DNA from: Candidatus Acidiferrales bacterium
Lineage (GTDB): Bacteria; Verrucomicrobiota; Verrucomicrobiia; Limisphaerales; UBA11358
Direction of reading: 5' to 3'
Length of the DNA: 49,831 nt
Assembly: GCA_035482455.1 (NCBI GenBank)
Contig: DATHQS010000221.1
Coordinates: 1-49,831, forward strand
Part shown: positions 1 through 49,831 of the stretch, in pieces
How positions within the stretch are numbered: the stretch's first letter is position 1
How the letters are laid out: every line of letters begins with the position of its first letter
Made by a program: the position numbers and the translations under genes
The notes under the pieces: model-generated
The model's input: only the letters and a program-made list of their open reading frames with translations
Database searches by the model: none
What the model was told of the DNA's origin: nothing

Positions 1-906
1 CTCGGGAATCATCACCAGGACCGGGACGACGGTGAACACGCAAACCGTGTAGAATACTTTGCGCCCCTGCCGCCGCCATTCAAACCAAAGCTGGGCTTGC
101 GCCGCGGAACGGAAAGATTTTGGTCTCCCCAACTCCGTTCGCGTGGTGGTTGGCTTGAGCCGCCCTTCCCAAAACCATCGCTGCCAGCCGCCATGGCGGA
201 TTTTGTCCAAACCAATGAAACCCAGGACGCAACCCGTCAGGATGAGTGACCATAGCACGGGTGTTTTATGTGCCTCCAGCGCGTGATACCATTCGAAATC
301 CGGATGCACGAGCAGGCAGAATGCGGCCACCAGCAGCAGCAACATCCGGGTGAATGGGAAGGCATCGAGCGACCAGACGATCGCTTGTGCCAGGATCAGA
401 AAAGTGATCCACGCGAGGCCGTCGTTGAATCCGTCGAACGCACTGATGTGCGGCAGGTGAACGAGCCGCGTCCATCCCAGATAAACCAAAAAGACCGCCG
501 CGGTTCCGCTGGCCATCAATCGTGACGCCAGAAACCCGGTCGAGATCGGCAGCGTGAAAAACCGTTTTGGAAACGAGAAAGGCTCCCGTGGATTCAGATC
601 GGTGAACGTAAAGATCCATGCCACATAGAACAGGGAGATGACCATGCAGCCCAGCGGCGCGCTGATGCAAAAAAACCAGGTCAGCAACTGGAAAAATTCC
701 GAGATTCCCGGCCGGCCGCCTTGCATGGCCACGGCTTTCTCGCCGATGCCGTCGAGCGCATCGGGTCGGTCCACGTCCAACCCGATGGCCGCGCAGAGCT
801 TTGAATAAAACAGGGCGAAGCCCAGCATGACGAAAAAGACCGTGAGCAGACGCTTCCGGTGCCGGCACCAGATTTCCCACGTCAAGGCTGCGGATGGCGA
901 GTTCAT
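1..906 (-). CDS. Membrane protein, 3'-truncated by the window edge; third gene of the GntR-ABC operon (putative permease or accessory subunit)
   Basis: Not in the ORF track because there is no stop inside the window. My own minus-strand translation from ATG 906..904 stays open to position 1: MNSPSAALTWEIWCRHRKRLLTVFFVMLGFALFYSKLCAAIG...FFQLLTWFFCISAPLGCMVISLFYVAWIFTF... It has several hydrophobic helices. The ATG lies 1 nt after the TAG (908..910) of the ATPase gene. Listed ORF 266..880(-) is a different, Arg-rich frame. Confidence 0.6.
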   Translation of the reverse strand, partial: MNSPSAALTWEIWCRHRKRLLTVFFVMLGFALFYSKLCAAIGLDVDRPDALDGIGEKAVAMQGGRPGISEFFQLLTWFFCISAPLGCMVISLFYVAWIFTFTDLNPREPFSFPKRFFTLPISTGFLASRLMASGTAAVFLVYLGWTRLVHLPHISAFDGFNDGLAWITFLILAQAIVWSLDAFPFTRMLLLLVAAFCLLVHPDFEWYHALEAHKTPVLWSLILTGCVLGFIGLDKIRHGGWQRWFWEGRLKPTTTRTELGRPKSFRSAAQAQLWFEWRRQGRKVFYTVCVFTVVPVLVMIPE

Positions 907-907
907 G

Positions 908-1819
908 CTATTCCTTTCCGGCGGCTTTGGCGCCGGCGCGCGCCACGAAAATTTCATCCAGCGAGGCCGTGTCTTCCGCCACGACCTTGCCGCCTGCGCG
1001 CGCAACGGCCGCGATCACCTCCGGACGGTTGCCGTTGCAGATCGCCGTCCATTCCCGTCCCGAACCCGCGAGGCTCAGGACGCCCGGAATTTTCGGCGCG
1101 GCGGACTGTGGCGATTCAAAACGCAGTACCAGCCGGTGATGGCTGTCCTTGATGTCATCGAGCGTTCCGGTCAGGACCACCTTGCCGGCAAACATCATCG
1201 CGATGTCGTCCGCCACCCGTTCCACCTCCTCCAGCAGATGCGAGGAGAAGAAGACGGTGCGCCCTTCCTCGGCGACCGTCCGGATGATGGCTTCCAAGAT
1301 GTCCCGGCGGACCACCGGATCCAGGCCGGAACTGGGTTCATCCAGGAGCAGCAGTTCGGGCCGGAAAGCCAGGGCGATCAACAGACCGGCCTTGGCGTTT
1401 TCACCCCGGGAAAGGTTTTTGATTTTGGCGGCCGGATCCAGGCCGAATTGCTTGCGCAACTCCTCGGCGAAAGCCCGGTCCCACTTCGGGTAAAACGCCT
1501 GCGTATAGCGGAGCAGTTCATCCACGCGCATCCACGGCGGGAGGTCCCGGTTTTCCGACAGGTGGCCGATGCGGCCGAGCACGGCGACCGGGTCGGCCAC
1601 CGGGTCAAAACCAAAAACGCGGACCGAACCGCTCTCGGCCCTCAGCAAACCCAAGATATGCTTTATGAGCGTCGTTTTGCCCGCGCCGTTTTCGCCGACC
1701 AGCCCGAAAACGCGGCCGCGTGGAATCGTCAGCGAGACATTGTTAAGCGCCAGCTTCTGGCCGAACTTCCGGCTTAACCCGGAAATTTCGATGACGGGTG
1801 GGGTGTCGGATGCATTCAT
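908..1819 (-). CDS. ABC transporter ATP-binding protein
   Basis: Walker A GENGAGKTT, signature-like LSRGENAKAG, Walker B LLLLDEPSSGLD. ATG 1819 overlaps the GntR stop (ATGA). Confidence 0.9.
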   Translation of the reverse strand: MNASDTPPVIEISGLSRKFGQKLALNNVSLTIPRGRVFGLVGENGAGKTTLIKHILGLLRAESGSVRVFGFDPVADPVAVLGRIGHLSENRDLPPWMRVDELLRYTQAFYPKWDRAFAEELRKQFGLDPAAKIKNLSRGENAKAGLLIALAFRPELLLLDEPSSGLDPVVRRDILEAIIRTVAEEGRTVFFSSHLLEEVERVADDIAMMFAGKVVLTGTLDDIKDSHHRLVLRFESPQSAAPKIPGVLSLAGSGREWTAICNGNRPEVIAAVARAGGKVVAEDTASLDEIFVARAGAKAAGKE

Positions 1820-2205
1820 TGGTTTTCCTCCGGTGGCATGGCTTGGTGACGTTCCTTGATGAGCTTGAGCAATTCATCGGGTGCGATGTGCAGATGCGCC
1901 GCTTCCGCCAGCAGCGCGTCCACCCGCTGGGATAAAATTTTCAGCCGCTCCTTCCGCGCGAGCGGGGAGCCGTTGTCCGAAATGTAAGTGCCCGAACCAT
2001 GGCGTTTCACCACGACGCCCGCGCGTTCCAGCTCCAGATAGGCGCGGGCGACCGTGTTGGGATTGATGAGGAGCTGATGGGCCAGGACGCGGATGGGCGG
2101 AACCTCCTCGCCCGGCGCGAGCCGGCCGGAGGCAACCAGATACTTGACCTGGTTGGCAATCTGCAGATAGATCGGCACGCCGTCGGTGGTGATGTGCAGT
2201 TGCAT
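1816..2205 (-). CDS. GntR-family transcriptional regulator, YtrA-like short form
   Basis: 129 aa. Winged-HTH PIYLQIANQVKYLVASGRLAPGEEVPPIRVLAHQLLINPNTVARAYLELERAGVVVKRHGSGTYI. Sits upstream of an ABC ATPase, as in YtrA-type operons. Confidence 0.85.
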   Translation of the reverse strand: MQLHITTDGVPIYLQIANQVKYLVASGRLAPGEEVPPIRVLAHQLLINPNTVARAYLELERAGVVVKRHGSGTYISDNGSPLARKERLKILSQRVDALLAEAAHLHIAPDELLKLIKERHQAMPPEENQ

Positions 2206-2206
2206 T

Positions 2207-2228
2207 GTGTATCAATACAGTAATACAC
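2207..2228. promoter_or_regulatory. Candidate GntR/YtrA operator (overlapping inverted repeats GTGTATCAATACAGTAATACAC)
   Basis: TGTAT-CA-ATACA palindrome (2208..2219) plus an outer GTGTAT/ATACAC pair, directly upstream of the GntR start codon (2205, minus strand). Function is inferred from position only. Confidence 0.3.
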
Positions 2229-2259
2229 TTTGAAAACTTGTCAAGCCGGCAAAAAAGAC

Positions 2260-2374
2260 CGCCCTCATTTCTCCCCCAGCCGAACGGCTGCAGTTTTTGT
2301 GAAAATGCTCTATCGCTCGCAAGAGGGATTGAAAGAAAAAGCGATTTTCCGCATTGTTGCCTCAACCACCATGA
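2260..2374 (+). repeat. 115-bp direct repeat, copy A (left flank of the TA cassette)
   Basis: cgccctcatttctcccccagccgaacggctgcagtttttgtgaaaatgctctatcgctcgcaagagggattgaaagaaaaAgcgAtttTccgcattgttgcctcaaccaccatga. Differs from copy B (3205..3319) at 3 positions. Confidence 0.9.
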
Positions 2375-2375
2375 A

Positions 2376-2705
2376 TCATGCTGGCTGTAATTTTCGCTTC
2401 GGAGAGACAAAGCGGATCTCAACCCGTTTGTCGACTGCGGTCGCGATCCGTTTCAGCATCGTAAGCGAGTGGCCTTTGTAATCCGAGTCTTCGAGCCGGC
2501 TGATCACGGAAGCGGTCGTGCCGACCATTTTCGCCAGGCTGGCCTGGGTAAGGCCGGCTTGCTCTCTTAATTCGAAAATCTGTCTCGCCAACTTGTCTTC
2601 TGCCCTGGCTTCTTCGAGCGCCGCAATTCGCCCGGGCTTTCCCTCGTAATAACGGCGCTGCAAAATCTCGGAGGCGGCGGAGATGTTTTTTTTATTCTTT
2701 GACAT
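2376..2705 (-). CDS. XRE-family HTH antitoxin (HigA-like)
   Basis: HTH LREQAGLTQASLAKMVGTTASVISRLED. Lies directly downstream of the Gp49/HigB-like toxin gene. The ORF track starts at GTG 2711; I prefer ATG 2705 (MSKNKKNI...). Confidence 0.8.
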   Translation of the reverse strand: MSKNKKNISAASEILQRRYYEGKPGRIAALEEARAEDKLARQIFELREQAGLTQASLAKMVGTTASVISRLEDSDYKGHSLTMLKRIATAVDKRVEIRFVSPKRKLQPA

Positions 2706-2707
2706 GT

Positions 2708-3073
2708 TCACTCCTCATGGGTGTGGGCTTTGGGGTTCTTTTCAAACTTTCGTTTTCGTTCAAGGGCTTTCTCAATTTCTTTTGGTGGCACGGCCGCCTC
2801 TTTGACGAGACCGTGCGAGAGCACGGCCGCCGTCCGGCCCTGAAAGAAATATAGCATCCGGTAATTTACGTGTTGCAGTCCGACCCGAAGCTCATAAATG
2901 CCATCACGCAAAAAATCGGCTTCCGGTCGTCTGAGTTCATGGCCCAATTCCTCAAGCCGCTCAATCCTGACAGTGCATTTGTCGAGCGCTTTGGTCGGCA
3001 ACGAATCAAGCCATTCGAGGATTGGCACCGAGCCGTCGTCTTCCTTGAAGAAGACCACTTTAGTCTTCGGCAT
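2708..3073 (-). CDS. Type II toxin, Gp49-like/RelE-HigB superfamily
   Basis: 121 aa. VVFFKEDDGSVPILEWLDSL...RIERLEELGHELRRPEADFLRDGIYELRV...YRMLYFF matches the phage Gp49-like (PF05973-type) pattern. Toxin-first order with an XRE partner. Confidence 0.8.
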   Translation of the reverse strand: MPKTKVVFFKEDDGSVPILEWLDSLPTKALDKCTVRIERLEELGHELRRPEADFLRDGIYELRVGLQHVNYRMLYFFQGRTAAVLSHGLVKEAAVPPKEIEKALERKRKFEKNPKAHTHEE

Positions 3074-3100
3074 CTTTGCCCTTTCTCATTGCCTCAAATA

Positions 3101-3114
3101 TCGCAATATTGCGA
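3101..3114. promoter_or_regulatory. Perfect 14-bp palindrome TCGCAATATTGCGA, candidate TA autoregulatory operator
   Basis: Seen 28 bp upstream of the toxin ATG (3073, minus strand). TA operons are typically autoregulated at such palindromes. Confidence 0.45.
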
Positions 3115-3204
3115 AGTTTGTCAAGTTCCACTTTGCCCGTTTTCTGTGCCTGCGTTTCGTGGCAAAAGGTTCCACCGCTGGCGGTTCTCGAAATCATGAA
3201 ATAT

Positions 3205-3319
3205 CGCCCTCATTTCTCCCCCAGCCGAACGGCTGCAGTTTTTGTGAAAATGCTCTATCGCTCGCAAGAGGGATTGAAAGAAAAGGCGGTTTCCCGCATT
3301 GTTGCCTCAACCACCATGA
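3205..3319 (+). repeat. 115-bp direct repeat, copy B (right flank of the TA cassette; includes the start codon of the AKR gene)
   Basis: About 97% identical to 2260..2374. Its last bases are ...ccaccATGa, where ATG 3316 is the AKR start. Confidence 0.9.
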
Positions 3320-4272
3320 CTACCATGAATAACGAACGCCACTCCAACGGCATGAACCGCCGTCAATTCTTGCAGGCCGGCGCGGGCTGTGCCGCCTCCG
3401 CCATAATCCTCGGCCTCGGCACCGCGCCGTCCTTTGCCGCGCCCACCACGGGCACCCCGAAAAGTTTGATTCCGTCCGTGACCCTCAATAACGGCCTGCC
3501 CATGCCGCGTCTGGGATTGGGCACCATGACGCTCAACGGCGACGTCGGCATCAGGTGCGTGGCCGATGCCATCGCCCTGGGCTATCGGCTGATTGATACC
3601 GCCATGATCTACGGCACCGAGCCGGCCGTCGGCGCCGGCATCAAACAAAGCGGCATCAAACGGGAAGAACTCTTCATCACCTCAAAACTGTGGAAGGCCG
3701 ACATGGGCTACGAACAGGCCAAGAAAGGATTTCAAACTTCCCTCGACAAGCTGGGCACGGATTATTTGGACCTCTACCTGATTCATCGGCCCGCTGGCGA
3801 TGTGAAAGGCTCCTGGAAAGCCATGGAGGAACTCTATCATGCGGGGAAAATCAAGGCCATCGGCGTCAGCAATTTCGCACCCGCGCAACTGGACGACTTG
3901 ATCGCGGCTGGCGCGATAAAACCGGCCATCCATCAGATCGAAACCCATGCGTACTTCCAGGAGGGCAAGTCACTGGAATCCTTGAAGCAACAGGGCGTGC
4001 AGATGCAGGCCTGGGCGCCTTTTGCGGAAGGCCGTCACGGGCTGTTCACCAATACCACGCTGGCCACCATCGGCAAGAAGTACAACAAGACGGTGGCGCA
4101 GGTGAGCCTGCGCTGGCATTTCCAAAGGGGGATCATCGCCATCCCCCGCTCCTCCCAGAAGGCGCATATCGCGGAAAACTTGGATATCTTTGATTTTACC
4201 CTCGAAGATTCCGACATGACCGCCATTTCCACGTTGGATCTGAACACCACCCAGTTTCCCGAGTGGAGTTAA
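3316..4272 (+). CDS. Aldo/keto reductase (DkgA-like) with a twin-arginine signal peptide
   Basis: MTTMNNERHSNGMNRRQFLQAGAGCAASAIILGLGTAPSFAAP, then AKR motifs LNNGLPMPRLGLGT, GYRLIDTAMIYG, LYLIHRP, IGVSNF, IPRSS. The 398-aa track ORF (from 3076) is an upstream extension through the repeat. Confidence 0.85.
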   Translation: MTTMNNERHSNGMNRRQFLQAGAGCAASAIILGLGTAPSFAAPTTGTPKSLIPSVTLNNGLPMPRLGLGTMTLNGDVGIRCVADAIALGYRLIDTAMIYGTEPAVGAGIKQSGIKREELFITSKLWKADMGYEQAKKGFQTSLDKLGTDYLDLYLIHRPAGDVKGSWKAMEELYHAGKIKAIGVSNFAPAQLDDLIAAGAIKPAIHQIETHAYFQEGKSLESLKQQGVQMQAWAPFAEGRHGLFTNTTLATIGKKYNKTVAQVSLRWHFQRGIIAIPRSSQKAHIAENLDIFDFTLEDSDMTAISTLDLNTTQFPEWS

Positions 4273-4396
4273 AAGCGAAGTCCCCGGAAAAAGTCTCTGC
4301 CACCCATCCGCCTTCGCCAAGCCTTGGACGCGACAGGCCGACGAGATTTTGTATACAAATCGGGCGGCGGCGGTGTCTATTGGGTAACGGGACCCC

Positions 4397-5812
4397 ATGA
4401 AAACAACAACGGGCAATATCCATATTCTGGTGGCGGTTCTCGGGGCGGCCTGGTTTCTGGCCGGGTGCGGCCAAAGTCCGGCTGCGCCGTCATCCTCGTG
4501 GTCGCTCGATAGCTCGGGGGCGGCTACGCAGTTGAAGCAATTCCTCGCGACGCAGGAAGCCCAGGCGCGTGCGCTGGCGAAATCGGACGGGAACACGTTG
4601 CCTCCAGATTTCGATGCGTTCTACCAAGCCGCCGGAAAAGGCGACTGGCTGGAAGCGTCCAACCGTTTCAAACTGATGGCGCAGGGCGTCCGGAACGACA
4701 GCAGCCTGCGTGGGAGCTGGTGGCAGGCGACGCTGGATGATTATGGCGTGTTTGAACTGTTTCCGGCCGGGGACAAATATGCGGTCGCCTTCGGCCACGA
4801 CATCATCCAATCCATCCCGCCCGGCAGCATTTACTTTGGCGGGACGGATCCGGGGCGGTTCATCATCACGGCCATGATGAAGTCGCACACGGACGGGAAG
4901 CCGTTTTTCATGCTCTCGCAAAATCCGCTCGCCGATGCGGGCTATCTGCACTATCTGCGGTCGATGTATGGCGGGAAAATCCAGACGCCCACGGACGGGG
5001 ACCTGGAAAAGTGCCTGCGGGATTACCTGGCGGAGGCGCAGCGCCGGCTGGCCCACGACCGGCAATTCCCCAACGAGCCCAGACAGGTCAAGCCCGGCGA
5101 CGAGAGCGTGAGCCGGGATACCAACGGACAGGTCCAACTGAAGAGCCAGATGGCCGTGATTGGCGCGAGGGAGCTGCTGACGAAAGCCATTTTCGACCAG
5201 AATCCGGGCCGCGACTTTTACGTCGAGGAAAGTTTTCCGTCCGACTGGATGTATCCGCAGCTCGAGCCGCACGGGTTGATCATGAAGCTCAACGGGCAGC
5301 CATCGGCCGGATTGTCCGCTGACATCGTCCAGCGCGACGCTGATTACTGGTCAAAATATCTGACGCCACTGATCGGCGGCTGGCTAAAGCCGGGTACGAC
5401 CTTGGAAGAGGTCGCGGCGTTCGTGGAAAAGATCCAGGTGAAGAAGGATCTGGATGGATTTGCCGGCGACCTGCAGTTTGTCCAGAACGACAATGCGTGC
5501 AAAATGTTTTCCAAATTGCGGAGCTCCATCGCCGGAAATTATGCGTGGCGCGCGCAGCACGCCGCTGATGCGGGCGAACGGAAGCGCATGAATGACGCGG
5601 CTGATTTTGCCTTCCGCCAGGCCTGGGTGCTTTGCCCGGATTCACCGGAAGCGCTGTACCGGTATATAAACCTGCTGCTGAGCGAAGGCCGGACGGCTGA
5701 CGCGGTGTTGATCACTGAAACGGCGGCCAAGATGCCGTCAATGCAGGGTGAAAACGGCGGGCAACTGCACAGCGTGATCGAACAGTTAAAGCGATTCCAA
5801 AAAGCCAAATAA
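4397..5812 (+). CDS. Lipoprotein of unknown function
   Basis: Lipobox LVAVLGAAWFLAGCGQS. 471 aa, non-repetitive, protein-like composition, helical TPR-like C-terminus. No family assigned. Confidence 0.6.
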   Translation: MKTTTGNIHILVAVLGAAWFLAGCGQSPAAPSSSWSLDSSGAATQLKQFLATQEAQARALAKSDGNTLPPDFDAFYQAAGKGDWLEASNRFKLMAQGVRNDSSLRGSWWQATLDDYGVFELFPAGDKYAVAFGHDIIQSIPPGSIYFGGTDPGRFIITAMMKSHTDGKPFFMLSQNPLADAGYLHYLRSMYGGKIQTPTDGDLEKCLRDYLAEAQRRLAHDRQFPNEPRQVKPGDESVSRDTNGQVQLKSQMAVIGARELLTKAIFDQNPGRDFYVEESFPSDWMYPQLEPHGLIMKLNGQPSAGLSADIVQRDADYWSKYLTPLIGGWLKPGTTLEEVAAFVEKIQVKKDLDGFAGDLQFVQNDNACKMFSKLRSSIAGNYAWRAQHAADAGERKRMNDAADFAFRQAWVLCPDSPEALYRYINLLLSEGRTADAVLITETAAKMPSMQGENGGQLHSVIEQLKRFQKAK

Positions 5813-5852
5813 GTCGGTTAGCTGGCTGCACATGGAGTTGCGGTGCGCCAGG

Positions 5853-6545
5853 TTACTTGTTCCGCGGTTTGAAATCGAACCACGCCAGGTTCATGTTGCC
5901 TTCGCTGACGATGCCGACGGTCAAAACGCTTTTGCCTTTGGGCAATTTCACTTCCGCGATGTTGGTCATGACGTTCCAATGATGCCATTGCCGCCACGCG
6001 ATCGTCTCCCGGTCGTCATGCGTGGAAAGGATGTTGATGTCCGGAGCCAGCGGCCGGCCGTCACGTTTCAACGAAATCGTCCCGCCGCGGTTGGACGTGT
6101 ATAGCAGGTCGATGCTGTAAGTGCCGGCGCGCTCCACCTCGACGGTGAGATTGAACCATTCGCCGGGCACCGTCCAGCCGACGTATAGTTGTCCTTCGGG
6201 CGGTTGCACCCGATCGTAGGGGTTGTTGTCAATCGCGTCGTGGAATTTTGTGTAGGACGTGTCCACGCCTTCCTTCATGCGAAACTCGTTGAGGTAGGTG
6301 CCGTCCGCGGGATTCAAAGCGCCGCTGCCGCTGTTCACCGCATCCGAATCATGGTACGCCACGCCTTCGCCGCCGAGGTCGTATTCGGCGCATTGCACGC
6401 GTCCGGGAATTTTCTGCGGGCCGCCCGGATGCACGCTGTCGGAAAATGGCCGGCCCTGATAATTGTTCAAACCGGAAGTGGCGCACCCGGCGAGGCTGAC
6501 GGCGAAAATCACCAACGCGAAAATGGAATAAGGTGTGGTTTTCAT
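5853..6545 (-). CDS. Carbohydrate-binding (CBM6/CBM35-like) lipoprotein
   Basis: MKTTPYSIFALVIFAVSLAGCATSG lipobox. GRVQCAEYDLGGEGVAYHDSD...GWTVPGEWFNLTVEVERAGTYSIDLLYTS...GNMNLAWFDF resembles CBM6-type sugar-binding modules. The track start is TTG 6557; I prefer ATG 6545. Confidence 0.65.
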   Translation of the reverse strand: MKTTPYSIFALVIFAVSLAGCATSGLNNYQGRPFSDSVHPGGPQKIPGRVQCAEYDLGGEGVAYHDSDAVNSGSGALNPADGTYLNEFRMKEGVDTSYTKFHDAIDNNPYDRVQPPEGQLYVGWTVPGEWFNLTVEVERAGTYSIDLLYTSNRGGTISLKRDGRPLAPDINILSTHDDRETIAWRQWHHWNVMTNIAEVKLPKGKSVLTVGIVSEGNMNLAWFDFKPRNK

Positions 6546-6640
6546 GAGTTGATTCAATTTTAGAACCGCCGGGGGGCGGCAAACGATAAGTGCGATTCAA
6601 ACCATTAAACCTTTCCCGCCTGCCATGGTCAATCCCTCTT

Positions 6641-6690
6641 GAGAGCGATTGAAAGAAAAGGCGATTTCCCGCATTGTTGCTTCATCCATG
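6641..6690 (+). promoter_or_regulatory. Third copy of the ~50-nt GATTGAAAGAAAAGGCG(A/G)TTTCCCGCATTGTTGC element, ending at the start codon
   Basis: gagagcgattgaaagaaaaggcgatttcccgcattgttgcttcatccATG aligns with 3268..3318 and 2323..2373. Possible TTGAAA(-35)-N17-CATTGT(-10), which would give a very short leader. Confidence 0.5.
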
Positions 6691-9582
6691 CAAAGAAAAA
6701 ACCTTCCCGGCCAACACCAGCAATGGATTTTTGCTTTTTGCATTCTCATTTTCTACGCGGCCACGCCTTCCGTTTTGGCCGCGTCATTTTATCCGGAAAA
6801 ATTGGCCGATCCCAAAGCCGTCCGCCTGGTGCCGTCCGGCGGCGATGACACGGCGGCGCTGCAAGGTGCCGTGGACAAGGTCCAGGAAACGACGCGGCAG
6901 GGCATCGTCCTGCTTGCACCGGGCCGGTATCACCTTACCAACACGATTTATATCTGGCCGGGCATCCGGCTGATCGGCAATGGCGCGGAACGCCCGGTAT
7001 TCATTTTGCCCGCCAAGACACCGGGCTTCGGCGATGCCACGCGTGAGAAGGTCCTGTTTTTCTTTGCCGGCCGCCGTCCGTCCAATGCCGGGGACCGGGT
7101 GCCGGATGCGAGTCCCGGCACGTTCTATTCCGCGCTCGCGAACGTGGATGTGCACATTGAAAAGGGAAATCCCGGCGCGGTCGGCGTGCGCGCGCGTTAC
7201 GCCCAGCATTGTTTCCTCGCACACATGGATTTCCAGCTCGGCGACGCGCTGGCCGGCATCCACGAGGGCGGTAACGTGGTCGAGGACGCCCGTTTTTTCG
7301 GGGGCACCCATGCGGTCTGGACCTCAAAGCCCTCGCCGGGCTGGCAATTCACCTTTGTCGATTGCTCGTTTGAAGGCCAGCTTGGGTCGGCCATTTTTGA
7401 ACACGAAGCCGGGCTCACGCTCATCCGTCCGCTATTCCGCCATGTGCCGGCGGCGGTCGAGATTGAAACCAACTGGGTGGATGAACTGTGGGTCAAGGAT
7501 GCCCGGCTCGAAAACATCTCCGGCGCGGCCTTTGTGTTTGGCATGGAAAAAAGCCCGCGCCAGGAAATCAATCTGGAAGGGATCACCTGTCGCAACGTGC
7601 CGGTCTTTGCCGCGTTGCGCGACAGCGGCCGGCATTTCACCGCGCCGTCAGCAATCTATTCGGTAAAAACTTTTTCCCACGGACTGGGTTTTGCGGACCT
7701 CGGCGCCGAACCGAAAATCGAAACCCGTTTTGATGCCGCGCCGCTGGCCGAAATGCCGCCGCCGGTCGCTTCCGATCTGGCCCCGTTGCCAGCCGGTGAT
7801 ACGTGGGTCAATGTCCGCAACCTTGGTGCCAAGGGCGACGGCCAAACCGACGACACCGCCGCATTGCAAAAGGCGATCGCCAATCATCGCACGCTTTATT
7901 TTCCCTCCGGCTTTTACCTTGTGCATGACACGTTGGCATTGCGGTCCGATTCGGTTTTGATCGGCCTGCATCCGGGCGCCACGCAAATCATCGTGCCGGA
8001 CAACTCGCCTGCGTTTGTCGGCACCGGCGCGCCGGTGGCGTTGCTCGCCGCGCCCAAAGGCGGCAGCAACATCGTCGTCGGCATCGGGCTTTACACGGGC
8101 GGAAACAATCCGCGCGCCGTCGCGGCGTTGTGGCGGGCCGGGGCCAATTCGCTGATGAACGATGTCCGCTTTCTCGGCGGCCACGGCACGCCGTTGCCCG
8201 GCGGTTCGCGTGAAAACCCCTATAACCCGGATCACACCGCCGATCCCAATCCCAATCGCCACTGGGACAGCGAAAATCCAAGCCTCTGGGTCACGGATGG
8301 CGGCGGCGGCACGTTCCTCGATCTGTGGACGCCCTCGACCTTCGCCCGGGCGGGCATGCTCGTTTCTGACACGGAGACGCCCGGCCGCGCCTACCAGATT
8401 TCCAGCGAGCATCATGTGCACAACGAGATCGAGGTGCGCAACTCAGCGCACTGGAGCTTTTACGCCTTGCAGACCGAGGAAGAATGGGGCGAAGGCGGCT
8501 TGTGCCTGCCCATTGGAATCGATTCCTCCAGCGACATCACGTTTGCGAATTTTCACAGCTATCGCGTTATCCGTTCGTATCAGCCGTTTCCCTGGGCGGT
8601 GAAGATTTCCAACTCGCGCGACATCCGTTTCCGGAATTTTCATGCCGACAGCAACAGCAAGGTCAGTTTTGATGCCTCCATCTATGACCAGGATCACGAA
8701 TCCGTGTTGCGCGATCATGAATTTGCCTCTTGGGACATTTCGGGCGAACCACCTCCCGCCAAACCGCCGACGGCTTCACCCGTTGTCGCCGAAGGCGCGA
8801 AATTAGATAAACTGGCGGATGGTTTTTTTAACATTTCCGGCGGTGCGGTGGATCCGCAGGGCAATTTTTATTTTGTGGATGCGCATTCGCGGCGGATTTA
8901 TCGCTGGGATTCTGTCATGCATCAGCTATCCACCAACGCTGTTTCCTTCCCGCCGGTCAGCGCCATGGTGGATCAGGCGGGCAATCTGATGGTCGTTTCC
9001 GATGCCGGCGAAGGCGCCGTTTATTCCATCGCCCTCGACGGCAAAGCCACGCAGCTGAAATCCCAGCCGCTTGCCGGTACAACCGGGAAGAATTTGTATC
9101 TGCCCGTCAGCGACTGGCATTTGAACCGCGATTCACTGTCACAGCCGACGGCCGAATTTGTTTCACCGGACGGCACGGCCGTCCTGCCGGTCGGCGAAAG
9201 TTTTCTTACCGGTGAAACCAGTTGGGGTGTCAAATCCAGCCCGCAGAACCGCTCGTTCGGTTTCGCCAAAGCCGTGCCCGGCCAACCCTTTTATATCACC
9301 GACGAATCCAACTTGCGAACATGGCAGGCCGGCGTGAATGCGGATGGCAGTTTGACGAATTTTCAGTTGTTCGCCGAACAAGGCGGCGAAAGCGTGACCG
9401 CGAATTCGCATGGCAACGTCTATATCGCCGCCGGGCAGATTTACGTTTACGACCCCGCGGGCAAACTGATCGACACCATCGAAGTCCCCGGACGCCCGAC
9501 GCAGTTGCTGTTCGGCGGCCCGGACGGCAAAACGCTTTTCATCGCCGCCCGGACAGCGCTGTACGCGGTGCGCATGAAATAA
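6688..9582 (+). CDS. Secreted GH55-like beta-helix glycosidase (two pectate-lyase-3-type modules) fused to an SMP-30/gluconolactonase-like beta-propeller
   Basis: Signal peptide MQRKNLPGQHQQWIFAFCILIFYAATPSVLAAS. GGDDTAALQGAVDKV...LLAPGRYHL and VRNLGAKGDGQTDDTAALQKAIANHRTLYFPSGFY are PF12708-type motifs. C-terminus GNFYFVDAHSRRIYRWD...GNVYIAAGQIYVYDPAGKLI...LLFGGPDGKTLFIAARTALYAV is SMP-30/LRE-like. Confidence 0.65.
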   Translation: MQRKNLPGQHQQWIFAFCILIFYAATPSVLAASFYPEKLADPKAVRLVPSGGDDTAALQGAVDKVQETTRQGIVLLAPGRYHLTNTIYIWPGIRLIGNGAERPVFILPAKTPGFGDATREKVLFFFAGRRPSNAGDRVPDASPGTFYSALANVDVHIEKGNPGAVGVRARYAQHCFLAHMDFQLGDALAGIHEGGNVVEDARFFGGTHAVWTSKPSPGWQFTFVDCSFEGQLGSAIFEHEAGLTLIRPLFRHVPAAVEIETNWVDELWVKDARLENISGAAFVFGMEKSPRQEINLEGITCRNVPVFAALRDSGRHFTAPSAIYSVKTFSHGLGFADLGAEPKIETRFDAAPLAEMPPPVASDLAPLPAGDTWVNVRNLGAKGDGQTDDTAALQKAIANHRTLYFPSGFYLVHDTLALRSDSVLIGLHPGATQIIVPDNSPAFVGTGAPVALLAAPKGGSNIVVGIGLYTGGNNPRAVAALWRAGANSLMNDVRFLGGHGTPLPGGSRENPYNPDHTADPNPNRHWDSENPSLWVTDGGGGTFLDLWTPSTFARAGMLVSDTETPGRAYQISSEHHVHNEIEVRNSAHWSFYALQTEEEWGEGGLCLPIGIDSSSDITFANFHSYRVIRSYQPFPWAVKISNSRDIRFRNFHADSNSKVSFDASIYDQDHESVLRDHEFASWDISGEPPPAKPPTASPVVAEGAKLDKLADGFFNISGGAVDPQGNFYFVDAHSRRIYRWDSVMHQLSTNAVSFPPVSAMVDQAGNLMVVSDAGEGAVYSIALDGKATQLKSQPLAGTTGKNLYLPVSDWHLNRDSLSQPTAEFVSPDGTAVLPVGESFLTGETSWGVKSSPQNRSFGFAKAVPGQPFYITDESNLRTWQAGVNADGSLTNFQLFAEQGGESVTANSHGNVYIAAGQIYVYDPAGKLIDTIEVPGRPTQLLFGGPDGKTLFIAARTALYAVRMK

Positions 9583-9664
9583 TTGATGTCAGCCGGTTAT
9601 TCCATGCAAAATTCGGCTCGCCCTGCCTTCGCCCCTCGGTTTTAATCTGCGCGCCGCGCCATCC

Positions 9665-10906
9665 ATGAAACCCAACGAATCCGTCCTGCGCCAGGTCCTG
9701 CAGCCCGCCGTCATCGTCGGCGCGCTCGGCTATTTCGTGGATGTCTATGACCTGATCCTGTTCGCCATCCTGCGCATCCCCAGCCTGAAAGACATGGGTT
9801 TCTCCGGCGACCTGCTGGTGAGCCACGGCATCCTGCTGTTGAACCTGCAGATGATCGGGATGTTGGTGGGCGGAATCTTTTTCGGCATCCTCGGCGACCG
9901 CGTGGGCCGAGTGGCGTTGCTCTTCGGTTCGATCTTCCTGTATTCCGTAGCCAATATCGCCAATGGTTTTGTACATGATTCCATCACCGCCTATGCCGTG
10001 TGGCGTTTCATCGCCGGTTTCGGGCTGGCCGGTGAACTGGGCGGCGGCATCACGCTGGTCACCGAGGTGCTGCCCAAGCACCTGCGCGGGTATGGCACGA
10101 CCATCGTTTCGACCGTCGGTGTTTTTGGCGCGGTGATCGGCGGGCTGGTGGCCCAGCGCGTGAACTGGCATACGGCCTATTTTATCGGGGGCGGACTGGG
10201 CCTGGTGCTGCTCGTCCTGCGCATGAGCGTGGCGGAATCGGGGATGTTCAAACAACTGCGCGTGGCACCCGGCGGGGCTTCGCGCGGAGATTTTTTCAGC
10301 CTGTTCACCAGCCGCGTCCGCTTCATGAAGTATCTCCGCTGCATCCTCATCGGCCTGCCGCTGTGGTGCATCGTGGGCATACTCGTGTCCTTTTCGCCGG
10401 AGATTTCCGGGGCGCTGAAAATACAGGGCGAGGTGAAGGTCGCGCAGGGAATCGCCTTCTGCTATACGGGCATCACCTTTGGCGGGTTTGCCAGCGGTTA
10501 CTTCAGCCAGCTGCTGCGTTCGCGGCGGAAAATCCTGTTTGCGTTTCTCCTGTTCACCGCGGGGGCGATGACGGCCTATTTCTTCACCGCCGGCCAGTCG
10601 AACGGAACTTTTTACCTCACCATCCTGGCGCTCGGATTCGGTGTCGGTTACTGGACGGTTTTTGCCACGATCGCCGCCGAGCAGTTCGGCACCAATATCC
10701 GCGCCACGGTGGCCACCACGGTGCCCAATTTCGTGCGCGGCGCGACCGTGCCGCTCACGCTCGCATTCAACCATCTCAAGCCGGTTTGCGGCATCGTCGC
10801 CTCGGCGGCGGTGATCTCCTTCGCCTGTGTTTTGATCGCGCTTTGGGCCTTGCGCGGCATGGAAGAGACGCACGACAAGGACCTGGATTATCTGGAACCG
10901 GTCTGA
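9665..10906 (+). CDS. MFS transporter
   Basis: 413 aa, about 12 hydrophobic segments, MFS loop motif GILGDRVGRVALL. Confidence 0.85.
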   Translation: MKPNESVLRQVLQPAVIVGALGYFVDVYDLILFAILRIPSLKDMGFSGDLLVSHGILLLNLQMIGMLVGGIFFGILGDRVGRVALLFGSIFLYSVANIANGFVHDSITAYAVWRFIAGFGLAGELGGGITLVTEVLPKHLRGYGTTIVSTVGVFGAVIGGLVAQRVNWHTAYFIGGGLGLVLLVLRMSVAESGMFKQLRVAPGGASRGDFFSLFTSRVRFMKYLRCILIGLPLWCIVGILVSFSPEISGALKIQGEVKVAQGIAFCYTGITFGGFASGYFSQLLRSRRKILFAFLLFTAGAMTAYFFTAGQSNGTFYLTILALGFGVGYWTVFATIAAEQFGTNIRATVATTVPNFVRGATVPLTLAFNHLKPVCGIVASAAVISFACVLIALWALRGMEETHDKDLDYLEPV

Positions 10907-10919
10907 CCGGGCGTTCGCG

Positions 10920-11609
10920 TCAGTTTGTTGGGGCGTCCAGGGATTTGGCGGGCGGCGCGGCTTCCACCCGTTGGATGAGCAGGGCCAGCTCACGATATTT
11001 CGCCGCCAGCACGTCAAAGGCCGGCCCCTCGGCGATGGCCACCCACGCAATGGAACCCTTTTCATCGCCCAAAAAGACCGACTCGGCCCGGACATCCTTG
11101 CCGTCCTTGTTCGTGGTGAACATTCGCCGCTCGCCCTTGAGCGGCCCGACCTCCACCGGCACAGGTTCACCGCCCCGCCCTTCGACCTGGGCAAAAATTT
11201 TTTCAATGAAATTATCTATCTTCGGCTTCAGTTCAGCGGGCGGAAAAGTTGAGGCGATGAGCAGGGCATCCTTCGGCGCGCCGGGGAAATCAAACTTGGG
11301 TTTCAGGATCAACGCCTCCAGGTCATGAAAATGGGTGTAGGCCACATCGCAGGGCACCGGAAACGTGAAGGCAAAACCGCGGCCGGTGAACGGCTCGGCC
11401 GCGGCCAGCGAGCACAGCATTTCCTGCGGGATGAATTGCGCCAGGGCCTTTTTCACCTTTTTGAAAAAGCGCATGATTTTCCAGAGGACGATCGCCAACA
11501 CGATGCCCATGACGGCGATCAGCGGAATGCTCAACCAATGCGGCAACAGCCAGAACGCCAGCGCCGACAGGCCAATGTACGCGAGGATAACAAAGTAGAG
11601 CAGGCACAT
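10920..11609 (-). CDS. Hypothetical membrane-anchored protein
   Basis: From ATG 11609: MCLLYFVILAYIGLSALAFWLLPHWLSIPLIAVMGIVLAIVLWKI (2 TM) plus a soluble domain. The 310-aa track ORF would overlap nadD and begins with an Arg/Pro-rich non-protein-like stretch. Confidence 0.5.
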   Translation of the reverse strand: MCLLYFVILAYIGLSALAFWLLPHWLSIPLIAVMGIVLAIVLWKIMRFFKKVKKALAQFIPQEMLCSLAAAEPFTGRGFAFTFPVPCDVAYTHFHDLEALILKPKFDFPGAPKDALLIASTFPPAELKPKIDNFIEKIFAQVEGRGGEPVPVEVGPLKGERRMFTTNKDGKDVRAESVFLGDEKGSIAWVAIAEGPAFDVLAAKYRELALLIQRVEAAPPAKSLDAPTN

Positions 11610-11725
11610 AAGAGGTATGTGGTTTTGGGGTTGGCCGAAAAAATAGAGTAAAACGGGCCGTTGTCTAGGGCGATTCTCGCGACAAATGAATCGCAAAACC
11701 CTGCGGGCAATCTTAAATTGAATCC

Positions 11726-12301
11726 ATGCAACGGCTTGGCATCTATGGCGGTTCGTTCGACCCGGTCCACACCGGCCACCTGCTCGTCGCGCAGGCGGCG
11801 GTGGAGGAACTCGGCCTCGACCGGATTTTCTTCGTGCCCGTGGCGCAATCACCGTTCAAGCCGGGCAGCAAGCCCGCGCCGGACGCCATCCGGTTGCAAC
11901 TGCTGCGCCTCGCGCTGGCCGGCAAAACGAATTGCGAAATCGACGACCAGGAAATCCGGCGCGGCGGCACTTCCTACACCATCGACACCTTGCGCGATTA
12001 CGCCCAAAGATTTTCTGGGGCGGAACTGTTCTACCTCATCGGCGCGGACAACGCCGCCAAGCTTAACGAGTGGCGTGAGGCGCACGAACTCGCGCGGCTG
12101 GCCCAGTTCGTGGTGGTGCCACGTCCGGGCGGCGTGACCGCCCAATTCCCCGCGCCGTTTCGCGGGCGGACACTGAAAGGGTTTCCGTTCGGCGTTTCCT
12201 CCTCGCAGATCCGTGCCCGGGTGCAGAAGGGTTTGCCGATTGATCATCTGGTCCCCGCGGCCGTCGCCGGGGCGATCCGCGCGGCCGGGCTTTATGCCTG
12301 A
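11726..12301 (+). CDS. nadD: Nicotinate-nucleotide adenylyltransferase
   Basis: GIYGGSFDPVHTGHL (HxGH nucleotidyltransferase motif), ISSSQIR-like SSSQIRARV, followed by rsfS as in the conserved nadD-rsfS pair. Confidence 0.9.
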   Translation: MQRLGIYGGSFDPVHTGHLLVAQAAVEELGLDRIFFVPVAQSPFKPGSKPAPDAIRLQLLRLALAGKTNCEIDDQEIRRGGTSYTIDTLRDYAQRFSGAELFYLIGADNAAKLNEWREAHELARLAQFVVVPRPGGVTAQFPAPFRGRTLKGFPFGVSSSQIRARVQKGLPIDHLVPAAVAGAIRAAGLYA

Positions 12302-12367
12302 ATTTCAACGGTCAAAACTTCGGCATGGCAAGCGGCCCCGTTCTGTGCTTAAATTACCCCGGTAAAT

Positions 12368-12742
12368 ATGGATTCAAAAAAACTGGCGCTGCTGTGCCGC
12401 GAACTGGCGGATAATAAAAAGGCGGAAGATGTCGTCGTGCTCGATGTGCGCAAGCTGTCGTCGGTGACGGATTTTTTTGTCATCGCCTCCGGGACCAGCA
12501 CGCCGCACCTGCGCGCCATTGTGGAGGAGATCCACAGCAAGCTGCGGGATGACCATGACCTGCGGCCGTCGCGCAGTGATGGCGGCGGCTCCACCTGGGT
12601 GGTGCTGGATTATTTCGACGTGATCGTCCACGTCATGCACACCGAGACGCGCGCGCGTTACGATCTGGAAGGGCTGTGGGGCGACGCCAAGCCAGTCACT
12701 CCGCCCAAGCCGCGGAAAAAGAAAGCCACGGCGGGAAAATAA
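12368..12742 (+). CDS. rsfS: Ribosome silencing factor RsfS (iojap/YbeB)
   Basis: DVVVLDVRKLSSVTDFFVIASGTSTPHLRAI...WVVLDYFDVIVHVMHTETRARYDLEGLW. Confidence 0.9.
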   Translation: MDSKKLALLCRELADNKKAEDVVVLDVRKLSSVTDFFVIASGTSTPHLRAIVEEIHSKLRDDHDLRPSRSDGGGSTWVVLDYFDVIVHVMHTETRARYDLEGLWGDAKPVTPPKPRKKKATAGK

Positions 12743-12770
12743 GTCCCACCGGGGTTCAGGCCTAAAAATT

Positions 12771-13148
12771 TCAGGCCATGGGGTCCGGCGGCGGCGGCTG
12801 CTTTTCCGGAATGCTCTCGGAGGCCTTCACCATTTCATCGATCACCTTTTTGAACTCGGCCAGGCCGGTCGAGGGAATGATGATGGTGTCGCGGCGCCCG
12901 CCGACATCCTCGGTGATGCGCAGAAAGCGGCCGCGCGGATTTTCCTTCAGCGAGAACACAAAATTTTTGCGCTCCACCTGCAGATCCGTGCTCTTCAGCG
13001 TGTCTTCCTGGACCGGTGGCCGGGGTTGCTGGTGGTATTTTGACGCACCGTAACCCTGCCCTCCCTGATAGCCACCTTGGTAGCCACCTTGATTGCCGCC
13101 CTGGTATGGTCTCCTGCCGTAAGGCGATGGACGTTCGTTCGATATCAT
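12771..13148 (-). CDS. Pur-alpha-like nucleic-acid-binding protein (DUF3276 type) with an N-terminal G/Q/Y-rich low-complexity region
   Basis: LQVERKNFVFSLKENPRGRFLRITEDVGGRRDTIIIPSTGLAEFKKVIDEMV matches the bacterial PUR repeat. N-terminus is SPYGRRPYQGGNQGGYQGGYQGGQGYG. Confidence 0.7.
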   Translation of the reverse strand: MISNERPSPYGRRPYQGGNQGGYQGGYQGGQGYGASKYHQQPRPPVQEDTLKSTDLQVERKNFVFSLKENPRGRFLRITEDVGGRRDTIIIPSTGLAEFKKVIDEMVKASESIPEKQPPPPDPMA

Positions 13149-13283
13149 AACATGACCCGTTTGTTCCTATGTTTACTGCAACTTAACTACTCGCCTTAAA
13201 TTTCGTTCACTTAAGCGATTTGTCAAATTACGGCATCTTTGTCAAACGGGCCATGGCATGTTTGTGCGGGCTGCGGACGGCTT

Positions 13284-14606
13284 TTACAGGATGTTCGCCG
13301 CGAGCTCGGCCAGTTCCGAGCGCTCGCCTTTTTGCAATTCTATATGCGCCGCAATGGGTTGGTCACGGAACCGGCTGATGATGTAGTTGAACCCGTTGGA
13401 AGAGGAATCCACATACGGGTTGTCGATCTGGTACGGGTCGCCGGTGAAAATAATTTTTGTGCCGTGGCCGACGCGCGTGATGATCGTCTTGGCCTCGAGC
13501 GGGGTCAGGTTCTGCGCCTCGTCGATGATCATGAACTGGTTCGCGATGCTCCGGCCGCGGATGTAGCTCAGCGCCTCCACGACGATCGCGCCGCTGCGCA
13601 TGAGGTCGCCGCTGCGGCGATGGTCCTGGCCCATGTTCAGGTCGCTCAACATCTCCAGCGCGTCATGGATGGGTTGCATCCACGGGGCCAGCTTCTCATC
13701 CAGTGAACCGGGCAGAAAACCCAGTTCCTTGCCCATCGAGATCGTCGGGCGCGCCACGACCAGCCGGCGGAATTCGCGGTCCAGCACCGTGCGTTTCAAA
13801 CCCGCCGCCATGGCCAGCAGCGTCTTGCCCGTGCCGGCCTTGCCCATCAGCGTGACCAGCTTGATGCGGTCGTCCAGCAGCGCATCGAACGCATAGTGCT
13901 GCTCGCGGTTGCGCGGCTTGATGCCCCAGATGCTCTCGCGCGAATCCATGATGGGGATCAGCTTCTTCCCCGTGGCGTCCACCTTCGTCAACGCCGCTTT
14001 CTTCGGATTCGCCTCGTCCATCAACGTGCAATATTCGTTCGGGAAATATTGCTTGCCGCCGTTCAGCTCGAGCTCCCCGTCGGCGCGGAATTTCGCCAGC
14101 TTTTCCGGGCTCGCGGCGATGTCGATCATGCCCGTGTACAGGTCCGTGATGAACACCCGGTCCGTCTCGTAATCTTCCGCCGCCAGGCCCAGCGCGTCCG
14201 CCTTGATGCGCAGGTTGATGTCCTTCGAGACCACGATCGCTTTGCTCTTCGGCTGCGCCTTCTGCACACTCGCGGCAAATGCCAGGATGCGGTTATCCAC
14301 CGAGTCGTTTGAAAACATCGTCTGGCCTTCGCCGCTCTTCAAGAAACCGATCTTGAGCTTGCCGCCGTTGGGCAGATTCACGCCCTCGCTCAGGCTGCCG
14401 TCACCGCGGAAACCGTCGAGCATCCGCGATACCGTGCGCGCATTGCGGCCCAGCTCGGTGGATTCGCGTTTGAAACGGTCGATCTCTTCGATGACCTCGA
14501 TGGGGACATACACATGGTTGTCCGCAAAATTGAGGAGCGAATTGGGATCGTGGAGGAGTACGTTGGTGTCGAGTATGTAGTTTTTCACGTTAAAAATCGG
14601 GGGCAA
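13284..14606 (-). CDS. PhoH2: PIN-domain RNase fused to a PhoH-like ATPase
   Basis: N-terminus YILDTNVLLHDP (PIN). C-terminus GKAGTGKTLLAMAAG (Walker A), FMIIDEAQN (Walker B), TKIIFTGDPYQID. Start uncertain: TTG 14606 in the track, GTG 14588 also possible. Confidence 0.85.
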   Translation of the reverse strand: MPPIFNVKNYILDTNVLLHDPNSLLNFADNHVYVPIEVIEEIDRFKRESTELGRNARTVSRMLDGFRGDGSLSEGVNLPNGGKLKIGFLKSGEGQTMFSNDSVDNRILAFAASVQKAQPKSKAIVVSKDINLRIKADALGLAAEDYETDRVFITDLYTGMIDIAASPEKLAKFRADGELELNGGKQYFPNEYCTLMDEANPKKAALTKVDATGKKLIPIMDSRESIWGIKPRNREQHYAFDALLDDRIKLVTLMGKAGTGKTLLAMAAGLKRTVLDREFRRLVVARPTISMGKELGFLPGSLDEKLAPWMQPIHDALEMLSDLNMGQDHRRSGDLMRSGAIVVEALSYIRGRSIANQFMIIDEAQNLTPLEAKTIITRVGHGTKIIFTGDPYQIDNPYVDSSSNGFNYIISRFRDQPIAAHIELQKGERSELAELAANIL

Positions 14607-14824
14607 ATTTGGGTGCAGGGGAGGCTGGCCGCGGGAGCGGCGGCGACTTCACTTGGCAGTTGTGAAACATCAAAGATATTACCGGCAACTTTCGAAATGG
14701 TTTTCCCATCAGCCGCCGGTGTCAATGAAATTTGTCGCCCATGCGAAAATGTTTCACAAATGAAACCTTCGCCGGCGGAGAAAACGGTGGCCATGTCTTT
14801 TGGACATGTATCGGCAGGATTGGT

Positions 14825-15334
14825 TCAACAGTTAACCGGGCTCATTCCAGCCTGCTTTTCGACCCCGTTCCCTCGCCGAAAAACAAACCGGATCACCCCC
14901 ACCCCTGCCCCCGCGATGCTGGTCCAAAACAGCGCATTCAAGATGGTGATGTCGCCCCGGTAATCCCACGCCTCATCATCCTGCCAGTCGCCGCCGTAAA
15001 TGTTCGCCATGCCGTCACCCGGCGCACCCGGAAAGGCCAGGACATCCACCCAGCTCTGATCCACGCGTTGTTCAAAATCATAACGCTCAGTCCACGCCGC
15101 CAGATACCCTGTGCCCGCGCCAAAAATCAACCCCGCCAACGGCAACAAACACGCAATCATTGAAAACCGCACCTGCTTCAAAATGCCAAAACGATGAATC
15201 TGGAATCGCTTAATCAAGAAACTCGCCACCAAAATAACCAACAGGCTGGGAATGCCGAAAATCAGCCAACACACGGCGAACCCGCCCAGCACATCCGGCA
15301 GGTTTCGCAGTTCCATGTATTGAAACGGGAGCAT
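14825..15334 (-). CDS. Hypothetical membrane protein
   Basis: 169 aa with 3-4 hydrophobic helices (GGFAVCWLIFGIPSLLVILVASFLI, MIACLLPLAGLIFGAGTGYLAAW). No family recognised. Confidence 0.5.
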   Translation of the reverse strand: MLPFQYMELRNLPDVLGGFAVCWLIFGIPSLLVILVASFLIKRFQIHRFGILKQVRFSMIACLLPLAGLIFGAGTGYLAAWTERYDFEQRVDQSWVDVLAFPGAPGDGMANIYGGDWQDDEAWDYRGDITILNALFWTSIAGAGVGVIRFVFRRGNGVEKQAGMSPVNC

Positions 15335-15408
15335 GTTTCTACAAACTGAAGTTTATCAAAGCGGACGGACGAGTCTCCTTCAAGGAATATTCCGAACTGT
15401 TCGCACCA

Positions 15409-17568
15409 TCAACTCTCCCGCTTGCTAAATTCCCGGATCATCGCCTTCCACCACGGCGCGAGCTTTTCCTCGGGGCGCACCCAGGCCTGTTGATGCAGCC
15501 AGACCATCACGCGCTGGTCGGCCATCACGGCCATGCGTTCGGAGGACTTCAGCTTATCCGGGCCGGTGGCGAGAAGTTTTTCGCCCAGTTCACGCACGGC
15601 GTCGCTGCCCGCGCCGATGCGCGTGAAATGCTCGGCATACATGGGGTTCAGCTGTTTCTCGCGCAGCAACATCACGTGGATGGCGTTGACGTACGGGTCC
15701 AGGACGGCGTTCGCCAGGCCGGCGTGCGGACGGCAGCGCTTGGATTCCGTCTCGTCCTCCGTCAGCTCGTGGATCTTCATCCGGGACCGGAGCGAGACTA
15801 GCTCCATCGGCGGCTTGGTCTCCTCCGGCGTCAGGAACAGGCTTAGGCTCTTCGCCCGGGTGCCGAGGCTGCGGCGGCTGGTCAGCACGCTCAGGGGAAT
15901 GGAGAAAACCATCCCTGCCAGCACCGGGGTGAACCACCAGAACAGGCCCGGGTTCAGTTCCCAGGTGGCCCAGCCCCACAGCAGGCCGATCAGCGTGTGG
16001 CCCCAATGCCGTTGCGCGGCGTAGAGCCAGTCCGTGCCGTCCGCCGTGCGGCGTTGCGTGGTCCAGCCCACGCTGATGCCCGCGATGTTCGTCAGCACAA
16101 AGCGCGTGTGCCAGAGCATCAGCAGCGGCGCGTGCAACGTGGAAAAGATGGTTTCGCCGATGACCCCGCCGGTGGCATTGAGCAGGCCGCCGAATTGCTT
16201 GCGGCGCGGCCAGTCAAGGGAGAGATCGATCAGCGAGAGAAATTTCGGCAGCATGATCACCACCATGCAGATGACGAAGATCAAGAAGGCGTGCTCCGTC
16301 GGGCTCAGGCCGGCGAGGTAGGGGTTGAACGCCTGCACCTGGATGTCGGACAGATCGGTATATTTTTGCGCGCAGTAGATCCAGTCGTACGTGATCAGGA
16401 ACGCCAGCCACAACGGGCTGGCCACATAGCCGAAGATGCCGAAGAACAGGTGCAGCCGGCTCACCCCGCGCAGGCCCTTGCCGAAGATGACCAGCCCGTG
16501 TTGCAGGTTGCCCTGGCACCAGCGCCGTTCGCGCTGGGCGTTTTCGATGAGCGCCTGCGGGGCTTCCTCGTAGCTCCCCTCAAGGTCGTAGGCCATCCAC
16601 ACCTGCCAGTTTTCCCGCAGCATGAGCGCGGCCTCCACGAAATCGTGCGAAAGGATCTGCCCGCCGAACGGCTTGCGGCCCGGCAGATGCGGCAGGTCGC
16701 AGTATTGCATGAACGGCTCAGTGCGGATGATGGCGTTATGGCCCCAGTAATTGCCGAAATCGAGCGCCCAGTAATTCAAGCCGGAGATGAACACCGGCGC
16801 ATACAGGCGGTTGGCAAATTGCTGGATGCGCCCGAACAGCGATTCCGCGTTCACCAGCGCCGGCACGGTCTGGATGAGGCCGGTGGTGGGATGCGCCTCC
16901 ATCAGCTTCACCAGGTCCACGAGGGTTTCCCCGCGCATCACACTGTCGGCATCGCAGCAGACGAAGTAACGGTAGCGTTTGCCCCAGGTGTTGAGGAAAT
17001 CGCGCACGTTGCCGCTTTTGCGTTCCTCATTGAAGAGCCGGCGGCGGTAATAGATTTTGCCGAGCGCATCGAGATCGCGCACCAATTCGCACCAGTTGGC
17101 TTCCTCCTCGACCCAGCGGTCGGGATTCGTGGAATCGCTCAGGATGAAGAAGTCAAATTTGCCGATCTGCCCGGTGCGCTCGATGGATTCGTAGGTGGCG
17201 CGCAACCCTTCGAGCACGCGGACGGAATCCTCGTTGTAAATGGGGAAGATGATGGCGGTGCTGGTGCCCTCGATATTCTGATCCTTGTACGGTTTTAACC
17301 CGGTGATGCGGCTGCGGGTGCCGAAGATGCGGATGAAAAAGCCGTACACGCCGTGCATGCAGCCAACGGCCGTGAGCAGAAACAGGATGATGAACAGCAC
17401 CAGCAGCACCGTGCGCGCGGCGCTCCAGCCGCTGCGCCAGAGCAGGTCGGCGAACAGCAGCGAGACAAAGCCGGTCAGGACGAGGGCCGAGGTGAAAAAA
17501 CAAAACAGCCGCCAGCCGCGCCGGAGACGCGGGAGCGGGGCGTTCACGATGGTCGGGGCGTCAGCCAT
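15409..17568 (-). CDS. opgH: Glucans biosynthesis glucosyltransferase H (GT2, OPG synthesis)
   Basis: FPIYNED, FFILSDSTNPD, FVCCDADSVM, QRERRWCQGNLQH, multiple TM segments, adjacent to opgG. Confidence 0.9.
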   Translation of the reverse strand: MADAPTIVNAPLPRLRRGWRLFCFFTSALVLTGFVSLLFADLLWRSGWSAARTVLLVLFIILFLLTAVGCMHGVYGFFIRIFGTRSRITGLKPYKDQNIEGTSTAIIFPIYNEDSVRVLEGLRATYESIERTGQIGKFDFFILSDSTNPDRWVEEEANWCELVRDLDALGKIYYRRRLFNEERKSGNVRDFLNTWGKRYRYFVCCDADSVMRGETLVDLVKLMEAHPTTGLIQTVPALVNAESLFGRIQQFANRLYAPVFISGLNYWALDFGNYWGHNAIIRTEPFMQYCDLPHLPGRKPFGGQILSHDFVEAALMLRENWQVWMAYDLEGSYEEAPQALIENAQRERRWCQGNLQHGLVIFGKGLRGVSRLHLFFGIFGYVASPLWLAFLITYDWIYCAQKYTDLSDIQVQAFNPYLAGLSPTEHAFLIFVICMVVIMLPKFLSLIDLSLDWPRRKQFGGLLNATGGVIGETIFSTLHAPLLMLWHTRFVLTNIAGISVGWTTQRRTADGTDWLYAAQRHWGHTLIGLLWGWATWELNPGLFWWFTPVLAGMVFSIPLSVLTSRRSLGTRAKSLSLFLTPEETKPPMELVSLRSRMKIHELTEDETESKRCRPHAGLANAVLDPYVNAIHVMLLREKQLNPMYAEHFTRIGAGSDAVRELGEKLLATGPDKLKSSERMAVMADQRVMVWLHQQAWVRPEEKLAPWWKAMIREFSKRES

Positions 17569-18205
17569 TTTGCTTGAACCAGTCGATCACCCCTTGGAAC
17601 TGGGCGTTCACCGTGTCAAACCCGCCGTGCGTGAGCCAGAACAGCGCGACCAGCAGCAGCGCAAAGCCCGTCCACACCACGGTCATGCGCACGTAGGGCA
17701 TCCGCCCGAAATTGGTGAGCGTGGTGATGGGGCCGAGGTCGAGCGGCCGCGGGGTCATCTTCGAGAGCTGGAAATCCGGGCCGGCGCGGAAGAAGCTTTC
17801 GCGCATGGAATCCACAAATTCCTGCGGCCACGGGCCGGGGCGGAGAAACTGGTCCTGCCATTTGCCGGGCATGTCCGCGAGCAGCAAGGCCAGCCGGCCG
17901 CGCGTGGAAAGCGTCTGCTCGCTGCCGACGGGCGAGGTCTGCAGCACCTGCGCGAACCAGTCGGTCACGATGCGGTCCATCTCCTCGGCGGCGATCTCCG
18001 TCGCGGTACGTTTGGGCTCTTCCGGCGCGCGCCGCTGGGCGCGCTCGAGCACGCGCAGCACCAGCTGGCCCAACAGGGGCTTGTTGCGGATGCGGAGGGC
18101 GTGAAAGTAGTTCTCCACCTTCACATACGCCGCGTTCCACTCTTCCAGCGAGCGCCCGGCAATCTCGCCGGACACGTCGGGCAGAATTTTTAGGGCGGGC
18201 TCCAT
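17561..18205 (-). CDS. Hypothetical protein with a C-terminal TM helix, nested between opgG and opgH
   Basis: 214 aa. ATG 18205 lies 16 nt inside the opgG 3' end. Stop 17561..17563 overlaps the opgH ATG (ATGGCTGA). Single TM segment VVWTGFALLLVALFWL. No recognisable family. Confidence 0.55.
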   Translation of the reverse strand: MEPALKILPDVSGEIAGRSLEEWNAAYVKVENYFHALRIRNKPLLGQLVLRVLERAQRRAPEEPKRTATEIAAEEMDRIVTDWFAQVLQTSPVGSEQTLSTRGRLALLLADMPGKWQDQFLRPGPWPQEFVDSMRESFFRAGPDFQLSKMTPRPLDLGPITTLTNFGRMPYVRMTVVWTGFALLLVALFWLTHGGFDTVNAQFQGVIDWFKQNG

Positions 18206-19761
18206 TGATAGACCCAGGTTTCTCCGATGACGTTCGTGCCCGACTGCAACGTGCAGCGCAGGTCCACCGTCTCATTGCTGTCCGGCTTGGGCAACATCTT
18301 CACGATGACGCGCCACGTGCCCAGATAAGTGTTTCGCATCACGAAATTGTCCACGATCCTCGCCCCGCCGCTGCAACTGGCGACGGCCACCGGCGGCTTG
18401 TCCTCGGGTATCTTGTCGAACTTCGGGCCGTCAAAATCAATCACGAACTGCCGGGCGCCCTTGAACTGCGCGTCCAGCCCCACGCGGGTGGAGACGACGC
18501 GGTCCGGCGAACGTTTCAAATCCGCATCGCCGCCTTCCCAGTGCAGCGTGTAGCCAAAACGGAACGGCTCAAGCGGCGCGGGCTTGTTTTTCGGATCCCA
18601 GAACGCGACGATGTTGTCCAATCCTTCATACCCGGTGCTCAATTCGAGTAGATGCAGGTCGCCCTCGCCCCAGTTGCCATCCGGCTCCACCCAGACGCTC
18701 GGCACCTGATGGTACAGGTTGAATGAGTCTTGATACGCCGCAAAATTTCGTTCCCGTTGCATCAGGCCAAACCCCTTGATGCTGGGCGCGGAAAAGACCT
18801 GGTGGCGCATCGCGGACGGATTATCGAGCGGACGGAAGAAGACTTCGCCGTTGCCCATGTGGACGAGCAATCCGTCGCTGTCGTGGACCTCGGTGCGGTA
18901 GTCGTCGAACTTGCGTTCCGTGTTCTTGCCGAACCAGAACATGCTGGTGAGCGGCGCGAGGCCGAAGGTCTTCGTCGGCTTGCGGTTCCTGTCCACGGCG
19001 GCGATTTGCTTCGGCTCACGGAAATAGACCACGGCCCGGATGCTGGCGGTGGTGGTGTCGCCGGGATGGATGAAAAATTCATACGCACCCGCGCAACTCA
19101 CACTGTCGAGGATCGCAAAAATATGCAGCGAATCATCGTTGGTGCTGGCGGGTTTGCCAAGCCACCAGTCGGTGAAGATGGGAAATTCCTCCGGCCGGTC
19201 ACTTTCGCCGCAATCCAAAGCCAGCCCGCGCGCCGATTCGCCGTAGCGCAGGTTCTTGCCCAGCAGGCGGAAGTAGCTCGCGCCCAGGAACGAGCCGAGT
19301 TCATCCCAGCGGTCCGTGGTGTTGAGCTCGGTCAGGATGCGAAAGCCCGCGTAGCCCGTGTCCGAGGGGATCTGTTTGCCGATGTTCAGGCTGTGATAAT
19401 TGAAGAAATCCTGCACGAACCGGATGGGCTGGGTGTGCGAGGCGGTGAATTCGTTGATATGCACCGGCTCGTGATAGATGTAGCCCGGATGGAAAAACTC
19501 CGCATGGAACGGCAGCCCGGCCGCCGCCCACAGCGCCCGGTCGTGGCGGAACTCGATCTGTCGGTACTTGTCGTAATCGAGGTTTTCCGGACGCAGGACG
19601 AACGGGAGGTCGACATGGGGCGAGTGGAACGGCGCCTTGGCCCGCTCAAGGGCGCGCTGGGCCACATAGTCAAGGTTGACCTCGGCGGTTTCCGCGCCAA
19701 AGCCCACCGACGTCCGCAGCACACTTCCGATAATCAGCAACAGGCCAAAGGCTCGCCACAT
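18190..19761 (-). CDS. opgG: Periplasmic glucan biosynthesis protein OpgG/MdoG
   Basis: Sec-type signal MWRAFGLLLIIGSVLRTSVGFGAE. MdoG-family blocks FHAEFFHPGYIY, FRILTELN, YFRLLGKN, PEEFPIFTDWWL. Confidence 0.9.
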   Translation of the reverse strand: MWRAFGLLLIIGSVLRTSVGFGAETAEVNLDYVAQRALERAKAPFHSPHVDLPFVLRPENLDYDKYRQIEFRHDRALWAAAGLPFHAEFFHPGYIYHEPVHINEFTASHTQPIRFVQDFFNYHSLNIGKQIPSDTGYAGFRILTELNTTDRWDELGSFLGASYFRLLGKNLRYGESARGLALDCGESDRPEEFPIFTDWWLGKPASTNDDSLHIFAILDSVSCAGAYEFFIHPGDTTTASIRAVVYFREPKQIAAVDRNRKPTKTFGLAPLTSMFWFGKNTERKFDDYRTEVHDSDGLLVHMGNGEVFFRPLDNPSAMRHQVFSAPSIKGFGLMQRERNFAAYQDSFNLYHQVPSVWVEPDGNWGEGDLHLLELSTGYEGLDNIVAFWDPKNKPAPLEPFRFGYTLHWEGGDADLKRSPDRVVSTRVGLDAQFKGARQFVIDFDGPKFDKIPEDKPPVAVASCSGGARIVDNFVMRNTYLGTWRVIVKMLPKPDSNETVDLRCTLQSGTNVIGETWVYQWSPP

Positions 19762-19886
19762 TCAGCTAAAGAGAAACCAAACCGGCCCAATTTGCAAGTT
19801 TACACGCGGCGGCGGAAAGATGCCGGTCCGAAAAAAGTCAATCCAAACTTTACCGCCGCAAAGGGTTGTGGACGCCAACCGCGGGG

Positions 19887-20753
19887 TCAAGGTGCCGCCG
19901 CCGGACTGCCAGCAGGCTTCACGAAGCAGTACGAGCGGTAGGAAAGTTCGCCCCCGGCCAGCGCATTATAAATCCGCGAACCCCGTGTGCCGGCAAAGTC
20001 CCGGCCCAAACCATGCAAGAATTTCGGCAGATGCCGCGCGATCAGGGCCTGTGAGCGCACGGAATTCTGCTCCATGCCGCGCAGGACCTCGGCGTTGATG
20101 TTGCGGGTTTGCTGCAGTTTGAGCGGGGCGGCGGCCAGCGCGGAATCCCACTCGTTCCACCGTTCCTGAAAACGGAAGTCCGCATAGAGAAAATGCCCGC
20201 CGGGCCGCAACACCCGCGCAACTTCCGCCAGAAAACGCGGGAAATCAGGATAACAATGCGAGGCTTCGACATTGATGACCGCATCAAACTTGTCCGGGGC
20301 AAACGGCAGGTTCCCCGCATCGCCTTGGATGAACTCCAATCCGTCCAGCCGATGGTGTTCGCGGCAAAAACTGATCCCGGTCGGGTTCAGGTCCAGCGCG
20401 GTATAGCTTTTCGGTTGCAGCGTGCGGGTCAGATACGATGCGCCACCGCCATGGCCACAGCTCACTTCCAGCACATTTTTACCGGCCAAGGGCGCTTGCG
20501 TGGCGACGTGGTGATAAAGCTGGATGCAGGCGCGGTTGGTCTCGTCGCCGGGCGACAACGGGATGTTCATCGGCGGCGCCTCCTCGAATGCGTAGTTCAA
20601 AAACAGGACGTCATCCCTGCGCAGCCGCCGGGTGAGGAAGGGATACCAGAGCCGCCAGATGGCCTTGCGGACCGGGGCAACGGAAAACAGATAGTCAATG
20701 ACGGGCACGCGCCAGCTTTGCGTAAAGCGCGGTGGAAGCCAATCTTGTTCCAT
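19887..20753 (-). CDS. Class I SAM-dependent methyltransferase
   Basis: Motif [16 protein letters not shown], post-[18 protein letters not shown]. Starts 22 nt after the ABC-2 permease gene on the same strand. Confidence 0.8.
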
Positions 20754-20775
20754 GCCGTGAAAAGCTCTTCGGATT

Positions 20776-21915
20776 TCAATCCAGTGTCTGGCGGTAGCGT
20801 TTGATGCCGATGGTCAGCATCACCACGAGGAACAGCGCGATGGGCCACAGGTCCGGCGCGCATTCCACGATGCCATTCCCTTTCAGCAGGATGCCGCGCA
20901 CGATGCGGAGAAAATGTGTGAGCGGCAAACATTCGCCGATGTCCTGCGCCCAGCCGGGCATCCCGCGAAAGGGGAACATATAGCCCGACAGCAGGATGTT
21001 CGGCAGGAAGAAAAACATCCCCATCTGCATGGCCTGCCGCTGGTTTTGGGCCAAGGTGGAAAACGTGATGCCGACTGCGAGATGCGCAACAATGAAGAGA
21101 AATGCCAGCACCAGCAGTAACGGCACGCTACCCACGATTGGCACGCTGAACAGGAATTTTGCCGCCACCAGAATGAGAAATACCTGGATATAGCCCACCA
21201 TGATGTAGGGAACGATCTTGCCCATGATGACTTCACCGGGGTGTACCGGCGTGGACAGGAGGTTTTCCATCGTGCCGCTCTCGCGCTCGCGCGTGATGGC
21301 GAGGCCGGTGAACATCACCATTGTCATCGTCAAAATCACTGCCATGAGGCCGGGCACGATGTTGTACTGGCTGATGTTCTCCGGGTTGTAATGCTGGTGC
21401 GTGGTGATGGTGAACGGCGGGGCGCCCGCGCGCAACTTGGCCAGCGGCCCGGTGAGGTCACGGTTCACCACCGTCAGGGCGAGCTGGTTGATGGCCGACA
21501 TCGCAAAGCCCACGGCGGCCGGGTCGGTCGCATCCGCCTCGAGCAGCAGGTCCGGCTTTTCCCCGCGCAGCAGCTTCCGGGAGAAATCCACCGGAATGGT
21601 CATAGCGAACTGGACCTTGCCCTCCGCGAGCATCGTTTTGATCTCGTCCTCGCTGTGCGCCTCGCGCGTGATGTCAAAATAGCTGCTGTTGCGCAGCGCC
21701 CACACGATGGTCCGGGAAAACTGGCTGTTGTCCGCCGCGTAGACCGCCGTCGGCAGGTGCTTCGGGTTCGAGTTGATGGCGTAGCCGAACAGCGTCAACT
21801 GGATCAGCGGAATGCCGATCATCATCGCGAACGTCATCCGGTCGCGCCGCATCTGGATGAACTCCTTGATGACGACCGCCCAGAAGCGGCGGAAATTGAA
21901 GGCGTACCTGGTCAT
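20776..21915 (-). CDS. ABC-2 type transporter permease (YbhS/YhhJ-like)
   Basis: 379 aa. N-terminal cytoplasmic [13 protein letters not shown], large periplasmic loop, then 5 C-terminal TM segments. Typical ABC-2 architecture. Confidence 0.85.
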
Positions 21916-21935
21916 GCCCAGGCCTCCCGTGCAAA

Positions 21936-22071
21936 AATGACTAAGGACGAAGACCTAATGACTAATGAATGACGAAGCTCGAATGACGAATGGAAGAATG
22001 AGGCGTCTATCCGCCATTCGTCATTCGTCATTTGAAATTGATTCGTCATTAGGATTTAGAAATTAGTCATT
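21936..22071. repeat. Nested palindromic ATGAC-word element between the ABC ATPase and permease genes
   Basis: Perfect 14-bp inverted repeat CGAATGACGAATGG (21980..21993) / CCATTCGTCATTCG (22014..22027). Outer arms cctaatgactaatgaatgacgaag versus ttcgtcattagg...aattagtcatt. The left arm recurs at 33211..33253. Confidence 0.75.
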
Positions 22072-22995
22072 GGCGAAGTTGTCCTTCGCCGTGTCCATCA
22101 GGCTGATGAACACATCTTCCAGGCCGGCTTCAATCTTGGTCCAGCGGTGCGCATTGGTCATGAACGGCGCGATGCTGGCGCGGAGTTTTTCCGCATCCCG
22201 CCCGCTGACGTGCACCGTCGTGCCGAACGCCACCACCTGCTCTACGCCCGGCAGGCCGCGGATTTTATCCTCCAGCGCGGGAAGGTTTTCGCCGGCAACT
22301 TCCCACGTGGTGAGCCCGCCGGCCTTCACCACCTCGTCCACGGTGCCGCGGGCGAGCAGGTTGCCATAGGCGATGTAGGCGAGGCGATGGCAGCGCGAAG
22401 CCTCGTCCATGTAATGCGTCGTGATGAGCACCGTCAGGCCGCCGGCCGCCAGCCGGTGGAGCTCATCCCAAAAGTCGCGGCGCGCCTTTGGGTCCACGCC
22501 TGCCGTCGGCTCGTCGAGCAGGAGCAGTTGCGGTTCGTGGATGAGGCAGGCGGCCAGCGCCAGCCGCTGCTTCCAGCCGCCGGAAAGCGAGCCGGCCAGT
22601 TGTTTGCGCCGCTCCGCCATGCCGAGCCGTTCCAGGCTTTTTTCCACGGCCGCCTTGCGCTGCGGTATTTCATACAGCCGCGCGATGAAATCGAGGTTTT
22701 CCTGGATGCTCAGGTCCTCGTAGAAGGAGAACTTTTGCGTCATGTAACCGACGTGCTTTTTGATCGTGGCGGACTCCTTGCGGAAATCCAGGCCGAGACA
22801 CTGGCCGCTGCCGCCATCGGGCGTGAGCAGGCCGCAGAGCATCCGCAAAAACGTGGTCTTGCCACTGCCGTTCGGGCCAAGGAAACCGTAGATCTCGCCC
22901 GGCCGCACCTGCATGGCGATGTCATTGACCACGGTGCGGGTGCCGAAACGCTTCGTCACGCCGCTCACGTCAATGGCATAGGCGGGTGCGCTCAT
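22063..22995 (-). CDS. ABC transporter ATP-binding protein (single NBD, YbhF-like)
   Basis: GPNGSGKTT, LSGGWKQRLALA, LLLLDEPTAGVD. The track start is GTG 23001 (overlaps the HlyD stop); ATG 22995 is the alternative I prefer. Confidence 0.9.
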   Translation of the reverse strand: MSAPAYAIDVSGVTKRFGTRTVVNDIAMQVRPGEIYGFLGPNGSGKTTFLRMLCGLLTPDGGSGQCLGLDFRKESATIKKHVGYMTQKFSFYEDLSIQENLDFIARLYEIPQRKAAVEKSLERLGMAERRKQLAGSLSGGWKQRLALAACLIHEPQLLLLDEPTAGVDPKARRDFWDELHRLAAGGLTVLITTHYMDEASRCHRLAYIAYGNLLARGTVDEVVKAGGLTTWEVAGENLPALEDKIRGLPGVEQVVAFGTTVHVSGRDAEKLRASIAPFMTNAHRWTKIEAGLEDVFISLMDTAKDNFAND

Positions 22996-22997
22996 GA

Positions 22998-23810
22998 TCA
23001 CTGCAATTTCACATCCACCGGCTGGCCGGGCCGCACTTCCGCCGCGTCGGCCGCGGAAAATTTCGCCTCGATCATGAAGACCAGGTTGGCGCGCGTCTCG
23101 CGGCTGAAGATCACCGGCGGCGTGTATTCGGACTGCGTGGAGATGTAATTGATCGTCGCGGCATAGGTTTTGCCGCTGCCATCAAACGTCACACTGGCCG
23201 TCGCCCCGATTTTGATCTGCGGCAGCGCGGCCTGTGGCACGAAGAAGCGCACCTTGAGATTTTCCGGCGGCAGCAGGGCGATGACCGGGTTGCCGGCCGC
23301 CACCCATTCGCCCTGACGATACAGGGTGTCCTGCACAAAGGCGTTGGTCGGGGCGGACTGCTGCTTCTGGTCGAACGACCATTGGGCCTTGTCGAGTGCG
23401 GCGGATTGCGCGGCGACCTGCGCCACGGCCGTGTCGTGGTCGGTGCGCGCCTTGTCGAGTTCCTCGGCAGACACGACGGCGGACGGGTTTTCGCGGAGTT
23501 CCTTGCGACGTTGATACGTGGACTGCGCCATGTCCTCACCGGCCTTCGCCTGGGCGAGATTTTTCTGCGCCTGGTCGAGCGCGGCGGCTTCGGACTGGCG
23601 TTCGAGCTCAAACAACAGCTGCCCGGCCTTCACGGTATCACCGCGCGCGACCGCCAGTTTGGCGAGCGCCCCGCCGAGCGGCGAGGCGACATAGACGTAC
23701 TCGCCCTCGACGTAGCCTTGGTAGGTGCCGGGCGACTTGCCGGAGCAGCCGGCCAGCACCGCCGCAAGAAAGATGAGGCCGGAAAGGGTTAAAAATCGGC
23801 TGGTTTTCAT
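22998..23810 (-). CDS. HlyD-family membrane-fusion/periplasmic adaptor lipoprotein (YbhG-like)
   Basis: MKTSRFLTLSGLIFLAAVLAGCSG lipobox, barrel-sandwich plus coiled-coil pattern (VKAGQLLFELE...AQAKAGEDMAQSTYQRRKEL). The track start is TTG 23822; I prefer ATG 23810. Confidence 0.85.
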   Translation of the reverse strand: MKTSRFLTLSGLIFLAAVLAGCSGKSPGTYQGYVEGEYVYVASPLGGALAKLAVARGDTVKAGQLLFELERQSEAAALDQAQKNLAQAKAGEDMAQSTYQRRKELRENPSAVVSAEELDKARTDHDTAVAQVAAQSAALDKAQWSFDQKQQSAPTNAFVQDTLYRQGEWVAAGNPVIALLPPENLKVRFFVPQAALPQIKIGATASVTFDGSGKTYAATINYISTQSEYTPPVIFSRETRANLVFMIEAKFSAADAAEVRPGQPVDVKLQ

Positions 23811-23858
23811 CGGAATATTCAACTGATACGAACAAAGAACGAAATTTTTATTGACGTG

Positions 23859-23874
23859 TCAAACAAATGTTTGA
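23859..23874. promoter_or_regulatory. Candidate TetR operator TCAAACA-AA-TGTTTGA in the divergent promoter region
   Basis: Perfect 7-N2-7 palindrome just downstream of TTGACG (23851..23856), between the divergent HlyD and TetR genes. A further TGTTTGAAAC half-site follows at 23881. Confidence 0.45.
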
Positions 23875-23890
23875 ATCTTGTGTTTGAAAC

Positions 23891-24556
23891 GTGAAACTCA
23901 AATCAGAAATCAAGCCGGCCGAACCCAATCCGGACGAGACGCGGCAAATGCTTTTGGAGGCGGCGGGCGAAGTGTTCGCCGAGGCCGGTTTTCGCAACGC
24001 CACCGTCCGCGAGATCTGCCGGCGCGCCGGCGCGAACATCGCCGCGGTCAATTACCATTTCGGCGACAAGGAGCGGCTGTATTCCGAGGTGCTGCGCTAT
24101 TCGCACGGCAAGACGCTGGAGAAATACCCGCCGCTGCTCGGCCTGGCGGAGAATGCGCCACCAGAAAAAAAACTGCGCGCGTTTGTCCTCTCCCTGTTGC
24201 TGCGGATTTTTGACACCGGCCCGACCTCGTGGCATGGTCGCCTGATGGCGCGGGAGATGATCGAGCCGTCGGCGGCACTGGATTCGCTGGTGGAGGAACG
24301 CATCCGGCCGATGGCCGCCCAACTCTCGAAGATTGTGGCGGAAATCCTCAACCGGCCGGTCACCGATGAATGCGTGCGGCTCTGCGCGTTCAGCGTGGTG
24401 AGCCAGTGCACCTTTTACAAGCATTGCAATCCGGTGGTGATGCGGCTGTTTCCGAAGCAATCGGAGATGGATGCGGCCGCCATCGAACAGATCGCCGACC
24501 ACATCACCAAGTTTTCGCTGGCGGCATTGAAAAGTTTTATTGAAAAGAAGCGTTGA
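23891..24556 (+). CDS. TetR/AcrR-family transcriptional regulator (YbiH/CecR-like context)
   Basis: HTH LLEAAGEVFAEAGFRNATVREICRRAGANIAAVNYHFGDKERLY. GTG start at 23891. Divergent from the HlyD-ABC operon. Confidence 0.85.
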   Translation: MKLKSEIKPAEPNPDETRQMLLEAAGEVFAEAGFRNATVREICRRAGANIAAVNYHFGDKERLYSEVLRYSHGKTLEKYPPLLGLAENAPPEKKLRAFVLSLLLRIFDTGPTSWHGRLMAREMIEPSAALDSLVEERIRPMAAQLSKIVAEILNRPVTDECVRLCAFSVVSQCTFYKHCNPVVMRLFPKQSEMDAAAIEQIADHITKFSLAALKSFIEKKR

Positions 24557-24567
24557 GTTTTAGGATT

Positions 24568-25929
24568 ATGAACAAAGTGAAGACGATTTTTTCCGGGTTG
24601 CTCGTTTTGCTGGCGATGAATGTTTGCGTTGCCGCCGACACAAATACCAATACGGTCGTGCCGGCGTGGCTATCCCGCCCGCTGTCGCTGGCGGACGCGC
24701 TGAACACCGCGCTCATCCAGAACGCCTCGATTCTCAAAGCCAAGAACGACTTTGAGGCCTCGCAGGGGCTGGTCATCTCGACGCGCGCAATCGCCCTGCC
24801 GCAGGTCACGGCGGGCGGACAATATGGGGATGAACAGAAGTCGCTCGTGCAAAATTTCCCCGGCGTCACCAGTACCCAGCCGCATCAAAACTGGAGCACG
24901 GACATCCAGATTTCCCAGACGATTTACGATGGCGGCAAATCCATCGCCGCGCTCCGGTCCGCCAATGTGACGAAAAAACAGGCCATCGCCATTTATCAGA
25001 CGGCGGTGGCGGACACCCTGCTGCAGGTGCGGCTGGCCTACTACAGCGTGCTGCTGGCCGAGCAGCAGATCGTGGTGAACGAGGCGTCGGTGAAGCTGTT
25101 GCAAAAGGAGCTCGAGGACCAGCAGCATCGGTTGGATGCCGGGACGGTGCCGAAGTTCAATGTCCTCCGCGCCGAGGTGGCGGTGGCAAACCAGCGGCCG
25201 GCCCTGATCCAGGCGCGCAACAGCTATCGCATCGCCAAAAATAACCTTGCGAACCTGCTCGGCTACAACCTGCCGCGCGAGATCTGGGAAGACATCCCGT
25301 TGAATCTGACCGACGGTTTTGACACCGCGCCCATGCAGGTGAACCTGCCGGATGCCATCCAGGAAGCGTTGCAGAAGCGCACGGAACTCGAGGCGTTGCG
25401 CCGCACCGTGGACCTGCAAAAACTCAATGTCGTCAGCGCACGCTCCACCTATCAGCCGGCCGTCTCCGTTTTCGCCGGCTACGACTGGCAGAGCTCGCAG
25501 TTCTCAGAACAGCTGGGTGATCACTTCAATGGCTGGGTGGCGGGGGCGAAACTGGACTGGGCCATTTTTGACGGCGGCGGCACCTATGGCCGGACCAAGA
25601 CGGCGAAGGCGCAGTTGGAAAGATCCAAGACCGACCTCGCTGACCAGCAGCGGCAGATCGAGCTCGGCGTGCGCACCGCGTATTCCGACCTGGTGCAGGC
25701 GCGTGAAACGTTGGAATCACAGGAGAAGGTGCAGGAAGAGGCCGACGAAGCCTTGCGCGAAGCGAATGCCCGCGCCGAGGCCGGCACCGGCACGCAGCTG
25801 GACGTGCTGGATGCGGAAACATCGCTCACGCAATCGCGCACCACGCAAATCACCGCCCAGCACGACTACGCCGCCGCCCGGGCAAGCTTCGAACGCGCTA
25901 TCGGCAAAGATCTCGCGCCGGTGAAGTGA
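24568..25929 (+). CDS. TolC-family outer-membrane efflux protein
   Basis: Signal MNKVKTIFSGLLVLLAMNVCVAA. Two OEP repeats (LSLADALNTALIQNASIL..., VNLPDAIQEALQKRTELEAL...). The track start is TTG 24553; I prefer ATG 24568. Confidence 0.85.
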   Translation: MNKVKTIFSGLLVLLAMNVCVAADTNTNTVVPAWLSRPLSLADALNTALIQNASILKAKNDFEASQGLVISTRAIALPQVTAGGQYGDEQKSLVQNFPGVTSTQPHQNWSTDIQISQTIYDGGKSIAALRSANVTKKQAIAIYQTAVADTLLQVRLAYYSVLLAEQQIVVNEASVKLLQKELEDQQHRLDAGTVPKFNVLRAEVAVANQRPALIQARNSYRIAKNNLANLLGYNLPREIWEDIPLNLTDGFDTAPMQVNLPDAIQEALQKRTELEALRRTVDLQKLNVVSARSTYQPAVSVFAGYDWQSSQFSEQLGDHFNGWVAGAKLDWAIFDGGGTYGRTKTAKAQLERSKTDLADQQRQIELGVRTAYSDLVQARETLESQEKVQEEADEALREANARAEAGTGTQLDVLDAETSLTQSRTTQITAQHDYAAARASFERAIGKDLAPVK

Positions 25930-25949
25930 GCCATCTCGCCTGACTTCCA

Positions 25950-26055
25950 ATAAACGCAAGAGGCGCAGAGGACGCAAAGAAACGCAGAGAAAAAACATAA
26001 CCATGACGCAGCCGCCTCTGCGGGTCTCAGCGCCCTCTGCGCCTCTGCGTTTTTT
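25950..26055. terminator. CGCAGAG-word palindromic element / bidirectional terminator between convergent genes
   Basis: aaacgcaagaggcgcagagg (25952..25971) pairs with cctctgcgcctctgcgttt (26034..26052), followed by TTTTT. Carries several CGCAGAG and CTCTGCG words. Same word family as 37894..37999. Confidence 0.6.
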
Positions 26056-26081
26056 CCGGCTGTAATCCAATAAATTACCAA

Positions 26082-26813
26082 CTACGGCAGCTTCATGATC
26101 TCCGTCCGCAGCCGGCCGATGGTCTGCGACGCCAAGTGCTGGTCGATTGAACCATCGACGGGTTTCTCCAAATCCACGTGGCCGTCGGCAAAGGTGACAT
26201 TCGCCTTTTGGGCATGGCGGAAGTGGGTGTTGGGGAGCGAACTGAAATCAAAGTAATACCACTCTTCAAACATCGGGTTGCTGCTGGAGGCCGGCGCCTG
26301 GAAGGTGTTGACCTGCGCCGTGTCGGTGAAAATAGCGATGGTCGCCGGGCTGGCAATTTTGCTGGTATTCACGGGCTGGTTTCCCGGCCCGCCAAAAATG
26401 TACGAGTTGCAGCCGTAGCTGAAGATGGCGTTGGTGCCCTTGAGCTTGAACTGTGGCGAATTCCAAACGGGCGAGGCGCAGAGGCGCACGGCGCTGCCGC
26501 CGAGGTACGGATAGAGCACGCCGGTGGACAGGTCGAAAGGCCGGTGACCTTCGGGCTGGGTGTTGTCGATCCAGCCGAACCAGTAGAGCGTGCCGCCGTT
26601 CGTGTTGCCAAGATTGTAGCGGAAGGAGTTTCCGCCGTTTTCATCCCAATATAATTGCGTGGCCAGCCCGAGCTGGCGGATGTTGCTGGTGCAATCGGCG
26701 CGCTGGGCGGTGGCCTTGGCGCGCGTGAGCGCGGGCAGCAGCATCGCCGCCAGGATGGCGATGATGGCGATGACCACCAGCAATTCAATCAAGGTGAACG
26801 CGCGCCGTTTCAT
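26082..26813 (-). CDS. Prepilin-type N-terminal cleavage/methylation protein, DUF1559 / H-X9-DG family (pseudopilin-like)
   Basis: [29 protein letters not shown] (class III signal). C-terminal [13 protein letters not shown] is H-X9-DG. The 420-aa track ORF is an in-frame upstream extension through the inserted element. Confidence 0.85.
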
Positions 26814-27008
26814 GCCTGGTGCATCCTGATACTGCTCCAAAATTTCCGCCGCCCCAGGAGCGCGACTGTGCTGAAAGCCAGTCGCAGCAATGTGCAAAGA
26901 CCAAACCGCATACGCATGCGATGGCCGCGCTGTATTCCCACCTTGCTGCGGCTGGTCTCCGACACAGCCGCGCTCCGGGGGCAGGGTAAGGATGCGCCGT
27001 TTCATGCC
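26802..27008. mobile_element. MITE-like 192-bp insertion bounded by an identical 15-bp direct duplication (GCGCCGTTTCATGCC)
   Basis: 15-mers at 26802..26816 and 26994..27008 are identical and each contains the minus-strand ATGAAACGGCGC (MKRR). The internal body has 34-nt inverted arms (26857..26890 / 26943..26976, 27/34 matches). Each arm is itself a 7-bp hairpin (GCGACTG...CAGTCGC; GCGGCTG...CAGCCGC). Imperfect terminal inverted repeats atcctgatactgc / gcagggtaaggat. Confidence 0.55.
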
Positions 27009-27766
27009 GCGGCCTCCAGATGTTGTTTCATCTGCCGGAAACCGTGGATGAGCCGGTAGCCGGGCTGCAGGATGTCTTCGCCGGCGATCTCGTGCACACG
27101 GCCGGAACGCACGGCGGCCAGATTTTCCCAGCCCGGGCGCGCGGCAATCTCCGCCGTCCGCAGCGGTTTGCCGCACCACGAGGCAAAAATGATCTCCGGA
27201 CGGGTGGCGCAGACCTGGGCGGGCAACACCACGCGCTCCATGGCCGCGCGGCGGTTTCGCAATTCCGGAAAAACATCCTCGCCGCCGGCGCGCTCGATCA
27301 ATTCCCCGACCCAGCCGATGCCGGAGATGAGCGGGTCGTTCCATTCCTCGAAATAAACCCGGGGACGGACCGGCCGCGAGACCGGCGCCAACTGTTCACG
27401 AAATTCGGCCAGCAGCTGTTCCGCCGCCGGTTCGCAATCCACAATCCGCGCCAGCAAGGCGAGCGTGTTTTCAACCTCCGCCAGCGTGCGCTGGTTGGTG
27501 GCCAGCACGGACAATCCCCGCTGCATGAGTTCGGAGGCCAACTTGGCCTGCACATCGGAAAAAGTGATGACGAGGTCGGGGCGCAGTTGCACGATCTGCT
27601 CCAGGTTCGCGGAACTGAAGCCGCTGACGCGCGGTTTGGGCGGCGCTGCCGGTGGCGGATTGAAGAACGCCGTGACGCCCACCACGCGCTCCCACGCGCC
27701 AATGCGCCAGAGCCAGTCCGCCGCCTCGGCGGACAGACAGACGATGCGCTGGGGGATGCGGTTCAT
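27002..27766 (-). CDS. BtuF-like cobalamin/siderophore-type periplasmic-binding-fold protein (PBP type 2) with no recognisable signal peptide
   Basis: [26 protein letters not shown]...[16 protein letters not shown]...[27 protein letters not shown] matches the BtuF/Peripla_BP_2 pattern. ATG 27766 overlaps the upstream stop (ATGA). The N-terminus MNRIPQRIV has no hydrophobic leader. Confidence 0.75.
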
Positions 27767-28125
27767 TTGACGGCAAAGGGATTGGGCTCGGTTGCAAACG
27801 GACAATGGCGGCAGCCGCTGTCACAACAATAACCGCGCCGGTAGTGATACGCCGCGGTAAAAACCATCAGCCCGCCGTCGAAATAGAAATCGCCGGGCAG
27901 GACTTTTAACGCGGGCGTGCCGTTGGTCTTGGACCGGTGAAATTTCATCACGCAAGCGCGGCAGATGCAGGCCTGGTTCCGGTATTCCACCGGGATCTTG
28001 GCGATGAGTTCCTCGGGAATCTTCACCTTCGCGCACCAGCACGGCCCCTTGTAGGCGGCAAAACTGCTCAACTGGCAGTCGTTCAAACCGCCGCACAAGG
28101 GACACAGGCTGGGATTGAGGCTCAT
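27763..28125 (-). CDS. Cysteine-rich protein: CWC-type domain fused to a DUF5522-like CCxxGCRHCP domain
   Basis: From ATG 28125: MSLNPSLCPLCGGLNDCQ...GPCWCAKVKIP...ACICRACV (Cys_rich_CWC pattern), then YFDGGLMVFTAAYHYRRGYCCDSGCRHCPF (DUF5522 pattern). 13 Cys in 120 aa. ATGA overlaps with both neighbouring genes. Confidence 0.7.
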   Translation of the reverse strand: MSLNPSLCPLCGGLNDCQLSSFAAYKGPCWCAKVKIPEELIAKIPVEYRNQACICRACVMKFHRSKTNGTPALKVLPGDFYFDGGLMVFTAAYHYRRGYCCDSGCRHCPFATEPNPFAVK

Positions 28126-29732
28126 GGGCGGTCGGCGCGGATGCGGTAGAACGCCTTGTCCGGCGGGGTGGCCGGATCGGCGATGACGGTGGTGGTGCCG
28201 TTGCCGGCGGTGCTGGCGGCGGCCGACCAGCCTTGCAGGTCGGCGCTGCGTTCCAGCGTGTAAGTCCAGTTCGTCCGGCTCAGGAACTGCGCCTGCCACT
28301 GGCCGGCCTGGATGCCGCCGGCGAGATTTTGCACGGGGGGCGGCGGCAGGCTGACGACGAAATTATCCACGACGCCGTGGGCGAGGATGTCGTCACCAAA
28401 ACCATCGCCCGTGTAACTGCTGATGGAAACCGTATCCAAGCGGAAGTAATTGATGTTGGCCGGAAAGTAAAAGGGCAGCGCCGTGTAAAGCACGCCATTG
28501 GTCAGCACCTGGCCGGTGATGTTCGTTGAGCCGGCCGCGTGCGAAAGGATGATTTGATACGTGACGCCGGGGCTGAGCGTCAGGTTGTCATAGGCGAACG
28601 CCAGCCCGTCGAAGCCGGGCTGCGTGTCCTTCAGCGTGGCGTCGATGGAGTCCAGGTCGTAGTAGAGATTGGCGGGGAAATAATCGAACTCGAACAGGTT
28701 GGGTGAGTTGCCGCCGGCGCGGGCGAAGGCGGCGTTGGTGGCGTCGGCGAGATTGAAGAGGCCGATGGAGATTTCGTTGGCACCGCCAAACGTCGTCAGA
28801 TCGTTCAACGTAAAATCAAACGAGACGGTGAAGGCGTCGTCGCTGGTGAGCACCGTGCCGAGCGGGTGATACAGATAGCTGTTCACATCGGTGGAATCCC
28901 AGGTGACTTCCACGTTGTGGTTGGTGGGGTTCCAGTGGAAGAGGTTGGTATCGCCGAAATATTTCCAGCCGTTCAACGCCGGGTCGGTGTAAAAATCATC
29001 AGCAAACACCGGCAGCGCGCCGCTCACGCTGGAGAGGGCGTCCACTTCCGATTTGTTGCCGAGCACGTTGATGCGGACGTAACGCACGATGGGGATGTTC
29101 ACGGAATTTCCATTCGTATCCTGCGCCCAGGCGAGGTCGTAGCCGGTGCCGCCCGCCGAGCCGTTATACAGCGCGCGGATGCCGGCGAGGCCCAGGCCGC
29201 CAAAGCTGTTGGTCGTGAGCGCGGGGTTCACCGGCAGATGCGGATTGCCGAGGCCGTCGGTCGGGTAGATGTTGTCCACCGTGGGCGCGAGCGCGGGGTT
29301 GAGCGTGTACCAGTTCACGCCGTCGGCGCTGACTTCCACGCGGGTGGCATCGAGGTTGTTGCCGCCAATCGCGCCGGAGGTGATGCCGCCGCCGGAAAAA
29401 TTGCCGTTCGTGATGGCAAAGAAGGTGTTCCCAAAGATCAGGAAATCCAGACCGAACGGGTTGGACGGGTCGTTGATGATCGGCTGGTCGAAGCGCACGG
29501 TGAGCGAGCCGTTGGTGCCGATGGAGACGAGTTGCGACTTGGAGAACGGCGGGCCGAACGGGGTGATGGATGCGCCGGAAGCCGGGGCGCCGAGGACGGC
29601 GCCGGTGTTGGTGAAGCCGTTGGCGGCACCGGTGCCACGGTCAAAGTCGATCACGGCACTGGCGAATTGGGCATGGACGGAAACGACGGACAGGACGAAC
29701 AGGCTGGCGAGCGCCAGCGGACGGATTTTCAT
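28122..29732 (-). CDS. Secreted 536-aa protein of unknown function, first gene after the cobalamin riboswitch
   Basis: Signal MKIRPLALASLFVLSVVSVHAQ. N-terminal domain VIDFDRGTGAANGF...QLVSIGTNGSLTVRFDQPIINDPSNPFGLDFLIFGN...RVEVSADGVNWY. Central ConA/LamG-like region. C-terminal module ...YTLERSADLQGWSAA...AFYRIRADRP is shared with the fibro-slime protein at 31348..32325. Confidence 0.75.
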   Translation of the reverse strand: MKIRPLALASLFVLSVVSVHAQFASAVIDFDRGTGAANGFTNTGAVLGAPASGASITPFGPPFSKSQLVSIGTNGSLTVRFDQPIINDPSNPFGLDFLIFGNTFFAITNGNFSGGGITSGAIGGNNLDATRVEVSADGVNWYTLNPALAPTVDNIYPTDGLGNPHLPVNPALTTNSFGGLGLAGIRALYNGSAGGTGYDLAWAQDTNGNSVNIPIVRYVRINVLGNKSEVDALSSVSGALPVFADDFYTDPALNGWKYFGDTNLFHWNPTNHNVEVTWDSTDVNSYLYHPLGTVLTSDDAFTVSFDFTLNDLTTFGGANEISIGLFNLADATNAAFARAGGNSPNLFEFDYFPANLYYDLDSIDATLKDTQPGFDGLAFAYDNLTLSPGVTYQIILSHAAGSTNITGQVLTNGVLYTALPFYFPANINYFRLDTVSISSYTGDGFGDDILAHGVVDNFVVSLPPPPVQNLAGGIQAGQWQAQFLSRTNWTYTLERSADLQGWSAAASTAGNGTTTVIADPATPPDKAFYRIRADRP

Positions 29733-29819
29733 TTGGCTGATCTTTCATTTCGGTCCCGTGAAAAAAAATCACGGAACGGATTTACAGTTGGAAGACCAGC
29801 GCAGAAATGAATTGCTCAT

Positions 29820-29883
29820 CGTTCCCGTCCCCGTCCCCGTCCCCGTTCGAAAAATTTCGAGGACGAGGACGAGGACGAGGACG
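29820..29883 (-). repeat. Hexamer-repeat hairpin in the riboswitch leader: (CGUCCU)x4 - loop - (CGGGGA)x4 on the minus-strand RNA
   Basis: Plus strand: cgttcccgtccccgtccccgtccccg ttcgaaaaatttcga ggacgaggacgaggacgaggacg. On the minus-strand transcript GUCCUC pairs with GGGGAC using one G-U wobble per hexamer (18 contiguous bp plus about 4 more). On the plus-strand transcript these become C-A mismatches. Confidence 0.8.
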
Positions 29884-29889
29884 AAAAGC

Positions 29890-29928
29890 AAAAAAGCCTT
29901 CATCTCCGGCAAAACGGGGAATGAAGGC
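29890..29928 (-). terminator. Rho-independent terminator candidate (riboswitch expression platform)
   Basis: Minus strand GCCTTCAT-17 nt-ATGAAGGC followed by TTTTTT (A6 at 29890..29895 on the plus strand). Lies about 90 nt 3' of the aptamer and about 160 nt 5' of the ATG at 29732. Confidence 0.6.
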
Positions 29929-30019
29929 ATTCAACGAGTCCCGCCGAAAACAGATCGGCGGGCTGGCTCCATCCTTCTCTTTGCGGAGAAGTGCCCCGAA
30001 ATCGTTCGGGGCTGACGAG

Positions 30020-30161
30020 CGCAGTCAAACCGGTATCCTGACTTGGGCTTCAGACCTTTTCCCGCCTTCCCGTCCTTGCGGACAGTGGCATTGGGAATTG
30101 TAGCCGTTACAGTGGCGCAACCGTCCCGGATTCACACCGGGTTCCCAGACATTTGACTGCG
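30020..30161 (-). promoter_or_regulatory. Cobalamin (B12) riboswitch aptamer
   Basis: Minus strand: CGCAGTCAAA(P1)...GGGAACCCGGTGTGAATCCGGGACGG...GCGCCACTGTAACGG...AATGCCACTGTCC...GGGAAGGCGGG...AAGTCAGGATACCGG (B12 box, 30030..30044)...TTTGACTGCG(P1'). All hallmark blocks of the RF00174-type consensus are present in the right order. Confidence 0.9.
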
Positions 30162-30239
30162 ATATCGGCGGAATCGCTTCCGCCGTTTCAAAGAACAGGG
30201 ACAGTTCTACGCGGAATAAAAAATTTTCCAAGCAAAATA

Positions 30240-30257
30240 TTTTTTTTTGGGGGGGGG
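30240..30257. repeat. Back-to-back homopolymer tract T9G9
   Basis: tttttttttggggggggg read directly. Lies between the DUF695-like gene stop (30337) and the riboswitch, where base composition changes by eye. Confidence 0.9.
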
Positions 30258-30336
30258 CGGGAAAGGCGGGGATGCCGCGCAGCGTACCGACACGAATGTC
30301 GGTTTTCTAGTACCGGCCCTTTTATGGTTAGATGCC

Positions 30337-30846
30337 TCAGTTGCGTTCACGACCGATAATGCCGACAATGTCATTCCAAATCTTCCATTCAGCGTCATCG
30401 TAGAACTCGGTCTTGAGCGGGTAATTGGGGTGGCGCCCAAGGGCGCTGTTCAAACGGCTCATAAATTCACCGCGATCTTTGGCATAGAAAAGCCATTCCT
30501 TGAAATCCATACCGGTTGAGACGAGCATGAGAAACGAGTAACCATTGTACGAGGTAAGCTCTTCAATCGCCGCTTCAAAAACCAGTTGTTGAGCGTTCAC
30601 GTCGCTGGGCGGCATACCGGAATCTCCGCCCTCGTAGTTCCATCGGATCGAAATACCAGTGGCGTACGAACCAATATCCGCAATCGGAGGTTTGGTTGTG
30701 CGAAGGCGATACACCACTCTTGCTTCAGCATTCTCCACCTCCGCCATAACCCAGTGATTCAACTCATCAGGAGGCATCTCGTTCCTATCATTCCTACCAA
30801 ATAATCTGTTGAGGAATTTCACAAGCTCATAAAGGGACCCTAGCAT
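30337..30846 (-). CDS. Hypothetical protein, DUF695-like (tentative)
   Basis: 169 aa, A/T-richer than surrounding DNA. GISIRWNYEGGDSGMPP...FEAAIEEL...LMLVSTGMDFKEWLFYAKD...DDAEWKIW resembles my recollection of DUF695. Family assignment not verified. Confidence 0.5.
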   Translation of the reverse strand: MLGSLYELVKFLNRLFGRNDRNEMPPDELNHWVMAEVENAEARVVYRLRTTKPPIADIGSYATGISIRWNYEGGDSGMPPSDVNAQQLVFEAAIEELTSYNGYSFLMLVSTGMDFKEWLFYAKDRGEFMSRLNSALGRHPNYPLKTEFYDDAEWKIWNDIVGIIGRERN

Positions 30847-30914
30847 TTATACCAGACTGATTTCATCTGGTTCAAGATTGTCACAAAATCCGGGCTTCGT
30901 CCATTGCACAACTT

Positions 30915-31058
30915 CTAAGGCAACGCAATCAGTCCAACTGTATGGCGATGGGTGCAAAAACTGGGGCTGACCCCATCACGGGGATGATTCTTCGGGACGC
31001 GGCGACCGTACATCAGGCCGGTGGTGCCGTCGTCGCCGGTTTTGGTGGCGATGCTCAT
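30915..31058 (-). pseudogene. 5' remnant of a PduO-type ATP:cob(I)alamin adenosyltransferase gene
   Basis: Own translation (too short for the ORF track): MSIATKTGDDGTTGLMYGRRVPKNHPR|DGVSPSFCTHRHTVGLIALP*. The first 27 aa match the conserved PduO/MMAB N-terminus (xYTrtGDxGxTxLxxGxRvxKddxR). The expected VEAYG...DEL continuation is absent and the sequence turns A/T-rich near 30980. Confidence 0.65.
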
Positions 31059-31094
31059 TGTGTTTCACGGGAGGAAATTCAAGGCACGTGAAAA

Positions 31095-31126
31095 GTTGAA
31101 GAGTTAAAGCGTTGAAGGGTTGAAGC
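31095..31126 (+). repeat. Octamer tandem repeat GTTGAAGA/GTTAAAGC/GTTGAAGG/GTTGAAGC
   Basis: Read directly. Shares the GTTGAA/TTCAAC core with 33701..33750 and 38926..38958. Confidence 0.85.
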
Positions 31127-31347
31127 GGGACAATGCCACAGGCCAAAAGCGGCGCTGAAGCAGCCGCTTTCGACCGTGCTCGCCGCGTACGAATTTGCAA
31201 GACGCTGGGCAGGGTTAGGATGCCCCTCTGCCGCTCATGACTTCCCGGCGGCGGCAGTATGTTCCAAAATGGAACTAACTGAATCTTCCCCTAATTCGCC
31301 AGTTTTGAAGATGCTTGGTGACCGCCGTCGGTTGAGACGTCGAGATG

Positions 31348-32325
31348 CTATCGGCGCGCCCGGAAAAAGACGCTATTAGTCGGAGTGAAGCTGTAAGGGG
31401 ATGAAACTTGCGGGTTCACATCCTGCCAATGGACCAAATCCGTGCTTTGCTGGAGTATGCCCTCGCAGGTGAGTTGCACTTGTGAGCCGGCCTTCACAAT
31501 GCCGACCGTCGGCGGAAGCGCGGACGTGATGTTCGCCAAATTGCTGAGGGTCAGGGTAAAGTTTGAACCACACGTGTGACGCTGGGCTTGAAAGATGTCC
31601 ACAGTAACCGTCTGTCCGTAGGAGAGTCCCAGCGCCACCATCGCAGCGGATAATGCAGACCAGGTGCCAGTAATCGGGCTGTGATCGCCACCGAGATCAA
31701 TCACCAGGGTACCGTTAATAAAAATCCAGATGTCATTGCCGCCGGTGACGGTGATGGTCGCGGAGCTGTTGTTGAGTTTCGTGGTGAACTTGATGTGCGT
31801 GGCGAAACAGAAATTATGCGGACCGCTTAAGTCGCAGGCAGAGTCGCCTTGAGACCCGTCCGAATTGAAGCCCTGGCCATCGAGCGGAAAGAAATCGATG
31901 CCGGAAGACTGGAAGACGCCCACGCTGGTATTGGTCAGCGTCAACGTGCCCGGAACATAAACATTGGTGCCCGGAGTCGTTTGATACCACTGGGCGAACG
32001 AAGCCGCGCTGGTGATCTGCGTTGTGGACGCGGTGCCGGTCGAAGATGCAAATATCGGCAATCCATTCGCACCCAGATTGTTTTGCACCAGGCCATCGGC
32101 CACCCCGGTGCTGCTAACATAAGCATCAAAGTCCGGATGGCCGGCTCCGGCATGACCACCGTAAGTGCCCGGCGCGGTGCCAGAGTAAAGAAAGTCCCAA
32201 TAATCAACCTGGAGATTGATGGTGCTTTGGGCGAAGCCGGCCGTGGCCTTGAGCAGAAGCAGCATGGCGATGAAATAATTCCGGCAGGAATTTGCTTTTG
32301 TGCGGACGAAGCAATGAAATTTCAT
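31348..32325 (-). CDS. Secreted fibro-slime (PA14-like) domain protein
   Basis: FFPLDGQGFNSDG...PHNFCFATHIKFTTKL...GGNDIWIFINGTLVIDLGGDHS matches the fibro-slime signature. Hydrophobic N-terminus. C-terminal module LQQSTDLVHWQDV...VFFRARR. Confidence 0.7.
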   Translation of the reverse strand: MKFHCFVRTKANSCRNYFIAMLLLLKATAGFAQSTINLQVDYWDFLYSGTAPGTYGGHAGAGHPDFDAYVSSTGVADGLVQNNLGANGLPIFASSTGTASTTQITSAASFAQWYQTTPGTNVYVPGTLTLTNTSVGVFQSSGIDFFPLDGQGFNSDGSQGDSACDLSGPHNFCFATHIKFTTKLNNSSATITVTGGNDIWIFINGTLVIDLGGDHSPITGTWSALSAAMVALGLSYGQTVTVDIFQAQRHTCGSNFTLTLSNLANITSALPPTVGIVKAGSQVQLTCEGILQQSTDLVHWQDVNPQVSSPYSFTPTNSVFFRARR

Positions 32326-32340
32326 TACATGCTAATACCA

Positions 32341-32731
32341 GAGAGCGGTCAAGAATGTCAAAGTATTGGTGCAGGAAAATGTTCGCTGCGAGGTTATTGG
32401 AGCCCTTCGCACGGTCTTGCGGTGCGTCGTATTCCACGACCGTTGCCTCAACGAGTTGATCCATTCGCCTGGCCACGGCCTCGTGCAACCGCTGCAAGCA
32501 ATCCATCCGGTATTCCTTGCTGCTTTGCGAAAAGGTGTTGAAGGCCTCTTTCGCAGCACCGATGGCTTTTCGGGTGTCGATTTCGTCTGCCATGGTGACC
32601 TTGCCGATAACCTTGTTGTCGGTCGGGTTCACCAGATCGACGACCCGGGTTCCATGGGGAATGACGAACTGGCCATTGATATAGGCGCGATTAAAGGCCC
32701 TTACTGGAGTCGTGGTTTCATGTGTTTTCAT
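32341..32731 (-). pseudogene. 5' remnant (about 130 codons) of an aldehyde dehydrogenase gene
   Basis: MKTHETTTPVRAFNRAYINGQFVIPHGTRVVDLVNPTDNKVIGKVTMADEIDTRKAIGAAKEAFNTFSQSSKEYRMDCLQRLHEAVARRMDQLVEATVVEYDAPQDRA... has ALDH N-terminal architecture (INGxxV..NP....a..D...Ai.AAk.AF). Full-length ALDHs are about 480 aa. Here the frame degenerates and runs into the start of the fibro-slime gene. Confidence 0.65.
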
Positions 32732-33210
32732 TTGTGTCACCTTTCACGGGGTTTCGGCTTTACCAAGGTCGCTGTGTCTCTCAGGACCCCGGTTCACGAT
32801 TTCAGTATTGCTCAAAAGCTGGTTGGCGTAACTAGCAAAAGACGCCAATGCTCTTGCAGAACGCGCCAAACGGTTTATTGCCGCAAACGGCTGGTTGCAG
32901 AAAAGGGCAGTAAACCGAGATGGGAAAACGACCCGTCAGGTCGTTGATTGCCAAAAACCCAATTTTTTTTGAATTTTCGGCCGCTTTTTGGCGTGGGCTG
33001 TTAAATGCAAGTTGCTGGTTGAAAGTTATTAGCAGAAGCGTTTTACGTTTTTTGGGTCAGGAGGCATTCCCACTCCCGAAAAAAGAAAATAAATGGCATA
33101 AATCTGCATTCTACATTCCCGGGAGAAATTCAACTTTCAGACATCTGTGATTTAATCGGGGTGTGAGACGCGAATTGTACATATGGTGCGAACGGAAAAG
33201 CGCGAGGTGG

Positions 33211-33253
33211 AAATGACTAATGACTAAAACCTAATGTCTAATGAATGACGAAG
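33211..33253 (+). repeat. Second copy of the ATGAC-word repeat
   Basis: atgactaatgactaaaacctaatgtctaatgaatgacgaag aligns with 21937..21977 (atgactaaggacgaagacctaatgactaatgaatgacgaag). Confidence 0.7.
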
Positions 33254-34055
33254 TACTAGCGTACGGCCACCAGATGCCGAATGGAGCGGGCGGGGGTCAA
33301 ACAGGCTGTGGACGACCTGGATTCGACCGTGACTCTGGTGCCCGCTGCGCGGGGTCCGATGCCGGGCAGGCGATCATGGGGCAAGGACCGTCAGGCTTCG
33401 TTGGGCTTTGTTGGGCTTTGTTGGACCATAAAAGTTTTGGCGTACGGGCCTGCATGGGATCTGGGATCTTCCGCTTTCGCCAAGGCTACAGCGCGACAGG
33501 GGCGTCTGGGGTCTGGGCGAAGAAGTCAGAGTCTCCTTACGTCGTCTCCTACAAATCGAAGCGGACGGTTCAGCTTGGGGACGGCTTGGGCAATTTATCC
33601 ATCACGGAGGGAAGTTGGAGCCGACTCATCCCGCGCTGCGGGACTGCTACGAATTATGGAGCGCTGGCGCGGTGCGAGCCGCACTGGCAGGCGCTCCACC
33701 GGTTTCAACCCGTTTCAACCGATTTCAACTGGTTTAAACCGATTTAAACCTACTTTTAAAAAAATTATGAAAACAGGCACTAGCGTACGGCCATCCGTCC
33801 CGCTCCGAGCGGGACTACGCCGCGACAGGCCAGATCGAAGATGGAACCGGCTCGCGGGGACGCTCGCCCCACCTGCCCAAACCTGTTTCTCCGGGTTAAT
33901 CCGACCTAATCCGACCTAAAAAATTTAAAAGTACTGGCGTACGGCCACCAATGCAGAATGAAAAATAAAACGGATAAGGCCTCCTCTCTCCGGCTCTCTC
34001 CTCGTCGAGGAGAGAGGGCATATATTGCGTCGCGGGGTACTTGCGTACGGCCACC
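33253..34055 (+). repeat. Array of five same-orientation copies of the 19-mer GTACTNGCGTACGGCCACC, each preceded by a variable micro-repeat/hairpin module and an A/T-rich spacer
   Basis: Copies at 33253..33271, 33434..33450 (degenerate), 33776..33794, 33931..33949 and 34037..34055. Upstream modules: ATGAC words; (ctttgttggg)x2.5 at 33396..33425; five decamers at 33701..33750; (taatccgacc)x2 at 33897..33920; palindrome ctctctcctcg-t-cgaggagagag near 33996..34020. Confidence 0.7.
33701..33750 (+). repeat. Five tandem decamers ggtttcaacc/cgtttcaacc/gatttcaact/ggtttaaacc/gatttaaacc
   Basis: Read directly from the sequence. Confidence 0.9.
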
Positions 34056-34312
34056 ATCACGTCGGCTGCTACGAATCAAGGGGTGCTGGGCACAGCTCAC
34101 GTTCGTCCATATTCGGCGATATTCGCCCATTCCGGAGAAAAAAATTATTTTTAATCACGGAGCATACTACCAGCCACCCGGAAACGGCCAACCCGCCGGC
34201 AGGATGCCGGCGCTCCAGTCTGAAGCGGAAAGCAGCACTGCGCCATGCTTGCACGGTGGGAAACCGGCTGTTAGCCTGCGCGGGTCAAAGCACGGTCAAC
34301 CCCCTCCAATCC

Positions 34313-35083
34313 ATGGTTCACGTTGAAGGTCTTACCAAGCTTTACGGCGAGTTCACCGCCGTGAACGATCTCTCCTTTTCCATCCAGCCCGGCGAAGTCG
34401 TCGGCCTGGTGGGCCCGAACGGCGCGGGCAAGACGACCACGTTGCGCTGCCTGGCGGGCATCATCCCGCCCTCGCGCGGCACCATCCGCGTGGCCGGCCA
34501 TGACCTCAAAACCGACGCGCTGGCGGCGAAACGGCAGCTCGCCTTTTTGACGGATGAACCGCGCCTGTTCGATTATCTCACGGTCTGGCAGCACCTGAAT
34601 TTTGTCGCGCGCATCTACCAAGTCGCCGATTACGAAAAGATCGGCGCCACCCTGCTCGAGGAACTGGAGCTGGCCGGCAAGCGCGACGCCCTGCCCGGCG
34701 AACTCTCGCGCGGCATGAAACAAAAGCTGGTCATCGCCTGCGGCCTGCTGCATTCGCCCAAGGTCATCTATTTCGACGAGCCGCTGACGGGCCTGGATCC
34801 CTATGGCATCCGGAAGATGAAGGATTCCATCCTGAAGCGCGCCCACGACGGCGCGGCGATCATCATCAGCTCGCACCTGCTGCACCTGGTCCAGGAAATC
34901 TGCTCGCGGCTGTTGATCCTGAAAAACGGGCGGAAGATCGCGGACGGGACGCTGGCCGAGGTGACGCGGCAATTTTCCGGGCAGACCGGCGATGCCAGCC
35001 TGGAGGAAATCTTCTTCCGCGCCACCACCGATGCCGGCACGCCGCCGCCCCCACCGCCGGTGCTGCCCGCCGCCAGACCATGA
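34313..35083 (+). CDS. ABC transporter ATP-binding protein
   Basis: From ATG 34313: MVHVEGLTKLYGEFTAVNDLSF, GPNGAGKTT, LSRGMKQKLVIA, VIYFDEPLTGLD. Stop overlaps the next ATG (ATGA). The track ORF from 34025 extends into the repeat region. Confidence 0.9.
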   Translation: MVHVEGLTKLYGEFTAVNDLSFSIQPGEVVGLVGPNGAGKTTTLRCLAGIIPPSRGTIRVAGHDLKTDALAAKRQLAFLTDEPRLFDYLTVWQHLNFVARIYQVADYEKIGATLLEELELAGKRDALPGELSRGMKQKLVIACGLLHSPKVIYFDEPLTGLDPYGIRKMKDSILKRAHDGAAIIISSHLLHLVQEICSRLLILKNGRKIADGTLAEVTRQFSGQTGDASLEEIFFRATTDAGTPPPPPPVLPAARP

Positions 35084-36819
35084 TCGCCGCGCTCTTTTAT
35101 CTGCAGGTGCAATCGACGCGGAACCGGCTGGTCACGCGGTTCAAGCGGCTGAAGCAGCCGAAATACCTCATCGGGGCGGTCGCCGGCGGGCTCTATTTTT
35201 ACTGGTATTTTTACCGGTACCTGTTCGGTGGCAACGGGAGCGGCGTCACGCTGAACGGGACGATTCCGCCGGAATACCTGCCGCTGGTGGAATCGGCGGG
35301 CGCGCTGCTGCTTTTGATCATCGTGGTGTTCGCGTGGCTGATTCCCGGCGACCGCGCGGCGCTGACCTTCACCGAGGCGGAGGTGGCATTCCTGTTTCCG
35401 GCGCCGGTGACCCGCCGGAACCTGGTTCATTTCAAGCTCATCCGCTCACAGCTCCGGATATTTTTCACCGTGTTGCTGCTCACGCTGTTCACCCGCCGCT
35501 TTGGCGGCAACGCGTGGATCCACGCGCTGGGCTGGTGGCTGATCCTCTCGACCTTGAGCCTGCATTTTCTCGGCGCCTCCTTCACGCGGACATTGCTGCT
35601 GGACCGCGGCATTTCCAACGGGCGAAGGCGGCTGGTCGTGTTCGCACTAGTCGCCGGCCTGGTGGCCGTCGTCTGGCTGTGGGTCAGGCGGACGCTGCCG
35701 GCCCCGACCACGGCCGACACCGCCGATTTCAAGGCCTTTGCCGATTATGCGCAACAGGTGCTGAACACCGGCCCGGCGCTTTATCTGCTATATCCCTTTC
35801 ATCTGCTGGCGCGGCCTTTTCTGGCCCCGGACGCGACCGCTTTTTTAATGGTGATCGGCCCCGCCCTGCTGCTGCTGGTACTGCATTACATCTGGGTGGC
35901 AGGCTCGGACGTGGCGTTTGAGGAAGCCTCGCTGGAAGCCTCGCAAAAACTCGCCGTGCGCCTCGCCGCCGTGCGCTCCGGGAACTGGCAGGCGGCCGGA
36001 AAAACCCTGAAACCGAAACGCGCGTGGTTCAAGCTGACGCCTGCAGGGCCGGCGGCGGTGGCATTGCTCTGGAAAAACCTCATCGGCGTGGGCCGGATCT
36101 TCACGCCGCGCCTGTGGATCTTTGTGGCGGTCATCCTGGTGGCCTGCTTCGCCGGCTTTGGCGGCTCCACCCATGCGCAGGGTCTTTCCACCATCGTCGT
36201 GATGATGATCGGGCTGGTGCTGGGCTATTCGCTGCTGCTGGGTCCGCAATTGTTGCGCGCTGATTTTCGCAACGACCTGCCGATGGCGGATGTCTTGAAA
36301 ACCTTCCCGCTGCGGGGCTGGCAGATCGCGCTGGGGGAAATCCTCGCGCCGGTCGCGGTGCTGGCCAGCTGCCAGTGGCTGCTGCTGCTGTTCGGTTTTG
36401 CGGTCGTGATCTTCATGCCGGTCAAACAGGAACCGCTGGTCGTGGCCATCGGCATCAGCGCGGCGTGCCTGCTGCCGGTGCTGGATTTTCTGCTGTTGCT
36501 CATCCCGAACGCCGCCGTCCTGCTGTTTCCCGCCTGGGTGCAAACGGGCAAGGAGGCGTCCCGCGGCATCGAGGCCACCGGCCAGCGCCTGATCATGGCC
36601 ATCGGGCAGCTGCTGGCACTGGTGGTGGCGCTGGTGCCGGCCGCGCTGGTGTTTTTGGCCGTTTATTTTCCGCTCAAAATGGCTTTTGGCCCCATCGTGC
36701 CGGTGCCGTTCGCAGCGCTGGCGGCGTCGCTGGTGGTGGCGGCGGAGGCCGCGTTGGGCGTGATATTGCTGGGCAGTTTTTTTGAGCGGTTTGATGTGAC
36801 GGAGGAAACGACGAGATGA
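35080..36819 (+). CDS. Polytopic membrane protein, 'putative ABC exporter' family partner of the ATPase
   Basis: 579 aa. N-terminus [44 protein letters not shown] is typical of that family as I recall it. At least 10 hydrophobic segments. Translationally coupled to the ATPase gene. Confidence 0.7.
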
Positions 36820-36889
36820 GATCAACCCTGCCGTTCCGGACTTGCGCGGGCGCAAACGCAACAACTATACTGGCGCTTCAAACTTTTTT

Positions 36890-37885
36890 ATGAATAAGAC
36901 TCCCATTCGTGTCGCTGTGACCGGTGCCGCCGGTCAAATCGGTTATTCACTCCTGTTCCGCATCGCCTCCGGCGCGGCGTTCGGCCCCGACCAGCCGGTG
37001 ATCCTGCACCTCATCGAAATTCCCGATGAAAAAGCCATGGCCGCGCTGCAGGGCGTGTGCATGGAGCTCGATGATTGCGCGTTTCCGCTGCTCAAGGGCA
37101 TCGTGCCGACCTCCAGCCTTGATGAAGGTTTCAAGGGCGTGAACTGGGCGCTGCTCGTCGGCGCAGTTCCCCGCAAGCAGGGCATGGAACGCAAGGACCT
37201 GCTGGGCATCAACGGCAAGATCTTCACCGGCCAGGGCAACGCCATCGCCAAGAACGGCGCGGCGGACGTCCGCGTGCTGGTCGTCGGCAACCCGTGCAAC
37301 ACCAACGCGCTCATCTGCGCAAACAACGCGCCGGGCGTGCCGAAGGACCGTTTCTTCGCCATGACCGCGCTCGACGAGAACCGCGCGAAGTCGCAGATCG
37401 CCAAAAAGGCCAGCGTGGATGTCACCGCCGTCACCAACCTCGCCATCTGGGGCAATCACAGCGCCACGATGTATCCGGATTTCTACAACACCAAGATCAA
37501 CGGCCGCCTGGTGCCGGATGTCATCAGCCACCGCGAATGGCTGGAGAAGGATTTCATCGCCACCGTGCAGCAGCGCGGCGCGGCCATCATCAAGGCGCGC
37601 GGCCTGAGCAGCGCGGCGAGCGCGGCCAACGCCGCGGTGGACACCGTCCGCCGGATCGTCACGCCCACGGCGCCGGGCGACTGGTTCAGCGTGGCGCTGC
37701 ATTCCGACGGCAGCTACGACATCGAGAAGGGCCTGATCTTCAGCTACCCGATCCGCAGCAACGGCAAGGGGCTGGAGATCGTGCAGGGCGTGCCGCTGAA
37801 CGATTTCAGCAAGGCCAAGATCACCGCGACGGAAAACGAATTGAAGGAAGAGAAGTCGCTCGTCGCGGACTTGCTGCCAAAATAA
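36890..37885 (+). CDS. mdh: Malate dehydrogenase (NAD-dependent, type 2)
   Basis: [51 protein letters not shown]. Confidence 0.9.
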
Positions 37886-37893
37886 AAGGGTTT

Positions 37894-37999
37894 TTAACGC
37901 AAAGGCGCAGAGATGCAAAGACGCAAAGGACTTTCATCTCTGCGCCATTTTGTTTTTTAAACCGCTTGGCGACTTTGCCCCTTTGCGTCTTTGCGTTAA
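37894..37999. terminator. mdh terminator embedded in a nested CGCAAAG/CGCAGAG-word palindromic element
   Basis: GGCGCAGAGATG (37904..37915) / CATCTCTGCGCC (37935..37946) followed by ATTTTGTTTTTT. Outer pairs gcaaagacgcaaagg (37915..37929) / cctttgcgtctttgc (37980..37994) and ttaacgcaaag (37894..37904) / ctttgcgttaa (37989..37999). Confidence 0.65.
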
Positions 38000-38009
38000 A
38001 TTCTAAATA

Positions 38010-38405
38010 ATGAAATCACGCCCCAGGATCGGTGAAACTGGCGAACTGGCCGTTCCTACGGACATGACGCATGCCGTGGAATTTGCTGGCGACGGCATGC
38101 CCGCCGTGGTGTCCACGCCAAACATCATCCAGTTTCTGGAACGCACCGCGCGCCACACACTCGCACCGCATCTGGAAGCGGACGAACGTTCCGTGGGACT
38201 GGAGATCGACATCCGCCATCTGGCGCCGACACCCGTCGGCCAGACTATCCACTGCACCGCCCGTGTGATTTCCGTGGAGGGCAGCAAGGTGCAATTCCAG
38301 ATAGAGGCGCGGGATGCGCAGGAAGTGATTGTGCGCGGATTGCACAAGCGCGCGGTCATTCGCACGGAAAGTTTTGCGAAGCGGGTGAAGGCGAAGGGGG
38401 GTTGA
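38010..38405 (+). CDS. Hotdog-fold thioesterase (FlK-like family)
   Basis: VVSTPNIIQFLERTARHTLAPHLEADERSVGLEIDIRHLAPTPVGQTIHCTARVISVEGSKVQFQIEARDAQEVIVRGLHKRAVI parallels the fluoroacetyl-CoA-thioesterase-like layout. Confidence 0.7.
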   Translation: MKSRPRIGETGELAVPTDMTHAVEFAGDGMPAVVSTPNIIQFLERTARHTLAPHLEADERSVGLEIDIRHLAPTPVGQTIHCTARVISVEGSKVQFQIEARDAQEVIVRGLHKRAVIRTESFAKRVKAKGG

Positions 38406-38464
38406 TTTGCACTTTATGGCAATTTCATTTTCTTCCAACCCGCTTTTGTTAGTCTTGCGAACGT

Positions 38465-40006
38465 ATGGCCTTTGATTCCTTTCGCGATTTCGTCAATGCC
38501 TTGGACAAGGCGGGCGAACTGAAACGCTTTTCGCAGCCGGTCGCCACCGAGCTGGAGATCACCGAGATCGCCGACCGCGAGATGAAGCTGCCGGGCGGCG
38601 GCAAGGCGCTGCTGTTCGAGAAGCCCACGGTCAACGGCGTGGTCTCGCCGTTTCCGGTGGCCATCAACACGCTCGGCTCGCACAAGCGCATGGCCATGAG
38701 CATGAATGCGGAGTCCGTGGACGCCGTGGCGAACGAGCTGGGCGCGCTGATGAAGGCCAAGCCGCCGACGAGTTTCAAGGAGGCCATCAAGCTGCTCTCG
38801 CTCGCGCTGGACCTGCGCCATGCCAAGCCGAAGTCCGTGAAGACGGGGGCGTGCAAAGACGTCATCCACTTAGTCCAAAGTCCGACGTCTAAAGTCCAAA
38901 GCTGGCCCGCCGCGCCCGACGTGAATCAACTTTCAACCTTCAACATTCAACCTCCAACTCTGCTGAATCTGCCGATTCTGCGTTGCTGGCCGTTGGATGG
39001 CGGACGGTTTATCACCCTGCCCTGCGTTGTCACGCGCGATCCGGATACCGGCGAGCGCAATCTGGGCATGTATCGCATCCAGATCTACGACGACAAGACA
39101 ACCGGGATGCACTGGCAGTTGCAGAAGGTCGCCGCGCGGCATGGACGGCGATATTACGAAAAGGGCGAGCGGATGCCGGTGGCCATCTTCATCGGCGGCG
39201 ACCCGATGTTTCCGTTTGCGGCGACGGCGCCGATGCCGGACGGATTGGATGAATTTTTGCTCGCCGGTTATCTCCGCAAAAAATCCGTGGAGATGATTAA
39301 ATGCGAGACGAATGACTTGGAAGTTCCCGCCAATGCCGATTTCGTCATCGAAGGCTACATCGACCCGACCGAGCCGTTGCGCGACGAGGGGCCGTTCGGG
39401 GATCACACGGGCTATTACACCTTGCCGGAGCCGTACCCGGTGTTTCACATCACGGCCATCACACACCGCAAGGACGCGGTGTATCCGGCGACGATCGTGG
39501 GCATCCCGCCGATGGAGGATTTTTACATCGGTGGCGCGTCCGTAAAATTGTTCCTGCCCATCTTCAAGATGAACTTTCCGGAGATCGTGGACATCGCCCT
39601 GCCGGCGGAGGGCGTGTTCCACAACCTGGTGTTCGTGAGCATCAAGAAGACCTACCCGATGCAGGCGTACAAGATCATGCACGGCCTGTGGGGCATGGGG
39701 CAGATGATGTTCACGAAATACATCGTGGTGGTGGATGCGGACGTGAACGTGCACAACACGAGCGAGGTGCTGTTCCATCTCACCGCGAACACCGACCCGC
39801 AACGCGACAGCATCTTCACCAAAGGCCCATCCGACGTGCTGGACCACGCGACGAGCGAGATCGCCATCGGCAGCAAGCTGGGAATTGACGCGACGAAGAA
39901 ACTGCCCGGCGAAGGTTTCAAACGGGCGTGGCCGCCATTGATCAAGATGGATGCGGCGGTGAAGGCGAAAATCGACGGGCTGTTCAATCCGCAAAAAGGC
40001 GGATAG
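38465..40006 (+). CDS. UbiD-family (prenyl-FMN-dependent) decarboxylase
   Basis: FRDFVNALDKAGELKRF, LPILRCWPLDGGRFITLP, NLGMYRIQIYDDKTTGMHWQLQK, EGPFGDHTGYY, WGMGQMMFTKYIVVVD. Confidence 0.9.
   Translation: MAFDSFRDFVNALDKAGELKRFSQPVATELEITEIADREMKLPGGGKALLFEKPTVNGVVSPFPVAINTLGSHKRMAMSMNAESVDAVANELGALMKAKPPTSFKEAIKLLSLALDLRHAKPKSVKTGACKDVIHLVQSPTSKVQSWPAAPDVNQLSTFNIQPPTLLNLPILRCWPLDGGRFITLPCVVTRDPDTGERNLGMYRIQIYDDKTTGMHWQLQKVAARHGRRYYEKGERMPVAIFIGGDPMFPFAATAPMPDGLDEFLLAGYLRKKSVEMIKCETNDLEVPANADFVIEGYIDPTEPLRDEGPFGDHTGYYTLPEPYPVFHITAITHRKDAVYPATIVGIPPMEDFYIGGASVKLFLPIFKMNFPEIVDIALPAEGVFHNLVFVSIKKTYPMQAYKIMHGLWGMGQMMFTKYIVVVDADVNVHNTSEVLFHLTANTDPQRDSIFTKGPSDVLDHATSEIAIGSKLGIDATKKLPGEGFKRAWPPLIKMDAAVKAKIDGLFNPQKGG
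38869..38958 (+). repeat. In-frame block of intergenic-type micro-repeats inside the UbiD-family gene
   Basis: cttagtccaaagtccgacgtctaaagtccaaag...tcaactttcaaccttcaacattcaacctccaac (heptamer TTCAACN x4.5, 38926..38958) encodes LVQSPTSKVQSWPAAPDVNQLSTFNIQPPT. It sits between the conserved GACKDVIH and LLNLPILRCWP blocks, where UbiD homologues I recall have only about 10-15 residues. Confidence 0.55.
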
Positions 40007-40012
40007 GCGACA

Positions 40013-40786
40013 ATGTTGCCGCGCGATCCAGACTGGCAAATGACCGTGCTCTATCTGCTCGCGCTGGCGGTGATGGGATTCGGGCTGAAGCTGGTCGCGA
40101 TGCTCCTGCCAGCGCCGACACCAGCGGACCGGCGACACGTGTTCTGGTTGCTGCTGTCGCCGACCACCCTTAGGCGTTTACGACCGGTAGCGGCTTTCCT
40201 CCCGCTTCTGTCACGAACGGCAGCCTTGGGCGGCGCGCTCGTTTTGAGCTACTGGATCTATTGGCAGCTGGTTCAGATCGCGCACATGCCCGAAATTTTC
40301 CAAAGCTACTGCGCCCTGCCAATCCTCCTGCTGGTAAGCGAAACGCTCGTGGCGTTTATGACGTTGGTCTGGTTGCCCAGCGGCCAACTGTTTCCTGCGA
40401 TTCATAATCGCCCGTGGCGGGCACGGAGTGTCGCGGATTTTTGGAGCAACCGGTGGAATCTATGGGTCAGCGACTGGTTTCGTTACGCCATTTTTCAACG
40501 GCTGCGTTCCCGACCGGTGTTTGCCCTTGTGTTGGCGTTCGCCATTTCCGGCCTCCTGCACGAATGGGTCATCAACGTGCCGCTTTACTTCGTCACCGGC
40601 AGGGTGCTCTTTGGCTCGATGATGGTTTATTTTCTCGTCCAGGCCGCCGGCATTTTGTTTGAACGTCGCTTCTTGCGGGGGCATGCTCGCGCAATGGCCG
40701 TGTTTACGTGGCTGGTGGTGTTGGCGCCCGCTCCATTGGTGCTCAACGAAGGAATGCTTCGGACGTTGCACCTCTGGCGGCAGTAG
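40013..40786 (+). CDS. Membrane-bound O-acyltransferase-like protein (MBOAT_2 / wax-synthase-like)
   Basis: FWSNRWNLWVSDWFRYAIFQRL...LAFAISGLLHEW (conserved His) plus about 7 TM segments. Confidence 0.7.
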   Translation: MLPRDPDWQMTVLYLLALAVMGFGLKLVAMLLPAPTPADRRHVFWLLLSPTTLRRLRPVAAFLPLLSRTAALGGALVLSYWIYWQLVQIAHMPEIFQSYCALPILLLVSETLVAFMTLVWLPSGQLFPAIHNRPWRARSVADFWSNRWNLWVSDWFRYAIFQRLRSRPVFALVLAFAISGLLHEWVINVPLYFVTGRVLFGSMMVYFLVQAAGILFERRFLRGHARAMAVFTWLVVLAPAPLVLNEGMLRTLHLWRQ

Positions 40787-40838
40787 AGCAAGGTTTCTTG
40801 GGCCAACCCCCACCACAGCCATAACCCTAAAACAGTTG

Positions 40839-41867
40839 CTATTTATAGGCCACGGCGGCGCTGGAAGGGCCGGCGAGGTGGATGACTTCAAAGCGTCTGA
40901 AGCCAACTTCGCCGCACCATTTGCGGAAGTCCGCGCCGGTGTAGTCGAAGGCGTCGCCGAATTCGATGAGCATGTTCAGGGACATGAGCAGGCCCTGAAC
41001 ATTCTCGCGGCGGGAATCGTCAATCAGCGCCTCGATGGCCACGAGGGCGCCACCAGGCGGCAAAGCGTCATAGGCGGCGCGGATGAGGTGCATCTTTTTC
41101 TCCAGGTTCCAGTCGTGCAGAATCATGCCCATGGTGATGACATCGGCCTTGGGCAGCGGGTCCTTGAAGAAATCACCCGAGGCGGTGCCGACGTGTCCGG
41201 CGAGGCCGGCGGCGGCGATGTGTTTTTTGGCGATGGGTTCGACCGGCGGCAGATCGAAGCTGGTGCATCGGAGGTGCGGATGTTTTTTTGCGGCTTCAAG
41301 ACAAAGCAGGCCGGTGGCGCCGCCAACGTCGCAGAGGGTTTTATATTTGGAGAAATCGAATTTCTCGGCGAAGGCTTCAAAGTTGATGCGGGAGATGCCC
41401 GTCATGGCGCCCATGAATTGTTCGAGCCGGGGCAGGTCGGAATAAAGTTCCTCGAAAATACCCCTGGCCCCGTGCTTGACCTCGTTTTGCGGCAGGCCGG
41501 TGCGGAGCGCCTCGGGCAGGTCATGCCAATACTTGAACAGCCGGGCATTGAGCATGATAAGAATACCGCCGACATAGCGCGGGCTTTTCTCATCGAGGAA
41601 CAGCGCGCCCTCGGGCGTGTTGAAATATTTTGAGGCCGGGCCGTCGCCTGCGCGGTCGAGGAATTTCATGGCGACCAGCGCGTCGAAAAAATCCGCGATG
41701 CCGCGCGGGTGGAGTTTCAACTCCGCGCCGAGCTCCGCACCGGTGAGCTGGCGGCCGGCGAGTTTGGTGAACACGCCAAATTCCACGGCGGTGAGCAGGA
41801 CTTTGGAGGACCAGAACGAAAAAGCGGTCTGGAGAATGGCATTGGGATTGGGAGTCTTGGCTTCCAT
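40839..41867 (-). CDS. Class I SAM-dependent O-methyltransferase (Methyltransf_2 with N-terminal dimerisation domain)
   Basis: LCDVGGATGLL (motif I), FDLPPV, GDFFKDPLPKADVITMGMILHDW, LPPGGALVAIE. Confidence 0.85.
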   Translation of the reverse strand: MEAKTPNPNAILQTAFSFWSSKVLLTAVEFGVFTKLAGRQLTGAELGAELKLHPRGIADFFDALVAMKFLDRAGDGPASKYFNTPEGALFLDEKSPRYVGGILIMLNARLFKYWHDLPEALRTGLPQNEVKHGARGIFEELYSDLPRLEQFMGAMTGISRINFEAFAEKFDFSKYKTLCDVGGATGLLCLEAAKKHPHLRCTSFDLPPVEPIAKKHIAAAGLAGHVGTASGDFFKDPLPKADVITMGMILHDWNLEKKMHLIRAAYDALPPGGALVAIEALIDDSRRENVQGLLMSLNMLIEFGDAFDYTGADFRKWCGEVGFRRFEVIHLAGPSSAAVAYK

Positions 41868-41950
41868 GGTTGAACAGTAAGGGGCGGCGGCGTGCCGGAG
41901 AAAGCCTTTTTACCGGATCAAAGCAGAAAAGAAACCGGGGGAAAGACCGG

Positions 41951-42391
41951 TCACCTCGGCGGCGGCGCGGGGACGAGGCCGTGTTTGGTCATCACCGCCT
42001 TGATCTTTTCCAGATCCGGCGGGCCGCCGGCATTGATGATGGCGGCCACCTCCCGGAAATACTCCGGCCCAATGAGGGCCGGGGTCACGACGGCAAGGGC
42101 CTTGGCGGCGGCCGGTTGCAGGTTGTTAAATCCATGCACGGCACCGCGCGGGATAAAACAGGAATCACCGGGGGCGATATCCACCGGCCAGCCGTTGACT
42201 GTGAATGTCATCACGCCTTCCAAGCCATAGATGGTTTCGTCGTAATGCGCGTGTGAATGGGGCGCGGGCACCTTTACGCTGGCGGGCACGGTGAATTCAA
42301 ACATCGCCAGCTGGCCGTCGGAGTCTTTGCTCTCGAGGAGGAAGCGGATTTCAATCTGCCCGGCACGGATGACTTCTTTGGTTTGTGACAT
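41951..42391 (-). CDS. Cupin-domain protein
   Basis: From ATG 42391: MSQTKEVIRAGQIEIRFL...PHSHAHYDETIYGLEGVMTFTVNG...GDSCFIPRGAVHGF. The 238-aa track ORF has an Arg/Pro-rich extension overlapping the next gene. Confidence 0.75.
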   Translation of the reverse strand: MSQTKEVIRAGQIEIRFLLESKDSDGQLAMFEFTVPASVKVPAPHSHAHYDETIYGLEGVMTFTVNGWPVDIAPGDSCFIPRGAVHGFNNLQPAAAKALAVVTPALIGPEYFREVAAIINAGGPPDLEKIKAVMTKHGLVPAPPPR

Positions 42392-42414
42392 AAACAATTC
42401 GATAGCAGGCTGCT

Positions 42415-42867
42415 TTACACACCGGGTGGCGGCAAAATTTCCAGGCCGTATTTCTGGGCGATGCCCATCACGCGCGGGATGTCCGACTGCTGCTGCGGGC
42501 TGAGCGCGCCGATCTCCTCGAAGAAGCCCTCGAAACCGGACGGATTGATGACGCACATGAGGCGGCCGGGCGTCTGGCCGAGGTAACGGTAGGTGTGCGG
42601 TACGCCGCGGGGCGCAAAAATGGTCGCGCCCTTTTTGGCGGTGAAGGTTTTGCCACCGACGGTCCACTCGTATTCGCCCTCAAGAATCTGGAAGGTCTCG
42701 TCTTCGCGGTGATGGATGTGCGGCGGCGGACCGCCGCCGGGGACATCGTGCGATTCAACCACGCTGACCGTGCCGCCGGTGTCACGGCCGTGGATGCGGA
42801 TGAGCATCGGGATGCCAAGGATGTTGACCGCCTTGCCGCCGTCGTTGGGGACCTGGATGGGGTTCAT
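42415..42867 (-). CDS. Cupin-domain protein (tandem paralogue)
   Basis: GGGPPPHIHHREDETFQILEGEYEWTVGGKTFTAKKGATIFAPRGVPHTY. Confidence 0.8.
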   Translation of the reverse strand: MNPIQVPNDGGKAVNILGIPMLIRIHGRDTGGTVSVVESHDVPGGGPPPHIHHREDETFQILEGEYEWTVGGKTFTAKKGATIFAPRGVPHTYRYLGQTPGRLMCVINPSGFEGFFEEIGALSPQQQSDIPRVMGIAQKYGLEILPPPGV

Positions 42868-43024
42868 ATTATTTTAACAGACGCGGCAGGGATGTTCTTC
42901 ATGCGCAGGCAGATTGGCAAGCTGGCAATTACAACGCAACACACTGCCTTCTACAGTTAATCAAGAAAACCAATACCGTGCCTGGAATCATGGCTTTTTC
43001 GGCAAATGGCCCTATGTTGTCGCC

Positions 43025-43246
43025 ATGCATTTAGAGACGGTTCTCCGCATTGTTTTCGGCACGCTGTTTATCGCGACGCTGGTCGGCGGATATTTTCTGT
43101 TCAAGAATTATGACCGGCTGCTTGGCCCGGATCCGTCGATCCCCAGTGACAACGAGGGCTCGCGCGGCTTGAACAAGGTCCAGGTCATCGTGATCTGGCT
43201 GCATCTGGCCGGCATCACCGGCGGTTTCGCCCTGCTGCTCCATTAG
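43025..43246 (+). CDS. Small two-TM membrane protein (hypothetical)
   Basis: From ATG 43025: MHLETVLRIVFGTLFIATLVGGYFLF...VQVIVIWLHLAGITGGFALLLH. No homology recognised; start uncertain. Confidence 0.4.
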   Translation: MHLETVLRIVFGTLFIATLVGGYFLFKNYDRLLGPDPSIPSDNEGSRGLNKVQVIVIWLHLAGITGGFALLLH

Positions 43247-43281
43247 GTCATCCGCGGCGCGGTGAACCGCGCTCCGCCGTT

Positions 43282-44379
43282 TCAACCACGCTTGTTGAAA
43301 GCGCGGTGGGCCACGCGGTCGCTCTTTTTGCGGGTCTGCCAGCCGGCCTGTTTTTTGGCTTCGCGCAGGTGGCCGATCTCAAGCTGGAGTTTGACGAAGC
43401 TTTCATGGCGATCGCGCGGGAGCGTCCCGGCGGCAAGGGCGGCGAGCACGGCGCAATCCTTCTCCTTCGTGTGGGTGCAATCGCGGAAATGGCATTGCTG
43501 CGCGAGCGCCTCGATTTCGGGAAAGGTTTCCTTGGAGCCTTCGGTTGCGCCCCAGAGATGAAACTCCCGCATGCCGGGCGTGTCGATGACCACGCCGCCA
43601 TCCGGCAAGAAAATCATTTCGCGCCAGGAGGTGGTGTGCCGGCCCTTGGCGTCGGCCTCGCGGACTTCGATCGTCGCCTGCAGTTCTTCGCCATAAAGCC
43701 GGTTGATGAGGCTCGATTTGCCGACGCCGGAAGTGCCGATGAAAGCGACGGTATCGCCGGGCTTGATGAGCGACTGGAGTTTTTTCACGCCGCGCCCGGT
43801 GAGCGCACAGGCCGCCAGCACCAGCGCATCGCCCGCCGCCTCGGTGGCCTCGGCCAGCTTGGCCTCAAGGTTCTCGCACAAATCTATCTTGTTGAGGATC
43901 ACCACCGGGCGGGCGCCGCTTTCATGGCCCATGACGAGCATCCGTTCGAGGCGGGCGGCATTGAAGCTGGCATCGGCGGCGGTCACGAGGAACACCGTTT
44001 CGATGTTGGTGGCAAGAATCTGCGCGGCGGTGTTGCGGCCGGTCGTTTTGCGGGTGATCTGGGTTCGGCGCGGCAGAATGGCCTGGATGGTGGCTTTCGG
44101 TTCGTTCGGCACGGGTTTCACCGCGACCCAATCGCCGACCTTGGGGAGTTTGGTGTGATCGCCGCGGGCCTCGTGCATGGCCTTGCCGGTGATCTGCGCG
44201 GAGAGTTCGGCTTCGACGGTCCAGACGCGGTAGAAATGCTTGTCCTCCACGGCCACGCGGGCGGGGATGAGACCCTTGGCAAGATACGGCGCGAACTGCG
44301 CGTCGCGCTCCGCGTTCCAGCCGAGCTTGGTCAGGCCTGCGAACGCCGGGTTGATGGCATCAGGCATCTCAGCGGCCAT
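43282..44379 (-). CDS. rsgA: Ribosome small-subunit-dependent GTPase A
   Basis: Circularly permuted GTPase: ILNKIDL (G4) before GTSGVGKSSLINRL (G1). DTPGMREF. C-terminal zinc knuckle CHFRDCTHTKEKDCAV. Confidence 0.9.
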   Translation of the reverse strand: MAAEMPDAINPAFAGLTKLGWNAERDAQFAPYLAKGLIPARVAVEDKHFYRVWTVEAELSAQITGKAMHEARGDHTKLPKVGDWVAVKPVPNEPKATIQAILPRRTQITRKTTGRNTAAQILATNIETVFLVTAADASFNAARLERMLVMGHESGARPVVILNKIDLCENLEAKLAEATEAAGDALVLAACALTGRGVKKLQSLIKPGDTVAFIGTSGVGKSSLINRLYGEELQATIEVREADAKGRHTTSWREMIFLPDGGVVIDTPGMREFHLWGATEGSKETFPEIEALAQQCHFRDCTHTKEKDCAVLAALAAGTLPRDRHESFVKLQLEIGHLREAKKQAGWQTRKKSDRVAHRAFNKRG

Positions 44380-44525
44380 AATTGCCCGGCGCGGCGGTGG
44401 TCAAAACGTGCGGCATCCCTGAATGGAAGCGATTGCGGGGCGCGGCGTCAACGCGGGAATCGATCGAACGGTTTGGAAATGCCGGTGACAAGTCCGGAAA
44501 GAAAGCTTAAACTTCCATTGCGCGA

Positions 44526-44735
44526 ATGAAAAACCGTGTTCAAACGATGGATGCCGCCAAAGCCCGGCGCTGGGCGCGCCGTCTGTCAGCACGGGTCGCA
44601 AAAGTTCTGGCCACCCATCCTCACGCCGATCCCGACAATGTCCGCCATACTTTGATTTTGCTGGAACAACCGCCGTTGGAACGATTGCAAAGGAGCCTGA
44701 TCCGTGGCCGCGTATTACAATTGACGCGGTGGTAG
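44526..44735 (+). CDS. Small hypothetical protein (69 aa)
   Basis: ATG start, plausible helical composition (...DPDNVRHTLILLEQPPLERLQRSLIRGR...), 40 nt upstream of the next + strand gene. No family recognised. Confidence 0.35.
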   Translation: MKNRVQTMDAAKARRWARRLSARVAKVLATHPHADPDNVRHTLILLEQPPLERLQRSLIRGRVLQLTRW

Positions 44736-44775
44736 AGATGAAAATGCAGATGGAAAAGTTGGTTGGTAAATAATT

Positions 44776-46056
44776 ATGGGAGCCGAACGAGTACCTTGCC
44801 GGACGGAAGGTTGTAATAACACGATTCTTCCCGAGACAGCCAAAGCCAATGATGGTCATTGCATGCCGTGTGTCCTTAAACGGCAGCGGCAGGAACGAGA
44901 AGAATACATCCGGAAAAATAGGCGTGAAGTGAATCCGTATGCGGGCATAACTGACGCAGTTGAAATAATTCGTGTCATGCACACACGCAGAGTCCGTGAC
45001 CCGCTGATCGTATTCAGCCCATGCCCGAGGTCCGCAGAGGAACTCTATTCCAAATTGAACGCTGACCAAGCCGGTCGGTTGATGACGATGGCGGCAAATG
45101 AAATGCGTACCGGAAATGAAGACTTCGCAAAAGATGTTGCGAAATCACTCGCCACACTCACGGACTACCCGCTCGACGACATGTTAGATGCGTGGATTGG
45201 CCGAAACCAATTTTGGCCTGCAGTCATTTTCCGAGGAGCAGGCGCTAGAATCAGAAATGCTGTGATAAGTGCGCTTGAGTTGCGAAAAGCGAATGCAAAT
45301 CATGCCCTCTCCGCGTTAGCCTGGATTGGCGACACCACGGTTCAGGAGTTATTTCACCGTTGGGAAGCCAAACCGCCATATTGGCGCAGCGGGCTGTGCG
45401 TTGGGCCAGCCCACTATGCAAATGTCGCCGGCTGGGAGTTGGACGCAAACAAAAAACGGAATCTGTTCCACGATGAATGCTGGGCCATTACGCCCACGCG
45501 GGCGGATGAAATATCTGACAAGTCTTTGCGACTCATGTATGAAGTTGAACAGAGCTGTCCTTGGTGCCAGCGAAAACTGATCCATCTCGCTGAATTGAAT
45601 CTTACTGATGAACGTTTTGCTTTCCTTGGAGCATCAGGAGAAAAGCTGCCCATCCTTACGTGTGATGCTTGTACCTGCTATGGAACCGGATTCATGTTTT
45701 CACGAATTGCGCCTGACGGAACTGCGCGATTAGCGGATGAAAATAAGCGCCCCGATTGGCTGCCTAAGGACGCAAGCACATGGGGGCGCAGTCCGTGGAA
45801 AGATGTGCCAGTCCGCCTGCATCAACGGAGCGCAATCCATGCAGTTGACTGGTGCATGCCCGTTTCAATTTCACAAATCGGAGGATTACCAGCTTGGGTG
45901 CAAGACTCCGCATTCCCCAAATGCCCCGATTGTTCAGGAACGATGAAGTTTGTAGCCCAGGTCGATAATGGGCAATTTCCTTCTCACGAAGGCGTTTACT
46001 ACGCATTTCTATGTGCTTCCTGTCGTGTCACAGCGACAACCTACCAACAAACTTAA
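44776..46056 (+). CDS. Zn-ribbon-containing protein with a DUF1963/YwqG-like C-terminal region (tentative)
   Basis: CRTEGCNN...GHCMPCV N-terminal ribbon. CPWCQRKL...LTCDACTC. C-terminus IGGLPAWVQDSAFPKCPDCSGTMKFVAQVDNG...GVYYAFLCASC resembles the DUF1963 signature. The region is A/T-richer by eye. Confidence 0.55.
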   Translation: MGAERVPCRTEGCNNTILPETAKANDGHCMPCVLKRQRQEREEYIRKNRREVNPYAGITDAVEIIRVMHTRRVRDPLIVFSPCPRSAEELYSKLNADQAGRLMTMAANEMRTGNEDFAKDVAKSLATLTDYPLDDMLDAWIGRNQFWPAVIFRGAGARIRNAVISALELRKANANHALSALAWIGDTTVQELFHRWEAKPPYWRSGLCVGPAHYANVAGWELDANKKRNLFHDECWAITPTRADEISDKSLRLMYEVEQSCPWCQRKLIHLAELNLTDERFAFLGASGEKLPILTCDACTCYGTGFMFSRIAPDGTARLADENKRPDWLPKDASTWGRSPWKDVPVRLHQRSAIHAVDWCMPVSISQIGGLPAWVQDSAFPKCPDCSGTMKFVAQVDNGQFPSHEGVYYAFLCASCRVTATTYQQT

Positions 46057-46119
46057 AGTTAGTTTGTGCGGCTGCAGCAAAGCCCCCGCGCGGCGCAAAA
46101 ATGCTCGTGCACTTAGAGC

Positions 46120-46782
46120 CTACGGTAACGGCTCGATTGTGATATTGCGAAACTCCACCGGTTTGCCCTCGGCCTGCAAACCGATCGTGCCGGAACTGAC
46201 GGAGGCGCCGGAAATCTCGTTTTGCAGGACGCCATTGACGCGGACGGTCACGGTATTGCTGCGGCAGAGGATTTCGTAGGAATTCCATTCGCCAACGGGC
46301 TTTTCCGAGCTGGGCTGACGGCGGGGGAAGCTTTTGGCATCGGGTGTGGCCAAATTATCCGCGTGGGAACCACCGTTGAGCCGGATTTCGCCGGCACTGC
46401 CGGACAGCAACTGCGCCTCGAAACACATCGGCCAGACCTTGTCCGGCGGATTGATGTGCAGAAACACACCGCTATTGCCGGGGCCGGCCGGGAAGCGCCA
46501 TTCGGCGTGCAGTTTGTAGTCGTGATAGGACTGGAGCGTGCGCGCGTAGCCGTTCGGCTTGCCAAGACAGGCGATGACACCGTTGGTCACGGACCAGATG
46601 GATTCCGCGGGCGTATTGGTATCTTTGGAAACAAAGGTCCAGCCGGAAAAGCTTTTGCCATCGAAAAGTTCGATCTTGCCCGACGGAGTAATGGAGGTTG
46701 TGGCGGGTTGCGCGGACAGGGAATGGGCGGCGGTCATCAAAGATAAAATCGCGAGCCACAAGGGACGGGAAAATGATTTCAT
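46120..46782 (-). CDS. DUF1080 (3-keto-disaccharide hydrolase-like) secreted protein
   Basis: From ATG 46782: signal MKSFSRPLWLAILSLMTAAHSLSA, then LFDGKSFSGWTF...W.V.NGVI...GYARTLQSYHDYKLHAEWRF...NSGVFLH...EAQLL...NTVTVRVNGVL...GTIGLQAEGKPVEFRNITI. Confidence 0.8.
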   Translation of the reverse strand: MKSFSRPLWLAILSLMTAAHSLSAQPATTSITPSGKIELFDGKSFSGWTFVSKDTNTPAESIWSVTNGVIACLGKPNGYARTLQSYHDYKLHAEWRFPAGPGNSGVFLHINPPDKVWPMCFEAQLLSGSAGEIRLNGGSHADNLATPDAKSFPRRQPSSEKPVGEWNSYEILCRSNTVTVRVNGVLQNEISGASVSSGTIGLQAEGKPVEFRNITIEPLP

Positions 46783-46900
46783 GAGGGGAGATTGCCGGTG
46801 AGGTGGACGGAGGGCAATCCGGATGTTTGTTGGAGGAAACAACCTCATGGTGCAGAAGGCTTGATTCGCGAAAGGAAAAGAGGAAACTCGTTTCGCCATC

Positions 46901-47908
46901 ATGAACCCGAGCCGCCGATATGCCTATAACCTGCCGTGGCGCCTGATGCTCATGGGCACGGCCGGCTATGCGGGGCTGTCCTTTTTCATGGCTCACTTGG
47001 CAGCACAGACTGCAAGCGTGTTTTTCGTGATTATGAGCGCCTTGAGCGTGATGTTCGGCTTCTTTGCATTCGTCGTGCTGACGCGCCGTCTTGTGTTTCC
47101 CCGCACGCTGGAATTGACCGAGGACGCGATTTTGTATCCGCACGGATTTCCGCGGACGCGGGTCACGCGCATCCCCTACGCTAACATCATATTGATGAGG
47201 GACGGGGCGGTCAGTCCAAACATGAGTTTCTGCGTGGTCACGGGGGCGGGAGATTTTGAGATCATGGGGATCCGGTTCACTGATATGGAAAGCTATCGTG
47301 ACGCGAAAGATTTTATTCAGGCACGGGCCGCGGCCAAAATGGCCAGCCCCGAGGAACGGGAGAAAATTTCGGCGGCGTTTCCGGAGCCTATCATGGAACC
47401 GGAAGACTGGCCCCGTTACCGGAGGCATCTGGTCATCTCCAAGCCGTTATTGCCGCGCCTGGGTAAAGCACTCTGGTTTGCCATCCGTTGCCTGGGCGTG
47501 TTCTCCATTCCATGGCTCCTTTTGCAAGCGTTGCTACTACCCACCATATCATTCACCGGATTCCTTGGCGTTTGCATGCCGGTCACATTTTTCTTCACCT
47601 GTCTGTATTGGGGCTATGCCACTCACCCTGTACGTGTCTCCAGAATCACCATGCTGGGCAATGGTATCAGCGTGCTTTCCGGGTTGCAGACCTGGAATTG
47701 GAGCTACCGCGATTTTTCAAGCTGGGCCATGATTGACCGGGAGTTTGAAGGACGCACGCTGTACATCGTGCTGTTGGAACGGCGGCCTGATTACGTGGTC
47801 TCGTTCACTTTGCCGGATGGCATCACTCGTGAGCGGTTCGTGGGGATCTTTCGTGATAAAAAAATCCCGGAATCGCCCGGCCTCAAGCCGGCTTGGGAAG
47901 AGCGGTGA
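46901..47908 (+). CDS. Membrane protein with an internally duplicated (TM pair + PH-like soluble module) architecture
   Basis: Two similar halves, each with two hydrophobic helices followed by about 80 soluble residues (LELTEDAILYPHGFPRTRVTRIPYANIILM... / VSRITMLGNGISVLSGLQTWNWSYRDFSSWAMI...). Family not assigned. Confidence 0.55.
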   Translation: MNPSRRYAYNLPWRLMLMGTAGYAGLSFFMAHLAAQTASVFFVIMSALSVMFGFFAFVVLTRRLVFPRTLELTEDAILYPHGFPRTRVTRIPYANIILMRDGAVSPNMSFCVVTGAGDFEIMGIRFTDMESYRDAKDFIQARAAAKMASPEEREKISAAFPEPIMEPEDWPRYRRHLVISKPLLPRLGKALWFAIRCLGVFSIPWLLLQALLLPTISFTGFLGVCMPVTFFFTCLYWGYATHPVRVSRITMLGNGISVLSGLQTWNWSYRDFSSWAMIDREFEGRTLYIVLLERRPDYVVSFTLPDGITRERFVGIFRDKKIPESPGLKPAWEER

Positions 47909-47968
47909 TCATCGGCCGGCGCAGACAAACCCGGGAAGACCGGGGCTTTGGAAACGGCCTGAAATCCT

Positions 47969-49333
47969 TCACGCCAGCTTGCCGTATTTGCGGATCTGCG
48001 GCCAGAGCCAGGCCACGGCGAGCACCACGAGGATCGTCCCGATGCCGCCGGTCACGGTGGATATGATGGCGCCGGTCGCGTGCGCATTGCCCAACACCGT
48101 CGGGGTCGTGAAAAAAAACGCGACGATGCCGGAACGGAAGCCGCCAAGTTCGTTCGAGGTGCCGATGAACAGGCTGTTGACCGCCGAGACACGGCCGCGC
48201 TTTTCATCCGGCGTCAAAATCTGCACCAGCGTCTGCCGCACCACCACGCTGATGTTGTCCACGAAACCCGCCAACGCCAGCATCGCAAACGCGGTCCAGA
48301 ACCAGAGGCTGTTGGGCAAATCGATCCAGCGGCCCAGGCAGTTCTGGTTCGCCAGGCCGAAGGCGATGGTGGCCACGCCAAAGATGGCCACCGACCATAA
48401 CAGGGCTTTGCCCGCCTTTTGCATCGGCGGACGGTGCGCCATGAGGAACGCGCAGATCACGGCGCCGATCGCCATCGAATTCCGCAGCCAGCCCAGGCCG
48501 CCCGGGCCGACGTGGTAGATGTCATCCGCAAACATCGGCAGGATCGTCACCGCGCCCCCGAGGAGCACCGCAAACAGGTCGAGCGAGATGACACCGAGGA
48601 TGATTTTATTTTGATAAACAAAACGGAAGCCCTCGACGAGGCTGTGCACGGAAATGGGTTCCGCCGGCCTGACCTTGTGGATGTGGCGGATCGGCACCAC
48701 CAGCGCGAAACAAACGAGGGATGCCAGGATGTTCAACGCGTAGACCGGCCAGGCCGTGCTGTGTTCCTCCGCATGCGGCGTCAGGGCGATCACCGCGCCG
48801 AACACCACCGGCCCCAGCACCGCTGACAATTGAAAAGCCCCGCTGTTAAACGTCACCGCGCGGGCGAATTCACCGCGGGGCACCAGGCTGGTGACGAACG
48901 CCGCGCTCGCCGGCCACAGAAACGTCCGCGCCGCGCCCAGGATGAACAGGCAGATGTAGATCCAGATGACGTTCAGGGCCAGCACGGACATCAGGGTCAG
49001 CCCCAGGCTGCACGCGGCCACGATCAATGTCGTGATCAGGATGATTTTTTTTCGGTTGAAGGTGTCGGCGAAATGACCGGCCGGCACGGTGCAAAGGATC
49101 ATCGGGATCATCAGCGACAAGCCCACCAGCGCCAGCGGCAGCGCCGAATGTGTGCGCTGGTACAGTTCCCAATCGATGGCGACCACGAGCATCTGCTGCC
49201 CCAATGACGCGACAAACCGGCCGATGAGGTAACGGGTAAAATTCGCGTTCCGCAGAACGGAATAGGCGCCCGGGGTCGCGGGCCTGGTCACCGGCTCATC
49301 GGGCAAATTTTCTGGCGATTCGGAATCGTGCAT
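47969..49333 (-). CDS. MFS transporter (EntS/MFS_3-like)
   Basis: FTRYLIGRFVASLGQQMLVVAIDWELY..., about 12 TM segments. The track start is TTG 49351; I prefer ATG 49333. Confidence 0.85.
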   Translation of the reverse strand: MHDSESPENLPDEPVTRPATPGAYSVLRNANFTRYLIGRFVASLGQQMLVVAIDWELYQRTHSALPLALVGLSLMIPMILCTVPAGHFADTFNRKKIILITTLIVAACSLGLTLMSVLALNVIWIYICLFILGAARTFLWPASAAFVTSLVPRGEFARAVTFNSGAFQLSAVLGPVVFGAVIALTPHAEEHSTAWPVYALNILASLVCFALVVPIRHIHKVRPAEPISVHSLVEGFRFVYQNKIILGVISLDLFAVLLGGAVTILPMFADDIYHVGPGGLGWLRNSMAIGAVICAFLMAHRPPMQKAGKALLWSVAIFGVATIAFGLANQNCLGRWIDLPNSLWFWTAFAMLALAGFVDNISVVVRQTLVQILTPDEKRGRVSAVNSLFIGTSNELGGFRSGIVAFFFTTPTVLGNAHATGAIISTVTGGIGTILVVLAVAWLWPQIRKYGKLA

Positions 49334-49458
49334 GAAAACAACGGCGGTCAAATTAGCCGAAAAACCGGCCTGGTCGAGATTTGTCGCAGGTGAACGGACC
49401 CTTGTCTCCGGCGTTCAACTCTTTTCTTCGCGGAAGCGGTGTGCGAGACTGGCTTTGC

Positions 49459-49650
49459 ATGAACGAGCCTGAAAACAACCTGCCGACCGGCGATGCCACG
49501 CCGCGCAAATATCGCTGGCCGTGGTTTTTTTGGGGGGCGGTCGTGCTGTTCATTGCGCTGGCGGTTTTCGCGGTGGCCTTTGCGGCGCACCGGATCGCGA
49601 CCGAGCGGGATACCAATGCGCCGCTGCCGGGCACGGCGCCGATGAGGTAG
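49459..49650 (+). CDS. Small single-TM protein (hypothetical)
   Basis: MNEPENNLPTGDATPRKYRWPWFFWGAVVLFIALAVFAVAFAA... Weak support: ORF plus TM only. Confidence 0.3.
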   Translation: MNEPENNLPTGDATPRKYRWPWFFWGAVVLFIALAVFAVAFAAHRIATERDTNAPLPGTAPMR

Positions 49651-49735
49651 GGGTGTTCAAGGGCGGAAGAAGCAAGGTTAGTTTTGTTGTCCGTCCTCAC
49701 CCCATCCCTCTCCTTGTATCTTCTAAATCGTCCTG

Positions 49736-49800
49736 CTTGGCAGGCTTGCGAAAGCCAGCCAAGCTGGGGCCGCCCTCCGGCCTGCAGGCCGGAGGGCGGC
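49736..49800. repeat. Two adjacent strong hairpins, the second a perfect 32-nt palindrome
   Basis: CTTGGCAGGCTT-GCGA-AAGCCAGCCAAG (49736..49763, one mismatch, GNRA-type loop) and GCCGCCCTCCGGCC-TGCA-GGCCGGAGGGCGGC (49769..49800, perfect). Confidence 0.7.
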
Positions 49801-49831
49801 GGCGCGCGCGGAAACGTCCTCTCCTGGCATA

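Follow-up and report, generated by a model that had tools for sequence, protein, structure and literature searches.

A riboswitch-controlled operon linking a BtuH-like secreted protein to a DUF1559 pseudopilin: a candidate corrinoid acquisition module of Verrucomicrobiota

What is the function of an operon that lies under a cobalamin riboswitch and encodes, instead of a canonical B12 transporter, a secreted protein, a Cys-rich protein, a BtuF-fold protein and a pseudopilin? The locus is found within a 49,831-nt stretch of DNA (the window). We slightly favor the view that it is a B12-repressed module for corrinoid acquisition and handling, of new architecture and specific to Verrucomicrobiota (Limisphaerales/Pedosphaera-type), a reading to which we assign a probability of roughly 0.55. 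Judging from sequence, the operon's way of scavenging B12 probably differs from that of the known transporters.

The riboswitch and its operon

A scan of Rfam confirmed the cobalamin aptamer that the initial annotation had recognized on the minus strand: RF00174 matches over its full length with 86.5 bits against a gathering score of 31.5 (E 4.8e-20), and a family-specific model (R1) scores the same segment at 187.8 bits (Table 1). The region 29720..30030 of this strand folds with z = -8.9 into three hairpins, followed by a terminator-like stem (GCCUUCAU...AUGAAGGC, 29928..29896) and, directly after it, a U-tract (29895..29884). The leader also contains a 22-bp hexamer-repeat hairpin (~29883..29820) and an additional hairpin immediately ahead of the start codon. 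Among 10 orthologous leaders, the hairpins covary with compensatory changes at 12 pairs and the U-tract is kept, in agreement with the three hairpins and U-tract terminator first described. One related contig (L035) begins inside the conserved terminator, and another locus (L081) retains the terminator sequence despite a truncated aptamer. The 13-codon uORF noted in the leader (29931..29972) is present, but its peptide is not conserved and measures 4 to 33 codons in orthologues.

Table 1. Features of the riboswitch-controlled operon.
Feature	Position	Strand	Basis or content
Cobalamin riboswitch aptamer	30011..30171	-	RF00174, 86.5 bits
Leader and expression platform	29733..30010	-	Fold z = -8.9; hairpin covariation
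First gene, 536 aa, Sec signal	28122..29732	-	Signal, BtuH-like, ConA-like and C-terminal beta-sandwich
BtuH-like N-terminal domain	Residues 22-240 = 29013..29669	-	Profile and fold similarity
ConA/legume-lectin-like jelly roll of the 536-aa protein	About residues 241-462		
Small C-terminal beta-sandwich of the 536-aa protein	Residues 463-536		
Cys-rich CWC + DUF5522 protein, 120 aa, 12 Cys, without signal peptide	27763..28125	-	PF14375 and PF17653
Signal-less BtuF-fold protein, 254 aa	27002..27766	-	PF01497 at 1.3e-31
192-nt insertion at the BtuF-like/pseudopilin junction	26814..27005	-	12-nt direct repeat ATGAAACGGCGC at borders
DUF1559/H-X9-DG prepilin-like protein, 243 aa	26082..26813	-	N_methyl motif and H-X9-DG motif

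Four minus-strand genes follow the leader. The first three overlap by ATGA, as had been annotated: the sequence confirmed the overlap between the first gene and the CWC gene and that between the CWC and BtuF-like genes, and a further ATGA lies at the BtuF-like stop. Neither BtuB nor BtuCD is encoded in the operon or in the window, and no gene for an outer- or inner-membrane channel was found in either.

Conservation was counted in 80 related loci, all from metagenome-assembled genomes. In 76 of these loci (species-representative genomes), the first-gene homologue is preceded at 200-450 nt, and on its own strand, by an orthologous cobalamin aptamer; upstream sequence is missing from the other four. 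The weakest of these aptamers score 61-72 bits in Rfam, and only a single additional one, in L057, was found in the ~1.09 Mb scanned. The linkage of the riboswitch to the first gene is near-obligate. A riboswitch regulon devoid of btuB, btuCD or cob genes, as initially proposed, is thus conserved, and the search of relatives for a B12 riboswitch ahead of a homologous gene set gave a positive answer. The four-gene set under this B12-sensing RNA switch occurs in hundreds of Verrucomicrobia genomes.

Related operons contain accessory genes, encoding a DUF6580 membrane protein (11 operons) or homologues of the Dph6-like ATP-dependent ammonia ligase (PF01902, about 15 operons). One locus, L083, has an ECF sigma gene ~1.1 kb downstream. 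A remnant of a PduO gene had been reported at 30915..31058; a fragment is present there, matching PF01923 at profile positions 1-25 only (E 7e-7) before diverging, but it is truncated, lies amid gene debris and is not a conserved neighbor.

The pseudopilin and its N-terminal fusions

The 243-aa pseudopilin matches PF07963 (2e-8), TIGR02532 and TIGR04294 (21.2 bits against a cut-off of 19), with its H-X9-DG motif near the C-terminus. An orthologue encoded on the same strand downstream of the first gene was found in 71 of the 80 loci (45-83% identity), and contig ends cut the locus in 6 of the 9 others. The DUF1559 gene, initially listed as a fourth gene, is therefore a core rather than a peripheral member of the operon.

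The initial annotation had also taken the 192-nt spacer ahead of this gene for an insertion, and the orthologous junctions agree: the spacer is missing in L002, L016 and L088, where the BtuF-like and pseudopilin genes abut or overlap. It is in frame without a single stop codon, and a twin JGI contig is annotated with a 307-aa read-through product across it. Its 30-nt core occurs three times in L061.

The 120-aa protein encoded by the second gene contains both domains attributed to it, PF14375 (6e-14) and PF17653 (9e-18) exceeding their cut-offs, but 12 Cys residues instead of the 13 first counted. In at least 17 loci, CWC is joined in frame to the pseudopilin, and PF14375 and PF07963 co-occur in 33 of the 120 best homologues according to independent gene calls. 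Single proteins combine CWC, DUF5522 and pseudopilin (P0257) or DUF1289, CWC and pseudopilin (P0316), and the BtuF-like domain and the pseudopilin, with or without CWC between them, form one ORF in L049, L061 and L091. Many relatives thus have a pseudopilin whose N-terminus is extended by a CWC, DUF5522, DUF1289 or BtuF-like domain of 60-330 residues. Being N-terminal and in frame, these fusions put such domains on the cytoplasmic side and connect all three products with one inner-membrane protein. The CWC protein appears from these sequences to be a partner of the pseudopilin, often fused with it. There are also two independent links: a CWC protein is part of the cobamide-synthesis cluster of Sulfurospirillum (PMC7755780), and pseudopilin paralogues of the PVC group usually have signal-peptide genes on their flanks or are located in substrate-specific loci (PMC8567305, PMC13274419).

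These fusions bear directly on an export role that we consider unlikely, in which DUF1559 would be an ordinary type II secretion pseudopilin that only moves its secreted, B12-capturing neighbor across the outer membrane, import would proceed through unlinked BtuB/BtuCD-type transporters, and the BtuF-like and CWC proteins would traffic B12 independently. Dozens to hundreds of such pseudopilins adjoin signal-peptide genes in PVC genomes (PMC8567305), and a PulG-like pseudopilin gene lies within the alginate cluster of Verruconatronum, whose authors suggest that type II secretion could export alginate lyases (PMC13274419). The missing channel gene also speaks for export. However, this explanation does not account for the recurrent fusion of CWC, DUF5522, DUF1289 and BtuF-like domains to the N-terminus, long N-terminal domains are atypical of prepilin leaders, and position -1, canonically Gly, is Ala in the 243-aa protein and in 54 of 77 orthologues.

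The secreted protein and the BtuF-like protein

The 536-aa protein, whose Sec-type signal spans residues 1-21 (MKIRPLALASLFVLSVVSVHA/QF), had been left without a nameable family. Searches with it returned no match in Pfam families, DUF4465 included. Nevertheless, the nearest relative of its N-terminal domain, in sequence profile as well as modeled fold, is the BtuH-type B12-binding domain found in BtuG1 and BtuH2 of Bacteroides. The sole PDB sequence match of the family profile is 8blw_B, the BtuG1 H-domain, in two collinear stretches (E 1.4e-4 and 2.8e-4), and hhalign gave E 1.7e-4; at the sequence level the BtuH similarity is weak (about 23 bits, hhalign probability 49%). Furthermore, the three best Foldseek matches of the N-domain model (pLDDT 91.3) are BtuG1 (4e-8) and BtuH2 (1e-4, 5e-4), all others beginning at 4.5e-3. 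According to PMC10404256, the BtuG1 H-domain and the B12-binding domain of BtuH2 are homologues; in BtuH2, Asn399 and Phe401 touch the phosphate and DMB of B12 (PMC8941943). An invariant FGNxFF motif of the first-protein family aligns with these two residues. BtuH2 Gln333 is not conserved in the family, and most corrin contacts of BtuH2 (His476, Tyr510, Trp511, Trp577) are unalignable, their loops being ~60 residues shorter in the first protein.

The C half resembles legume lectins and alginate-lyase jelly rolls. We observed that the invariant portion of the protein consists of its ConA-like half plus the small C-terminal domain, and that the BtuH-like domain is entirely absent from 37 of the 80 related operons, so that another component would bind the ligand there or the domain would be encoded elsewhere. 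In some other relatives, such a domain appears to reside on a separate protein with a PEP-CTERM anchor.

The BtuF-like protein begins straight at its first beta-strand and hence has no signal peptide, as the initial annotation stated along with its BtuF fold (PF01497). Its gene is accessory, being found in a minority of related loci. Its closest PDB relatives are B12 binders (5ysc, E. coli BtuF; about 1e-12), with iron, nickel and haem binders ranking just behind, and it reaches 45 bits against the NCBIfam BtuF equivalog, whose cut-off is 234. To our knowledge, no part in import has been established for class III binding proteins located in the cytoplasm.

This near tie between ligand classes fits a ligand other than a complete cobamide, such as cobalt, a corrinoid precursor (cobinamide, cobyric acid) or a damaged corrinoid, which the module would scavenge or repair for a B12 producer or salvager. 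The regulons of B12 riboswitches also include cobalt transporters and genes for salvage. Class III binding proteins accept metals, haem and siderophores no less readily than B12, Cys-rich modules may be metal binders, and the PF01902 homologues could amidate corrinoid carboxylates. We nonetheless find such a ligand improbable, more so than a mere export role: the nearest relatives of the N-domain in structure and sequence are B12 binders, and the phosphate contact of BtuH2 aligns with an invariant residue, which argues for a corrinoid bearing a nucleotide loop, at least in operons containing the N-domain.

A proposed module and its known counterparts

We propose that abundant cobalamin would make the riboswitch favor the conserved terminator and turn the operon off, and that all four proteins would be produced when cobalamin is scarce. 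The secreted first protein would use its BtuH-type N-domain to bind corrinoid on the outer side of the inner membrane, and its ConA-like half and small C-terminal domain may associate in the periplasm with the DUF1559 domain of the dedicated pseudopilin. The latter, a bitopic inner-membrane protein with a cytoplasmic N-terminus, would carry there, or recruit if separately encoded as in the window, the Cys-rich CWC/DUF5522 module as well as the BtuF-fold protein that lacks a signal peptide. These cytoplasmic partners would accept the incoming corrinoid, retain it or alter it chemically, possibly by way of the Cys-rich module. The permease would lie outside the operon, the DUF6580 membrane protein or an unlinked transporter being candidates. 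The corrinoid capture and handling first suggested for this operon is supported as regards the riboswitch regulon and the membership of DUF1559, but not as regards the uORF, the PduO neighbor or a structure unrelated to the Bacteroides proteins.

That the module instead signals across the envelope, reporting external corrinoid or something else, is very improbable: a cytoplasmic Cys-rich domain, one membrane helix and a periplasmic domain recall a sensor or a zinc-binding anti-sigma factor, the CWC-TM-DUF1559 fusions match this layout and L083 has its ECF sigma gene, but no conserved sigma factor or regulator was found in related operons, an RNA sensor already regulates the operon, and the BtuF-fold protein and BtuH-like domain are ligand carriers rather than signaling parts.

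The proposed acquisition module shares with the btuB loci of Bacteroides (BtuG/BtuH/BtuJ(DUF4465)) control by an upstream cobalamin riboswitch, an exported accessory protein with a BtuH-type domain, jelly-roll scaffolds and the occurrence of two paralogous loci in one MAG (here L009 and L014, both CAMAWP01). In contrast, the operon lacks the TonB-dependent transporter BtuB, the BtuG propeller and BtuFCD, its first protein has a Sec signal (a PEP-CTERM anchor in relatives) instead of a lipoprotein signal and no BtuJ-type DUF4465 match, its BtuH-like and ConA-like domains are joined in a single protein, and its partner, which we term obligate, is a DUF1559 pseudopilin. With BtuB-BtuFCD of E. coli it has in common B12 riboswitch regulation and a PF01497 protein, but no BtuC/D or BtuB genes; unlike E. 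coli BtuF, the protein has no signal peptide, falls far below the equivalog cut-off and, in relatives, is joined to the pseudopilin on the cytoplasmic flank of its membrane helix.

In the archaeal bindosome, solute-capture proteins such as the sugar-binding proteins of Sulfolobus, which have pilin-type signal peptides, are anchored by pilin-like N-termini and act in nutrient uptake. The likeness is one of principle, showing how a pseudopilin could serve import, and we do not claim homology: the bindosome belongs to a different domain of life, its binding proteins themselves bear the pilin signal, and it has adjacent dedicated assembly ATPases.

Like other DUF1559/H-X9-DG proteins of Planctomycetes and Verrucomicrobia (PF07596, TIGR04294), the pseudopilin has an N-terminal FTLIELLVV methylation-type motif, a C-terminal H-X9-DG motif and an adjoining signal-peptide gene, as in Tuwongella (PMC8567305). 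Its subfamily differs from them by the mostly Ala residue at -1, the frequent cytoplasmic N-terminal domain and the defined RNA sensor. The in-frame fusion of CWC, DUF5522, DUF1289 or BtuF-like domains to a pseudopilin is new here. A pseudopilin subfamily with a defined RNA sensor therefore provides a candidate ligand for the large DUF1559 family, which has no known function.

The cobalamin riboswitch and its conserved neighborhood

The only Rfam family match in the window is a cobalamin riboswitch (RF00174) that covers model positions 1-189 of 189 and scores 86.5 bits, well above the gathering threshold of 31.5, which confirms the aptamer proposed in the initial annotation. A leader of 278 nt on the same strand as the first gene carries the expression platform, composed of covarying hairpins and a conserved stem followed by a U-tract. 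The fold downstream of the aptamer outperformed shuffled sequences (z = -8.9) and comprises three hairpins, the stem GCCUUCAU...AUGAAGGC, then UUUUUUGCUUUU, and a last hairpin directly before the start codon at 29732. Compared across 10 orthologues, the leaders show covarying hairpins and keep the U-tract, a pattern consistent with control by transcription termination. The leader terminator was not flagged by a consensus terminator scan, probably because its hairpin departs from the simple stem-loop pattern of the scan, and is visible instead by folding and conservation. A leader uORF suggested earlier does not behave as a conserved peptide, as it spans anywhere between 4 and 33 codons among orthologues and its changes follow the RNA hairpin. 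A 22-bp hairpin that follows the terminator and precedes the start codon is made of hexamer repeats, (CGTCCT)x4 pairing with (GGGGAC)x3 with G-U pairs; related CCTCGT/CCTCAT repeats occupy the same place in the leaders of two related loci (L003 and L045).

Homologues of the first protein form more than 1,300 protein clusters, none of which bears a functional name, and every cluster with an organism name belongs to Verrucomicrobia. A scan of species-representative genomes located relatives of this protein in 312 places, the best 80 of which were retrieved. A family covariance model built from 31 aptamers identified with a strict pattern was then run on all 80 loci, whose gene content was read by tblastn and from the genome collection's own gene calls. 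The initial annotation had asked whether a B12 riboswitch is conserved upstream of these genes. It is, since in 76 of the 80 loci an aptamer precedes the first-gene homologue by 200-450 nt and has the same orientation. The five weakest matches scored 61-72 bits when re-tested against Rfam. Among the four loci lacking a match, L035 opens inside the conserved leader terminator and three have too little upstream sequence. The 1.09 Mb scanned contained only one extra aptamer. In L057, a second cobalamin riboswitch is divergent from that of the operon and points off the contig end. In L081, unrelated sequence replaces the 5' part of the aptamer while the 3' strand of P1 and the expression platform survive; this locus has no pseudopilin and adjoins TrwC/TraG-type conjugation genes.

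In 71 of the 80 loci the first gene is followed, in the same orientation, by an orthologous pseudopilin gene whose product is 45-83% identical over its full length, and contig ends cut six of the other nine. Therefore, the conserved core consists of the riboswitch, the first gene and the pseudopilin gene. The DUF1559 gene described initially as the fourth gene thus belongs to the operon, but as a core member rather than an add-on. A chance association of the riboswitch, or its control of the first gene only, was rejected because gene order, gene overlaps and gene fusions are conserved. One MAG, CAMAWP01, carries two copies of the module (L009 and L014), a minimal copy with the first gene and pseudopilin and an extended copy that adds PF01902, DUF6580, a BtuF-like gene and CWC. 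This arrangement recalls the multiple btu loci of Bacteroides.

About 15 loci contain extra genes inserted between the first gene and the pseudopilin gene. These encode a Dph6-like ATP pyrophosphatase/ammonia-ligase homologue (PF01902, one or two copies), the small membrane protein DUF6580 (11 loci), a longer signal-less Peripla_BP_2 protein (12 loci) and sometimes DUF1289; the accessory set was found in L014, L020, L031, L038, L046, L049, L060, L061, L079, L081 and L091. The PF01902 ligase could re-amidate corrinoid carboxylates, and DUF6580, for which a PDB sequence search returned nothing, is a candidate permease. Neither a TonB-dependent receptor nor BtuC/D was detected in any operon inspected or elsewhere in the window. 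A BtuG-like propeller was rejected as part of the system, being near the operon in one locus only (L093). There, a beta-propeller of the YncE/DUF5074 type, to which BtuG belongs, is convergent to the operon, and two matches to Acido-Lenti-1 RNA (RF01687) flank the region.

Coordinates of features in the window and in related loci
Sequence	Feature	Coordinates	Strand	Remarks
Window	Cobalamin riboswitch	30011..30171	-	RF00174
Window	Proposed leader uORF	29931..29972		
Window	Leader terminator stem	29928..29896	-	
Window	Hexamer-repeat hairpin	~29820..29883	-	
Window	First gene	28122..29732	-	536 aa
Window	CWC + DUF5522 gene	27763..28125	-	120 aa
Window	BtuF-like gene	27002..27766	-	254 aa
Window	192-nt insertion	26814..27005		
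Window	Prepilin site	26799..26813		
Window	Pseudopilin gene	26082..26813	-	243 aa
Window	Patch upstream of riboswitch	30337..32740		Fragments and odd genes: PduO remnant, DUF695 protein, others
Window	Fibro-slime/PA14-like secreted protein	31348..32325		In upstream patch
Window	Aldehyde dehydrogenase N-terminal fragment	32204..32740		178 aa, in upstream patch
Window	Intergenic repeat family 1	2254..2374, 3199..3319, 6625..6688		Direct repeat of 64-121 nt, three copies
Window	Intergenic repeat family 2	~21935..22071, 33211..33253		AATGACTAATGA-rich; inverted pair, third copy
L057	Second cobalamin riboswitch	111..283	-	Opposite strand to operon
L081	Partly replaced aptamer	9700..9925		
L093	YncE/DUF5074-type beta-propeller	7401..8462	-	
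L093	Acido-Lenti-1 RNA matches	3031..3076, 8642..8687		RF01687

Within the window, the gene layout is as first described and the ATGA overlaps between genes are real, while the CWC + DUF5522 protein has 12 Cys residues instead of the reported 13. The spacer before the pseudopilin gene has a 12-nt direct repeat at both ends, is in frame with the pseudopilin and contains no stop, and a 307-aa read-through product is called across it in a twin JGI contig. Three copies of its 30-nt core (GACTGGCTTTCAGCACAGTCGCGCTCC-like) are found in L061, an unrelated locus, as might be expected of a small dispersed repeat element. This 64-codon insertion before the pilin motif may be tolerated, or else translation may start at an internal ATG. 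Upstream of the riboswitch, the reported PduO-type gene is present as a remnant (profile positions 1-25), but the full-length PF01923 domain is not: the fragment is a 47-aa ORF covering 25 of 171 PF01923 positions, with no continuation in any frame. In closer relatives (L086-L088), Ldh and thioesterase genes stand upstream instead of the window's patch of fragments. A C-terminal sorting domain common to the first protein and the fibro-slime protein was not significant (E 0.067). Two families of intergenic repeats also occur in the window.

The first protein and its BtuH-like domain

The first protein bears a Sec-type signal. Pfam and NCBIfam searches with this protein and 78 relatives returned no family, only scattered F5/8-type-C and PEP-CTERM matches, and a match to DUF4465 (BtuJ) was sought and not found. 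Its full-length model is of moderate confidence (pLDDT 71), with a C half that resembles legume lectins and alginate lyase jelly rolls, followed by a small beta-sandwich. When the family profile was compared with all PDB sequences, the single match was BtuG1 of B. thetaiotaomicron (8BLW), in two collinear stretches (residues 391-492 and 611-641) that are weak (~23 bits; E 1.4e-4 and 2.8e-4). This match falls in the C-terminal 'H-domain' of BtuG1, a homologue of the domain with which BtuH2 binds B12 (PMC10404256; PMC8941943).

Modelled alone with 78 sequences, the N-domain reached a pLDDT of 91.3. The top three Foldseek matches of this model were BtuG1 (8blw_B, 4.2e-8) and BtuH2 (7biz_B and 7biz_A, 1.2e-4 and 4.7e-4), followed by CBM32-type domains starting at 4.5e-3; the predicted fold is thus nearer the BtuH-type domain than other galactose-binding-like domains. 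Profile-profile comparison with the BtuH-type domain using hhalign gave an E-value of 1.7e-4 and 30% identity over 76 columns, with a probability of only 49%. BtuH2 contacts B12 through Gln333, Asn399, Phe401, His476, Tyr510, Trp511, Trp577 and Leu578, of which Asn399 and Phe401 contact the phosphate and lower base (PMC8941943). The latter two residues align with the invariant FGNxFF motif of the family and Gln333 is not conserved; the remaining loop contacts are unalignable, the loops being ~60 residues shorter in the first-protein family. These comparisons indicate that the N-domain is probably a divergent BtuH-type domain, for which corrinoid binding is predicted. The initial statement that the first protein has no nameable family therefore holds for Pfam, but its N-domain is closest to BtuG1 and BtuH2.

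The BtuH-like domain is present in 43 of the 80 loci, in some of which the two halves stand 100-230 nt apart. In L088 and L094, for which gene calls exist, the operon opens with a separate PEP-CTERM-anchored gene. The other 37 loci encode the ConA-like half and the C-terminal domain only. Thus, the pseudopilin has its invariant partner in the C half, and the BtuH-like domain behaves as a module.

The pseudopilin and its Cys-rich and BtuF-fold partners

Few protein families of Planctomycetes and Verrucomicrobia are as large as the DUF1559/H-X9-DG proteins, of which, to our knowledge, no member has a known function. The window pseudopilin carries a prepilin-type N-terminal methylation motif (PF07963, 33.8 bits; TIGR02532, 30.9 bits) and an H-X9-DG motif near the C-terminus (residues 198-213; TIGR04294, 21.2 bits vs a cut-off of 19). 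PF07596 matches residues 31-55 only, at 21.2 bits vs a gathering threshold of 23.3, and many homologues 62-82% identical to the window protein carry a precomputed PF07596 match. Position -1 of the prepilin site is Ala, as in 54 of 77 orthologues, with Gly in 19; Gly is the canonical residue at this position of the prepilin peptidase site, and Ala is unusual for type IV pilin-like proteins. A PDB sequence search matched the pseudopilin via the pilin helix only. Searches of the literature turned up no earlier report that connects DUF1559 (H-X9-DG) proteins or pseudopilins to B12 or its riboswitch.

The protein encoded by the second gene combines CWC (PF14375, 52.5 bits vs 24) and DUF5522 (PF17653, 64.5 bits vs 25) domains, and a PDB sequence search with it returned nothing. 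Its homologue search returned Verrucomicrobia only; therefore, the wider link between CWC and B12 comes from one paper, in which a CWC protein lies inside the Sulfurospirillum cobamide cluster (PMC7755780). The BtuF-like protein matches Peripla_BP_2 (PF01497, 1.3e-31, residues 8-227), and B12-binding proteins head its matches in the PDB. A signal peptide is absent, as the protein starts at the first beta-strand and the upstream in-frame extension is not signal-like. Its identity as a true BtuF was rejected on equivalog score (NF002894, 45.1 bits vs a cut-off of 234), export and BtuCD adjacency.

In at least 17 loci, CWC is in frame with the pseudopilin with no intervening stop, the fused product running from CWC through a linker and an (A/G)FTLIELLVV helix to DUF1559. 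Furthermore, independent gene calls place PF14375 and PF07963 together in 33 of the 120 best pseudopilin homologues (~315-335 aa). One homologue (P0257) unites CWC, DUF5522 and pseudopilin, so that a single polypeptide combines what the window encodes in its second and fourth genes, and another (P0316) joins DUF1289, CWC and pseudopilin. In L049, L061 and L091, one ORF runs into the pseudopilin from a long BtuF-fold domain that lacks a signal and stands either alone or together with CWC. In type IV pilins, the segment before the hydrophobic helix remains cytoplasmic; it follows from the fusions and this topology that the Cys-rich and BtuF-fold domains are cytoplasmic, consistent with their absence of signal peptides. 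The fusions are also an argument for joint action, at the inner membrane, of the three products encoded downstream of the first gene in the window.

Models of corrinoid acquisition

The analysis shows an RNA sensor in near-obligate linkage, conserved gene linkage, BtuH-type similarity and in-frame fusions. We regard the operon as probably a new form of riboswitch-controlled corrinoid acquisition, in which corrinoid binding is predicted. Under B12 limitation, transcription would pass the terminator and switch the operon on, and the exported first protein would bind a corrinoid. Its ConA-like half could work with the periplasmic DUF1559 domain. At its cytoplasmic end, the pseudopilin would hold both the BtuF-fold protein and the Cys-rich module, and these two would receive or process the corrinoid; membrane passage would use DUF6580 or an unlinked transporter. 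The operon resembles the accessory capture layer of Bacteroides btu loci; however, it lacks BtuB, BtuG and lipoproteins, and the partner differs. The initial suggestion of a system structurally unrelated to Bacteroides capture proteins therefore holds in that the operon lies outside the Bacteroides system, but the two have one domain type in common.

Three rival explanations are less likely. The pseudopilin might serve as a secretion adaptor only; the ligand might be cobalt, a precursor or a damaged corrinoid; and the module might be a trans-envelope signalling device. Pseudopilin paralogues of Tuwongella are flanked by signal-peptide genes (PMC8567305), and in Verruconatronum a PulG-like pseudopilin lies inside an alginate gene cluster, with a pseudopilin among the alginate-induced genes (PMC13274419). 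Independently, these pseudopilins and the Sulfurospirillum CWC protein hint that parts of the module may be B12-related or substrate-specific.

A much more novel reading, which we consider unlikely and less probable than a variant of riboswitch-controlled acquisition, is a pilin-based vitamin import machine with the DUF1559 pseudopilin as its working part, replacing the TonB-dependent BtuB route. The secreted BtuH/ConA-like protein would then be the receptor or cargo carrier of the pseudopilin, and the two would build a bacterial 'bindosome', an assembly like a type II or type IV pilus that spans the periplasm or retracts, which would bring the corrinoid to the inner membrane and hand it over to the tethered Cys-rich and BtuF-fold partners. 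If true, a PVC genome with its dozens to hundreds of DUF1559 paralogues would contain as many uptake adaptors, every one of them specific to a substrate and working with the secreted protein encoded next to it.

The operon ties a DUF1559 subfamily almost without exception to a cobalamin riboswitch. This tie provides the subfamily with a candidate ligand, with B12 limitation as the condition for induction and with defined partners, which opens the DUF1559 family to experiment for the first time. The in-frame fusions place folded cytoplasmic domains at a pilin-like N-terminus, which is unusual within the pilin superfamily, and the cytoplasmic BtuF-fold proteins and the CWC, DUF5522 and DUF1289 Cys-rich modules are candidates for intracellular corrinoid handling. 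BtuH-type corrinoid capture at the surface, as predicted here, would reach beyond gut Bacteroidetes, and abundant soil and freshwater Verrucomicrobia may gain B12 without a linked TonB-dependent transporter.

Follow-up and report, generated by a model that had tools for sequence, protein, structure and literature searches.

A probable MITE with ISKra4-like ends at the stop/start overlap between a BtuF-like gene and a pseudopilin gene in a soil Verrucomicrobium

The window analyzed here, a stretch of 49,831 nt, contains an operon on the minus strand that is headed by a cobalamin riboswitch (positions 30011..30171, 86.5 bits). Downstream of it on the same strand lie a gene for a Peripla_BP_2/BtuF-like substrate-binding protein of 254 aa (27002..27766), which is upstream of the insertion that concerns us, and a gene for a prepilin-type pseudopilin with an H-X9-DG motif, which codes for 243 aa when read from the more downstream of two ATGs (26082..26813). 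From the upstream ATG, an alternative minus-strand frame of 307 aa (26082..27005) joins 64 residues encoded by the inserted element to the pilin. The two ATGs belong to two identical copies of the 15-mer GCGCCGTTTCATGCC, at 26802-26816 and 26994-27008, which recur with a period of 192 nt, and no third copy exists elsewhere in the window. An exact 15-nt repeat at a spacing of 192 nt is far beyond chance. On the minus strand either copy reads GGC ATG AAA CGG CGC, bearing out the initial annotation, which had reported both the identical copies at these positions and the copying of the start codon with the following AAA CGG CGC. In the BtuF-side copy the TGA of the BtuF-like gene (27004-27002) overlaps the ATG (27005-27003) as ATGA, just as had been described. 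The pilin-side ATG (26813-26811) begins the pseudopilin N-terminus, and the conservation of this N-terminus in orthologues agrees with the earlier view that it is the genuine prepilin start. The pilin frame was also correctly said to run through the 192 nt with no stop; this is unremarkable, since three of the six frames are open across the insert, which simply reflects G+C content.

We found three related Verrucomicrobiae loci (GCA_031290985.1, JGI 3300019891 and GCA_035943555.1), with BtuF-like proteins 84-88% identical to that of the window, that lack the 192 nt. They have the same gene order, the stop of the Peripla_BP_2 gene overlaps the start of the N_methyl gene by 4 nt (ATGA), and a cobalamin riboswitch heads the locus in all three. 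The empty site in these relatives reads GGCATGA(A/G)(A/G) in a single copy, and three short Logan contigs also show the ATGA junction with no insert. Removal of the insert thus restores the ancestral operon as it stands at these loci, in line with the earlier proposal of a non-autonomous element on the stop/start overlap, and the comparison with insert-free orthologous loci that had been suggested alongside it favors insertion. The same loci bear on the possibility that the 192 nt are an old conserved structured leader, or a regulatory RNA between the genes, that was lost in relatives. Such a leader would suit the open frame and the very stable predicted RNA fold of the element (-115.3 kcal/mol, z = -5.9); however, three independent relatives with the 4-nt ATGA overlap and no remnant of the element effectively refute it, transposon ends and a duplication are present, and no Rfam family matches. 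We accordingly assign it a negligible probability. The Rfam search of 26600-27200 yielded nothing credible, the only cobalamin aptamer being the one at 30011-30171; a cobalamin riboswitch inside the insert, a candidate prompted by the B12-box-like strings GGAGACCAGCC and GGTGGGAATAC, was rejected.

The allele itself appears to be real. Its flanks do touch repeated DNA, with a depth of more than 10,000 for the pilin N-terminal motif and of about 1,000 for the hairpin module described below, as might be the case if assembly had gone astray or produced a chimera at repeated sequence. Nevertheless, both junctions are spanned by exact Logan contigs in run X1, and the same allele recurs in a second sample, X2, in whose metatranscriptome an exact 181-nt contig covers 26928-27108. 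It further recurs in a separate JGI assembly, where contig 3300050821 codes for an identical BtuF-like protein and a called 307-aa N_methyl gene. With the duplication and repeats also being those expected of a real insertion, an artefact has next to no likelihood. No joint skipping the insert was found in runs X1, X2, X3 and X5, in contigs of a kind that drop rare variants.

The ends of the insert match, at 26818(+) and 26998(-), a 23-bp terminal inverted repeat (consensus GGGCGCATCYNNRCACTGCCCCC; pattern GGNGCATC-N6-CTGC) that we recovered in more than 120 metagenome stretches. Three members of this family (L022, L105 and L094) have the same length of 183 bp and the same repeat-linker-hairpin-center-hairpin-repeat layout as the window element, and alignment to these and to L100 places the element at 26817..26999 (with no strand assigned), thereby revising the 177 bp of the initial annotation. 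In order, it comprises the left terminal repeat (TGGTGCATCCTGATACTGCTCCA, 26817..26839, plus strand), a 17-nt linker, hairpin 1, a variable center, hairpin 2 and the right terminal repeat (CGGCGCATCCTTACCCTGCCCCC on the minus strand, 26977..26999). The outermost bases of the window copy are T...G as against G...C in the family, and it ends in ...GCGCCG as against ...GCGCCC in the consensus.

Family members also define the length of the target duplication. Among 61 MITE-sized pairs, 9-bp duplications are perfect in 28 and match at eight of nine positions in a further 10, compared to a maximum of 5/9 in the control; L022, L100 and L023 are among the copies with 9 bp. Since the 23-bp terminal repeat includes GCGCC(G), the 192 nt divide into 183 bp and a 9-bp duplication and not into 177 and 15. 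The true target duplication is most likely the 9-mer TTTCATGCC (minus strand GGCATGAAA), whose pilin-side copy (26808..26816) supplies the pseudopilin ATG and whose BtuF-side copy (27000..27008) holds the TGA and the second in-frame ATG. The visible repeat extends to 15 nt because the next six target bases (CGGCGC on the minus strand, the RR codons of the pilin) equal the element tip; that is, the native target flank GCGCCG at 26802..26807 equals the far tip at 26994-26999. Thus, the 15-nt identity reported earlier is real, but most likely represents 9 bp of target plus a 6-bp element tip. A chance match of six further bases has a probability of about 1e-3, and this coincidence counts against our reading: among 44 flanks of clean family copies, none extends the tip/target identity beyond 4 nt, and a preference for tip-like targets, tried as its source, is unsupported by 22 clean copies. 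A genuine 15-bp duplication around a 177-bp element of unknown type (26817-26993) would account directly for the identity at 15/15 positions, and the window copy alone would allow the boundary anywhere within the repeat. This reading is nonetheless quite improbable: the alignment places GCGCC(G) at 26994-26999 on the conserved tip of the family repeat, the opposite element end carries the counterpart GGTGC inside the duplication, and a 177-bp element would miss one tip. Further, the duplications of the family are 9 bp long (9/9 or 8/9) in 38 of the 61 pairs, with a 15-bp repeat in none of them.

Six elements of 1376-1406 bp (L224, L189, L173, L227, L209 and L201) combine the family repeats with a single ORF of 408 aa. 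The window ends match their 23-bp repeats at 21/23 positions on the right (with L227) and 18/23 on the left. The ORF matches the ISKra4 family transposase model NF033572 over nearly its full length (E 1.5e-53 to 6.9e-49) and, more weakly, ISLre2, ISH6 and UPF0236; because the NF033572 scores of 167-182 bits fall below the NCBI curated cut-off of 205, we place the transposase in a diverged lineage. A fragment of the transposase element was recovered in a MAG of Verrucomicrobia subdivision 3 (L015), and the source metagenome has only a few fragments of the IS at about 85% identity, which are uninformative. For five IS copies the contig covers both flanks, and none of them shows a clean target duplication, possibly because the metagenome assembly is chimeric. 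Neither the element nor the window codes for a transposase. We rejected the idea that the MITE arose from the IS by deletion, as the match covers only the 23-24-bp ends. Judged by sequence comparison, the MITE family shares just its 23-bp terminal repeat with a 1.4-kb IS that encodes a putative 408-aa Mutator-type DDE transposase of the ISKra4-like kind.

The DNA between the repeats forms a long imperfect palindrome, with 58-nt arms (26844-26901 and 26932-26989) that are 74% complementary and outer arms (26818-26838 and 26978-26998) that are 76% complementary. Hairpin module 1 (26857..26889, plus strand) reads GGAGCGCGACTG-T-GCT-GAA-AGC-CAGTCGCAGCA; a bulged T separates its 7-bp stem from an upper stem of 3 bp, which is closed by a triloop. 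Module 2 has the inverted orientation (26944..26976, minus strand) and reads GGAGCGCGGCTG-T-GTC-GGA-GAC-CAGCCGCAGCA. The 7-bp stems are perfect in both (26862-68/26879-85 and 26948-54/26965-71), so the inverted-repeat interior with two hairpins described initially was recovered. The stem of module 2 differs from that of module 1 by a compensatory change of G-C to A-T, and across hairpin copies the variable pair of the stem is G-C in 92 and A-T in 22, with 8 copies unable to pair there. The module is hugely repeated in soil metagenomes, reaching a depth of 900-1400 in X1, and the hairpin pair occurs without these terminal repeats in many Verrucomicrobiota genomes (e.g., L080, L060, L081 and L025). 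Conversely, the terminal-repeat family mostly has different interiors. The interior of the window element is an inverted pair of REP-like hairpins, an interchangeable cargo that did not originate in the IS. No promoter-like sites were found in the element, and the only candidate for an intrinsic terminator is a weak terminator-like apex hairpin (26922-26905) that is within shuffle expectation. The window has one copy of the element and no close second one; a possible relic is at ~31130-31226. In the probable source metagenome (depth 5), no second copy at least 80% identical over 26820-26853 was detected.

This interior might suggest a REPIN, i.e., an inverted REP doublet that a RAYT, an HUH tyrosine transposase and not a DDE enzyme, copies as a DNA single strand. 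REPIN/RAYT systems have reportedly been treated by Bertels and Rainey in 2011 and Nunvar et al. in 2010. The window element resembles them in its two inverted and structurally conserved REP-like hairpins with covarying stems, in the presence of the same pair elsewhere in Verrucomicrobiota without these terminal repeats, and in being widespread and vertically persistent in the phylum. However, the window copy is bounded by 23-bp repeats of the ISKra4 or DDE type and a 9-bp target duplication, whereas, to our knowledge, IS200/IS605-type HUH enzymes make no target duplication. The other interiors found in most of the terminal-repeat family also speak against this alternative. Moreover, neither GTAG nor CGTC, the tags by which the two described REP superfamilies are defined (PMC3733652), is found within or next to either hairpin module, and we regard a REPIN as highly improbable.

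We therefore favor, with high confidence, the reading of the 192 nt as a 183-bp MITE with ISKra4-like ends plus a 9-bp duplication, which would have arisen by insertion with a 9-bp stagger at the stop/start overlap. The element has the attributes of a MITE in its size (criterion ~70-300 bp; PMC3733652), the lack of transposase coding, the repeats shared with an IS, the target duplication and the orthologous empty site. The ISKra4 group (p-MULT 4) comprises prokaryotic Mutator-like DDE transposases, whose elements have inverted repeats of 18-39 bp with a conserved terminal C and direct repeats of 8-9 bp, and some of whose members insert upstream of sigma-A promoters at a published distance of 13-17 bp (Guerillot et al. 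2014, PMC3942029). Verrucomicrobia are absent from the host phyla listed in that 2014 p-MULT survey (PMC3942029). The family described here is similar in its 1.4-kb partner with a single transposase ORF matching the ISKra4 model, its 23-bp repeat with a consensus ending in ...GCGCCC, its 9-bp duplications and a constant spacing between the insertion and a downstream sigma-70-type -35 box. It differs in that this distance is 27 nt from the repeat tip to the TTG (18 nt without the duplication), compared to the published 13-17 bp, and in that the MITE shares only its 23-bp ends with the IS, the hairpin cargo being unrelated.

Classical operon MITEs, such as Correia/NEMIS of Neisseria, ERIC/IRU of enterobacteria and RUP of Streptococcus pneumoniae, are co-transcribed with their neighbors (in part after PMC3733652). 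Like them, the window element is small and palindromic, has terminal repeats and a target duplication, and lies between genes of one operon, with a predicted long RNA hairpin through which translation or the stability of the mRNA might change. Unlike them, it belongs with a different transposase family and duplication length (Correia makes TA), and we found no evidence for RNase III processing, promoters or IHF sites in it. A further parallel is offered by the Rickettsia palindromic elements (RPE), whose insertions within protein-coding genes keep the reading frame: here too, a palindromic repeat adds an in-frame, stop-free peptide to a functional-looking gene. There is, however, no sequence relationship between the two, and a search of the 64-aa element peptide against NCBIfam gave no match at E<=1. 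Because its insertion point precedes the native start codon, the window element adds an optional extension and not an internal one as in RPE.

We propose that a transposase supplied in trans would have cut the target with the 9-bp stagger seen in the family, and that the cut fell across GGCATGAAA, where the TGA of the BtuF-like gene overlapped the pseudopilin ATG. Repair would have copied the 9-mer, so that both this stop and the pilin start were kept; a staggered cut of 9 bp across ATGA thus leaves both genes formally intact. The operon mRNA would now have a hairpin of about -115 kcal/mol between the two genes. The upstream ATG retains a conserved GGAGG site 7 nt upstream and the ATGA coupling, and ribosomes terminating on the BtuF-like gene may restart there; in-frame reading through the element would then yield a prepilin of 307 aa, 68 residues of which would form the leader. 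The downstream ATG sits in the stem base and is preceded by no more than a poorly spaced AGGA. The earlier claim that the insertion uncouples the pseudopilin from the B12 operon is unproven, given the GGAGG, the ATGA and the in-frame 307-aa product of the upstream ATG. Likewise, the supposed incompatibility of the extension with class III processing is an assertion, because the 64 residues would be cytoplasmic with respect to the class III cleavage site. The 243-aa pseudopilin is intact, with a dN/dS of ~0.12 relative to orthologues, like that of neighboring genes. Since the gene caller took the upstream ATG, public protein sets hold a 307-aa "pilin", the first 64 residues of which are translated transposon.

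The family as a whole lands 27 bp upstream of -35-like TTG boxes: of 190 outward flanks, 44 have TTG at offset 28-30 (a first count gave 45 of 195), compared to a mean of 4.8 at other offsets, and offset 52, which corresponds to the -10 position, is enriched in A. The window copy fits approximately, with TTGAAT at 29-34 and CATCAT at 51-56, both inside the pilin coding sequence, its TTG at offset 29 being one base off the family mode. The DNA of the conserved prepilin N-terminus (TTCACCTTGATTGAATTGCTGGTGGTCATCGCCATCATC) thereby resembles a sigma-70 promoter (TTGAAT-N16-CATCAT). A speculative and, in our estimate, unlikely extension is promoter mimicry, whereby this DNA would draw a promoter-homing ISKra4-type transposase that drops the element ~27-28 nt upstream of the promoter-like stretch, which is to say on the start codon. 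As the 183 + 9 = 192 nt of this subfamily are divisible by three and free of stops in this frame, such start-codon landings could persist as long prepilin leaders encoded by the element. General targeting of pilin gene starts was rejected, none of 124 hairpin copies being within 400 nt of an FTLIELL-type motif; the motif is also encoded in none of the 190 terminal-repeat flanks. Were the mimicry true, start-codon MITEs would be a recurrent re-wiring of pseudopilin expression, and such genomes hold many H-X9-DG genes.

Taken as it stands, the locus offers a well-documented natural insertion, with the empty site, duplication, terminal repeats and autonomous partner in hand. The element is a tidy but ordinary example of known mobile DNA in a soil Verrucomicrobium, which brings no new mechanism and leaves the understanding of B12 uptake or pseudopilins unchanged. 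More broadly, what emerges is a very abundant ISKra4-type family of MITEs in soil and freshwater Verrucomicrobiota, with interchangeable hairpin cassettes.

A search of the window located the 15-mer GCGCCGTTTCATGCC in two identical copies at 26802-26816 and 26994-27008, with no third copy elsewhere in the window. On the minus strand, either copy reads GGC ATG AAA CGG CGC: the upstream one comprises the last codon and TGA of the BtuF-like gene (Peripla_BP_2, 254 aa, minus strand, 27766-27002) with an overlapping ATG, while the downstream one is the start of a 243-aa prepilin-type protein, whose N-terminus bears a methylation motif and whose C-terminus is of the H-X9-DG type. The intervening DNA is a long imperfect palindrome with 58-nt arms that are 74% complementary (76% for the outer arms), each featuring one perfect 7-bp hairpin; a compensatory change (G-C to A-T) distinguishes one stem from the other. 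The identical repeat with a period of 192 nt, the hairpin-bearing inverted arms and the absence of stops in the pilin frame, all proposed in the initial annotation, are thus borne out, but the open pilin frame is not special because three of the six frames are open across the 192 nt.

The further proposal that this stretch is an insertion, to be checked against orthologous loci, was likewise upheld. Following the nearest BtuF-like homologs (84-88% identity) back to their contigs yielded three empty loci, L001 (GCA_031290985.1), L004 (JGI 3300019891) and L005 (GCA_035943555.1), with the same gene order as the window: secreted protein(s), a CWC/DUF5522 protein, the BtuF-like protein, the N_methyl pseudopilin, a convergent TolC-like gene and a TetR gene. 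At each of these loci, the stop of the BtuF-like gene and the pilin ATG share a 4-nt overlap (e.g., ...GAGGCCGCGGCATGAGACGGCGCGCTTTT... in L001), and there is no trace of the 192 nt at this junction. The insertion allele itself is not an artefact: exact Logan contigs from run X1 span both junctions; a metatranscriptome from another sample (X2) contains an exact 181-nt contig over 26928-27108; and in JGI 3300050821 the gene called after a BtuF-like protein identical to that of the window is an N_methyl one of 307 aa (243 + 64).

The operon lies behind a cobalamin riboswitch in the window and likewise in L001, L004 and L005, with the H-X9-DG prepilin-like gene as its conserved last gene (26082-30171 in the window). 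In these four Verrucomicrobiae genomes the pseudopilin is translationally coupled by ATGA to the BtuF-like protein, which lacks an obvious signal peptide. The DNA coding for the prepilin N-terminal helix (26735-26800) shows a summed contig depth of more than 10,000 at ≥80% identity in soil metagenomes; therefore, this prepilin gene family is abundant there.

Alignment to its family delimits the element to 183 bp at 26817-26999 (T-GGTGCATCC...GGATGCGCC-G), flanked by a target duplication, TTTCATGCC, at 26808-16 and 27000-08; 183 + 9 gives 192, the same total as in the related stretch L022. The six further identical bases, GCGCCG, have two origins: at 26802-07 they are native target, coding for the RR of the pilin, and at 26994-99 they are the element tip that aligns with the family. 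The latter assignment follows from the counterpart at the other end, GGTGC (26818-22), lying inside the duplication. Hence, of the supposed 15-bp duplication, the identity of the 15 bases stands, whereas its length is revised to most likely 9 bp, the other 6 bp being a tip that matches by apparent coincidence. This match is seemingly coincidental: its probability by chance is about 1e-3, the hexamer occurring at 0.0015 per position in the window, and no mechanistic reason for it was found; among 44 flanks of clean family copies, none had extra tip/target identity exceeding four bases. The outermost bases of the window element are T and G, as against G and C in the family consensus, and the same base varies in L161, L139 and L184, all with perfect 9-bp duplications. 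Elsewhere in the window (31130-31226), a solo terminal-repeat-like 21-mer, TGGGCAGGGTTAGGATGCCCC, matches the right end of the element at 18/21 positions, shares its unusual CAGGGT[A/T]AGGATGC variant and is preceded by a hairpin (31141-31175) and ~100 nt weakly similar to the right half; this stretch, located in the intergenic region 30847-31347, is possibly the decayed remnant of a half-copy belonging to the same sub-lineage.

Among the listed matches to the hairpin pattern in species-representative genomes, full-length relatives with the same layout were found in L022, L105 and L094 (183 bp each) and L100 (172 bp), all bounded by GGGCGCATC...CACTGCCCCC inverted repeats; 9-bp direct repeats flank L022, L100 and L023. 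A terminal-repeat pattern scan of metagenomes recovered at least 120 stretches. Among the matches listed, MITE-sized pairs (105-353 bp) had a 9/9 duplication in 28/61 cases and 8/9 in 10/61, as against a maximum of 5/9 for control 9-mers taken 40 nt further out. Also among the matches listed are six autonomous partners of 1376-1406 bp, with the same 23-bp repeats and a single 408-aa ORF. This matches the ISKra4 family transposase model (NCBIfam NF033572) over nearly its full length with E-values of 1e-49 to 1e-53, though its 167-182 bits fall short of the curated cut-off (205); weaker matches are to ISLre2, ISH6 and UPF0236. The MITEs and these insertion sequences (IS) have only their 23-24-bp ends in common, and most family members have other interiors. 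A clean 9-bp duplication, present in most MITEs, is absent in the five IS copies whose contigs include both flanks (L224, L173, L227, L209, L201); chimeras formed where metagenome assembly crossed a multi-copy 1.4-kb IS, or recombination among the copies, may be the cause. The stretch L237 1235-2262 is a local insertion hot spot, with three family MITEs within 1 kb, two of them with 9/9 or 8/9 duplications. In L094 (1003-1344), the 183-bp element adjoins a flank repeating its own tip (GGGCGCAT|GGGCGCATC), and another repeat-like pair, palindromic, lies at a distance of 140 nt; the arrangement may reflect nested or tandem insertion.

The window element is a MITE of a known kind, whose parent insertion sequence is most likely ISKra4-type (Mutator-like). 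In the published description, elements of the ISKra4 group (p-MULT 4, prokaryotic Mutator-like DDE transposases) carry inverted repeats of 18-39 bp with a terminal C and direct repeats of 8-9 bp, and a subset targets sites upstream of sigma-A promoters (PMC3942029). The repeats and 9-bp duplications of the family fit this group, as would its probably ISKra4-like transposase. As to targeting, among the matches listed, outward flanks of the terminal repeat (190-195 after removal of redundancy) showed TTG starting at offset 28 in 44-45 cases (mean elsewhere 4.8) and enrichment of A at offset 52, the second base of a -10 box given a 17-nt spacer; the family is therefore directed to sites lying 27 nt ahead of -35 boxes. 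The -35 hexamer scored ≥4/6 in 26/44 flanks. On the pilin side of the window copy, the DNA coding for the prepilin N-terminus offers TTGAAT at 29-34 and CATCAT at 51-56, one base off the mode, with nothing comparable on the BtuF side. A role of the conserved pilin-coding DNA as a promoter mimic is nevertheless an improbable hypothesis, because the window copy fits only roughly and no other family copy in the sample lies at a pilin start.

As a repeat, the right-arm hairpin is extraordinarily common in soil metagenomes, with a depth of ~900-1400 in X1 against ~5-8 for the single-copy flanks. A hairpin-pattern scan of species-representative genomes gave at least 119 stretches, most of them, among the matches listed, labelled as Verrucomicrobiota MAGs. 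One stem position covaries, being G-C in 92 copies, A-T in 22 and unpaired in 8. Elements with quite different outer ends (L060, L102, L080, L034, L081), e.g., inverted GACAAAATTCTTC, also contain this asymmetric hairpin pair (loops GCTGAAAGC and GTCGRAGAC), which behaves as a cassette common to several repeat families. Although the repeat is, among the matches listed, otherwise almost confined to Verrucomicrobiota MAGs, some hairpin-bearing contigs are titled 'uncultured Bifidobacterium/Bifidobacteriaceae' (L009, L018, L032, L073, L074, L076) and others Angelobacter, Sulfotelmatobacter or Limnocylindria; mislabelling or contamination of the bins is the probable reason. The doublet of hairpins with a covarying stem position resembles REP/REPIN sequences; however, the GTAG or CGTC tags of the latter (PMC3733652) are absent, and the window copy has its doublet enclosed by DDE-type ends.

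The pilin ORF remains intact, with a dN/dS of ~0.12 against L001 and L004, like the neighboring genes. For the element RNA, a hairpin of -115 kcal/mol is predicted (z = -5.9); the element showed no sigma-70-like promoter, and its sole terminator-like site is a weak apex hairpin. In RNA libraries, contigs of this organism represent the riboswitch plus leader, the CWC/BtuF junction and the BtuF-like 3' end into the element, with coverage of the pilin body too thin to judge. As GGAGG is kept 7 nt upstream of the upstream ATG, its position before the pilin start in all orthologs, along with the ATGA coupling, this ATG should still be used; the downstream one has only AGGA, 10 nt upstream, and sits in the predicted base of the long stem. 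The suggested uncoupling of the pilin from the B12 operon is, accordingly, neither supported nor refuted. From the upstream start, a prepilin of 307 aa would result, its leader 68 residues long. This leader would remain cytoplasmic with respect to the prepilin peptidase site and is, for that reason, unusual but not obviously incompatible with processing; the claimed incompatibility of the 64-aa extension finds no support, nor is it refuted. Rickettsia RPEs are alike in forming in-frame extensions but show no sequence relationship. A gene caller annotated the 307-aa form in the JGI 3300050821 contig (13,399 bp; gene 2975-3898). The interest of the window case is modest, lying in the neat stop/start duplication and in an annotation artefact: public protein sets hold a 307-aa 'pilin' whose first 64 residues are a translated MITE.
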